The translations under genes were made by a program, and so were the position numbers. A stretch of DNA of 64,000 bases from Heterodontus francisci (taxonomy: Eukaryota), in contig NC_090394.1 of NCBI RefSeq assembly GCF_036365525.1, positions 65,273,743 to 65,337,742 on the forward strand. Direction: 5' to 3'. The notes beneath the pieces were generated by a model, which was given only the letters and a program-made list of their open reading frames with translations, made no database searches and was not told the origin of the DNA. Shown here piece after piece: positions 1 to 64,000 of this stretch; positions within the stretch are counted from its first letter, which is position 1, and each line of letters starts with the position of its first letter.

Positions 1-37
1 ATAGGTTAGTAATTAAAAACTGGGTTATATTACCTAC

Positions 38-169
38 CTGACCATCTGAGTCATAGCCAGGGCCAGCACCTACTGACCCATCAGGCAATACCACAGCCAC
101 AGCATCAGCATCTCGAATGCCACTGTACACATACCGCCAGGCACGGTTATTCCTGGTACGACGAGACAT
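38..169 (-). CDS. SPSB3: SPRY domain-containing SOCS box protein 3, first coding exon (gene continues off the left end of the window)
   Basis: Reverse complement reads MSRRTRNNRAWRYVYSGIRDADAVAVVLPDGSVGAGPGYDSDGQ, matching the recalled human N-terminus MARRPRNSRAW...GYDSDGQ. Kozak context gccATG, acceptor ttgcag ending at 184, phase-0 donor CAG|gtaggt at 37. Head-to-head with NUBP2 as in human. Confidence 0.92.
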
Positions 170-386
170 GGCGCTCCTAAAACCTGCAACACAGTTACAT
201 TTGTACAATAAATTAGCCAAAGTATTGGACAGCTCTGGTCTTTAAGAAAAAAAAACTAAAAATTATTAGCCAGGTTTTATTAAAAGCCCAAGAAAACAAT
301 CTCCCAATTAAATCATTTTGATGGGATACTCTTAGAATCTGATTTTGCAGGAGACGCATTAAAAAAGTTCAAAAATTAGTTCAAGA

Positions 387-607
387 TAGAGCATGGCTAC
401 CCGACCCGAACCCGACGGGACCCAACGACACATGCCAGGTTCGCGTTGGGTTGGACACAGTGACAGCCAGGACGCCAAGGTGGGAAACACTCCACACTAG
501 TCTGCAGTGAGTAATTCCATCCAAGGTAGAGCACAACCTCTTCAATAAAGTTGATTATATTCCAGTGGTCGGGTCGGGTTTCATTTGCAGACCCAAACCG
601 GCCTTTA
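387..607. mobile_element. Non-autonomous hAT-like MITE
   Basis: 8-bp direct flanks GTTCAAGA at 379-386 and 608-615, TA..TA termini, subterminal CCCGACCCGA / TCGGGTCGGG motifs in inverted orientation. Confidence 0.6.
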
Positions 608-2409
608 GTTCAAGATACACAAGATATTATGCAAATTAAATATTTAAACAAATCCAGATATCACGAAATTAGCATTGTAAAAAAAAATGGCAATAGATGT
701 ATATGCAGCATCCTGGGGGTCACATTCCCTGCTTTTCCATTTTTTATCCTGGCCCTCTTCTGCCCATTTTGGTTGAGTTGTGGGGGGGGGGGGGGGGGGG
801 GGGTGGTGGCAGGGAGGGAAAAGGAGAAGAGGAAGAGTGTTAGAGGCTCACGAGTCCAATACAACCATCAGTTGTGGTTTGCATGAGAATCTGATTGTTT
901 TAAAGGTCAGCTGCCTTTGTGGTGCTTAACATTTGCAATCTGACAATAGTGAAGTGAAAAGGTATTCCTTTGTGCATCAAGCAAATATAGATTCTCTTCA
1001 CAGAAATTGCCTAATTATCACTGATCCATGATATAGACTTCTGTAGCGGCTGATGGTGCATTTTCAGTGGCTGAGTGTGCAAGACTGCATTCTCATTTTG
1101 ATTCTAAAACTTTGTATTCAGAAGAGCTTTTCCAAGTGCTGAAAATGAAAAGCCATAGACAGTTATGGTTATTGAAATGATGATTGGATCTTCTTTTATA
1201 TAGTTTGCCTGATTGATATGAGGGCTGTTTTGCTTGCTGGCAATATTACTGATCGAGATATGCATTGTTGATTTAGGATTCCCTGACAGACTTAAAATGT
1301 TGAAACACTGGTTGTGGTTTGTTTATTGGGTGCAAAGTCATTGTGAATTGTGGAAGTGGAATGAAATGAAGAATGAATGACTGCACATTTGATTGGTGAC
1401 TCAGATTGAGCAACAATGCTGAATGTGAAGGCAAGCTGATATACAGCAGACCAAAGCGATCACTATTGTTTTGTTCCAAAACAAATATACTGAATAGGAA
1501 AGAAAATGCACTTGGATCCATCTTAAAAGATGGATATTTATTATACAGGTTTCCTTCCTCAAAGTTTGAGTAGGTCCGACATATGATCCCACCAAATCAT
1601 ACCACAAAAAGCAATTCTGCTGGTGAACCATGCAAAGTCAAAGGCACCCCTGACTGTCAGCATATCAGCAAATATATATAGTGTATAAATATATTGAGAT
1701 CAGCAAATATAAATCAGAGCTGCATAATGACCAAAGAAAATCTAATCTGCTAAAAATGGAGGAATGTGGAGGGCTCTGCACATCCCAACGAAGAAAGCCA
1801 AAAGCAAATTGCCATGCAACAAGCACAGAAGTTTAAATGCTTAGGCATCCAACACAAACCAACTCCAGAAAAACCAGATCACAAAGCTGTACTCTATAGT
1901 ACCAAGAATTTATAACCTATCCGAAAGAAGAAATCCATATTACCAGTCACATCTACCAAATATATCCTGGTATTAAAGCTGACAGTTACATCATGTTCTT
2001 GGATATTTAAATCCCCAATAAACCCCAAGAACTGAAAGGTGCTTTATGGGACACCCCTCTTGGGGAAAAAATGAAGGATAGGTCAGAAAGTTATATGCTA
2101 GCTAGTCTTACTTTAGTTGTTGGCAGACTGAGATATGGAATGAAAATACTAAGCAGTTGGAGTTATCAAGGCCAGTCAGTGCAAATTTCTAATGAGATGG
2201 TGCTTAAACAATTGTACTAATATTTGAACAAAACAAAAAGGATAAAAAAATGCAGTAAATATAGGTTTTCAAAATGCATTTCACACAGTACAAGAGATTT
2301 ATGGCAGAGAGAACGACACATGGAATTACAGATTAAGATAATGATGCAGCAACAGAGATGGTTGGAGGGCAGAAAATGCAGGATAGGGATAAAATGACTT
2401 GCATTCATG

Positions 2410-2765
2410 ACCACCTGACATCCTGAAGCACTTTACCACCAATGAAGTACTTTCTGAAGTGTAGTCACTGTTCTAATGTTGGAAACAATAGCCAATTTGC
2501 ACACAGCAAGTTCCCACAAACATCAGCGCATAATGATCGTTGTTTTTGCGACTGATTGAGGGATAAATATTGGCCAGGACACGAGGGATAACTCCCCTGC
2601 TCTTGTTTTACATCCACTTGAGTGGGCAGACAAGGCCCTCGGTTTTACCTCTCATTCGAAAGACGCATCACTCTTTCAGTACTGCACTGCATCAGTCCTT
2701 TTGGGCTTGAGTCCTGAAGTAGGACCTTCTGACTCAGAGGAGAGTGTGCTACCAAATCAGCCATG
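2410..2765 (-). mobile_element. Deu-domain tRNA-derived SINE (SacSINE1-like)
   Basis: Shares the gccaatttgcacacagcaa...ttggccaggacac core and tRNA-like head with copies at 16955-17405, 46610-46830 and 57015-57425. Confidence 0.65.
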
Positions 2766-2929
2766 GTTGACAGACAGTGTAAAGGAAACTTTGTTGGACT
2801 GGTAGTGATGTTTTAGCCATTTACACACATGAACTTGCCTTAGTAACCAAGAACAATTACTGAAAGTTGCCAATATCACCAAATTTTGGAGGGGGTGAGG
2901 GAGCAAGACAAATTATGATCAGGAATGAA

Positions 2930-3760
2930 ATACTGCAGGACAATACAGAAAATGGAATTCAATCCAGAGAAGTGTGAGGTAATGCATTTGGGGAGGGCAA
3001 ATAAAGCGAGGGAATACACAATAAAAGGGAGGATATTGTGAGGGGTAGAAGATGTGAGAGACCTTGGAGTGCATGTGCACAGATCCTAAAGGTGGCAGGA
3101 CAGGTAGATAGAGTGAAGACAGCATATGGATTGCTTTCCTTTATTGTCCGAGGTATAGAATACAAAAGCAGGGATGTAATGCTGGAACTGTATACAACAC
3201 TGGGTAGGCCACAGTTGGAGTATTGTGTACAGTTCTGGTCACCACATTACAGAAAGGACATAACTGCTCTGGAGATTTACAGATTTAGTAATACAGTACA
3301 GATTTACAAGAATGTTGCCAGGGCTTGAAAGTTGCATCTATGAGGAAAGATTGGATAGGCTAGGATTGTTTTCCCTGGAATTGAGGAGACTGAGGGGTAC
3401 AAAATTATGAGGGGCCTAGATAGAGTAGACAGGAAGGACCCATTTCCCCTGGCGGGGAGGTCAGTTACCAGGGGACACAGATTTAAGGTGATTGGTAGAA
3501 GGATTAGGAGGGGACATGAGGAAAAATGTTTTCTCCCAGAGGGTGGTGGGTGTCTAGAACTCACCACCAGGAACGGTGGTGGAGGCAGAAACCCTCAATT
3601 CTTTTAAAAAGGTACCTAGACATGTACCTGACGTGATGTAACCTGTAAGGCTATGGACCAGGTACTGGAAGGTGGGATTAAATTGGGTGGCTAGTTTTTT
3701 CAGCTGACATGGACACGATAGGCTGAATGACCTCCTTCTGTGCTGTAATTGTTCCATGAT
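2930..3760 (+). mobile_element. CR1 LINE, 3' fragment
   Basis: Frameshifted ORF2 C-terminus (GIEYKSRDVMLELYTTLGRPQLEYCVQFWSPHY; DPFPLAGRSVTRGHRFKV) followed by the CR1 3' UTR. Confidence 0.9.
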
Positions 3761-3887
3761 TCTAATACAGATAAACTAGCAGGATGAGTTAAGAAGCTCA
3801 ATGCAGAAAAATGTCAAGAAACTCAAAAGAAAAGCAAGGAAACAATGTTGAACACAAAACCTCAGTTATGCTACAGTTTAAAAAAAG

Positions 3888-4580
3888 ATTATTCATGGGA
3901 TGTGGACGTCGCTAGCTAGGCCAGCATTTATTACCCATCCCTAATTGCCCTTGAGAATGTGGTGGTGAGCAGCCTTCTTGAACCGCTGCAGTTCATGTGA
4001 GATAGGTACACCCACAGTGCTGTTAGGAAGGGAGTTCCAGGATTTTGACCCAGCGATAGTGAAGGAACGGCGATATAGTTCCAATTCAGGATAGTGTGGG
4101 GCTTGGAGGGGAACTTGAAGGTGGTGGTGTTCCCATGCATTTGCTATCCTTGTCCTTCCCGGTGGTAGAGGTTGCGGGTTTGGAAGGTGCTGTCGAAGGA
4201 GCCTTGGTGCGTTGCTGCAGTGCATCTTGTAGATGGTACATACTGCTGCCACTATGCATTGGCGGTGGAGGGAGTCAATGTTTGTGAATGGGGTGCCAAT
4301 CAAGTGGGCTGCTTTGTCCTGGATGGTGTCGAGCTTTGAGTGTTGTTAGAGCTGCACCCATGCAGGCAAGTGGAGAGTATTCCATCACACTCCTGACCTG
4401 TAGCCAATATAGATGGCTGCTCCAGTTCAGTTTCTGGTCAATGGTAACCCCCAGGATTTTGATAGTGGGGGATTTAGCAATCGTAATGCCATTGAATGTC
4501 AAAGGGAGATGGTTAGATTCTCTCTTGTTTGAGATAGACATTGCTTGACACTTGTGTGGCGCAAATGTTACTTTCCACTT
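3888..4580 (-). mobile_element. CR1/L2-superfamily LINE (second family), 3' fragment
   Basis: Encodes ...AGSKSWNSLPNSTVGVP...HHHILKGN; near-identical to the longer copy at 20810-23505. Confidence 0.85.
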
Positions 4581-7500
4581 AGGATATCATCAAGCATGAA
4601 ATGTTAATTGTGGAGCAACATTTAAGTTTTGGATTTTTTTCCTCCGTAGCTTAGAAGAGTGAGGGGGGTGGTGACTTGAAGACCTTCAAGATTACAAAGG
4701 ACATATTAGGGTAAATTACAATTGATTGATATTGTTACTGTCTAACCAGTGAAAATAAGATCACAAAAATTTAAGGTTAAAAAACTTATTTGGACAGTGA
4801 TTAGAATGTGAAATTCTATAATTATTGCAAAGTTCCCAAACTACTTTTAAAGAGAACTGGATGGCTGATTGATAAAGAGTAAGTAGCACAACAAGATTAG
4901 ATAGCTTGTAAGGAAAAACACCATAGCAGACTTGATGGTCCAAAGTTTCTTCAACAGATTGCTTTAAACCATCGTGACTGAAATGAAGTCAGAATCTTTT
5001 TAAATTCATCTTGCATGTCAATTGAGAAAAATGTGGCTAAAGTAAACAATTTAAGCTCAGGAAAGAAAACTATGATTACATACAAGTATTAAGACTGAAA
5101 GAAGAAATTCTTAGAACAAGGAAACCAACAAGAGAAATGTTAATTGGATGCAGATCAGAAAAGGTAGGGAAAAGGGTTAATTTGTGAGGGACAACAAGGA
5201 AATGCCAGTCAGCAGTCACGCTGCTTAAGCATCCTAAATTTACTAATTAAAATCAGTTTAATGAGGGGACATTTTAATGCAAAAAAACCTTGCAAATCAG
5301 ATTTTATTCCCTATATTACCATGTTTCTATATTAACTATTGTCAGGCAGCCATCATGCCTCAAAGCCTCGAGGCCTGATCTGTTCTACTGGGCTGTTTTT
5401 TCCAGTTTGCTGAATTTTCAGCTTCAAACCACAGCAAAATTAACAAAAGCTCCAATCTTTATTCAAATTTTTCATTACAGCAGAATCAAGTAGCTATTTG
5501 TTTGCATTCATTAACTTTGGTTGATTCCCTGCAGCTTAACCAGTAAATCTCTAGGTATGCCAAAATAAAAATATTGTAGCCCTTGACCAGATACCCGATA
5601 GAAATCTTGATAGCGCAGGAGTGCCACAACAAGCCATTAACCAACAGTCCAGGTGTCAGGTTCTCAGAATGGAAATCTAGTCATACGTAAAATTTGAATC
5701 CCTAATTTTATATGCTTACCATTAAACTATACAGCAATCTCCTAGCCTTGGAATAACCCCTCATTTCACTGGGAAGTTTATTCTGCCAGTCTGGACTGAG
5801 CTTAGGTCCAGATTTAGAAGTATTATATGGTCTTACTCAGTCCTCATTATATATAGTCCTGGTTAATTTCCCCTACCAATATATCTAAAGAAGCCTAGGT
5901 AACAGATTAAATTTGAAAACAAAGCCAGCCATAAAGACCAAGAGGGCAACAGAGAGGGGAACTGGCATTCCAGCAATTCAGGAATGACTTACATCCCCAA
6001 ATACCAAAACTGGCCTAGTGGCAAGAAAGTGGCGTGACCGGAGAAAGGCAAAAGTAACTAACATCGTGGCACACTTGATTTTAAACTTTGATAGACAGGA
6101 GAAAAACTAAACGGTATGCAATGACCCTCCTTTTTGTGTCATGAAACTTTGTATTCATGGCCCACCATTGAACATCTCAGTTCACATAAAAGCAGCCAGG
6201 AGCCTCTCACAAGGTGAGAAGTAATGAATGGACATCCCTAACATTTCTCAAAACACCGTTGAATAAATGGAAAGAATTATTTGACGACAACTAATGACTG
6301 GGGGGGGGGGGGACTTGTAACCAGATTAAGAACTTTATGAACTATTTCAAGATGATGCTGGTCAGTCAATTAATGTTCCTCCCACAAATGAACACCCACT
6401 GAGCTGGATTGATCACTTTATCAATTATTGTTCAGACTCGTTCACAGTATGGTGACAAATAGCTTACTTTCACAATTCAACATCAGTCTGTAAGGAGGTA
6501 CAGATCAGATGATTCCTGCTCTTCGAGAGACAGAAGCACCTCTCCAAGCAATGTCTTGATAACACCAAGCAAAAAAATGATGATCTAATTCAGGGAGAAA
6601 TCTTTTTCATAAGTCAACTGGGAAGTTATTTGTGTTTAGTATTTTCCAGACTGCAAGAGCTCAACAGCTTGAAAACCTTAGCCAAGGTGGTGGAAGAGTC
6701 CACACAGGAGGAGGACAAGTGTAAACAAACTGAAGATATGTACATGAGTGGGGCTTCTCAGGTGACAGGTTCTTCCTAGACACAAGAGCTGGGTGTGGTG
6801 GAAGTTTGAAGATAGAGTTGAGGCTACAGCAGAAATCAGACAGAATAACAATCAGCCCATATAATCTCATTGTCTGGGTAGATTTGCGTGAGAGAAGGCA
6901 ATAAATCCAAAACAGGTTCCTTAATTTAGCTTGCCTTGCTCCACCCCTAAGATTTAATGCCCTTTTAAAAGCCAAACAGCATTAGATTCACCAGGATCAT
7001 TCCAGAGATGGGAAACTAAAGTTAGAGAGAGATTTCAGGTACAGAGGTTATTTCTATTGGAGTAGCGGAGGCCAAGAGGAGAGATTTATTTTAAAAAGTT
7101 TTGATGAAAGGGGTGGCGGAGGAAATAGAGGAAGATAATTTTCTCTTGTTAAGCAACATCCAGGGGCCATCAAATGAGGAGAAAAGTTAAGAAAATTCTT
7201 TAGAGTTGGAGCACAGACTGCTTTGCTATAAGTAGTTGAGGCAGAAATCTCTGCATCTTTTAAAAGGTAAAGGTGGATAAATATTTAAAACAAAAGTTAC
7301 GAGGTTAGGGGAAGTACAAGACAGGGCAGAATTAACTCTAGACTGCTTTGGCAAAAGTAGATACTGAGAACACACTCTTTTTCAGCTGTAAACATTTAGA
7401 ATTTGCTCATAGGAACACAAGTAGTAGAAGCAGGAGTAGACCATATAGCCCGTCGAGCCTGCATCACAATTCAATACTCATCAGCAACCATTACATCTTG

Positions 7501-8565
7501 CATGTACTTTTTAAATGTGAATCTATGCAAAATTTTGTTTATTTATTACCATGTCAAAGCTTGCACAAGGGAAGTTCCCACCATGAGAAAGGTCACACTA
7601 TTTATCAATAACAAAAATATATAAATACATTTATGATTTCATTACAGTGAAGAGCAAAACTCTTCCAATATCCCATCTTTGGGCAAACTGTCAGGGTCAG
7701 ATGAAACTAAGTTCTGACAGTCTCTAGTAATCATATCTAGATGGACTGATTCCATTAAAAAAGAAACTTACTTTAATGTGCACAGCACAGAAATAGATGG
7801 AAGAGTTAATAACAGCATTACATTGCAATTTTGATACAGAAATTCCACTCCATTAGAAAAGAAATATTCCCAAACCTTTAAAGAAATGTCAACTAGTCAG
7901 CATTTATTACATGGAAACTACCACTTTTTGATTCCCCAGGATCAATTTGTACACATCCAAAAAGGAGAAACATGACATATTGGGTCATATGTTTCAAATT
8001 TCTGAAGATGCCAATTGTTTGGTCCCACACCAATAGAATAATGATAAACCAGAAAAACTTTCAAAAGCAGCTCTGCAACATTATCAGGATAAAATTTCAA
8101 AAAAATAAAGCACTAACAACTCTACTAAATTACAATTCAGAAATTTAAGTCCAAGGACATCACAGTACCATCATCATACCTCAAGTCTCTGGTCTCATGG
8201 GCACATTAATTTTATTCTACAATACCACAATTTCTTGTTCAAGTGGACAACAGATAAGTTTGGATCTAAAACAACCCAGAAATATGATTGTTAAAAAGCT
8301 TGTAGGACTGACTTAATAACTGGAGTAAAATGAAATGCAACCGAGTAAATTCTAAAGGAAATTACACTACCCCTCTCTGAGAAATAGATCTACATTTTGT
8401 TGGAAGTATTATCGGAACTACTCAATTTCACAGACTCATCACCAGAGAAAAAAAAGTGAAGATAGCACATAATTGCGCACCCAAACCAAGAACAAAATAA
8501 AACTGACAGCTCATCTTCAACATAAATAACCTAGTCACATAGAAATAGCCGGGTTACGCACTCAC

Positions 8566-8637
8566 CGCATAAATCAACGTATAAAAAGCTGCTCAGGTAT
8601 GAATCGTGAACATTTAGTTTAATATACAGAAACTAAG
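8566..8637 (-). other. SPSB3: Candidate 72-nt non-coding 5' UTR (cassette) exon of SPSB3
   Basis: Minus strand has a strong acceptor tatttctttcccctcccttgcag| and a strong donor GCG|gtgagt. It lies between the promoter and the first coding exon. Confidence 0.45.
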
Positions 8638-9135
8638 CTGCAAGGGAGGGGAAAGAAATATCGGGAGTTCAGGCATTTGCACCACATAAGAAATGTGACT
8701 TGATAACATCGTACATTGTACGACTGTTGTGTAGTTAAACAATGTGCAATTGCTCGCTCTTGATCTATAACGAAAACCAGCCACAAAAAAAATCTTTTGT
8801 GCTTTGCATTGCATTCAGCCGTTTCCCTCCCTCTCCAAGTTTTATAATACAGGAGCGTGGAAGTTTATAGTGGAAGATAAACCCATTACAATGAATTATA
8901 CCAGCTTGTTGAGGATTTTCCACACAATAGCTCAGTTTTACACAACAGGAGAAGAAACCTCAAACGCGACCCCGAGAGCGCGACACAAACCAGGGAAGCC
9001 TGCGAATCTAGCCCCTGGATCCTCAGGCCTCAAACCTCACACATTAATTAAAAACACCACAGAAAGCACCTCCATCTGCAAAAACTACTCCTCAGCAGCA
9101 CCTTCTAAAAGGCTGTTTGTATCCAAGTTACCCAC

Positions 9136-9210
9136 CTTGATTAACACCCTAACTGCCCCTCTCTCGCTTCCTGCCGTGACAACGACAAAGCTTCCACCCT
9201 ATCGCTACTC
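9136..9210 (-). other. SPSB3: Candidate non-coding exon 1 of SPSB3 (5' end approximate)
   Basis: Donor TCAAG|gtgggt at 9135 on the minus strand, at the left edge of the CpG island. TSS not determinable from sequence. Confidence 0.35.
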
Positions 9211-9690
9211 GCTCAACCTAACGCGATTGTTTTTTTTCTACATAGGCTGCTTCTCAACCAAACTTGAATCCCCGCCCCTCCCTTCGTCACTGCAGCCCGT
9301 TTCCAATACGTCTATGGGACTAACGTCATAGAAATCCGTCCAATGAGTGGTTAGCTTGCACGTCAATCATACAGCCCCTGTCTGCCCCGCCCACCAACCC
9401 CCCCGCCCTTCAACTGGAGGTCGATCAGCGCAAGTGCAGAACGCGAGCTTTTGGAGGGGAGGTGTTGGTGAAGGTGCGCGTGCGTGGGGACAGCCACGTG
9501 ACGTACATGTGGTCGCGCGCGCGTGTAGCCACGTGACCGGCTGCGCGGAACTGAACAACATGGCGGCCGCGGAAGGTAACGCCTAAGGAGTTGGGGTTAG
9601 AAGCGCCGTGTTGGAAAAGTGAGGTGCGCTTGGAAGGGAAGGACAGGCCACCGACTCGAAGCGGCCCTTTCATCCGTCTGTCGAGCTAGT
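9150..9690. promoter_or_regulatory. CpG-island bidirectional promoter shared by SPSB3 and NUBP2
   Basis: The main CpG-dense non-TE stretch of the window. GC boxes CCCCGCCC (~9270, ~9385, ~9400), CCAAT (~9303, ~9340), CRE-like TAACGTCA/CACGTCA, two CCACGTGAC E-boxes (~9495, ~9529) and a YY1-like AACATGGCGGC over the NUBP2 ATG. Confidence 0.8.
9560..9575 (+). CDS. NUBP2: Cytosolic Fe-S cluster assembly factor NUBP2 (CFD1), exon 1
   Basis: ATG GCG GCC GCG GAA G|gtaacg: 16 nt, phase 1, joins exon 2 in frame (MAAAE-D-NL; human MEAAAEPGNL). Confidence 0.85.
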
Positions 9691-9899
9691 TTAGTCTGAG
9701 TTTTAAGGGGTTAGTGTCAGTCATGTACCAATGCCGAGGCCAGCTCGCTGTTCTCAGTTAACAATGTTTTTTTCCCAATATGGCATTTTAATTGTTATCT
9801 AGTTTTATATGTGAAGTTATTAGCGCTCTAAGTAATGAAAGACATAAATCAGTGTAAATAAGCAGCCCGAGGAAAGTGCCGAACGTAACGGCATGAGTC

Positions 9900-11260
9900 A
9901 GAGTAGTGAGAACATAAGAAATAGGAACAGTAGGCCGAATAATTATAGTCAGTCTACCCTCAGTAGTGGACAAATTATTGGAATCTATTCTGAGAGACAG
10001 GATAAACTGTCACTTAGAAAGGTACAGGTTAATTAAGAATAGTCAGCATAGATTTGTTAAGGGAAGGTCATGTTTGACCAACTTGATTGAATTTTTTGAA
10101 GTAACAAGGAAGATAGATCAGGGCAGTGCAATTGATGTGGTCTACATGGATTTTGGCAAAATTTTTGACAAGGTCCCACATGGCAGACTGGTTACAAAAA
10201 TAAAATCCCATGAGATCCAGGGAAATGCAGCAAGGTGGATACAAAATTGGTTCAGTAGCAGGCAACAAAGGGTAATTGGGTAATTGTTGATGGGTGTTTT
10301 AGCGACTGGAGGGCTGTTTCCAGTGGCGTTCCGCAGTGCTCAGTATTGGGTCCCCTGCTTTTTGTGGTATATATTAATGATTTGGACGTAAATGTAGGGG
10401 GCATGATGACGTTTGCAGACGACACAAAGATTGGCTGTGTGGTAGATAGCAAGGAGGATAGCTGCAGGAAGACATTGATGGTCTGGTCAGATGGGCAGAA
10501 AACTGGCAAATGGAATTCGACCTGGAGAAGTGTGAGGTGATGCATTTGGGGAGGTCATTGGAAAATACTGAGAAGTGTAGGGAAAGTGAAGACCTTGGAG
10601 TGAATGTCCACAGATCCCTGAAGGTAGCAGGACAGGTTGATCAGGTGGTTAAGAAGGCTTATGGAATCTTTTCATTTATCAGTTGAGGTATAGAATATAA
10701 GATCAGGGAGGCTATGCTGGTACTGTATAACTCATTGGTTAAGCCACAGCCTAATACTGTGTGCAGTTCTAGTCACCTCATTACAGAAAGGATGTAATTG
10801 CATTAGAGAGGGTACAGAGGAGATTTACGAGGATGTTGCCAGGACTGGAAAAATGCAGCTATGAGGAAAAATTGAATACGCTGGGGTTGTTCTTGGAAAT
10901 GTACAAAATTTTCAGGGGCCTGGATGGAGTGGAGTTGAAGGGTCTATTCACCTTAGCAGAGAGATCAGTGACGAGGGGGCATAGATTTAAAGTGATTGGT
11001 AGAAAAATTAGAGGGGAGATGAGGGAAAACTTTTTCACCCAGAGGGTGGTGGGGGTCTGGAACTCACTGCCTGAAAGGGTAGTTGAGGCAGAAACTCTCA
11101 ACTCATTCAAAAGGAGTCTGGATATGCACCTCAAGTGCTGTAATCTGCAGGGCTACGGGCCAAATGCTGGAAGGTGGAAATAGAATAGGTGGATCATTTT
11201 TCAGCCTGCACAGACACAATGGGCCAAGTGGCCTCTTTCTGTGCCGTAAACATTCTGTGA
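9900..11260 (+). mobile_element. CR1 LINE, 5'-truncated and degenerate
   Basis: RT fragments (QHRFVKGRSCLTNLIEFF, YINDLD..FADDTKIG, ERSVTRGHRFKV) across frameshifts, plus the 3' UTR. Confidence 0.9.
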
Positions 11261-11371
11261 TTCGGCCCCTCGAGCCTGCTCCAACATTCGATAAGATAAT
11301 GGCTGATCTGATTGTGGCCTTAACTCCACTTTCCTGCTTGCCCATATAACCCTTGGTTGATCAAAATTTTG

Positions 11372-14300
11372 TTACAGCACAGAAGGAGGCCATTAAGCCC
11401 ATCATGACTGTGCTGACATTAAAAACAAGAAATGCTGGAAATACTCAGCAGGTCTGGCAGCATCTTTGGAGAGAAAAACAGAGTTAATGTTCACCTGAAA
11501 CGTTAACTCTGCTTCTCTCTCCACAGATGCTGCCAGACCTGCTGAGTATTTCCAGCATTTCTTCTTTTTATTTCAGATTTCCAGCATCCGCAGTATTTTG
11601 CTTTTATTTATATGACGGTGCTGACCCTCTGTAAGATCAACACACCTCGGCCCACTTCCTTTTGCCTGTAGCCCTGAAAGTTTTTCTCTTTAGATAGTTA
11701 TCCAGTTTTCTTTTGAAGGCCTTAATTGAATATGCCTCCATCAGACACTCAGGCAGTGCATTCCAGATCCTAACTACTCACCGCATAAAATTTTCCCCCA
11801 TGTTACCATTGCTTCTTTTGCCAGTCACCTTAAATCAATGTCCTCTGGTTCTTGACCCTTCTGCCAATGGGAACAGTTTCTCTCTATCTATTTTGTCCAG
11901 ACCCCTTATGATTTTGAACATCTCTATCAAAATTCCTCTTAATCTTCTCTTCTCTAAGGAGAACAGCGCCATCTTCAATCTATTTATGTAACTGAAGTTC
12001 CTCATCCCTTGAACCATTCTCATGAATCTTTTTCTGCACCTTCTTTAATGCCCTAACATCCTTCCTAAAGTGCAGTGCCCAGATTTGGATGCAATATTCT
12101 GGTTGAGGCCAAACCAATGTTTTATACATGTTTATCATAGCTTTCTTGCTTTTCCCATATTTATAAAGCCCAGGATCCTGCACGGTTTATTAACTGCTTT
12201 CTTAACCTGCCCTGCCACCTTCAATTATTTGTGCACATATACCCCCAGATCATTCTGCTCCTACACCCCCTTTAGTTTTGAGCCCTTTAATTTATATTGC
12301 CTCTCCTTGTTTTTCCTACTAGAATGAATCACTTCACACTTTTTTTGCATTAAATTTCATCTGCCACTTGTCCGCCCATTCCACCAGCCTGTCTATGTCC
12401 TCTTGATGTTTGTCACTATCCTCCTTACAGTTCACAATACTTCCAAGTTTTTGTCATCTGCAAATTTTAAAATTGTGCCCTGTACACCCAAGTCTAGGTC
12501 ATTAATATATATCAAGAAACGTAGGGGTCCTAACACTGACGCCAGGAGAATCCCACTTATATATCTTCCTCCAGTCTGTAAAACAGTCGTTCACAATTAC
12601 TCTGTTTCCTGTCACTCAGCCAATTTCATATCTGTGCTGGCATTGTCCCTTTTATTCCATGGGCCCTACCTTTGCTGGTAAGCCTGTTATGTGGCACTTT
12701 ATCAAATGCCTTTTGGAAGTCCATGTACATCACATCAACTACATTACCCTCATCAACCCTCTTTGTTATCTTATTAAAAAAAACTCCAGCAAGTTAGTTA
12801 AACCTGATTTGCTTTCAAATCCGTGCTGGCTTTCCTTAATTAATCCATATTTGTCCAAGTGACTATTAATTTTGTACCAAATGATCGTTTCTAAAAGTTT
12901 TCCCACCACTGGGGTTAAACTGACTGACATGTAGTTGCTGGGCTTATCCCCGCTCCCTCTTTTTTGAACAAGAATGTAACATTTGCAATTCTGTAGTCCT
13001 CTGGCACCAACCCTGTATCTAAAGAGGATTGGAAGATTATGGGCAGTACCTCCACAATTTCCATCTTTCTCTGAGCATTCTTGATGCATCTCATGCGGTG
13101 ATTTATTAACTTTAAGTACAGCCAGCATATCTAATACCACCTCTTCATCAATTTATAGCCCATCCAGTATCCCAACTGCCTCCTCCTTCACTATGACTTG
13201 GGCAACATCTTCCTCCTTGGTAAAGACAGATGCAAAATACTCATTTAGTACCACAGTGATGCCCCCTGCCTCCATGGGTAAATCCCCTTTTAGGTGCCTA
13301 ATCGGTTCCACTCCTCCTTTTACCCGCCCTCCCCTTTACTATTTATATGCCTATAGAAGACTTTTAGATTCCCTTTTGTGTTAGCTGCAGTTTCTTCTCA
13401 TAGACTCTCTGTGCCTCTCTTTGTTTTTTCACTTCCCCTCTGAACCTTCTATATTCATCCTGGTTCTCAATTATATTATCTGCCTGACATCTGTCGTGTG
13501 CATCCTTTTTCTGCTTCATATTACTCTCTATCTCTTCTGTCATCCAGGAAGCTCTGGATCTGTTTTCCCTATCTTTCCTCCTCGTGGGAATGTACCTTGG
13601 TTGTACCCGAGCTATCTCCTTTTTAAATGCAACCCATTGTTCAGTTACAGTTTTACCTGCCAATCTTTGATTCCATTTTACTCGGACCAGATCCGTTCTC
13701 ACTCCATTCAAGTTGGCCCTCCCCCAATTAATTATCTTTACTCTGAATTGCTCTGTGTCCTTTTCCATAGCAGCATAAGGTTTAGGTTAGTTATTGTCAC
13801 TGTCCCCTAAATTTTCCCCTACTGGTACTTGATTCACTTGACCCACCTCATTCCTCAGAACCAGATCCAGCAATGCCTCCTTCCTTGTTGGACTGGAAGC
13901 ATACTGATGTAAAAAAATTCTCCTGAACACACTGTAGAAACTCTTGTCCCTCTTTGCCATTTACACTGACTATCCCAGTCCGTATCTGGATCGTATCAGT
14001 CCCCATTGCAACTACTTTATAATTCTTGCACCTCTCTGTAATTTCCTTACAAATTTGTTCCTCTATACCTTTCCCATTAGTTGGTGGCCTATAAAATAGA
14101 CCCAGTAGTGTAATGGTACCTCTGTTTCTTAGCTCTAACTAAATAGATTCTGTCCTTGATCCCTCTAGGACGTCCGTTCTCTCCAGTACTAACAATAATC
14201 TCCTTAATCAATACTGCTATCCCTCATCTCCCTTCCCTATCTTTCCTGAACACCTTGTATCCAGGAATATTTAGTATTCAGGAATATGTAGTACCCAGTT

Positions 14301-14650
14301 TTGCCCTTTCTTGAGCCAGGTCTCCGTTATCGCCACAACATCATATTTCCTTGTGGCTATCTGCACCTGCAGCTCACCATCTTATTCACCACACAATCAT
14401 ATACATGCACAGTATACCTAACATAGACCTTATTTCATCCCCTCTTACTCTGATCCCTCTAGCACTATCTATCTCTCCCAATTATCTGTGCACCTTGGTT
14501 TTCCTTTCTAACATACCTCCTAGTTCCCCCGCCCCTGCCAAGTTAGTTTAAACCCTCCCCAATAGAACTAGCAAATCGCCCCACGAGGACCTTGATCCTG
14601 GCTCTGAGGTGCAATCTGGCTGGACTGTATGGGTCCCATCTCCCCCAGAA
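11372..14650 (-). mobile_element. CR1 LINE, long degenerate copy
   Basis: Minus-strand ORF fragments (INWGRANLNGVR, LIKESQHGF, FSLEKRRLRG, EGSRTRGH). Its 3' UTR is interrupted by the palindromic insert at 11418-11611. Confidence 0.85.
11418..11611. mobile_element. Penelope-like-derived palindromic short element
   Basis: ~70-bp inverted arms spanning 11420-11570 (aaatgctggaaatactcagcaggtctggcagcatc / gatgctgccagacctgctgagtatttccagcattt). 14-bp TSD atgactgtgctgac (11404-11417) / atgacggtgctgac (11612-11625). Confidence 0.7.
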
Positions 14651-15429
14651 TTGGAATTTCCACTGTATTTGCACTTAGAGATGCGTGAATCAAATACGCA
14701 TCCTGATCAAGGAATTTTGGGTGTAGGTTATGCCATAAGCACAATACAACTTTTAATTTCCCCCATCCCATTTCAACTCTGATTCCTTTTGCATTACTCC
14801 AGCCAAACTCAGTGCGACCTTCAGGAACGGTTTCTTTTCTCCTTGGCAAACTGAAACCTTTTGATATGGACGTTAACTTTAGTAATTTCAGACTTCTCAT
14901 TTTCTTTTTCGCAAGAGGAGGTTGTCACTTTAATTATAAAGCTACCATTAGAAATTAGCTCTGATGGAGGTTCTGTACTCAGGTTGTTGGCTTTTTTCCC
15001 TCCTATTGGAGACTGCTAGCCTCTTGTCTAGGACCAACATTTCCTGGTTTTGTTTCAGACTTCCTGCATATTTTACCCCTTTTTGGCTTTCTTCTTGTGG
15101 TTTTCCCCATGCTTTTCACTATTGCTGCTATTTGTAAGCTTATTTTGTTCTAATGCCTTTTCACTGCTTCAGATTTTTTTGTATTAACTCATGTGTTCCT
15201 GCTTTTCTATTAAGTTTACAGGTCATTTAACCCATTAATTTCCTCTTGTGATTGAACTATTTGTCTTTTTTCCTTTCTCACCCTTTTTTTCCTCCCCTGG
15301 TAAGGGGCTTACTTGTCTTTTAGTTTTAAGGTCCAAGGAAGGGTGTGCACCTGAAAAGTAGCTTGTCTTTTCTTTTCACAGATACTGACAGACCTGATGT
15401 ATATTCCCAACATTTCCTGTTTCTGTTTC

Positions 15430-16580
15430 AGATTAGGGAAGCCCTTGATTCCAGCATTGATTCATGCTGATCCTTGCTGGGACAAGCGGTTGTGACTCTT
15501 CAGTTATCTTCGGCACTCTTGAGTTAGGAAGGGATAAATTGGCTAGCTTCCTGACTTCTGATTGCTATCTAGTCACTTTTGCTGGAATTACACCTATGTG
15601 AATATTGAATGAGAACAGGAGAGAGTTGAAAAGCTTGCTGATACTGACTGGACTCACATGTGGAAAAATTATCATTTAACTGAGGTACCAAAGGGAATAT
15701 GGAACCAGCACCTGTGTAGTGTACCCATTCAAGAATTGCCACCTTCAGGGGAGGAGTGGATTTTTAAAAAATGGGTGAAAAAGGATAATTGTAAATGAAT
15801 ATACTTTTTTTACAATTCAAAGGAGCACTGTCTTTGTAAAAACAAAAGTGATAGATCTTTAATCCTGTTTGGAAAGGGAGAAAAAATACATTTTGGACCT
15901 GTTACTATCTTGCAGAAACAGTGCATTGGAAGTAATCAATGCAGTTTTAACTAATTGTATTGCTTGTTATCAAATGGCAAGACATTTGCTAAACCCATGA
16001 AGATAATGCTGCTTAAATGTGCAGCAATTTACTAATCTTGCTATGAACTCAGGTTGAGTCCTATTCCATATTACTTCATAATATGCTTTATATTAAATTT
16101 AGTGATCATATTCTAATATGAGAGGTAGGATTCTGCAAGTGTTCTGCATCTGAAAATTCTCATTTGAACACCAATCCAGTTAAATGTGTACTGTTTTAGT
16201 AGTTTACTGTGTGTTTTAGATTACGATTAAGCAAACTGGCAATCCTAATTGTTTAGTGTGCAAATGTGTTGTATGGTACTGAGCTGTATTGTACAGGAAG
16301 GTTGCAGGTTCAGTCACTGATCTGTACAGGGGGCAGAGTGCTACAGTTAATTTCTGTGACCCTTGGGCTAAAGTCAGCCAAGATACCAGCTTCTGATCTG
16401 CTATCTAAAAACTCTGGGTGCAAGTATCTGAACATGAATATCAAGTTAGGCTGTGATACCACCCAAAGTCAAATAGCACTCCATATTCTGTGGCTTATGA
16501 GAATCCCCACTTGAACGAGGTACCACAAATTTGCCAATACCGCAGTATGAGCTGCCATCTTCAGTAGAGGATGGGATAAG
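15430..16580 (+). repeat. Two ancient copies of an unclassified tRNA-derived SINE (~15430-15760 and ~16250-16580)
   Basis: Mutually similar segments (ctgattgctatct / ctgatctgctatct; gaggtacca; caccttcagg / catcttcagt). A third copy lies on the minus strand at ~45930-46260. Confidence 0.5.
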
Positions 16581-16954
16581 ATTGAGGTGGAAAAATAAAA
16601 AACTGAACTTGTAAAGGATCTAGTATGTGAACTTTTTGAGTAGTGCTACCTTTATACCAACGGTCTCCTCTGTTGTCTTTTTCAGTCTCTGTAGGGCTGT
16701 TTGAAAATAAACTGGGTGCGAAGAGAGACATTACGCTGTACACAAAATATTTGTATTAAATCCTTAGGATGTATGGAGTAAAGTGACATAAGTGCAAGTC
16801 CTCTGCCAGGGGAGGGATGTCTCTTGGTTGAACTTGTTCAGCCAACAGTAGAAACCTGGTAGTACAGCAGTTGTCAAATATCTAAGGACCTGAATGTTTT
16901 GAAGACATTGGAATTAGCCGACACATATTTGTCCCCTAATTTAGGAAATAAGGA

Positions 16955-17405
16955 AGACTTGCATTTATATACGCTTTTCACAACCATTGGACATCTCCAA
17001 GCGCTTTATAGGCAATAAAGTATTTTTGAAGTGTCGTTACTGTTGTAACATAGAAAACACAGCAGCCAATTTGCACACAGCAAACTCCCACAAACAGCAA
17101 TGTGATAATGGCCAGATAATCTGTTTTTTGGGTAATGTTGATTTGAGGGATAACTATTGGCCAGGACATTGGAGATATGGGGATAAACTCCCCTGATCTT
17201 CAATTTAGTGCCATGGGATCTTTTACAGAGCAGACAGGTGAGGCCTCAGCTTAACGTCTCAGCTGAAAGACAGGACCTCCGACAGTACAGCACTCCCTCA
17301 GTACTGCACTGGAGCACCAGCCTTGATTTTTGTGCTCAAGTTCTGGAGTAGGACTTGAACCTGGAATCTTGTGACTCGGGAGAGTGCTGTCAGAGTACTG
17401 AGGCG
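16955..17405 (-). mobile_element. Deu-domain SINE (SacSINE1-like), near full length
   Basis: tRNA-like head (ggacttgaacc B-box complement), Deu core and L2-like tail. Ends ~90 bp before NUBP2 exon 2. Confidence 0.7.
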
Positions 17406-17493
17406 GGGCTGACTCAAAGTTAGGCTGTGCCTTGATATGTTTAAGTTGCTGAAATGTACTTGATTTTAATAATGTAACCCTTTTAAAACAAAG

Positions 17494-17606
17494 ATAACCT
17501 AGCTGCTGTTGACCACATCCTGCTGGTTCTTTCTGGCAAAGGAGGAGTTGGGAAAAGTACCATAACAACGGAGTTAGCACTTGCACTGAGGAATGTGGGG
17601 AAAAAG
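17494..17606 (+). CDS. NUBP2: NUBP2 exon 2 (deviant Walker A P-loop)
   Basis: aag|AT AAC...: [37 protein letters not shown]|gtaaga. Confidence 0.95.
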
Positions 17607-19195
17607 GTAAGATGAAATAAGTGTAGACAAGGTGCGAATATTCTGCTAATGCTTAACAAAATGTATCATGTATCTTTATGTGTGAAGGGTATTGGTTTAA
17701 ATAAAATTGTTCCTTTTCTGTCACATGATGCTACCTCAGTGATGAGTCCATAAGGACACAATATGACAGCAGAAAGGAAAAGGCTATGCAAAACCTGCTG
17801 ATGGTAGCAAAAGAAACAAACACAAATTATAGAAGTTTAACTACAGAAGGAACCTATTTCTGCTTCTCTTGCCTGTGCAACTGTGGCTCTGCACCAGAGC
17901 TATCAACTCTAGTCTAATTTTAGCCCTTTCTGAAATATAACTTGGTACAGATTCCTTTTTAGGTGCAGTTGACAATCCAGGCGCAAAATGCGCTCAGAAT
18001 TACGCTGGTTTCCTGAAATGAATTTTTTGCTCAAGTGTCTGCTCACTCATTTGCATATATCACCAAACAAAAATATTCCATGAACCAATGCAGTTGGGCA
18101 GTGTTTTAGAACATAATTGTTTTATTTTTGTCTTCTTACATTAAAAATAATCCTTGCTATATCTAAGAGCGGTAACCTAGAACAGTTTTATTAATACAGC
18201 TGAAAATATGTTTTATCATGAACAGTAAGAACCTTAATAAGTATCTAGTGCACCACCTGATTTTAAACCACTGAAAATGACTTAAAACTGTACAGAACCA
18301 TTTACTAGTTTCATTGGTGTATAGTAGTCAGTTTATAGTAAGTTAAATATTTTTTAATATTTAAAAGCTTTTAAAAGGTGACAATTAGTGTCCTTGCACA
18401 TAAAAAGAAAAACAGCTCAATTTTAAGAGCATCCTCAAAGGGCTACATACAGGTGCATTTAGTGGAAACTCACCATAGTGATTAATTCGATCTGGGGGTG
18501 TAGCCAGTTTTGTGGGCAGGACCGGCGTCAAAAGATCGCAGAAACTCAATTTGCGCTGGCTATAATTTGCACCTGAAAATCCTAGTGCAAACTAACTGAA
18601 ACTGGATAGTTTGTCAGCTTGAAATACTTCCACATCACTGTCACTAGATCATTTCTAAATTGCTGGCAGAAGCAGTCTAAAATTTTGTTTCTGTTAAATT
18701 TTCTTTAAATCTCATCAGAGGGAAAAGAAAGTGAGGCATAACTAAGAAAAAAAAATCGAATGGTTTAATAACACTTATTTAAAGAAAATGTAAATTCAAA
18801 AAGAAAAGATTGCAAATGTTCAAATCCTTTTGTGTTCTTTCCAAATGTATATCCAATTCACTTTCACATTTAGTTTCTTTCTCAGTAGCCGCTTGTGCTA
18901 AAACATTCCATGTTCTGATCATGTGCTGTGGAAAAAAAATTCTAGCTTCCTGTTTTCCTGCTAATTTTGAGTCCGATTTGAATTGGTAATAGTTTTTCAC
19001 TGAATGTTCTCTGAAATCCTTTTATAATTTTGAAAACCTCCATTTGATCTTTTTCCACCTTATTTAACTTCTTCCTGTAAGAAACTAAGGTTTTTCATAA
19101 CTATAACCTCTAGTTTTTCTATAATTCTAGTCAATCTCTGCTGTCAAGCCCTTTCAGTTATTTGTTTAATTTATTGCTGAATTGTTTTATTCTAG

Positions 19196-19394
19196 GTTGG
19201 AATTCTGGACATTGATCTGTGTGGTCCCAGCATCCCTCGGATGCTGAATGTTCTGAATAGTGCTGTACACCAATGCGATGCTGGTTGGGTACCAGTTTAT
19301 GTAGACAAAGATAAAACAATGTGCTTGATGTCAATAGGCTTTCTCTTGGAGACTCCGGATGAAGCTGTGATATGGAGAGGGCCAAAGAAAACAG
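19196..19394 (+). CDS. NUBP2: NUBP2 exon 3
   Basis: tctag|[17 protein letters not shown]...[24 protein letters not shown]|gtgagg. Confidence 0.97.
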
Positions 19395-20809
19395 GTGAGG
19401 TCATAATACTTCAATGCACACAACAAAAGAATCTTGTGTTGTAGTTCATCAATAATTAATTAAAAGTAATTTGTTACTGTCCGGAACATTCCTTCACGTT
19501 TCCAAACAATGCACAGGTTACAGCAAACCATTTTGCTGAGAATTTTTGTTTTGTTTTGTGTAGAGTTAAATAGGAAATGATTAATTTGGAATAAAGTTCA
19601 AGAAAAGGATCTGAATTCTTGGTACTAGAATAGCTGGTCATAAAAATGGATCTTCAGAATTTTGCACTTCAAACATTGCATTTAGTATCCAGTCCTTTAT
19701 AAAAATAAGAATGAGAGAAAGGCAGTCACTTCATAATTTTTTTTCTGACTTGCAGCCAACAGTTTACAAATGCTTGCCAATTTGCAAATTTTGAACAGCA
19801 ATTAACCCCTAACTGATTTCCTATCCTGTGCAGACAGAAATTAGACTTTAAAGGCTTAGGCCCAATTCAACACAACTGCAACTTGGCAGCAGAAAGGTAC
19901 ACTCTGTATTACGTGGTGTACTGCTTCTGTTGCAAAAATGGCATATGCTCCAACTTATGAGCAATACCGCAGAAGATTTGATTCAGGCAGTTAAATTTCA
20001 CAGGCATTCTACCCATCTCCCTGATGTAACTCAAGTGGGAGATTGGTGTAGCCCCCCAGGGAAATGGCGTTGTGGGTGAAAACAGCGACTTACATTATCT
20101 TGTGAATTATCAGTGGAACCCCCATGAAATTTCAGGGCCCTTGTGTCTGTGTGTACTGCCTTTTCATTTCTTCCAGTGGCAGGAGGGTGTAATTGCAGTT
20201 TAACACAAGGTTACATTGGCGGTTTCCATTATAAATGTGGACATGGAAATATAAAGATAATAGCATGGAAATGGGAAAAAAAAATAGAATGTATGACTAA
20301 AATGGGGACTAAATTATGTCTGCACCCCTGTCCTTGACTGGCAGGAAAGGACCAAGTCATCCATCAAGCCGGTCCCATACTCATGATACCTGGAGCACCA
20401 TGACTAGACACGTCCTATTCCCGTCCCCCAGCAGCCATGCAATCTCCTGGGAGAGGCAAGAAAACCACGCCGCCCTCTAACCCTATTTCATCTGGAGGCT
20501 ATACTTGGACTTAAATATTTGTATGTAGTGGCAGGGGGATTGATGAATGTATTTGAAAAATACATTTGTGACTTAGAATTTTCTTTCTTCAGTTAGTAGG
20601 AAATTTGGTCTCTGATGACAGGTTGTTTTTTTTAAATGGGCCATTTAAAGAACAGATTTCAGTTCAGTCCTTAAAAAAAAAAACCCAGAAGGTGAGGCTG
20701 TGTTTTTTTTAGAGTTGTATAAAGTAGATCTTATCTAACGGAAATAGGTGCAGTTGAGTGACTGTAACCCTGGAAAATTAACTTGCAATCTGATGGTGGA
20801 GGCAATAGT

Positions 20810-23505
20810 TTTTTTTTCATGCATGGGATGTGGGCGTCGCTGGCCAGGCCAGCATTTATTGCCCATTCCTAATTTCCCTTGAGAAGGTGGGGGTGAGCTG
20901 CCCTCTTGAACCACTACAGTCCATGTGGGGTAGATACACCCACAGTGCTGTTAGGAAGGGAGTTCCAGGATTTTGACCCAGCCACAGTGAAGGAACGCCG
21001 ATATAGTTCCAAGTCAGGATGGTGTGTGACTTGGAGGGGAACTTGCAGCTGGTGGTGTTCCCATGCATTTGCTGCCCTTGTCCTTCTAGTTGGTAGAGGT
21101 CGTGGGTTTGGAAGGTGCTGTCTAAGGAGCCTTGGTGCGTTGCTACAGTGCATCTTGTAGATGGTACACACAGCTGCCACTGTGCGTTGATGGTGGAGGG
21201 AGTGAATGTTTGTAGATGGGGTGCCAATCAAGTGGGCTGCTTTGTCCTGGATGGTGTCGAGCTTCTTGAGTGGTGTTGGAGTTGCACCCATCCAGGCAAG
21301 TGGAGAGTATTCCATCACACTCCTGACCTGTGCCTTGTAGATGGTGGACAGGCTTTGGGGAGTCAGGAGGTGCGTTACTCGCCGCAGGATTCCTAGCCTC
21401 TGACCTGCTCTTGTAACCACGGTATTTATATGGCTGCTCCAGTTCAGTTTCTGGTCAATGGTAGCCCCTAGGATGTTGATAGTGGGGGATTCAGCGATGG
21501 TAATGCCATTGAACGTCAAGGGGAGATGGCTAGGTTCTCCCGTTGGAGATGGTCATTGCCTGGCACTTGTGTGGCGCGAATGTTACTTGCCACTTATTGC
21601 CCAAGCCTGGATACTGTCCAAGTCTTTCTGCATTTCTACACGGACTGCTTCAGTATCTGAGGAGTCACGAATGGTGCTGAACACTGTGCAATCATCAATG
21701 AACATCCCCACTTCTGACCTTATGATTGAAGGAAGGTCATTGATGAAGCAGCTGAAGATGATTGGGCCGAGGACACTACCCTGAGGAACTCCTGCAGTGA
21801 TGTCCTGGAGCTCAGATGATTGACCTGCAAAAACCACAACCATCTTCCTTTGTGCTAGGTTTGACTCCAGCCAGCGGAGGGTTTCCCCCCGATTCCCATT
21901 GACCTCAGTTTTGCTCGGTCAAATGCTGCCTTGATGTCAAGGGCAGTCACTCTCACCTAACCTCTTGAGTTCAGCTCTTTTGTCCATGTTTGAACCAAGG
22001 CTGTAATGAGGTCAGGAGCTGAGTGGCCCTGGCGGAACCCAAACTGAGCGTCACTGAGCAGGTTATTGCTAAGCAAGTGCTGCTTGATGGCACTGTTGAT
22101 GACATCTTACATCACTTTACTGATGATTGAGAGTAGACTGATGGGGCGGTAATTGGCCGGGTTGGACTTGTCCTGCTGTTTGTGTACAGGACATACCTGG
22201 GCAATTTTCCACGTTGCAAGGTAGATGCCAGTGTTGTAGCTGTACTGCAACAGCTTGGCTAGGGGCACGGCAAGTTCTGGAGCACAGGTCTTCAGTACTA
22301 TTGCCGGAATATTGTCTGGGCCCATAGCCTTTGCAGTATCCAGTGCCTTCAATCGTTTCTTGATATTACGCGGAGTGAATCGAATTGGCTGAAGTCTTGC
22401 ATCTGTGATGCTGGGGACTTAAGGAGAAGGCCTAGATGGATCATCAACTCGGCACATCTGGCTGAAGATTGTTGCAAATGCTTCTGCCTTATCTTTCGCA
22501 CTGATGTGCTGGGCTCCCCATCATTGAGGATGGGGATATTTGTGCAGCCACCTCCTCCAGTTAGTTGTTTAATTGTCCACCACCATTCACGGCCGGATGT
22601 GACAGGACTGCAGAGCTTTGATCTGATCCGTTGGTTATGGGATCGCTTGGCTCTGTCTATCGCATGCTGCTAACGCAGTTTGGCATGCAGATAGTCCTGT
22701 GTTGTCGCTTCACCAGGTTGGCGCCTCATTTTGAGCTATGCCTGGTGCTGCTCCTGGCATGCCCTCCTGCACTCTTCATTGAACCAGGGTTGGTCTCCTG
22801 GCTTGATGGTAATGGTAGAGCGGGGGATATGCTGTGCCATGAGGTTACAGATTGTGGTTGAGTACAATTCTGCTGCTGCTGATGGCCCACAGTGCCTCAT
22901 GGATGCCCAGTTTTGCATTGCTAGATCTGTTCGAAATCTATCCCATTTAGTACGGTGGTAGTACCACACAACACGAAGGAGGGTATCCTCATTGTGAAGG
23001 CGGGACTTTGTCTCCACAAGGACTGTGCGGTGGTCACTCCTACCAATACTGTCATGACAGATGCATCTGCGGCAGGCAGATTGGTGAGGACAAGGTCAAG
23101 TATGTTTTCCCCTCTTGTCGGTTCCCTCACCACCTGCCGCATACCCAGTCTAGCAGATATGTCCTTTAGGACTCGACCAGCTCGGTCAGTAGTGGTGCCT
23201 CCGAGCCAACTCTTGGTGATGGACATTGAGTCCCCCGCCCAGAGTACATTCTGTGCCCTTGCCACCCTCAGTGCTTCCTGCAAGTGGGGTTCAACATGGA
23301 GGAGTACTGACTCATCAGCTGAGGGAGGGCAGTAGGTTTCCTTGCCCATGTTTGACCTGATGCCATGAGACTTCATGAGGTCCAGAGTTGATGTTGAGGA
23401 CTCCCAGGGCAGCTCCCTCCCTACTGTATACCACTGTGCCACCACCTCTAGTGGGTCTGTCCTGCCGGTGGGACAGGACATACCCGGGGATGGTGATGGC
23501 AGTGT
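20810..23505 (-). mobile_element. CR1/L2-superfamily LINE (second family), APE + RT remnant
   Basis: Fragments of endonuclease (PTRGENILDLVLTN), RT (NYRPISLLSIISKVM, GVPQGSVLGP) and C-terminus, with a poly(A)-like tail at ~20810. Confidence 0.9.
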
Positions 23506-23626
23506 CTTTTTAACTTAGCACAAGGTGAACTGAGAGACTTTAATTATCTTCTGAATTTATAAAATAACTAAATATTCTTGTGTTTGCTTTAGACTTTTAA
23601 AAATGTTTTTTCCCCTCCTCACTTAG

Positions 23627-23781
23627 CTCTTATCAAGCAATTTATTTCTGACGTGGCCTGGGGAGAGCTCGACTATCTTATTGTAGACACTCCGCCTGGG
23701 ACCTCTGATGAACACATCTCAGTGGTGGAGTGCCTTCGCCAGCATAAACCTGATGGAGCTCTGCTGGTTACAACACCTCAG
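23627..23781 (+). CDS. NUBP2: NUBP2 exon 4 (Walker B / [10 protein letters not shown])
   Basis: cttag|(A)[51 protein letters not shown]|gtgcgt. Confidence 0.97.
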
Positions 23782-24340
23782 GTGCGTTTAATGAGGCCAA
23801 TAACTGTTTGTAGTTAAATATTGCTTACATTAATTGTTTCTGTAATTAGATATTTGAATGTTTTAAATTGTGGCACGCTGTATTCTGTCCTGGAAAAATG
23901 TGTGGTTTACATCCCAAGCAAACGCAGCCAAATTGTAGAAAATGTTTGAATAGGATCCCTGATGACTGAGATTGTTGATATTTGTCATGAAGCTATGGCG
24001 TCTGGGTTCTGTACTTTCAGTTCTGGTTTCAGCTCGAACTTTTGAGTGACAGACTGAACAGAACCAAATGTTGGCAGGGCAATTCTGATTAAGTTATGTA
24101 GCTATGGAGCACTTGCATCTCCCGATTGACCATTTCAACAAGAACAAAGTGGAGCAATAAAGAAGGCACTTGAATTTTTTCTTTAAAACGTTTAAAACAT
24201 TTGTGCAGAAAATACATTTTCTTTCCAATTAACATAATTTGAGTCTTCGACAACAAACAGATTTTTCAGGTTTGGGTGTGATACCACTGTTAGAAGTCTT
24301 CTGTTAATTTGGGCATGAGATTCCACAGGAGGCCATTTTA

Positions 24341-27300
24341 GGAACATATGTACATACGAATTAGGAGCAGTAGTAGGCCACTCAGCCCTTCAAGCCTGCT
24401 CCGCCATTCAATGTTTATGGCTGAACTGATTGCTCCACGTTTCCACCTGCCCCTGATAACCTTCCACCTCCTTGCTTACCAAGAATCTATCTACCTCTGC
24501 CTGAAACATATTCAAAGACTCTGCTTCCACCGCCTTTTGAGGAAGAGAATTACAAAGATTCATGATCCTTTGAGAGAGAAAAATTCTCCTCATCTCTGTC
24601 TTACTTGGGCGACCCCTTATTTTTAAACAGTGACCCTTTCTTCTAGATTCTCCCACAAGGGGAAACATCTTTTCCACATCCACCCTGCCAAGACCCTTCA
24701 GGATCTTTTATATTTCAATCAAGTCTCCTCTTGCTGTTCTAAAAATTCCAGCGGATACAAGCCGAGCCTGTTTAATCTTTCCTCATAAGACAGCCCGCCC
24801 ATTCCAGGGATAAGTCTAGTAAATATTCTCTGTACTGCCTCCAATGTATTTACATCCTTCCTTAAATAAGGAGACCAGTACTGTACACAGTACTCCACAT
24901 GTAGACTCAGCAATGCCCTGTATACCTGAAGCATAACCTCCCTACCTTTGTATTCAATTCCCCTCGCAATAAATGATAGCATTCTATTAGCTTTCCTAAT
25001 TACGTGCTGTACCTGCATACTAGCCTTTTGCAATTCATGCATGAGGACACGCAGATCCCTCTGCATCTCAGAGCTCTGCAATCTCTCACCATTTAGATAA
25101 TACGTTTCTTTTTTATTCTTCCTGCCAAAGTGGACAATTTCACACTTTCTGACATTATACTCCATTTGCCAGGTCTTTGCCCACACACTTAACCTATCTA
25201 TATGCCTTTGTAGCCCCCTTATGTCCTCTTCACAAGTTACTTTCCTACCTATCTTTGTGTCATCAGCAAATTTAGCAACCATACCTTTGGTCCCTTCAGC
25301 TAAGTCATTTATATCAATTGTAAAAAGTTGAGGCCCCAGCACAGATCCCTGTGGCATACCACTCGTTCCATCTTGCCAACCAGAAAATGACCCATTTATG
25401 CCTATTCTCTGTTTCCTGTTAGCCAGCCAATCTTCTATCCATGCCAATATGTTAACCCCTACACCATGAGCTTTTATTTTCTGCAATAACCTTTGATGTG
25501 GCATCTTATCAAATGCCTTCTGGAAATCTAAGTACAATACATCCACCGGTTCCCCTTCATCCACAGCACATGTAACTCCCTCAAAGCACTCCAATAAATT
25601 GGTTAAACATGATTTCCCTTTCATAAAACCATGTTGACTCTGCCTGATTACCTTGAATTTTTCTAAATGCCCTGCGAAAACGTCTTTAATAATAGCTTCT
25701 AACATTTTCCCTAAGACAGATGTTAAGCCAACTGGTCTGTCATTTTCTGCTTTCTGTCTCCCTCCCTCCCTCCCTTTTTGAATAAAGGAGTTAGATCCAC
25801 TATTTTCCAATCTAATGGAACCTTCCCCGAGTCTAATTTTGGAAAATTAAAACTAATGCATGAACTATCTCACTAGCCACTTCTTTTAACACCTGAGGAT
25901 GAAGTCCATCAGGACCCAGGGACTTGTCAGCCTGCAGCTCTAACAGTTTGTTCAGTACTATTTCCCTGGTGATTAATTTTCTTGAGTTCCTCCCTCCCTT
26001 CCATTTCCTGACTTACAGCTAATACTGGGATTTTACTTGTATCCTCAATAGTGAAGACCAATGCAAAATATCCGTTCAATTCATCTGTCATCTCCTTATT
26101 ATCCATTATTTATTCCCCAGACTCACTTTCTATAAGACCAACACTCACTTTGTTAACTTTTCTTTTTTAAATATCTATAGAAACTCTTACTACCTGCCTT
26201 TATATTTCTAGCTAGTTTTCTCTTGTACTCTAATATTACCTTCCTTTTCAATCTTTTAGTCATTCTTTGCTGTTTTTTATATTCTGTCCAATCTTCTGAC
26301 CTGCCTCCCATCTTTGCGCAATTATAGGCCTTTTCTTTAAGTTTGATACTATCTTTAACTGTTTTAGTTAACCACGGATGGCGGTCCCACCCTTTGAGTT
26401 TTATCTTTCTCGTTGAAATGTATCTATTCTGTGTATTCTGAAACATCCCTTTTAAATGTCTGTCACTGCATCTCTATTGACCTATCCCTTAAACTGATTT
26501 GCCAGTTCACTTTAGCTAGCTCTGCTTTCATGCCCTCATAATTGCCCTTAATTTTAAAATACTAGTCTTGGACGCACTCTTCTCTCCCTCAAACTGAATG
26601 TTAAATGTAAAATTCAATCATATTATGATTGCTGCTGCCTCGGGACACCTTAACTATAAGGTCATTAATTAATCCTATCTCGTTGCACAATACCAGGTCT
26701 AGTATAGCCTGCTGTCTGGTTGGCTCCAGAATGTATTGTTCCAAGAAATTATCCCGAAAACATTCTATGTACTCATCCTCTAGGCTACCTCAGCCCATCT
26801 GATTTTTCCAGTCTATATGTAGGTTAAAATCCCCCATAATTATCGCTGTACCTTTCTGACAAGCTGTCATTATTTCTTCCTTTATATCCCGTACTACAGT
26901 GTGGTTAATGTTAGGTGGCCCATACACCACTCCCACAAGTGACTTCTTGCCTTTATGATTTCTCATCTCTACCCAACTGCTTCTACATCCTGGTCTGCTG
27001 AATTTAGGTCTTCCCTATCTATTGCGCTAATACCATCATTAATTAACAGAGCTACCCCTCCACCTTTTCCTAGGTTCCTGTCCTTCCTAAATGCCATGTA
27101 CCCTTCAATATTCAGGTCCCAGTCTATGTCGTTCTGCAGCCATGTTTCTGTAATGGCTATGAGATCATACTTATTTATTTCTATTTGCGCTCTCAGTTCA
27201 TCTGTTTTGTTTTGAATGCTACGTGTATTCAGATACAGAGCGTTTACTCTTATCCTTTTATTATTTTTGTAACCTCTAGCCTTATATGTTGATTTACTCT

Positions 27301-30095
27301 TAGATTTGTTCGTTCTGTCCCTTCCTGTCACAGTCTATAATTTCCCATATTAATAGCTTTCTTGCCTCTACTCCTTGATTAACCATATCTTTCCAGATTT
27401 GATCCCTTGCCCCCACTATTCAGTTTAATACCCTCTCTACTTCCCCAGTTATGCAGCTCGCGAGAATACCGGCCCCAGCACAGTTCAGGTGTAGACGTCC
27501 CAACGGTACGGCCACCACTTTCCCCAGTACTGGTGCCAGTGCCCCACAAACCCGAATCCACTTAACACCAGTCTTTTAGCCATGCATTAATTTCTCTAAT
27601 CTTATTTGCCCTATGCCAATTTGCACGTGGCTCAGGTAATAATCTAGAGATTATTACCTTTGAGATTCTGCTTAATTTGGCGCCTAGTTCCTCATACTGA
27701 CTATGCAGAACCTCTTTCCTTGTCCTGCCTATGTCGTTGGTACCTACATGGACCACGAAGACTGGATCCTCCCCCTCCCACTTTAAGTTCCTCTCCAGCC
27801 CTGAGCAGATGTCCCGAACCCTAGCACCAGGCAAGCAACACAGCAGTCTGGACTCTTGCTCTTTGCTGCAGGTAACAGTCAATCCCCCTAACTATACTGT
27901 CCCCTACTACCACTACATTCCTTTTTTCTCACTGCATTTGATTGGCTTCCTGTACTATGGTGCCATTTTCAGGTTGCTCATCCACTCTGCAGCCCCCGCT
28001 CTCATCCAAACAAGCTGAAAGAACCTCATACCTGTTGGACAATTGAAAAGGCTGAGGCTTCTGCACTCCGGATCCCCTTACCTGCCTCAGCTGCAGCCAC
28101 ACTCTCCTGTCCCTGACCACTGACCGAATCAGAAGACCCTATCCTAAGGGGTGTGACAGCCTCCTGATACAAAATATCCAGGTAATTTTCCCCCTTCCTG
28201 ATGTGTCGCAGTGTCTGCAGCTCAGACTCCAGTTCAGTGACTCTGAGCCGAAGCTCTTTGAGCTGCAAACGCTTATTGCAGACATGTTTGCCCTGGATCA
28301 GAGTGGCATCCAGGAGCGCCCACATGCTGCGGCCATCACCCAGCACCTGTCCTGCCATCTTTGATGTGTTTTAATTAACTACTTAATTATTTTATTCAAT
28401 TATTTATTTTATCTTTTTAAATATATTTTATTAAGTTTACCACAAGTTCATTTACTATTTTAAATGTTAGGATTAGAATGGACCTTAATCACTTACCAGA
28501 TACTCACCAACAGGTAGCTTCTTCCCAAACCAATCACCTACTCGCTTGCCTGTGATGTTTGATATATATTTGATTTCTTCTTTGGCCTCCTTATCTTGAG
28601 AGACAATGAGTAAGCGCCTGGAGTTGGTCAGTGGTTTGTGGAGCAGCGCCTGGAGTGGCTATAAAGGCCAATTCTAGAGTGACAGGCTCTTCCACAGGTG
28701 CTGCAGAAAAATTTGTTTGTCGGGGCTGTTACACAGTTGGTTCTCCCCTTGTGCCTCTGTCTTTTTTCCTGCCAACTGCTAAGTCTCTTCGACTCGCCAC
28801 ACTTTAGCCCCGCCTTTATGGCTGCCCGCCAGCTCTGGCGAATGCTGACAACTGACTCCCACGACTTGTGATCAATGTCACAGGACTTCATGTCGCGTTT
28901 GCAGACGTCTTTAAAGCGGAGACATGGACGGCCGGTGGGTCTGATACCAGTGGCGAGCTCGCTGCACAATGTGTCTTTGGGGATCCTGCCATCTTCCATG
29001 CGGCTCACATGGCCAAGCCATCTCAGGCACCGCTGACTCAGTAGTGTGTATAAGCTGGGGATGTTGGCTGCCTCGAGGACTTCTGTGTTGGAGATGCGGT
29101 CCTGCCACCTGATGCCAAGGATTCTCCGGAGGCAGCGAAGATGGAATGAATTGAGACATCGCTCTTGGCTGACATACGCTGTCCAGGCCTCGCTGCCGTA
29201 GAGCAAGGTACTGAGGACACAGGCTTGATACACTCGGACTTTTGTGTTCTGTGTCAGTGTGCCATTTTCCCACACACTCTTGGCCAGTCTGGACATAGTG
29301 GAAGCCTATGTGAAAGTGAAAGTGATCTGATGAGCCACCATGTTGAATTGTGCCTTTCATATTGTCATGGAATGAGGTGATACTTAGTAGCTTTGGTGGA
29401 CATCCAATCTTTTCTAGTAGTCTGCAGAGACCACGTCTGCTGACGAGGTCAAAGGCTTTGGTGAGATCAATGAAAGCAATGTAGAGGGGCATCTGTTGTA
29501 CGCGGCATTTCTCCTGTATCTGACGAAGGGAGAACCGCATGTCAACGGTCGATCTCTCTGCACGAAAGTCACACTGTGCCTCAGGGTAGATGCGCTCGGC
29601 CAGCTTCTGGAGCCTGTTTAGAGCGACTCGAGCAAAGACTTTCCCCACTATGCTGAGCAGGGAGATTCCACGGTAGTTGTTGCAGTCACCGCGGTCACCT
29701 TTGTTTTTATAGAGGGTGATTATATTGGCATCGCGCATGTTTGATACTATATTTGATTTAAATTAAATTAAAAGCTTACCTGTATACTCACCCCGGCGGA
29801 TCTCTGTTTCCTGCTCTCACTATTGATTGTGATGTCACTCTGATGTCACTTTTCAATTTTTCTCCCTGCTCCCCTCTCCGCTCCCACCATGCCCCTCTCT
29901 CTCTCCGCTCCCACCGTGCTCCTCTCTCTCTCTTCGCTCCCGCTGTGTGTCTCTCGCTCTCTCTAGCCGTGCTCGTCTCCCTATATTCTCTCTCTCGTCT
30001 CCGACTCTGGGCTTTTGGTGCGCTGTGTAAAACTCTGTTCCCGCCATGCTCCTCTCTCTTGTTCTGACTCTGTCTCTGGTCTTTTATAGTCAAAT
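24341..30095 (-). mobile_element. Near full-length CR1 LINE (5' UTR, ORF1 zinc-finger/leucine-zipper + SGNH esterase-like, ORF2 APE-RT), inactivated and interrupted by an RTE insertion
   Basis: ORF1 pieces 28026-28358 and 27562-27882 (LPGARV, VHVGTNDIG). ORF2 pieces 26969-27331 (IAITETWL) and 24719-25810 (363 aa RT, FADDTKIG). GA-rich 5' UTR with gtgacatca repeats and TATAAAAG near 30085. Confidence 0.92.
28577..29739 (-). mobile_element. RTE-clade (BovB-like) LINE, 5'-truncated with an internal deletion
   Basis: DANIITLYKNKGDRGDCNNYRGISLLS, FIDLTKAFD, VLSTLLYGSEAW, LRWLGHVSRMEDGRIPK and a C-terminal C2H2-like finger. ~22-bp TSD atgtttgata(c)tatatttgattt at 28555-28576 and 29737-29759. Confidence 0.92.
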
Positions 30096-31880
30096 GTGAG
30101 GCATGGCAGAATCTCTCATGCCCACTAGTATCCTTGACTCATCCTAAATTCTGAAGCAGGCTTATTTGTAGAGATTCAACGGACATCTATCACTATCAGT
30201 ACAACAGGGGCACTGGGGCTATGTGGGGGGGGGGGGTGGGAGGAGAAGAGGAACCATGGCTTTGCTCAGTCAGCAGCATAACGATGAATTTAAATGGATG
30301 TGTTGGCAGGGACATGGCCCTTTGCAGCCAGTGTTATAAGGACACTAATATGGGCATCCCTTCAAATTACATTCCTGCATGTGCCCATCCATTTGTGAAT
30401 GGGTGTATTATGCAACTGCCCCCATATGGGTTGGAATTCCTGACTGTTCTGATAGGATCAAGGATGCACCAAAAACTTTGTGGGTCTTTGCCCAGTATCA
30501 TTTTGACAAAATAAGGAGACTTTTTAATATAGGACATTATTATACTATGCCTGAGACTGATTCGAAGGTGAAAATTATTTACCAGTGAAGCAGTTCCCTG
30601 GTTTAAATTTACAATTTTTGGTTCTGAAATATCCATAATCCTTGGGTTTTCAATACAGTCTTGCCTTGTTCCATTTCATAATGTAAGAGGAATTTCTCAT
30701 CTTTTTGAGTTATCATATTAAAAAGTTGGATTTTATTTAGATTCTGCTTTAAAAAGATATTTTTGTTTACATGATGCTACAGTAGTCCCCATGGGTGGAT
30801 GGTAAATAGCCCCAGTTCTGTTGTCGTCTCTCTTCCCAGTTTTTGTTGGGATTGCCCTCTAGTGTCCGCAATGGACATTGCAAAGACTACTGAGTTGATT
30901 TGTTGATCCTGTTAAAATTAATATGGTAGCATTGACAAACTTTCAGTTTGTAAACCAGTTCCATTCTTGTTTGACATCATAATTCAGCCAACTGTGATGG
31001 TATTTAAGAATTGCTTTTTTCCTCACTCTAACTGCTGCTGTTTACTCTTCTGTAGTAAATGATATCCTACCTGGCATTGAAAGTTGCATGCCTCCCTGTT
31101 CCCCTTCTTTTGGACCTTGTACTGCAGCATCATTTAAACATGGTTGTGTTCTGCGTCTCAAAATTCTGCGCATGGCTTTGAGATCGGGTTCAGGCCTGCC
31201 AAGTCAACTTTATTTCTGCTCATAACTTCTATAAATCCAGTATTGGAGATGCTAAATACACCTTAATATAAATAAATATATATTTCCTTACCCTTTAGTT
31301 TCAGTGGATCTTCATCTGATGGACATTTCCTCTCATTTCTCACCACCCATCAGTGCCTGTTACTTTGTTGCAAACTTCCTTGTTTTTCATTATATCACTG
31401 ATCCTGGTCTAGTCAGTGGTGCTCTGCAATTTTCTGTTTCTCAGTTTTAAATATGCCATCTTACAGGTACCTCTTCCAACATCCTCACTGAGTTTAAATC
31501 AAGTTACAACTTCATACTGTAATTCATTCCTTCACTGAGCCTCAACTGTATCAAACTGCTGACCTCCCTCAGTCTTTCGGTCCTCCGACAATCTTGAGAA
31601 TTTTATAAGTTCAAGCTTGGCATTGCCTGCTCACTGTTTTGTTTTGTTTTTTATATATCTCTTTCACTTCTCAAAAACATTTTCTCCATCTCTTGTGAAA
31701 GCTCCTGGACTATGATTCTATGAGCAATGATCAATCTACACAACCTTGCCTAAGGGATCATTATTCAGATATGATCCTTGACCGTGAATGTTGATCAGTT
31801 TTATTTTGAAATAACTGATTATTACTGTTCTCAGCCTTTTGGATGAATATAGTTTCTAAAGGTTTTTGTTTTCTTAACAG

Positions 31881-31991
31881 GCAGTGTCTATAGGAGATGT
31901 AAGAAGGGAATTGACATTCTGCAAGAAAACTGGGTTACCAGTGGTGGGAATAATTGAAAACATGAGTGGCTTTGTTTGCCCTAACTGTTCA
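31881..31991 (+). CDS. NUBP2: NUBP2 exon 5 (CxxC Fe-S ligand motif)
   Basis: aacag|[37 protein letters not shown]|gtgagt. Confidence 0.97.
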
Positions 31992-32520
31992 GTGAGTATT
32001 GAAAGCTTTTTGAATTATTCTAACTGTGGATTTATTCGACCACTGTGATCAAGTGAAGAAACTTTTGCAGGTTTTAAAAACCTGGCCTAGTTGCTGATAT
32101 TGCCAATATTAATAGATATATTTTACAAGTGTCGGTTCAACATTTGAAAGGTTTGATGGGTTTTTACTGTTATAGAATTTAAAAGTGAGGTCTTTCATCC
32201 TGTTAATTTCGACTGGAGTTGAAATATGCTTCCAGCTTCACAACTTTCTTAACATTTTAGAGTTGAACTGTGATCTTTCAATATATTAATGCAAGACAGA
32301 CCATGAGTGATCTAAAACCAAAAAACAATGTATCTGTGGATTTCCACTTGAAGCATGAGAGGATACAATAGTAATTTATGTTACAAAGAGCGTATCTCTG
32401 AATAATGGTAAATATGTTTGACAATGTAATTTGATACATGTCTCAAGACTCTAATGACTTGTAAAGGAATAAAATGATGCTGTTTTCAGGTTTTGACTTG
32501 AATAAATGATTGCTTTTTAG

Positions 32521-32590
32521 GAATGCACTAATGTATTTTCCAGAGGAGGGGGAGAAGCACTTGCTGAGCAGTTTCGGGTTCCATTTTTAG
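32521..32590 (+). CDS. NUBP2: NUBP2 exon 6
   Basis: tttag|ECTNVFSRGGGEALAEQFRVPFL-G|gtgagc. Confidence 0.96.
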
Positions 32591-33828
32591 GTGAGCATCC
32601 TAAAGTGAACTTTAGATTTGTAAATCACTGGTGAGTGTTTGACTTTGACTGATCTTGGTCAACTATCTTGACAACATTTATGGAATAAACGGATTTCTCT
32701 ACAAAATATAATTAGTTAAATACCTTTGTGTGATAAATGCATGACATGATTTGTGTTCATTTTGGGGAACAGCATTGAGTAAAATTAATTTATAATTTGT
32801 GGCAATATTTCTGTTTGAGTATGTAATGTCATACTTGTTCTAAGAGTCCTAAATCTTCTCCAGATCTTGTATACATGGCGTATCTGTGGAACATAGAGCA
32901 TGCTGATAGTTGCGTTTTAGTGAATGTGCACATGAAATTTGAGTCATTCAGCACAGGGTCACAGATAAGGGAGCCTATTTGACCCATTTGAATAAAAACC
33001 TACAATTTCCCTGCCCCCTCTAAATTACAGCTTTCAGGTATGTCTTTTGAATTATTGCAAGGTTTTCCAACTCCCAAGCATCGCTATACTACTGGAAGTC
33101 CATTCTGAGTGTTAGTCACTTTTATTTTGATGTGCCAACCATTTTGGTATTGGTCCTAAATATGCTAACCTGTGCCCACTTGTTCAGCCATGAAAAGCAT
33201 TTAACAGAAACAGGCACATAAACAAAATTGTAATGTGGGAAATGAGCACATTGCTGCATGAAGAGAAAGACAGTTTTTATTCTGTGTGCAGCTCCATGGA
33301 AGAACATTCCTCCTTGGCAGTATCAAGAAGTACACATTTTTTAAAGCCCCTTTATGTGCCTCATCAAACTTTTCATTTTGATATTTCTACCTTTGGGTGG
33401 TGATATTCAGATGAAGTGAAAAGAAAAGCTGGGGTGTGTAGAGTTGTTCCATTTTGTAATGTTTACGTTTGATATTTATGTAAACTTGTTTTCTTTTAGA
33501 AATAATTCAATTTGAGTGTTTTACTCCAATGCTAAAGCTTTACTTTGGTCTTGAAGTAATGATGAGTATGAGTTGATATAATTGTCTGAATTTTTTTTTT
33601 CTTCCAATGGAGAAAGGAATAAATATCAGGCTCGGGCAAAGACAACTTCAAACCTATTATTTCACATAGTAATTTCAAGGCCGTGGGATCTTTTCCCCCT
33701 CATTTACAGCAGCTATTTGTAGTGGCTTGCTTTAGTTCATGCTTCACTGAAGCATAGAATGAATTGATTTGCCAGTAGTTTTCAATTTTGCTCTTGAAGC
33801 ATCATTGTTTACATTTTTTCTTACCCAG

Positions 33829-33983
33829 GGCGAGTTCCTCTCGATCCTCAGCTGTCTCATAGTCTGGAAGAAGGTAGAAATTTCATCCAAGCCTTTCCAA
33901 AGAGTGCAACCTTTGATGCCATTAATAACATAGTGGAGAAGATTTTAAGTAATGGCAGTGAATCCTCTGCACTTTGTACATGA
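33829..33983 (+). CDS. NUBP2: NUBP2 exon 7 (last coding exon)
   Basis: cccag|(G)RVPLDPQLSHSLEEGRNFIQAFPKSATFDAINNIVEKILSNGSESSALCT*. The spliced CDS totals 819 nt (272 aa) with all phases consistent. Confidence 0.95.
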
Positions 33984-34168
33984 GATTATTCCTTGTGTAT
34001 TTGTATTGAACTGCTGGGGTAGGGGATTGCAGAATAGAAGCACAAAGGACTCGCACTGTTGAAATGCAGGGATACGATAATCAACGTTTCTTCCAGAAAT
34101 GGAAACTCTGTTTATAAATATTGGACCGATAATGCCTTTTGTTGTACCTACTGAAATGTGAAATTATA

Positions 34169-34174
34169 AATAAA
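34169..34174 (+). terminator. Candidate NUBP2 polyadenylation signal
   Basis: First AATAAA after the stop, followed by GT/T-rich sequence. Further AATAAA at ~34652 and ~34859. Confidence 0.5.
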
Positions 34175-35039
34175 AGATTTTGTACCCAGTTATTTTTGTG
34201 AATGTGCTTCAACACCACAACTTGTGTATTGTAGTGAAGAATATTTACAGTACCAGGCATTCTATTCCAGGTGTTAGTGCGCGTGAACCAGTGCATAGTG
34301 CACTAAGAGCGGCTGATTTAGGTCATCTGATCTTGCTATTTATAACTCCTTGAGGTGGAATATGTTACAGAACACTGCTCCATTTAGAGCCTAACTGAGC
34401 TGATCCAATACAGAGAGTTTAAATGACTGACTATAAACTTTGGGAATTGAAAACAGCCTACTGGTTAGGGATCAGCCAGAGATATGAAATTACATTTAAT
34501 ATTGTAATAATTACTTTCACAAACTGAAACCATGCTCTTACGCAAACCTATTTAGCAATAGTACATAGTCTGGTTGACCTCCCTGTGTCTATCTGCTTAT
34601 TAAGAATGTCATCTGCAACCGGGATATTCACTTTTGGTAAGGATTGTGTTAAATAAATTTTGGATTTTTTCTGATTATAGTAATGAATATTAAAGTGCTT
34701 TGAAATGAGGGTTCCTGAAAAATTTTTATTCACAAGAAACAACCTAACTGAATCATGCACGAACGAGAATGATTCAAGTGTGTAGTGCCATCAATGCTAT
34801 ACTGCAGATAGTTATGCTAATTTGATTACATTACTTGCTGACTTAAATAAGATTGCTTAATAAATTATCACAGTTAGTTTTGTGATAGGTAAATGGTGTC
34901 ATTAGTTAGCCCAGTAACACAAAAATTAGTGCTGAACTACTGATTTGCAGTCTTGAGTTTCAGCTATGACACACATATTTGGGATTTCATTTGGAGGCAA
35001 GTTTTGCTGTATTTGCTGTGTTAACTGCAAGCGAGGAAA

Positions 35040-37570
35040 AGCAAGAACGAACAAAGAACAGTACAGCACAGAAACAGGCCATTCGGCCCTCCAAGCCTGC
35101 GCCGATCTTGGTGCCTGTCTAAACTAAAACCTTCTGCACTTCCGGGGACCATATCCCTCTATTCCCATCCTATTCATGTATTTGTCGTTATCGTACCTGC
35201 TTCCACCACCTTCCCCGGCAGCAAGTTCCAGGCACTCTCCACAGAGGGTGGTAAGAACTTGCCTCGCACATCCCCTCTAAACTTTGCCCCTCGTACCTTA
35301 AACCTATGTCCCCTAGTAACTGACTCTTCCACCCTGGGAAAAATCTTCTGACCATCCACTCTGTCCATGCCACTCATAACTTTGTAAACCTCTATCATGT
35401 CGCCCCTCCACCTCTGTCGTTCCAGTGAAACAATCTGGGTTTATCCAACCTCTCCTCATAGCTAATGCCCTCCAGACCAGGCAACATCCTGGTAAACCTC
35501 TTCTGTACCCTCTCCAAAGCCTCCACGTCCTGGTAGTGTGGCGACCAGAATTGCACGCAATATTCTAAGTGTGGCCGAACTAAGGTTCTGTACAGCTGCA
35601 GCATGACTTGATAATTTTTATACTCTATGCCCCAACCGATAAAGGCAAGCATGCCGTATGCCTTCTTGACTACCTTATCCACCTGCGTTGCCACTTTCAG
35701 TGACCTGTGGACCTGTACGCCCAGATCTCTCTGCCTGTCAATACTCCTAAGGGTTCTGCCATTTACTGTATACTTCCCACCTATATTAGATCTTCCAAAA
35801 TGCATTACCTCACATTTGTCTGGATTAAACTCCATCTGCCATTTCTCCGCCCAAGTCTCCAACCGATCTATATCCTGCTGTATCCTCTGACAATCCTCAT
35901 CACTATCCGCAACTCCACCAACCTTTGTGTTGTCCGCAAACTTACTAATCAGACCAGCTACACTTTCCTCCAAATCATTTATATATTCTACAAACAGCAA
36001 AGGTCCCAGCACTGATCCCTGCGGAACACCACTAGTCACAGCCCTCTATTCAGAAAAGCACCCTTCGCTGCTACCCTCTGCCTTCTATGACCAAGCCAGT
36101 TCTGTATCCATCTTGCCAGCTCACCTCTGATCCGATGTGACTTCACCTTTTGTACCAGTCTGCTATGAGGGACCTTGACAAAGGCTTTACTGAAGTCCAT
36201 ATAGACAACATCCACTGCCCTTCCTTCATCAATCATCTTTGTCACTTCCTCAAAAAACTCAATCAAGTTAGTGAGACACGATCTCCCCTTCACAAAACCA
36301 TGCTGCCTCTCGCTAATAAGTTCATTTGTTTCCAAATGGGAGTAAATCCTGTCCCGAAGAATCCTCTCGAATAATTTCCCTACCACTGACGTAAGGCTCA
36401 CCAGCCTATAATTTCCTGGATTATCCTTGCTACCCTTAAAGGAACAACATTGGCTATTCTCCAGTCCTCTGTGACCTCACCTGTAGCCAATGAGGATACA
36501 AAGATTTCTGTCAAGGCCCCAGCAATTTCTTCCCTTGCCTCCCTCAGTATTCTGGGGTAGATCCCATCAGGCCCTGGGGACGTATCTACCTTAAAGCTTT
36601 GCAAGACGCCCGACACCTCTTCCTTTTTGATAACGACATGACTGAGACTATCTACACTCCCTTCCCTAGATTCATCATCCACCAAGTCCTTCTCCTTGGT
36701 GAATACTGATGCAAAGTACTCATTTAGTACCTTGCCCATTTCCTCTGGCTCCACGCATAGATTCCCTCCTCTGTCCTTGAGTGGGCCAAACCTTTCCCTG
36801 GTTACCCTCTTGCTCTTTATATACATATAAAAAGCCTTGGGATTCTCCTTAATCCTGTTTGCCAATGACTTTTCATGACCCCTTTTAGTCCTCTTGACTC
36901 CTTGCTTAAGTTCCTTCCTACTGTCTTTATATTCCTCAAGGGCTTCGTCTGTTCCCAGCCTTCCAGCCCTTACGAATGCTTCCTTTTTCTTTTTGACGAG
37001 GCTCACAATATCCCTTGTTATCCAAGGTTCCCGAAACTTGCCAAACTTATCCTTCTTCCTCACAGGAACATGCTGGTCCTGGATTCTAATCAACTGACGT
37101 TTGAAAGACTCCCACATGTCAGATGTTGATTTACCCTCAAACAGCCGCCCCCAATCTAAATTCTTCAGTTCCTGCCTAATATTGTTATAATTAGTCTTCC
37201 CCCAATTTAGCACCCTCACCAGAGGACTACTCTTATCCTTATTCACAAGTACCTTAAAACTTATGGAATTATGATCACTGTTCCAGAAATGCTCCCCTAC
37301 TGAAACTTCGACCACCTGTCCGGGCTCACTCCCCAATGCCAGGTCCAGTACGGCCCCATCCCTAGTTGGACTATCTACATATTGTTTCAAGAAGCCCTCC
37401 TGGATGCTCCTTACAAATTCTTCCCCATCCAAGCCCCTAGCACTAAGTGAGTCCCAGTCAATATAGGGGAAGTTAAAATCACTCACCACTACAACCCTGT
37501 TACCTCTACATCTTTCCAAAATCTGTCTTCATATCTGCTCCTCTACCTCCCGCTGGCTGACACTCATACA
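35040..37570 (-). mobile_element. CR1 LINE (HER1-like), 5'-truncated and relatively young
   Basis: Long ORF2 pieces 36398-37519, 36036-36401 and 35395-36039 with few frameshifts. 3' tail gggccgaatggcctgtttctgtgctgtac is shared with the HE1-type SINE tail. Confidence 0.93.
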
Positions 37571-37854
37571 GTCCTCTGGTGACGTGGTGAGGAGGGGCTT
37601 AACTCAGGATTAGGATTCATAGATCAAGAAGCAGGATTTGTTCCACTCTTGTGCTTGAGTGGATGAAGGAGCAATATGAAATGATGAAAATAAAGGAATT
37701 ACTGGTGAGATTAATGAATAATGAATCGAGCATGAATATGTAAGCATTTTTAACTGCTGCCTGGAGATGTAAATTTCCATCAAAGCTGGACTGTGAGCTA
37801 AAATGCCAGAACGATCTGTTACCAGTGTTCTGAAGAGCATCGGTTTTGGATGCC

Positions 37855-38510
37855 ATCACTAAGACTGCCTATTTCCACCTCCACAACATTGCCCGATTCC
37901 GCCCCTCAGCTCATCTGCTGATACCCTCCTTCGTGCCTTTGTTTCCATCTACACTTGACTATTCCAATGGACTCCTGGCTGGCTTTCCACATTCTAGGTC
38001 TCTGTAAACTTGAGGACATCCAAACCTCTGCTGCCTGTGTCTTAACTTGCACCAAGTCCTGTTCCCTATCACCCCCGTGCTCGCTGACCTACATTGGCTC
38101 CCGGTCAAGCAACATCTTGATTTTAAAATTCTCATCCTTGTTTTCAAATCCCTCCATGGCCTTGCCCATCCCTATCTCTGTAATCTCATCCAGCCCCACA
38201 ACCCTCCATGATATCTACGCTCCTCTAATTCTAGCCTCTTGTGCATCCTTGATTTAAATCGTTCCACTATTGGTGGCCGTGCCTTTAGCTGCCTAGGCAC
38301 CAAGCTTTGGAATACCCTTCCTACACCTCTCCACCTCGCTTTTCTTCTTTACGACACTCCTTAAAACCTGTCTGTTTGACCAAGCTTTTGATCACCTAAC
38401 TTAATATCATCTTGGCGGCTTGGTGCCATGCTTCATTTTATAATGCTCCTGTAAAGTGCCTTGGGACATTTTATTATGTTAAAGCTTCTATATAGATATA
38501 AGTTGTTGGA
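37855..38510 (+). mobile_element. L2 LINE, 3' fragment
   Basis: Degenerate AYFHLHNIAR..LDYSN..LADLHWLPV..ILILVFKS motifs and an L2-type tail (tgtaaagtgccttgggac...ataagttgttg). Confidence 0.8.
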
Positions 38511-39929
38511 TGGCCTACATTCTCTCATGACCTTTCTATCTAAGGACAGAGTATTCATATTAGGAGCCATACAAATTGGTGATTCTCTTCCCCTGAGCTG
38601 GATATTTTGGAGGAAGTGTTTTCTTATCTTCAAAGTAAGGAATGTAGATCCGGGTAAGAAGTCACCAATTAAGTATATCAGAGTCTGGTGCAACATAATG
38701 CATCCCTGCTATTCTTCCACAGCAATGTGCCTTTACCCTAACCTCACTATATTGCTCTCGTGAACTTCCATTTTCTACATCAGTAATTCTTAAGAATATA
38801 AGAAATAAAAGCAGTAGTAGGCTACATGGACCTTCAAGGCTGCTCTGCCATTCAATAATGTGGTTGATCCATATTATTTTCATTTTTTCATTCCGATTGC
38901 AGTCATCTTTCAAGTATGAGACTTATAAGTTGTGGTGAATTGTGGACAATATTGAGCTGTGGGACATCTTTTGCACGGGAACTTTACTGACTGCACAGGA
39001 ATGTTTCCCCTGTTTAGTCTGGACCAAATTCAAACAACAGAAAAGGACAGTGTGCTAATTAATAAAAAAGAAACCTGGTTCCTATGCTCCTACTTTCTGT
39101 TTTCAGCTGCAACATCCTGAGGAACCACATTAAAAACTGGGAAAATCAAGAGCATTACTGTACTACTCTCCCAGACCTCCTTGTTCAGAATGGGATTTGG
39201 GAGGCCTGGGAGTAGAGCTCTCAGCAGACAACGTGAAAAAGCAAGGAAAAAAATAGTGGAAGAGGTATTTCGACTTAGAAAAATATTATAGAAGTAATTT
39301 TTGAGCTTGCATTTGTTTCAAAACTAACCTCCATGTACACTGTCAATTAAAAGGCTAATGGCAAACTAATTGGATCATGAACTTACCTTGTCAGAAAAGC
39401 AGAGATCTATTACCTCTACAATACTTATTAGCAACATGTAATAACTAAGTTATATTCAAAAAACATTTTATATACCTTGGATAACAGATGACACTTTGTT
39501 TCTTTAGGACATGAAGTAAGAGGTAATTTAGTTATCTGAATTAGTAATGGGGGTCAAAATTCCTGTTTTTGTTAATTTTAGTGTAGACTTGAATAAAAAT
39601 ATTGTGTGAGCCAATTTTCCAAAATAAATTGGTTCATAATTGCCCCTAGCTTGGGATATCACTTTTTCCTCATATACTTTTTAGTATAATTAGCAATTTT
39701 GTTCCTCATATTCCTATGAAAGCTACCCTCTGCACCAACACCACCAGCTCCCATTGTGTTAGGTGAATCAGAAACAAGCAAAATAATAAGGAATTTGCAC
39801 CGGTCTTGGCCGAAGCAATTTTTGATTTCTGTGACAACTTTGGAGCGAAGTGTAGAGCCTTTACTAAGTTTACACAGCCTAACGCTTCGGTCAGTGCAGT
39901 TGCTGTGATTTTAACATGATCAACCAAGC

Positions 39930-39959
39930 TTTATTTGCAGAAACTATTGTAAGTTTATT
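39930..39959 (-). terminator. Two candidate IGFALS polyadenylation signals
   Basis: TTTATT at 39954-39959 and 39930-39935 (AATAAA on the minus strand), ~220-250 nt past the stop codon. Confidence 0.55.
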
Positions 39960-40179
39960 TGTATATGTTCGCTAAGCCAGAAAGAATCAGACTATTATTA
40001 GCAAATTAGATTGGGAATATTGTGTTCCAAACCAGATAGGCACGTCAAGGTTTGATTTCCATTATTATAGTCATAACTGCATATTCAAATTACATCAGGG
40101 TGTCAAAGCTAAATACCATGGCATTGCTACTTGAACAATATGCATGCAATGAGAAAACATGCAACTCATGTACTTGATG

Positions 40180-41993
40180 TTAGCAATGACCAAAATAATC
40201 CTCACTGATGTCTCTCAGATCTGTACTAGCAATGGTTTGTGGGCTTGCACACGTGATGTTGTTGTATGTGTACATGGTTGTATGAGTTTCATCTCCTTCT
40301 ACCACCGATTCGAAATAACGAGGAACTACATGGGGATTCTTCAGACAGTAATCCCTGAGTGACTTCAGCAAGCAGTCACAGTGCCACTTGTTATCTTCCA
40401 ACAATAGTTGCTCCAGTTGTGATGACTGCTCCAAAAACTGTTCTGGGAAATGTCTTAAATAGTTGCTCTTAAGGTTCAGATACCTTAACTTGATCAATGG
40501 TGTAAGAGTATAATTATAGAAAAACTCAATAAAGTTCTCTGATAAATCAAGCCAAGAGAGACGGTGAAGAGGCTGAAAGGTAGTATCAGAAATGTATGCA
40601 AGTTTATTGCACTTTAGTAGAAGATACTCCAGATTTGGTACACTTGTGAAGGCCTGAGGAGATAGCTGTACTAGTTTGTTGTAGCTGAAATCCAGCTCCA
40701 AAAGCTCTTGCAAGTCACTGAGGCTCTGATTGTCAATAACTGAAATGTAATTGTCTTGCAGGAAGAGTCTTCGAAGGCAGATCAATCCGGAAAATGTGTT
40801 TGGTTGAATTCTGGTGACTGCATTGTTTTGTAAATGCAGGCTATGAAGATTAGGAAGACCATTAAATGTATGGTCTGATAAATTCTTTAAAGAGTTACTG
40901 GATAGATTCAGTACGGCTACCTCATGAAGGCCAACAAATGCCCCTGGTTTGATCTCCTGAATCTGGTTATTGTTCAGAGTGAGAACTTCCAATTGTACTA
41001 AGCCATCAAATATGTTTTCAGAAAGGCTTTTGATTTTGTTGTACCCAAATTGGAGTTCTTCCAGAAACTGAAGTTCTCTGAATGTCCTGTGCCTTAACCC
41101 TGTGATGGAGTTGTTGAGCAACCGAAGCACATGAAGATTTAGGAGTCCAGAGAATGTTTCTTCATATAATATAGTAATGCGATTGTGGGACAAGTCTAAC
41201 CATCTGAGAGATTTCATTCCCATAAAAGCCCTAGGTACAATGGTGCTGATCTGGTTACAGCTCATATAAAGCTTTTGGAGCTTTTGCAGCTTCACAAAGA
41301 TGTTCGCCTTTATCACTCGCAACAGATTTCCTGACAAATCAAGTTCCTTCAGCTCTGTCAAACTGATAAACAGTTGGGACTGCAGATATGTTAACCTATT
41401 TCCTGCCAAAATAAGCTCCTTTAAGTTTGTTAAGTCATGAAAGCCTGTAGCGGGCAAAACTGCCAGATTATTCCATCCCAGATTGAGGTACCAGAGGTGG
41501 GAGAGGCCAGAAAACAACACATCTTCAATTTTACTAAAGTTGTTATTGTTCAGACTAAGTGAGCCAAGAGACGGAGTGTGGAGAAATGCATTTAGTACCA
41601 GGTATTTCAATTTGTTCCTTTCCAAATGCAGGTGGACCAATTGTTTCAAACCGTAGAAGGCATGTTGATCAACACTAATTATGTGGCTATTCTCTAGGTT
41701 CACAAAGTCCAGATTAGACATGTTCCTGAAAGCGTGGGATGGAAGAACTGTGAAGTTATTAGAGTCAAACCAAACTGCTTTAGCATTAACTGGTACATCT
41801 TTCGGAATGCTGGTAAGATTACAAGAGCTGCAGTAGACATTCAGTTCTTCACTGTAGTCATCAAAAATGCAGGTGCATACTTGGGGGCATTCCAAATTTT
41901 CATCATCTGACTCTTCCCCTGATGGTAACTGTGATTCTGTTCCCAACACTGGGATGAACCTCAGACAAACAATAACCAAAACAAGGCAAAATT
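40180..41993 (-). CDS. IGFALS: Insulin-like growth factor-binding protein complex acid labile subunit, main coding exon
   Basis: Uninterrupted LRR ORF with LRRNT (CPQVCTCIFDDYSEELNVYCSS), LHLERN, LNLGWNNLAVLP, IKANIFVKL, LRWLDLSHNR and C-terminal YNNITCASP..DLRDISEDYFGHC*, matching recalled human ALS. Acceptor tttttttag| at 41994 (phase 1). Syntenic with NUBP2. Confidence 0.97.
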
Positions 41994-42273
41994 CTAAAAA
42001 AAATAAACACAACATGCAATCAGAGAATATAAAACATTCAGGGTTTGGATAATTTTTATAAGATAATCATCACAGACAAAAAAGAGAAAAAGATCATTGA
42101 AATAAATTAACGATTTCCATGGCATTGTTCATAGTAAGTCAGAGGATGTTTATTAGGGTCTAAAATTATTACCACTATTACCATCTAACACACAATGTAT
42201 TATTCTGCTGTGAAGGTACACCTGAGTGCAATTTAGCCTATCCCTTTAAGAACATAAGCTCTGATGATGCTTG

Positions 42274-42304
42274 CTGAGAGCAATTAGAGTCTAATTGCTC
42301 TCAG
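42274..42304. repeat. Perfect 15-bp inverted repeat with a 1-nt spacer
   Basis: ctgagagcaattaga-g-tctaattgctctcag. Confidence 0.9.
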
Positions 42305-42836
42305 ATAGGCACTGAAGTAAGTTAGAAATTTGGAGATTCTTTTCTAATAGTATTTTTAAAAAGATCGCATTGAATCTGTTATGTCTGAAATGTGAAGTAT
42401 ATTGAATGTAATAGAGAGATGTTATGTAGTTGTGATATCCAATCTCTGCATTATTATCTCTGCATTATGTTGTCTATAGTAAAGGAAAATAACTTATTGG
42501 GAAATGTAACAATAAGGTTAACTCCCATAATACCACTTATATTTAGGGCTTTGTTATACTGAGGATTTCTCTGTTCCCATTAACAGATAATTGGGAATTC
42601 AGTGTTTTCTAGAAGCAAGTCTTCCTAGATTTCGTCATTACATGAAATCTAATATTAACAATAAGTGACTTCCTATTTTGTACCACACAGAGCCATTGTG
42701 ATCAATTTTAACAGCTTGGGTTATGCTTAAAATTAATTAAAAAGAAAAGACAAGATTATATAGAAACACGCAACCACTGAGGTCCTACTGAGAGAGTTTG
42801 GGTGGATGTTAAAGATCCTATGACTTGAGCAACAGT

Positions 42837-43190
42837 GGGGCGGCACAGTGGCGCAGTGGTTAGCACCGCAGCCTCACAGCTCCAGCGACCTGGGTTCAAT
42901 TCTGGGTACTGCCTGTGTGGAGTTTGCAAGTTCTCCCTGTGTCTGCGTGGGTTTCTTCCGGGTGCTCCGGTTTCCTCCTACATGCCAAAAGACTTGCAGG
43001 TTGATAGGTTAATTGGCCATTATAAATTGCCCCTAGTATAGGTAGGTGGTAGGGAAATATAGGGACAGGTGGGGATGTGGTAGGAATATGGAATTAGTGT
43101 AGGATTAGTATAAATGGGTGGTTGATGGTCGGTACAGACTCGGTGGGCCGAAGGGCCTGTTTCAGTGCTGTATCTCTAAAACTAAAACTA
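42837..43190 (+). mobile_element. HE1-type V-SINE (elasmobranch tRNA-derived SINE), full length
   Basis: A/B boxes (tggcgcagtgg, gggttcaattc), V-domain (tgtggagtttgca..ctccggtttcctcc), CR1/HER1-type tail gggccgaagggcctgtttc and (ctaaaa)n end. Confidence 0.9.
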
Positions 43191-43913
43191 ACCAATACCA
43201 CCAGAAGGAGACCAGATTAACATCTCATTGCTGTTTGTGAGGCAGTGATGGTGCAGAATGACCGCTGTGTTTACGTATACATGAAGTGGCAGTAGGGTCG
43301 TGCAACATGTGCCATTGTACACAGTGGTCTCAAGCGGATCCAATGATACGTTTAACAATCCTAACTTTATTAATGTAGGGGCCCCAAATTGAACTTTTTT
43401 TATGGGGCCGCTGCAAAGCAAAAGTGCGTGAAACACTTTGAAACATTTCAAGAATGTTTACAGCTGTGTATAAATGCATTTGTAAAAACATTTCTTTTTC
43501 TATAGCAGATGCTACAAAGAAGGCTTGTTTTAACACTTGTCTGAAATGAATTCTTCCACCATGGGAAGCAAATGGGTGGAACTCTTACAAAATCATTCAT
43601 TCAAATTGGGTCCAAGTTTCAAACAAAAAAAAATTCTGTATCTTTGAAGAGATTCTTAACCACTATTAGTACAATGTTGTGTTTCTGGAATTTTTTTTCT
43701 CATTTCAAATGGAATCTTCACAAGCCAGCGTCACTGAGGGATCTTTATCTTAGGCAAATATAACAAAATTGTGGGAAGGATAAAAAGAAAATCATACACA
43801 ACTCATGCATAATGTAAAAATCCATCATATGCTCTGGTGTAAAAAACAAGTAATAGTTATTAATAAATCCTTAATAAATCCCATCCTTGCCCCCATGAAG
43901 AAAAATATCTTAC

Positions 43914-43929
43914 CCACAGATTTGTGCAT
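43914..43929 (-). CDS. IGFALS: IGFALS first coding exon
   Basis: aaaATG CAC AAA TCT GTG G|gtaaga: 16 nt and phase 1, as recalled for mammalian ALS exon 1. Joins in frame to give MHKSVEFCLVLVIVCLRFIPVLG, a signal-peptide-like N-terminus; 609 aa in total. Confidence 0.75.
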
Positions 43930-46364
43930 TTTGTTACGAAGCCTTTTTTTTTTACAGAAAGTAATTTGCCAGTTGTCTTCTGTCTAGCTCAAATTGATGC
44001 CGGTAACAAACTGTACAGAATTATTGCCTTCTTTTACAAAACTTCAGGATCATGGGATAACCTCTTTCTACCAGTTAACCAGCACAACATTCCTAACATC
44101 TCATTCTTTCTTTTCTTATTACGGAAATTTTTTGACTCCCCCACTGACCAGTGGACTGTGTTAATGACCAAATGGCAGTAAGCCAAAATGGGGTCAGCAG
44201 AAAAATAAACACCTGACACATGGTAAGGAAAGAATCAATAGTGTTTACTTAGTGCATCCACATGAGGCAATATTTAGCTACTTTGCAGCCACAAAGCATG
44301 CTACCAATGCAATGTCCCTCTGGACACCAGGTACATTCATTAATACATCTGATACGATCACCCTATCTGGCCAGGGTGAAATAGTTATTTAAAGCATTAC
44401 ACAATCTTGTCAGTTTTGTCTCCATTTAGCACCAAAGCGAATGATACTGTTACAATGTGTAGTAACAGTCTTTATGATATTAACTGATGGGATCTTAGCG
44501 GGTATTTACTATACACATAATATTGTGATTATAGCAACAATTTGCATTTCTGTAGCAGTTTTCACATCAGAGTTCTTGTACCAGAAGGTGAGGAGAATAC
44601 CCAGTGGGAGATGTAGCTTAGTGTAATGGTGGAAAGGACTGAAATTATGCCTCACTCAACTCAACCCATCGTAGCCCATCCCAGGTCAACCTGTTTGGAA
44701 TTATACATATTGGAAATATATTATAATGCGCTCACCTTTATTGCCATTTCAGCATTTTAATTTACTGTCATTATATTCAACCCACAGGAGCAAGGAGGAA
44801 TTGGGCTTTAATTGACCTCTAGATCTTAGCTAGACCATCCGGCCTTAAAGGGAAAGGCCACATTACTCACAGCTGCAGCTTAGCAGCAGAACAATACCTT
44901 CTGTGCTATATTCCTATCCTTAGAAAACATTGCACCCACTGACATTCTACAAGCAATGTCCCCAGGAGTTCCATTAGTCTTTATCAAGCTATTTTTGTGT
45001 AAATTCGAACTTAACCTATTTTTTGGGTATGCAAAGTGACTTTCCTTATCACATATATTCATGTTGAAATGATAACTAGTGGATAAATTTTTTTTTAGCA
45101 AATTAGTCATCCCTGGATTTGAATAATCACCTTAATCAATGAACAGAATCATTCCAATTAGAAGAGTAACTTCTTAACATCTACAATAATTGAAGGAATA
45201 CTTCAGAAAAGGGTGTCATCATTAAGTTGTTGTAATCCTTTTTCGAATATCACCCAGCTCGTCAGGTAAGAAACGACGGTAAATCATACATGTGTTTTGT
45301 ATTTTACTTTATAGTCTACAGAGTGACTCAGATGTACTAAGATGGTTGCAGCCATCATGCATTTACCTCATGAAAAGTGTCAAGGGATAGCAATATGTTA
45401 CTGTAATAAAATTTCATTCCACGTCAGCATGTGCTTCAATGCTGAAGTAATGGGAGGAGGACTTTATTGTTAAGCACTCCATGTGATCATTCATCATTTT
45501 CCAGCTCCACAACACTCCAGGATTGGGAGGAGAATCGGAATAAAGGCTTTGCCTTAAAATCAATTAAAACTTTAGGTCATTTCAATCACTTTGTTAAAAT
45601 TTGCAGTAAGCATCAAAATAAGTAGATCCTGAAAATGAACCAATTTAAGCACTTGATTCCTATACTACTCCAATTCCTTCAAGCAACACCTATTCGTTGC
45701 AGCCAATTTACTTATTCAGACCATATCAATCTGAGCTTGCATACGTGATTGAAGTTAAGAGTCTACATTAGCAGGAGCTCCAGCCCTGATAATGTTCTGG
45801 TGATAACATTTAGTTACTGTTAGGAAAGCACCTCTCTAACGGTCAAGGCTACTCATGTCAAAAAATGCTGCAAAGATCATAGTGATAACACAGCACATGA
45901 GGGTAGCATTGAAAGAATTGCTTTGTTAAATATAGAAGTTTTTCCCCCAATTTTACCAGTCTTTCTTCCCTCCTCTCTTGACAGTAGTGATTCATGCTTG
46001 AGGAAACCTTATGTAAGTGTCTATTCTTTAAGTATGAATCAATATGATAAGGGTTGACAGCCTGTACAAATGGGGTACAAATGAGCTTAAGCCTGTTACT
46101 ACCCAGTATCCACACGCAAGCATGTTCAGCAGTGACCGTCTGATAGTGATCAGCATCGGGATCCCAAGCTGAACTTTCCCTTCTCATGACCAAGACTGCT
46201 AAAGGCCAAATGTGCTCCGACTGCTGCTCCAGCCAAGATCAGCTAACTCAGTCAAATGCTCGAGGAACATCACCTCATCTTTTGATTTGGCGTTTTACAG
46301 GCTTCTGGTCTCACCATTGGGTTTAACAATTTCTGATCAGGATCACTGCTTGCATTTTCTTGGA

Positions 46365-46595
46365 TAGCAGGTGATGGTAATATTCTGCTGTGGTCATTTA
46401 CAATATTGTCCCATGACCACCCCCTCTTTTGCCTTGCTCCACCATCACTTTGGTCATTTAATCAATCTTGCCTTCCACTCTATCACAGACCTTCCCTTTT
46501 GGTCCCCCTGTTCCCATCCCCCTTTTAACCTTGGCTCTGTATTGCTCATAAACTGTTAAATTTATAACTTTTTCCAGTTTTGATGAAGGCAGACA
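46365..46595 (+). mobile_element. Penelope-like element terminal remnant
   Basis: Pyrimidine-rich terminus (ctatcacagaccttccctttt...ttccagttttgatgaagg) typical of shark Penelope-like repeats. Followed by a partial Deu-SINE at 46610-46830. Confidence 0.45.
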
Positions 46596-47061
46596 GAAAG
46601 AAGAGCAATGACTTGCATTTATATAGTGCCTTACACAACCTCAGGATGTCCCAAGCATTTTACTGCCAATTAAGTCATTTTGAAGTGTAGTGTAACGTAA
46701 GAAACTTGGAAGCCAATTTGTGAACAGCAAGATCCCACAAACAGCAATGTGATCTATTTGAATGACGTTGGTTGATGGATATATATTGGTCAGGACACTG
46801 GGGAGAACGCCCCAACTCTTCTTGTTGGCCCAATTCCCCCAGGCACCTCCTCAAAAGGACATCTGCTGTTAAATTGGCAGCTGGCAACTTCTAAGTGCAC
46901 AAGGTAACCAACTAAAACAGGCACTAGGCTCCTTGAATATGCTAATTAGGGGAGTGTTGCTTGTTTTAGGACCCATGTCAAATTCAGCAAAAGCTGAACG
47001 CAGAATGTGCTGCGCATGCTCTGTTCAGTTCTCCAGGTCTACAACAGTCTAACCAGTCCTT

Positions 47062-47815
47062 AGAGTCATAGAGTGATACAGCACAGAAACAGGCCCTTCT
47101 GCCCATCATGTCCACGCCGGCCATCAAGCCTATCTATTCTAATCCCATTTTCCAGCACTTGGCCCGTAGCCTTGTATGCTATGGCGTTTCAAGTGCTCAT
47201 CTAAATACTTCCTAGATGTTGTGAGGGTTGCTGCCTCTACCACCCCTTCAGGCAGTGTGTTCCAGACTCCAACCACCCTCTGGGTGAAAATTCTTTTCCT
47301 CAAATCCCCTCTGAACCTCCTGCCCCTTACCTCAAATCTATGCCCCCTGGTTATTGACACCTCCACTAAGGGAAAAAGTTTCTTCCTATCTACCCTATCT
47401 ATGCCCCTCATAATTTCATATACCTCAGTCAGGTCCCCCTTCAGCCTTCTCTGCTCCAGGGAAAAAAACCCTAGCCTTTTCAGTCTCTCTTCATAGCTGA
47501 AATGCTCCAGCCCAGGCAACATCCTGGTGAATCTCCTCTGCACCCTCTCCAGTGCAATCACATCACTCCAATAGCATGGCGACCAGAACTGTACACAGTA
47601 CTCCAGCTGTGGCCTAACTAACATTTTATACAACTCCAGCATAACCTCCCTGCTCCTATATTCCATGCCTCGGTCAATAAAGGCAAGTATCCCTTATGCC
47701 TTCCTAACCACCTTATTTACCTGTGCTTCTGCCATCAGTGATCTATGGACAAGTACACCAAGGTCCCTCTGACCTTCCGTACTTCCTATGGTCCTACCAT
47801 CCATTGTATATTCAT
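47062..47815 (-). mobile_element. CR1 LINE, 3' fragment (young)
   Basis: Open 175-aa ORF2 C-terminus at 47139-47666 plus the 3' UTR. Confidence 0.93.
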
Positions 47816-48185
47816 CGTTAATTATCTTTATGCACCATTGTGAGGAAATAATATTTACTGGTTATCTGTTTCCTTCCTTATTTTTTTAAATTTAAATATT
47901 TACTGTGAGACACAGTACAGAAGCACCACAAAAAAGGGGCAGTGCTTGTGCAAGCAACTAACCCCTTACTAAGCTCACCATCTTCTATAAGCCCATGGAG
48001 TGGGAGATAGAGTAAAAATGCATGCCCAGGGTATCAGAGATTTGCTCAAAGGATGAGCACATAGACATGGCTGGGCCCATACAAGAGCTACTGGACTTTA
48101 CAGAATCTTAGAATTATGGCTAATAGGTAAGGTGTTGCTGTAAGCAATTTTAAAAAAATTTTGTTCTTTTCCCAATAAAATTCAG

Positions 48186-48365
48186 AAAGATCTAAATTCC
48201 TCTGAAAAAACCTGGGAGTGGCTTCTGGCTGAGGAAGAACCCATTATCCTCAGCGGACTTCTTTGGTGCTGGCTTGAGCAGTTCAAAGAGCCTGTCCTAT
48301 CAAAAATAGACATACTGCACTTAATAAAAACTCACAGAACCAATACCCTGGGACTCCTGAAGAAG
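48186..48365 (+). pseudogene. PTPDC1-like exon (C-terminal region of protein tyrosine phosphatase domain-containing 1 paralogue); functional status unknown
   Basis: ttcag|KDLNSSEKTWEWLLAEEEPIILSGLLWCWLEQFKEPVLSKIDILHLIKTHRTNTLGLLKK|gtaaag: 180 nt, phase 0-0, no stop. Aligns with recalled human PTPDC1 KELNSRDGAWERICGERDPFILCSLMWSWVEQLKEPVITKEDV...LFLLEK. Confidence 0.75.
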
Positions 48366-48469
48366 GTAAAGCTCTGGGGATCCTGAGTTTCTCCTGGGCA
48401 AGGAACCTAACACAGTTTCTCATGGACTTTAGAACTGCTCAATTGAACTGAGTAGAGAAACCACTTACA

Positions 48470-48760
48470 TTAGATTTACCAGGAGGATGTTTCCTCTTGT
48501 GGGGGAGACTAAAACTAGGGGACACAGTTTAAGAATAACAGGTCTCCCTTTTGGGATGAAGATGAGGAGAATTTTTTTTTTCTCAAAGTGTCATTAGTCT
48601 GTGGAATTGTCTTCCCCAGAAAGCAGTGGAAGCTGGGTCATTGAACTTACTCAAGGCTGAGTTAGATAGATTTTTGATAGACAAGGGAGTCAAGGGTTAT
48701 GGGGGGCAGACAGGAAAGTGGAGTTGAGACCACAACCAGATCAGCTATGATCTTATTGAA
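48470..48760 (+). mobile_element. CR1 LINE, 3' fragment
   Basis: MFPLVGETKTRGHSLRI-like sequence and 3' UTR, same family as the copy at 24341. Confidence 0.85.
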
Positions 48761-50007
48761 TTAATTAACTAATTCCTTAAGGAACCTCTCGAGGATTCCA
48801 AAGAGCAGGGAAGTTTTGGATCTTTTTATCTAAAATAATGTGGAGCAGGGAAGAGTAGGAGTGTGGGCCACAGTGTGACCTGAACTCACCCCTTACTATT
48901 CCCACCCTCTGTTGACCAGCAAGCTGCATCATGACGCTCAGACCTAGTGATCACATCTCACTGAAATGAAGCCTGAGGCCCAAGTTGCAGGAAATCTTGT
49001 GCCTTCGTCTTTAGGTATGTGTTCCAGACATGTTGCCCACGTTGAATTGTTACCTGTTGCGAAACCTATTTCTCAGCTGCTTTGCTTTAAAATACAAAAC
49101 TTAGATATTGCTCAAACCACAAATCAGTTCCCTGAGGAAAAAGATAATCAATAGAAGTGTGACTAAAGATCAGTGTAGCTTTCAGCCGTACAACATTTTG
49201 TTTTAGCACTACTTTCTTCCTTGTTAACTTTTGTTCAGGTGGCCATGTAGTGTGAATAGGGGCAGAAAACTAGTGAGCAGCCCTTTCACAATCTGCACAG
49301 TAAGCTGCTGCTCAGCACATCCCCACGCAGAATGTTTGAGATCCAAACTATGATGAAGTGAATGACTGAGTCTGTATTTATTTACTCTGTGGCATGGCAG
49401 GTTTTTAGCAATGCTTTACCTTCAATGCTTAACATGATCAAAGCAAGAGCATTTCTCATTTCATAGTATTATTTGAATTTCAAAACCTGTCCTATTTTCA
49501 GTGCAGGAATGTTACTGCAGTCTCAAAAAGGTTAAACGTCACTCATATATTAACTTTGACCAGAATGGCAGTTTTACTGAGCTGGTAGTGGGGAATATAA
49601 TAATTTGCTGTCAAAATAATGGCAAGGCTAATAGTGCAAACACTGCAGCAAATTTAAGTGAGGGCAGATGCATGATTAAATGTAGAAATCCAAAAGTTGC
49701 TGTCTGAGATGCACATTGAGTTCATTCACTCGAATTTATACTTCCTTATCATTCCTTGTGCAGTCAATTCCACAATCCTTCAATCTGATTGGTTAAGGAG
49801 ATACACAGTTGCTTGCTCTGTTCACTCAGGTCCCAGATGCCTTGTTTCCCTTGCTGCGCCATTGTCAGCTCACAGGTCCAGCAACTTGCAACGGAAAATA
49901 TTGTCGATTAAAGGGGCACGGGCAAGTCTAACTAACAGCCGACGCTCCTAAATTCACTCCTACTGCAAAATATGGCACAATGAATACTTTTAACAGCTTA
50001 AACTTAC

Positions 50008-50135
50008 TGAACCATGAAAGTGCTGACTGTGACAGGCAGCTCGTGAAAGTACCCATGGATTTACCTTTAACAAGACTTTGGATCCAATCAGCAGCAAAGG
50101 TAAATATTTAAAATTTGTTTCTGCATTGCTGTTCT
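50008..50135 (-). promoter_or_regulatory. Candidate liver-type promoter and short non-coding exon for IGFALS
   Basis: Minus strand reads AAACAAAT, TAAATATTTAC (FoxA/HNF1-like), TGATTGG (CCAAT), GATCCAAAGTCTT (HNF4 DR1-like), TTAAA, then the consensus donor CA|GTAAGT at 50007. Confidence 0.35.
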
Positions 50136-50339
50136 TTTGAATTGTTGATTCTAACAGCTTTCAAACATAAAACAGACCGAACTCAGCCCTGAATGATGGG
50201 ATATTTTTCCTTGCAGCAACAATACATATACACGTTCACTGCCACTTCATCTCAAAAATAATATACAAATGTGGAAGTATTGTTAATACACTTGTGCTTT
50301 TTGATTGGTTCCCAACCATCCTTTCAAATAGCTTTGGGG

Positions 50340-50840
50340 AAACCTTGGTTATTCTTCTTATCTCCGTACCTAAGGAAAGATATGCTTGCATTAGATGTAA
50401 CATTTTCCAGATAGATTCCTGGAATGAGAAAGCTGTCCTATGAGAAGAGATTGAGTAGAATGGGCCTATATGCTCTGAAGTTTAAAGGAATGCGAGGTGG
50501 TGTCATTGAAACATAGCGTCTTAGTGGATTGATGGGGTAGCTGCTGAGTGGCTGTTTTACCTGGCAGAAGTGTCTAGAGGGCATATTTAGAACTGAGATG
50601 TGGAGACATTGCTTCACTCAGAGGGCTGTGAATCTTTGGAATTCTCTACCCCAGAGGGCTGTGGATGCTCAGTCATTGAGTATGTTTAAAGCAGAGATTG
50701 ACAGATTTTTGGGCGCTACAGGAATCAAGGGATAAGGGGACAGGGCAGGAAAGTGGAGTGATGGTAGATAATCAGCCATGACCTTACTGAATGACGGAGC
50801 AGGCTCATGGGGCAGTATGGCCTACTCCTGCTCCTATTTT
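50340..50840 (+). mobile_element. CR1 LINE, degenerate 3' fragment
   Basis: LSYEKRLSRMGLY..., FTQRAVNLWNSLPQRAV-like sequence and the 3' UTR. Confidence 0.8.
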
Positions 50841-51528
50841 TCATAATATCACATGGTGGCAAGATGTCTGACAGCAGTAGCAATGAAAATGAAAAGTGTT
50901 TCAGGAATCAGTTATTTTCATGGGAGAAATGCTGAAAAATAATGAAAGGTTCTGGCTCTGAAAAATGGGTCACCAAAAACCAGCCTGACTGCTACAGTTT
51001 GGGATGTCATTTGAAGGCAGCAGAAATATGTAGTAGGTTGGTGAGGGGGGGGGGGGGGGGGAAGGGGGGGGTGGGGGGGTGGGGAGGGGCGTAGGGGGTA
51101 TGAAATTGAGACGTAGTGAAATAATCTGAAGTGGAAAAAAGTTCCAACAGTGGAACAAGATTTGATGGGTCAAAATTCAGTCAAAGGCCAAAGGTGAGAA
51201 GTATACCCAAAATGGCTGGTGGTTTTGGCCTCTGGAATATACTGTTTGCTCAAACTCTCCCTTATTCTATTTGATACAAAACATTTAAGTAAACCAAAGG
51301 TCTGCATATTGAAACAGAGCAAGTGATTATTCAAAGGAAAGGGTGTTGCTTTCTAGAGAGGAGGAGCTGAAAGGTTTGAATAGATTAGCCCAAAGCAGGC
51401 ATAGCTCATCCCTGCCATCTTTATCAAAACTACTGGTTGTAATTATTTTGCATCACAAAATAATGATAAAAGGGTTGAATTGCAGATTTTTTTTTTGTTT
51501 TAGTACATGTATGAAAGAGTGTGTGTGT

Positions 51529-52433
51529 TGTTACAACCAGGTGAGAAAGGGGTCTAGGGCTTCCCTCTCCGCCTTTGCCTGGTTTAACCGTAACAGGGTT
51601 TAATTTTTAAAACACCATGTTTTTAGCTCCCCCTCAGTGAATTCTTGTTCACTGCTCTCCAATTGTAAGGCAAAGAAATCAACCAGACAGGTTTTCTTAG
51701 ATTTAAACAAGAAAGATGGAAGTTTATTAACCTTAAAACTCTAATTTGGTTAAAACGACTATGAATACATGACGCGACCACGCTAGCATGCATACGCAAT
51801 AAACACACACGCAGATAGAGACAGAAAAGTAGAAAGAATAAAGGGGAAATGTTTGAAGCAATAGCTGGGGTTTATTTACTGTCCTTTGAGTTCGATGTAA
51901 AGTCTTTGATTGCAGGTAAATCTTCCCGTTTTGTAAGGGACCAGTGGACGCTTTCAAACTTATTTTGATGTGGGAGTCCTTTCGCTCTTGCGGTTTAAGT
52001 GACTTCAGTAGATCCAGAGATTCATGTGAGAGAGAGAGAGCTAGCCAGGAGAGAGGCTTGATTCTGCCAACTCCAGTTGCAATCTGACCCAAAACTGTTG
52101 TGAGTGTTCAAACAAAACCTGGACCAGCAGGTTAGTCATGTGACTAGCTGTTTTAACAAACTCCTGCATTTGTGGATTCTCCAGCTTAGCAGATACCATG
52201 GAATGCTGGCTTTCTTACACATGCAACATCTGGTGATCAAAATCCATTTAGGTTAATTGGATCAGGGAGCCGTTCTATTGTCTCCAGGCACTGTCTCTTA
52301 GTATGCAAATGTTTTCCAGTGACTGCTGATCTCTTTAAACAAGTAATTTCTTCATTCCAGCAACAGTTTAAAATTAATGTTCATATGACAAAATTAATAT
52401 GCCTCATTCTTGGCAGGTTGGGTCTTCATGACA
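51529..52433 (-). mobile_element. Solo LTR (Gypsy/ERV type), 905 bp
   Basis: TGTTAC...ATGACA termini, 4-bp TSD GTGT (51525-51528, 52434-52437), minus-strand AATAAA at 51723-51728. Confidence 0.75.
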
Positions 52434-53084
52434 GTGTGTGTGACCATTAAGATAAATCAACAATGGAAAATAGTCATTTGGTCTTTATTGTTTTGCCCCT
52501 AAATGTAGTGATTTTTTTTTTTGTTTCCTAAACTACAAAGTTATTAAGCAAAAGAGACACCACAAAAATCAACAACAATAAAATTAGATAAATGGGAGAC
52601 AATTGTAATGGGAAAATGACACAATTGCAAAATAGTGCGTAAAATGTTATTAATTAATTTCCCTGTGGATAAATCGAATGTACAAGTCATTAAACATTGT
52701 GTTAATCTTATCTATAACCTGATGTCTTTGCACAGAAATTCAGAAGCCAAATACAATACAGAAGCACAAATGAACACACCAGTAATAAAACAATCCTGCG
52801 AATCATTTGAACGCACCAGAAAAAGCCAGCAAGGCTGACCAAGGGTTGATTAAACAGTTACAAAGTCAATATAGAGCATGTTAGTCAGTGTACATTCAGG
52901 GCACTGGCAGTAATTCCAGCTGAAGACGATTGCCAAAACAAACTTCAGATGGCAAACAAAGGAACAATGAGTTTCTGAAAATCTAGGAGTGTAGTTGTTT
53001 CCTTCATTAAATATAATGGGTACAAAAAAAAATCATGTGACAGAGTAGCCCAGGACTCCTGTCGAACAATAAAATCTTGCTCTG

Positions 53085-53768
53085 GGGCTGTATTTTCAAA
53101 GGGCCGTGAGGTCGGGACTTGGTGTGGTCGCTATTTGAAAATTGCTGTCCCGGAGGTCGTCTCGGAACCTTGACGCTCCTGGGACAGTCTGCAATTTTCA
53201 ACGTGAGGGCGGTGGTGGGAGGGAATGGGGAATGCACTCACCTCCAATTAAGGGCCCATTAAGCTCATGGAAGAGCTAATTATAGGAATGGGGTGTGGTC
53301 TGCACTGATATTTCCCATGCTGATTCCGATGAGCCCGACCAGTCTGGTGCGCAATAATGCGCAGCCGTCAGGCTCACAGTGGGCAGAGGGCAAACTTTAT
53401 TGTTGGAAGATGGAATGTTTTGGGCCCAGGGGGACCTTGCTGCGGGCCAATCACAGGACATTTTATTTTGGAAGTGCTGCCTCACCTCTTTATTCCACTA
53501 GCCCTTCATGGAGCTGCCTGCTCTCTTTGGCAAGGCAGCAGCAGGCTCCATCATGGCTGCTGTCTGCCTTTGCCGCTCGCACTCCGCAGGCAGCTCCCAC
53601 CTCCTCCAGATGCTCAGCACCACTAATTGGATGCCGAGCTCGCCTCCTGCCCAATTAGGGCATTAACATTTAAGATTGCGTCCTATTAGGGATGCAGCTC
53701 AGATGCTGGGTGGGACCTGGAAATCATCTGGGCATTGGGTTCCGGACCCCGTTTTGAAAATTCAGCCC
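53085..53768. mobile_element. PIF/Harbinger-type MITE
   Basis: Terminal inverted repeats (TIRs) GGGCTGTATTTTCAAA / TTTGAAAATTCAGCCC, 3-bp TSD CTG. Confidence 0.75.
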
Positions 53769-54886
53769 CTGGGGGTCAGTTATTGTTTCTCAATTTTATG
53801 TACAATATGACTATGAGACTTGTATTTGTTTTTGTTTCTTGACTTCTGAAAATATAGCATTGCTAGATCATGTCAGTAGCTCAGTTGACAGCACTAATAT
53901 CTCCAAGTCAGAAAGTTCTGTCTTCAAATCCCACTCCAGGACCTGAGCACTTTTGGAGATGCTGTCTTTCGGATGTGACATTAAATTGAGGCCCTGTTTG
54001 CCCTCTCAGTTGCACACAGCACAGACCCCTCAGCATTATTACAAAGAAAAGCACATGGTTCTCTCAATGCCCTTTGTTTTTAATGTGGTCCAAAGTCTAA
54101 AACACAAAACCTCTCTCAAGTGGTGTTGTCAGTGTTTGCACCCTGGAGGGACATCTCCACTTATGAATGCCTCAGGATGACTTTGAATGTCCCGCTAACA
54201 AGGAAGATCTGGATAATCTACTCAGTTAGCCAAAGCATTGTTCTGGCTGGGCTTCTTGATCGACTTCTGTTTCCGGTTGGGGCCTTGTAATGTGCAAAGG
54301 TTTTTCAGATGCAAATTGCAGTGGCCATTCGTGGCTGCCAGTTTTTAAAAAGTTAACTGTAGGATTTTTCCATTACAAATCTAATGTAAGTTTCTAACCG
54401 ATGAATTAATATTTCTCATTTGGCATATTGTGTTTTCCTGACAGTGAACACAACTCCAATTCCATATTTACCAACAGTCCCACACCTTGCTTTGCCTCTC
54501 TTGCTGACCATCACAGTGTCCTTTTCGCCACAATACTGAAATAAAGACCACCACAAAAAAAAGTCCATATCAACTTTATCAAGCAAATCATCCAATATTC
54601 CATAAAAAAGTCAAATAATCATCCTTGTGTGTTCCCTTAGTGCCTGTCTTCTGTGTGCCTTTGCCTGGCCAAGCCCAGTGGCTGCAGCATGGCTGGTGGA
54701 AGGCTGCTGACTATCACTGGGGGGGAGACTGCAGGAAGCCTTGTGGGATGACCTCAAGCAACTCTGGGCCAAGAAGACCCAGGTTTGGACTGCACCAGCT
54801 TGATATGGGTGACATTAAACTGGAATGGCTGGCTGACAGTTAATAGCAAGGACACTGGTGGAGTGGCAGTGGTGGGGGGACAAATA

Positions 54887-55684
54887 GGGCTGAATTTTAT
54901 GCTGCCCCAGTGGGTTGGATGGTGGTGTGGGGGAGGATGGGGGTGGCGTAAAATTGAGTGGGAGGCTCCAGAAGGCCTACCCGTCCCACTCTCACCTCCA
55001 GTCAACTTTACGGCGGTCTGGCAGGGGAGGGGGGAAACGGTCCACCCGCCCAAGACCAATCAAGGCCCTTAAGTAGCCACTTAAGGGCCTTTGCCTGCCT
55101 CCATGTGTATTTTACATAAGAACATAACATAAGAAATAGGAGCAAAAGTAGGCCATTCAGCCCCTCAATCCTGCTCCACCATTCAATAAGATCATGGCTG
55201 ATCTGTCCCAGGCCTCAACTCCTCATTCGGGCCTGCTCCGCATAACCCTCGACTCCCCAAACTACCCAACTACCTGTGGAAAGCGGGTGTGCTGGGGACA
55301 TGAAGGGCTGCCCGGCAATAGCTGCCGGCCTTTCTGTGTGCTGGGGCCGGGGGCCATGGCAGTCGGGCACAGAGTGCCCAATTGAGGGCCACCACTGCCT
55401 CCCAACTCACTCCCAGGACCCAAGATGCACCCCCTCCCCACAAACGACCACTCTAGCCTCACCAGGGCATGACTGATCATCACTGGTAACGCATGCTCAA
55501 TGTACCTGAGGTCCTGGCTCCATGTTGTTGGCTGGGCTGCAGTCCCAGCAGTGGCCACCGCTCCCTGTGGCGCTGCTGGGACTAAGAGCTGCTGGCCCGG
55601 ATCCCCAGGCTAGGCGGAAGGGGGTTCGCCACTGACTTTTACATCAATGGCGAATTCCCATCCGCCTAAGGTAAAATCCAGCCC
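54887..55684. mobile_element. PIF/Harbinger-type MITE carrying a CR1 3'-tail insertion (~55115-55260)
   Basis: TIRs GGGCTGAATTTTA / TAAAATCCAGCCC, 3-bp TSD ATA. A related truncated copy at ~57734-58170 shares gtaaaattgagtgggagg and cccttaagt. Confidence 0.75.
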
Positions 55685-57014
55685 ATACTGTCATCTTGAG
55701 AGATGACAGCAGGTTTGTGCTCCACAGAGCCACTGCCACTCCCCTGGGGTGACAACACAGCAATCCTAATCATATGTTGGAGGACTAATTGCTGGACTGT
55801 TGTGTCACCCTCAAATATCCACAGCCATTGCGGCAGCTCTGCATGCAGGTCCTCAAGGTGACACAGCTGGTATTGACTTGCACAGCTATCTGTTTCCATT
55901 GCCTTCTCAGAGTTTGTCGAGGATCTCCTGGTTCCCTGCACAGATGGAGTACCTCTCACCTCCTGTCCACTTCCTGCATCTAGACCTCCAGTTCTGCATG
56001 CCAGAGATCCTTGGAGCCTGCTCCCAGCCATGTGGTGTCATTGCTGTCACTTTCCCACGTCAAACTGACTTCTAGAATGACTTCCAGCACCTGCTCCAAC
56101 CAAAATGTCCCTCCCCCTTAAGGGGTGCAGTCCAGCTTGAGCTTGTGCCAGCCCCTTCTGATTTTGTACCCCCCTGCTCAGGCATGCAGTCACTCAACGG
56201 CATGCTTTGCACTGACTGCACGCTGCAGTCATTTAAATGAGCAGGCAGCACAAATTCTGTAAGCTATCTGCTTCAGAAGCAACAGGCGTGGGTTAATCAC
56301 GCATCGTGATCCCTGAGCCAATTTTCGTGCCTTAACAAATTTTGCCTCCCTGATGTTTTAAAACTTTGAAATTGAGAAGAGAATTTTTTCAAATATTGTT
56401 ATTTTTAATTGGCGAAAATTGTAATTTTTTGAAGACAAAGTTCTTGTAAAGTTTAATTATTCATTCATTTTAGATAACTTGTGTTCTGGGTATTGAAGGT
56501 TGCCCAGAGTAAGCATACTACTTCACTCCAGGGACCATGGCTTAAATCCATCCAAGACCAAGAGAGTGAAAGTCTCTTCACTTCCCTATCTTATGAATGC
56601 CATGTGAAATTTGTCCCGCTGGTTTCAACCCTTGGGTAATGTCTGAACTCTGGCTTCCTTGGGAAATGAGCCCTAGTGATCATTGCCCTGATGTCCTCCT
56701 CTGGATTTTGTGGAAAAGTAGAGCATGCACTTACTGTTCATGAATAGATAAATGCTTTTGAGGATTACTTGCAGTCTGTCATTTGGCTTTTGTATTTTGG
56801 TCCAGGGCAATTGGACATTTCTGCCTTAGCCCAATATGTTGGCTCTTTCCTTCATAACCTTCTGATGCAAAGTGATCTGTAGATTTTGGTCCTGTTAACA
56901 CAGGATGATTTTGTACTCCTTTCTTTGTCTGTCACCATTTGGGAATTGTTTATCCTGGTCGTCCTTTTCTTATGGCTTATGGCTTCAAATTTATGCATTC
57001 TAATAAAGAAAAGG

Positions 57015-57425
57015 AGCTTGCATATATATTCACAACCTCAAGGATGCCTCAAATCACAGTCATAGCAGGAAGTACAGATACAGTCACCATTGTAATGTAG
57101 AGAAATGCAGCAGCCAATTTGTGCATAGGAAGTTCCCACAAGCTGCAATGAAATAAATGCCGAGATCATCTTTTGGTTGAGGGGTTAAGTGTTGGCTTGG
57201 ACACCAGGAGGATTCCCCTGCTCTTCATCAAATTATACCATGGGCTATATCAACCCGAGAGGGCAGCAGGGCTTCAGTTTAACATCTTATCTGAAAGACT
57301 GCACCTACTGCAGTGCAGCACTCCCTCAGTATGCACTGAATTGCCAGACTAGATTGTATGCTGAAGTCTATGGAGTGGGTCTTGAACCCACAACCTTCTG
57401 ACTCAAGAGTGCTGCCACTGAGCCA
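57015..57425 (-). mobile_element. Deu-domain SINE (SacSINE1-like)
   Basis: Same architecture as the copy at 16955-17405. Confidence 0.65.
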
Positions 57426-58509
57426 AGGTTGATAAAATTGTTCTGAGAATCTTTAAATAAAGTAGGTAGGTTACAAAACTGTAGCCATTCCATTGGAATA
57501 GTTTGTGATGGATCTATCAGAGGACCAATATGGTGGCTGGCATGTTTCAGGATATTTTTGGGACATTTTTCCACAAGTGAATTTGCCAAACACTTGCATA
57601 TAAATGTTTGCCTTTTTAAAGTAAAATGTACCCTTACACTGAAATGAAAGATTGTTAAACTATTAACGAGCTATACATTGATGTTGTTTCCCCAAGGATG
57701 GAAAACAACAAACAACTCATTAGCCTGCCTCAGTGGCCGGATTTTTATGTCCCCCTCCCCACCGCCCCTCCCGCACTCCCCATGGGAGTGGGCTGGAGTC
57801 CGGGGAGGGCGGGGGTGTAAAATTGAGTGGGAGGCAGGGGGGTGGGTGGGGACACGGTTTCCATCACCTACCTGCCCCCACTGCAATTTTACCAGCGACA
57901 GGGGAGCTGGCAAATGGCCTGCCCACCCCAGGCCAATTAATGCCCTTAAGTGGCCAATTAATTGCCACTTAAAGGCCTCCTCCCGCTGCTGCTGGAATAT
58001 TACCAGAGGTGATTGGCCACTTTGCAACCTGGGGGAGGCTGCCCAGTTGAATCTGGCAGTCTCCTTGCAGGCTGGGAGATCCCCTCCTGACTGGGCATCC
58101 TGCGCCCCACGGAGGGCCCCCTCCCCACATGGCACAAGTGGCTTCCACTGGAACACCTCTTCCCGCACTGCCAAACATCAACCTATACAACAGTGTAACC
58201 CAAGGAAGAGAAAATGCAATCCCCTTGACGTAGATATTGGATATTATGAAGGCAATTTTCAGTTTGAGCACAAATTCGGGGTAATTTTGACTTTGTGTGA
58301 TACTGTGAAATAGGTAATAATTGTCAGCCCATTTTACATCTTGCCTGAATTTTATTTCCATTGACTTCAATGGAAATTGGGAAAGAGGTAAAATGGGCTG
58401 GTGATTTGCCAATGTTACATTATCAGCCAAAGTGATGAAGGGAAGGGCGTATTCTGGAATTATAGGGCTGATCTTGAACTGCATAAGGCTTTTTGATTTC
58501 ACACTCATA

Positions 58510-59670
58510 ATCAGAGGTTTGTCATTAATGGGAGTGGTTGTGTGTGGAGACCAGTTGCTAGGGGAGTCCCACAGGAAATTGTGGGACCGTTGCTCTTCAT
58601 AATCTTCGTTAATGATTTGGGTGAAGGCATTGGGAAGCTCTTCATAGGTTGTGCAAAATGTTAGAATCTTGGATGAGAAAAACAGCTACAATCAAATGTG
58701 GATGCAATGGGAGAATGGGTTCATATTCGGCAGACTTTATTCAATACAGATAAATGCAGTGTTATGCATGTGGGTCCGGCAAATGTCAAGCATTTGTATA
58801 CCATGCAGGATTTGAACTAAAGACGGCTGACTGAGTAAGAGACTTGGTATTATAGTACATGAACTGTTAAAGATTCATATCTAGTGCTCCAAAACTATAT
58901 CTAAGAACAAATAAAATATTAGGAGGCCTTGCTAGGACTATCCAATATAAAACAAAAAGCATTATGCCATCCTTGTATAAGACCTTGGTTGGACTTCATG
59001 TGGAATACTGTGTACAGAGTTGGTCCCCTCTAGAGTGGGTGATGTAGAGAACCTGAAAAAGAGAGGAGGGATACTAGATTGATGGTGAGTTTTAAAGGCC
59101 CTTAGTTACCATCATAGATTTATAGAGTTGAGTCCTTTAACTAAAGAAAAGTTTTTTTTAGGGATATTTGATTGAGTAATCCAAAATAATGAAGTGAGTA
59201 GACAGTGTCCATATGGATAGACTATTTGAATTGGTTAGGATACGAAGAACCAAGGGACATGTGTAGAAGTTACATAAACATGAATCTTAGGTTAGATGTC
59301 AAAAGGAATTTTTTCCTTTTTGGAAGGACTTTTGGAATACGCTACTGGGTCACTCAGTGATTGAGATCTGCTGCAAGTGTTCAAAAGGGAGCGGAACATG
59401 TTCCTGGCTCTGATTGATCATACAGCGTATAATAGGTAGTTGGGATGTTGGATGATGTGCCTTATTTTGATTGCCTTTGTGGGTTAGAAAATAATTTCCC
59501 AGATTTCTTTTCTTGAGTTGACTGGGAGTTCTTATCTATTGTTTTTGCCTTTCACAGAGGGTTTCATGGTTACTGGTAGCATTGAGGAACATGATGCTCA
59601 GTTGCACCCTGGCCATATGAGACAGATTCAGTGGACCAGCTGGTCTTTTTCCCTCCATCATTATCGTCTG
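58510..59670 (+). mobile_element. Ancient CR1 LINE remnant
   Basis: Heavily decayed GVPQ..GPLLFIIFVNDL, FNTDKCSVMHVG and LYKTLVGLHVEYCVQSW motifs. Confidence 0.75.
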
Positions 59671-59737
59671 TGCATATGTACTCAGTAAGTTAAAGGAATT
59701 AGCAACCAGTTCAAGGATATCCTAACAAGTGCCAACT

Positions 59738-59955
59738 TTTATTGGTTGTTGCAGCTTTAGACGGGCATGTCCAGGACTGCAATCGGTGTCTGTGCCTCGT
59801 AATTTGCAGTCTGTCCTTTCATTTGCAATTTGCTTTGAAAGTAATGGTGTAGTTACTGAGCTACAAATATCACTGTTCAAGCTTGTCAAAGATCATTAAG
59901 TTACACTGTACGCAGGCTCTGGTAACTTCTGCCTATGATTTGGGTGTAGACTTCC
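59738..59955 (-). CDS. Terminal exon of an unidentified gene (coding 59933-59955, then 3' UTR to AATAAA)
   Basis: Acceptor ctttctgtcatttgcag|GG AAG TCT ACA CCC AAA TCA TAG, phase-compatible with exon 60477-60581. AATAAA at 59738-59743. Confidence 0.5.
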
Positions 59956-60476
59956 CTGCAAATGACAGAAAGCAGTTAGGAAGTAGTTTATTTGCAGTCA
60001 CAAGTTCCCTTTGTTAATCATTCTAATCTTATATTTTATCTACCGAAAAGTATATTCTGAAACTTCCAATTTGCAGCTCACAGCAATCAGAAAATAACAG
60101 TCACCTGCTGCATGTGGATCGCTAAACTAATGTGTGTGTGTTTTTATTGTAAAAGAGAACAAAAGAAAATTATCTTCATTTATTGGATATTTAGACAGAA
60201 ACACAATTGGAAATTAAAAAAAAATCACAATATGCTGCAGACCATGAACTAACTTCTGTTTTATATAGGCAGGGTGTCTGATGTGTGGAAGCCCAATGTC
60301 ATGTTTAAGAGCTCCAATTCAAGATATTGAGGAATTTACTCTATCAAGTTTCTTTTTGGCTCATATGGAGTGTACGCGTCCTGCTTATCTGAGAGCTTCA
60401 ATGCAGGTTCTATGCTGACTCAACCTTAACCTCAGTTTGTTCCTGTACTTAAAGTGAAACCAAAGTGTTTACTTAC

Positions 60477-60581
60477 CTGGTGTTTTAGGTGCAATAGTAC
60501 TTTGACTGGCCCACTCCAGATTAGAGCTCAAAGGAGATGTATAATAATTAGGCATTGAAGAAATGGATGGGTTGAAATAAG
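60477..60581 (-). CDS. Penultimate exon of an unidentified gene (Ser/Pro/Tyr-rich)
   Basis: ttttcttttctag| 105 nt |gtaagt. Only the phase-1 frame is open: xYFNPSISSMPNYYTSPLSSNLEWASQSTIAPKTP-G. Confidence 0.55.
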
Positions 60582-61001
60582 CTAGAAAAGAAAATCCAGT
60601 TGAAATAAACAATTAAGTACACAGGTAAACTAAACTATGTTTCCCTTTCTGCCAAAATAAAGCATCTCAAAACCCTGTTTTTAACATTTTGTAAAATCGG
60701 GAGAGTGTCACACCCGGTGTTATATTTCAGGATTTTTTTTTCACAGCAAGGATTTGAAATAAGGTTATTTTTAATGTTTTTAAGCATTAAGTATTATCAC
60801 GTTTTAGGAAAAAGCACCTAGATAAAAAAATGATTATTATACTAAATGGAATTTGTTTTCCTATGGACAAAACAAGAAATTACTCATTAGCTAATCTAGA
60901 TAATTGAACAACATCTCACATCCATTGTGTTGGAAAGGTCTTTTCACCCTTGTCTACTTGTGAATAGAGAAATAGACAGAGGCTTTTTGAAACTGAAAGG
61001 T

Positions 61002-61656
61002 TGTAAGGTCAGCTAGACTTTTAAAGCAAAAGCTGCAAAAGCTGTCAGCAGGCTCTGAAAGTCAGAAAATGCTGACAGAACAGTTAAAAGACCTCTTCTT
61101 TAAGTCAAGAAAGATAACCCACTGACATGAGGAAATGTGGCATGTTGCTTTTTTTGTATCAGTATATGAAGGTAGATTCTATTGATAGTTAAGTGAATTT
61201 GAGAATTGTTCTGTTAGGGGAGACTGGCCTATTGGGATCATGGGATACTTGCCATAAAACTTAGGCCCCTGAAACTTGAGAAAAGCTTGTCTGTGAGACC
61301 CAGAGAACCACATGAATAATCTAATCAAGAGGTAGACGAGGTCAGGGGGAAGAAACAAGGAATCACATGAATAACCGAATCAAGAAGTTGACGAGGTGAA
61401 TAATATGATTAAGGAAGGATGAGATCATGGAAGACAGTAAGATGGGAAGATGATGTAATTAAAGAAACAGCTTGTCAGGTAAACCTCTTGTAACTGTATA
61501 AATTGACTGCTCAAACATTGTACTAGTAGAATCCCTATGATCATTCGTGAGAGTAGGACTTCTCCTTGCATGCTCGTAATAAAGATCACTCATTTGGACA
61601 AGTCATTCGACTCTCAAGGTGTTTTTGGGTATCGGGGCAAGCCCTCACCCCTTATA
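61002..61656 (+). mobile_element. 5' LTR of an endogenous retrovirus-like element
   Basis: TGTAAGG...CCTTATA inverted termini (one mismatch), tandem U3 repeats cacatgaataa..aatcaaga..gacgaggt (~61310 and ~61364), TATAAA ~61498, AATAAA ~61578, followed by PBS-like TTTGGCG. Confidence 0.75.
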
Positions 61657-64000
61657 TTTGGCGTAATAAAGAGTCAATTACAAAAAGAAAGGGATAAACG
61701 AGAGGAGGAACGACCCAGACATATAGAAGAGACAGGTCGGTGGGCTGGGAAAGTGGAGTTCCTGAAGGCATATTGCGCAGATGTATCACAATGTATCAAG
61801 GGAAAGGGAAAAGAGGGAGATGGACGAGAGATTGTTGAAACAGAGGTGTAGTGAAGCTGAGCAGGAGCAAGACGATGTTAAGGTCACCTACTGGGTTTTG
61901 CAGTCCAAGTGCATGACCAGGATAGACCATGCATTAAGCTCAGGGAACTATTCAGCCCTACCAGAGGAATGGCTCGAGGCACCTGGAACAAATGAAGACT
62001 TGGGTAGCTAGGGCTATGGGCCTGAGAAAAGGGGACGCATAGCAGCTAGTTCAGAATACTCATCAAAGAATGACTGTGAAAGGCTGCTGCATAACCTCTT
62101 GGAGTCTGTCTGCTTTGTGAGAGTTTATCGTTTTCCTTTGGGTTTTAATTATAGTTGTTGCAAGATATTTGAAGAAAGGAGAATTGGGATTGTTGACGTA
62201 ATTGATTTATTTCTGTTTCCCTTCCTTTAAACGCACGTGCTACTCTTTTCTGTCTGTGGGTGTGTGTGGATTTATTTATTTTATTTGGGTGCATGATGTT
62301 TGTGTGCTTGAATTTGTGATTTTCAGTGAGATTTTGAAACTAAGACGTACTGGCACAAACTACTGGCTACTGGGGATGAAGCTCCAGTTTGTTTTCCAAA
62401 TATAAAGATAAGTCCGGAGCCTTGTAAAAGTCCAGCAGAAACAACAGTTTAAACCTTTCAAACTTTTTCAGCAAGTTAAAGAAGACACAATTCAAATGTG
62501 GTTAAGTCGGGAACATCAGAACTTGGAAGTTATTCTAAAGGACAGGGAAAAGTTGCCAGGAGTAGGGGATCAAGTGATTGTTAGGGTCCTACTTGCAAAA
62601 TTAGGCTTAGCACCTCACTGGCAAGGGCCTTATGAGGTCCCGATGACCAGCAACACTTGTACGTGTGGATGTGGAAGGGGAAGGCCGGTGGAAACACTGG
62701 ACACAGATCAAGGAGTATGGAAATGCAAAGAATAATAAGGACTAACCAGTGACGACCGGCGTCCACTATGTTCTCTCTTTACAGGATCATAAAAACCGCA
62801 GTACTGCTGATATGTCTGGCAACCACAATCGTGAAAGGAACCAAGTCAGTTGACTGGGAGCCCAACAAGGCCTGTTCTATAAGAACTCGAATGATGCCAA
62901 TTACAATCGGGCACATGGAACGTTAAATGACATGGTTAACAAACTAGTATGCCTAAGGAGTAGCTCAGAACAGTTGGGAGTAGTGAACAGCAGTGCCTGA
63001 AGTTGCAAAGTGTGGCAATGAAGGTTCCCTTTATACTTAAAGCAGTCATGCTTTAATCTAGCGTCAGTATCATCCACTATAGTTCTAACTTTATAACCCC
63101 GATTACATTTGTATGCAGTTACTTGTCGGATTATGTCCTATTCGAGTTATTTGTTATTAAATTGTCTAACAACGTGAATGTTGACTGCAGGCTCCCATTT
63201 TGGGTAATCTCCTCATCATCTGTATCCTAAACAGGAGAGGTTGTTAGACACCATTAAGTGTACATGAGCATATTGGCTAGCTTCGTGGCTGAACGGCACA
63301 GCCAGATTCACTGATTCAATTACAACTCTTAATTTAAAAAAAAATTGAACTGCTAGAATAATTGTGTAGAGCCAGTCAATATTTATTAATGAATTACAGC
63401 TGTTAGCTAGAATGAGCTTGCTGACTTCTAAATCATATTGAGCAACGGAATTTTAAGTTAGATTTGAATTTAACCAACATGCTAGCAAAACACTAAAGAA
63501 CCGGGGCATTCAAATCCTTCTCGGGGTAGAGAATACAGGGATCATGGGAGATAGCAATTGGCCAAAGTAATACCTCACACCCAAAAACACAACCTGGAGA
63601 GATTCTCTTCTTACGGGATCTCGCTGGCTGGGTGTAGGGAATAATGTTGTCTGTCCACATCCCATAGGGATAGGGATGAGAGCCACGCATGGTTTTAATA
63701 CCACCCTAAACTGTACCTTTGAAATTTCCAGCGCCTGCCATGAACCGACGCAGGTGGCATATCGTAGAGAAGAGGAATACGGCATGACCACCGCGAGCCT
63801 CAATACCAGTACAGTAACTTCCACTGCCCAGTGATCAACTCGAGTTTCTGCTTCCACTCCCGGGCCCCAACGACAATCGGGCATTCGGTGATAACTCACA
63901 TCCGGCCTCCCTGTACGGAGTGGAAGAACATATCCGACAATCTAATGGAGGACTTGTTGAGATACCTGCTTTCCAAGGGGAAGCGAATCCCTAAACTTGC
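61657..64000 (+). mobile_element. Internally deleted ERV body: integrase C-terminus and env-like remnants (runs off the window)
   Basis: PGVGDQVIVRVL..LAPHWQGPYEV..(frameshift)..WKHWTQIK integrase GPY/F module at ~62550-62720. Env-type acceptor ttctctctttacag (62784) with signal-peptide-like MFSLYRIIKTAVLLICLATTIVKG (from 62768). Cys- and N-glycosylation-rich frameshifted ORF at ~63490-64000. Confidence 0.7.

Follow-up and report, generated by a model that had tools for sequence, protein, structure and literature searches.

The window, by which we mean the whole 64-kb stretch of DNA analysed here, is vertebrate DNA, probably from a shark; it contains zero N and carries coding sequence on both strands (Table 1). 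The exon at its left end presumably belongs to SPSB3, and the gene at about 9.56–34.2 kb on the plus strand is presumably NUBP2. The large leucine-rich-repeat exon on the minus strand matches Pfam LRR_8 with E 1.3e-146, plus LRRNT; we assume it to be IGFALS, as in the initial annotation. Three contigs of one sequencing run (327, 338 and 741 nt) correspond to this IGFALS exon with zero differences, so the run comes from this species or one very close to it. The first exon of IGFALS was also sought. The stretch 44737–44748 (−), which combines an ATG with a good donor, is a candidate for the first coding exon, but it is in phase 0 and the exon-2 acceptor needs phase 1; a scan for phase-1 candidates gave weak ones only.

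The exon studied here lies on the plus strand about 6.2 kb away from the IGFALS coding exon, in an island of unique sequence between two repeats, and an ordinary first exon of its gene could lie no further upstream than the 3′ end of the NUBP2-like gene. A six-frame Pfam scan of 34.2–48.9 kb gave LRR and LINE domains only, and an Rfam search gave 0 matches. Elsewhere in the window, a CpG island at 8500–10000 (observed/expected 0.8–1.1) coincides with the NUBP2 start and probably serves as a promoter shared by two head-to-head genes; in 33–62 kb every 1-kb block is at 0.5 or below. An isolated exon-like stretch of 105 nt with an open frame and a strong donor (score 8.9) stands at 60477–60581 (−), and the region 61000–64000, with short integrase-like pieces in the ORF list, looks like an LTR retroelement.

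Table 1. Features of the locus, with positions counted from the first letter of the window.
Feature	Position	Strand	Basis and remarks
SPSB3-like exon	38–152	−	self-BLAST
NUBP2-like gene, ends approximate	9560–34190	+	motif mapping, sequence; introns up to about 8 kb
Large coding exon with leucine-rich repeats, taken as IGFALS exon 2	40180–41993	−	ORF 40180–42066; acceptor 41994–41995
LINE-type 3′ fragment, left edge of unique island	47060–47810	−	self-BLAST; RT-like ORF 47139–47693
Splice acceptor, pyrimidine-rich tract up to CAG	48166–48185	+	predicted from sequence; heuristic score 8.5
PTPDC1-family exon	48186–48365	+	phase 0-0, 60 codons; homology and borders
Splice donor, GT following AAG	48366–48371	+	predicted from sequence; heuristic score 4.3
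Repeat fragment, right edge of unique island	48486–48761	.	self-BLAST; repeat finder

The initial annotation had described an intact 180-nt exon of phase 0-0, with ag/gt sites and without a stop codon, and the letters bear this out: 48184–48185 is AG, 48186–48365 reads through 60 stop-free codons in frame 0, and 48366–48367 is GT. Its absence from the ORF track, also remarked upon there, was verified, 60 aa being too short for the 100-aa list. By itself this anatomy is weak evidence, because stop-free stretches of AG, 180 nt and GT are common by chance (59 of the 472 in the window), and the case rests on homology.

A phmmer search with the 60-aa peptide against 1.84 billion protein representatives gave 60 matches at E≤1e-3. 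The top row, a repetitive protein of 1603 aa (P0002) that covers residues 22–43 only, was set aside; the remaining 59 have E-values from 1.9e-9 to 9.4e-4 and identities of 38–59%. A PTPDC1 or PTPDC1-like name is carried by 19 of the 30 match clusters looked up (the other 11 are unnamed, hypothetical or generic), and Pfam phosphatase models are matched by 23 of 31 hits scanned. A profile of the exon aligns over its positions 1–61 exactly to 48186–48365, with 68.9 bits against a control maximum of 2.7. Furthermore, a fish-like contig (L001) has identical AG/GT phase 0-0 borders around the homologous exon, and short genomic ORF fragments of homologues lose their similarity at the same points as the exon borders. 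At the level of sequence similarity, 48186–48365 is confirmed as a C-terminal (tail) exon of the PTPDC1 family, matched end to end, and the whole-length PTPDC1 match proposed in the initial annotation thus stands.

The initial annotation had also considered that a gene model might already exist here. No annotated protein containing the exon was found, either by phmmer of the 1.84 billion representatives or by word-index protein searches, which are weak (one missed the homologue P0011, which has 6 words in common with the query), and no PTPDC1-family protein more than 59% identical to the peptide occurs among the representatives searched by phmmer. The peptide gave blank results against Pfam and against PDB sequences. 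Scanning metagenomes with the peptide alone found nothing, and with the alignment six loci of 29–57% identity and zero orthologues (three were examined further). Judged by its sequence relatives, this is a real, previously unannotated PTPDC1-family exon.

The exon diverged as protein-coding sequence under selection. Against a profile built from invertebrates only it scores 67.1 bits, and 46 living vertebrate exons score 59–88, nine of them at or below it. Neutral decay was simulated from shark zgc:77752-type (zgc) or PTPDC1-clade exons down to the observed identity (22,500 runs, of which the 5,047 within 5 points of that identity were scored). The means were 15–24 bits and the maximum 59.1, and the conclusion follows because 0 of 5,047 simulations matched the score of the exon. 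Conserved columns were counted in 98 rows thinned to 76, after four mis-spliced or truncated rows had been removed. Of columns conserved at 80% the exon keeps 21 of 23, and 47 of the 76 rows compared show equal or greater deviation; at 90% it keeps 12 of 14, and 8 of the 76 do so. No stop, frameshift or splice-site loss was found in 48186–48365. The initial annotation's term decaying therefore does not fit an exon that is lesion-free and as conserved as living copies, and any disablement of the gene would be the missing exons, not a lesion of this one.

These missing exons were sought by several routes. With 76 homologues as tblastn queries against the window, 48186–48365 was the sole match; 16 zgc-type proteins (among the matches listed) and the sturgeon proteins described below likewise found only this exon. 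A full-length profile of 85 sequences gave 61 bits at the exon and at most 3.7 everywhere else in the window, and ten exon-wise profiles found 48186–48365 only, on either strand. In a frameshift-tolerant alignment the exon reached 87.9 bits, the rest of the window at most 22.8 and controls up to 21.4. In all these searches the dual-specificity phosphatase exons and their catalytic HC..R motif were absent from both strands of the whole 64-kb window, as the initial annotation had stated for an intact catalytic exon; the exon is therefore not classed as a phosphatase gene.

Simulation indicates how much erosion such searches tolerate. Six phosphatase segments were found in 92–100% of replicates at decay up to 0.1, in 40–100% at 0.2 and in 12–76% at 0.3, figures that are somewhat optimistic, since both source proteins have isoforms among the training rows (25 replicates per setting). 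The next exon of the tail scores 40–78 in 10 of 12 test proteins and 60 in the sturgeon protein, and in 48.4–64 kb, the 15.6 kb downstream, it was not found, the best value being 20.9 bits against a background of about 20–23. Because detection is high at light decay, the phosphatase exons and the next exon appear to be absent rather than eroded. The upstream and terminal segments behave otherwise, being at background even for the sturgeon protein (upstream 14 bits). A short first exon could therefore hide in the window; no candidate above background was found upstream of 48186.

Several candidate remnants were rejected. The stretches 38617–38685 and 38965–38982 (+), on the far side of IGFALS, failed a contiguous profile in which 379 of 2,104 nulls did as well; among 2,134 nulls, those as good numbered 41 for the single segment, 8 for the post-hoc pair, 200 for any segment and 555 for a colinear chain. 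What can be observed at 38617–38982 is a weak likeness to the long post-catalytic PTPDC1 exon, with a short repeat in between. An upstream-exon end near 44177 was one of 498 candidates tried, and 34 of 7,593 control donors scored as well; when a very short intron and exon were tried just before 48186, 87.5% of the control blocks did. Two further stretches are at background level, one resembling the next exon and ending at 54504 (20.9 bits), the other resembling the catalytic exon, ending at 49454 (20.2 bits) and placed in the wrong order.

RNA data carry no weight for or against expression. Zero RNA matches were listed for the candidate runs of the window (three runs at share 0.04, two at 0.00). 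When four runs were mapped on 37600–57599 at 85% likeness, repeats swamped the output, and among the matches listed (32 pieces and 15 joints, with 78,465 and 1,296 more) none involves the exon.

Two vertebrate paralogues of the family were available for comparison, PTPDC1 itself and a second one, of fishes, sharks and amphibians, for which we use the label zgc:77752 from UniRef names (P0111, P0183). Annotated zgc:77752-type proteins from at least 11 cartilaginous fishes are among the matches listed (120 of 936). The window exon has 45–56% identity to ten of these copies, the eleventh model lacking most of the exon, whereas nine of them are 62–92% identical among themselves in it; by identity, the window exon is not an ordinary zgc:77752 orthologue. 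It is no closer to PTPDC1-clade exons (45–57%), in a comparison set that holds no confirmed shark PTPDC1. In one fish, the GenBank model P0061 joins a zgc:77752-type gene to an ODF3-like SHIPPO-repeat gene, which suggests that the two are neighbours there.

Another group of relatives was found in sturgeons. Three "PTPDC1-like" models of 197 aa (P0026, P0211, P0212; Huso huso KAK6483393.1 and KAK6476580.1, Acipenser oxyrinchus KAK1135394.1) are 92–96% alike, intact, without phosphatase and encoded at three loci. They are about equally far from both known clades (37–43% identity) and may represent an unnamed third PTPDC1-family lineage in their own right. The window exon has 45–47% identity to the sturgeon exon, no higher than to the other clades. 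In a 64-row tree of 62 columns the exon and the sturgeon proteins both fall outside the PTPDC1+zgc group on long branches, and in a 33-row tree of the same columns they are sisters, both on long branches, with support 60/0. The search on 62 columns is unstable, constrained trees having outscored the free tree in the PTPDC1-placement run, and every placement examined survives the AU test (p=0.30 within the elasmobranch zgc group, p=0.33 with zgc, p=0.64 with PTPDC1). A third PTPDC1-family paralogue would be the simplest reading of these comparisons, unproven as it is.

The tail of the sturgeon relative was modelled with AlphaFold (P0026; 71-row alignment, mean pLDDT 78.8), and a helical domain is predicted at residues 40–197. 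In VIA-align the top 21 rows are all RhoGAP/BH domains (rmsd 3.4–4.8 over 131–160 residues, 8–16% sequence identity) at Z 7.5–10.4, the next row being at 5.4; these values lie below the caution level of about 13 for helical bundles, and the 21 rows form one family. Foldseek gave RhoGAP-type domains throughout among the matches listed, with zero at E≤0.001, and an Atlas comparison gave RhoGAP-type leads at values below 0.9 only. By sequence, weak Pfam RhoGAP matches occur in 3 of 31 PTPDC1-family members scanned, and a profile search of the PDB returned zero RhoGAP. Automatic annotation already hints at such a tail, through PF00620 on some salmonid entries and the UniRef name of P0016. A RhoGAP/BH-like helical fold is thus predicted for the sturgeon relative and not for the exon. 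The window exon corresponds to residues ~70–130, the middle third of this domain, and since it is the middle of a helical bundle its peptide could probably not fold by itself. The arginine-finger region presumably lies outside the exon, judging from the aligned ranges and from the residue numbering. As to the function of the family, knockdown of mouse Ptpdc1, described as a CDC14 homologue at centrosomes, is reported to give longer cilia (PMC3069013).

Synteny was taken from supplementary file 6 of a published comparison (PMC10972751), whose matched rows give one member per species and are not a full family census. The initial annotation had argued from the human interval between IGFALS and HAGH, which is a poor guide here: IGFALS and HAGH are 7.2 Mb apart in chicken and 4.2 Mb apart in gar, and in chicken, frog and bamboo shark it is CCDC78 that lies next to IGFALS (PMC10972751). 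In bamboo shark the IGFALS model and CCDC78 have consecutive ids (4477, 4478) with a gap of ~90 kb between them; the ids are weak evidence, as an out-of-series model is placed there too (PMC10972751). In the same rows, the bamboo shark model at IGFALS (chr21:46,308,327) sits in both the IGFALS and the WBP2/WBP2NL (alpha1) groups, which may mean that a third WBP2 paralogue or a fused model is present there; scanning our window with short motifs gave no convincing match to a WBP2-like exon.

The proposal that the exon comes from a PTPDC1 ohnologue is likewise unproven. In the matched rows, the PTPDC1 group (6 rows) has zero members on the IGFALS chromosome, its jawed-vertebrate members being on CLG E segments, whereas IGFALS, SPSB3 and HAGH belong to CLG H alpha1; PTPDC1 is on chicken 12, gar LG5 and bamboo shark chr18, and IGFALS on 14, LG13 and chr21 (PMC10972751). 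An ohnologue origin is nevertheless conceivable, because CCDC78 and GTF3C1, which are CLG E genes, share the IGFALS chromosome (PMC10972751). Neither ptpdc1 nor igfals occurs in the supplements of PMC7269912, and those of PMC10115646 give one row for each and no synteny.

The reading that we favour, tentatively and at slightly less than an even chance, is that the exon is a relic of a third PTPDC1-family copy, once a working gene and probably since dead. After duplication, this copy would have diverged under purifying selection, and the exon's share of the protein would have been the middle third of a helical tail domain, predicted to be RhoGAP-like. Upstream, a deletion likely removed the 5′ part, unless this had already lost its phosphatase, and the 3′ exons would have been deleted or would lie more than 15.6 kb downstream. 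A single deletion between the 5′ end of IGFALS and the exon would suffice, and the gene need never have crossed IGFALS; the initial annotation's view that the upstream exons necessarily lay across IGFALS or in 44–48 kb is thus too strict, all the more as the 38.6–39.0 kb remnant failed. On this account no protein would be made today. The relic is favoured because all detectable partner exons are absent from the 64-kb window, and because no PTPDC1-family protein is above 59% identity, though proteins of the other paralogue are listed for at least 11 cartilaginous fishes. The consecutive ids of the IGFALS model and CCDC78 in bamboo shark point weakly the same way (PMC10972751). Another reason is time: the probability that a dead exon is still intact is 0.60 at d=0.02 and 0.30 at d=0.05, a decay that takes tens of millions of generations. 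At the shark mutation rate of 7e-10 per generation (PMC10587355), d=0.05 corresponds by our own arithmetic to about 7e7 generations, and so slow a clock would keep a dead exon intact-looking for very long.

The same reading is weakened by an exon that is lesion-free, with splice sites and frame intact and with nearly all of its strongly conserved columns kept. Its score permits at most about d 0.05–0.1 per site of later neutral decay; death would therefore be recent in substitutions, and related sharks should keep a living copy, which was not found among the 1.84 billion protein representatives. It is weakened further because the sturgeons have their intact phosphatase-less models at three loci.

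These points lead to a rival that we regard as possible but, on its own, rather unlikely, namely that the exon belongs to a living short gene without phosphatase, of the sturgeon 197-aa type. A poorly conserved first coding exon would lie in 34.2–48.1 kb, across or head-to-head with IGFALS, and after the known exon two more would follow past an intron of more than 15.6 kb. Such a gene would yield nothing but the RhoGAP-like domain, which is likely non-catalytic and would serve as a scaffold in centrosome/cilium signalling or compete there with full-length PTPDC1. An exon conserved at the level of living copies would be expected under this rival, the three sturgeon models carry the same segment without phosphatase, and the two trees place exon and sturgeon proteins as sisters or together outside PTPDC1+zgc. 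The upstream and last segments of a sturgeon-type protein would go undetected, the 21 leading structural matches of the sturgeon model are RhoGAP-type domains, and the ~90-kb gap before CCDC78 in bamboo shark leaves room (PMC10972751). Against this, the exon is only 45–47% identical to that of sturgeons and the sister support of 60/0 joins long branches, the sturgeon models may be partial predictions, a close shark protein is missing (zero among the 1.84 billion representatives), and no first-exon candidate rose above background. The downstream intron would have to reach some two times the length of the longest one in NUBP2 (~8 kb); the whale shark is reported to have long introns filled with repeats (bioRxiv 10.1101/443036).

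In a bolder form, which we think unlikely, a third PTPDC1-family gene would be alive in both sharks and sturgeons, having dropped its phosphatase before the split of jawed vertebrates and kept the RhoGAP-like tail only; its product would be a natural scaffold, or a dominant-negative form of a protein that regulates cilium length. The shark gene would be unannotated, starting across or head-to-head with IGFALS and extending, with long introns, towards CCDC78.

An ordinary full-length third paralogue with its phosphatase exons outside the window is improbable in our judgement. The exons could be out of reach because the assembly is wrong, because this haplotype carries a deletion, because an inversion breakpoint intervenes, or because SPSB3, NUBP2 and IGFALS all sit in one giant intron. 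The intact exon would agree with this, and the total absence, rather than erosion, of the other exons fits missing DNA, but the window is without N and same-strand nesting of NUBP2 would probably be needed. Moreover, a full-length paralogue less than 50% identical to others would be expected as its own representative, with a far higher phmmer score.

It is very unlikely, finally, that the exon is the one survivor of a lineage-restricted, fast-evolving duplicate of shark PTPDC1 or zgc:77752, possibly used in an IGFALS-antisense RNA or in NUBP2 read-through (two NUBP2 donors are in phase 0). Such an origin would explain the lack of orthologues among the proteins searched, and the AU tests, at p=0.30, 0.33 and 0.64, reject no placement. 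However, neutral decay never gave the observed score (0/5,047; maximum 59.1 against 67.1), so the duplicate would need to have coded for protein over a long period, and no chimeric annotated protein was found by phmmer or word-index searches.

Taken together, a relic is the likeliest reading of the exon, and there is a fair chance that it is part of a living gene without phosphatase. The odds between the relic and the living short gene are close, and all our weightings are judgement. The two alternatives first put forward for this exon, a pseudogene relic and a truncated phosphatase-less gene, are thus still the two leading readings. As a relic it would be of modest significance: it documents, beside IGFALS, a copy of the PTPDC1 family that has no protein record among those searched, and it would illustrate how slowly a dead exon may lose its living appearance in sharks. 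Should the gene be living and an orthologue of the sturgeon protein, the PTPDC1 tail would be a selected unit of its own and a natural tool for asking what this domain does in cilia, and the IGFALS promoter would have a second transcription unit beside it. No published account of a PTPDC1-family copy at the IGFALS locus or of zgc:77752 was found in a search that mostly did not reach subscription journals.

Compared with known systems, the window copy resembles PTPDC1 (lungfish XP_043934053.1, goat XP_017907995.1, eagle XP_029899356.1) in having the same exon in phase 0-0, with 45–57% identity in the best local matches. It differs in that the window holds neither a dual-specificity phosphatase exon nor the following exon, and in having 60 codons here instead of 62; in the matched rows for chicken, gar and bamboo shark PTPDC1 also belongs to a linkage group other than that of IGFALS (PMC10972751). 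The zgc:77752-type paralogue (for example Callorhinchus XP_042191406.1) shares the exon at 45–56% identity to the ten cartilaginous-fish copies, but these are full-length phosphatases that are 62–92% alike in it. RhoGAP/BH folds (ARHGAP15 3byi, p190A 3fk2, DLC1 3kuq, p85 BH 2xs6) are matched by residues 40–197 of the sturgeon model, although at 8–16% sequence identity and as a fold predicted for that relative rather than for the exon. The sturgeon 197-aa models have upstream, downstream and terminal segments and are 45–47% identical to the window exon, yet like the window copy they present a tail domain without a phosphatase on a long branch.
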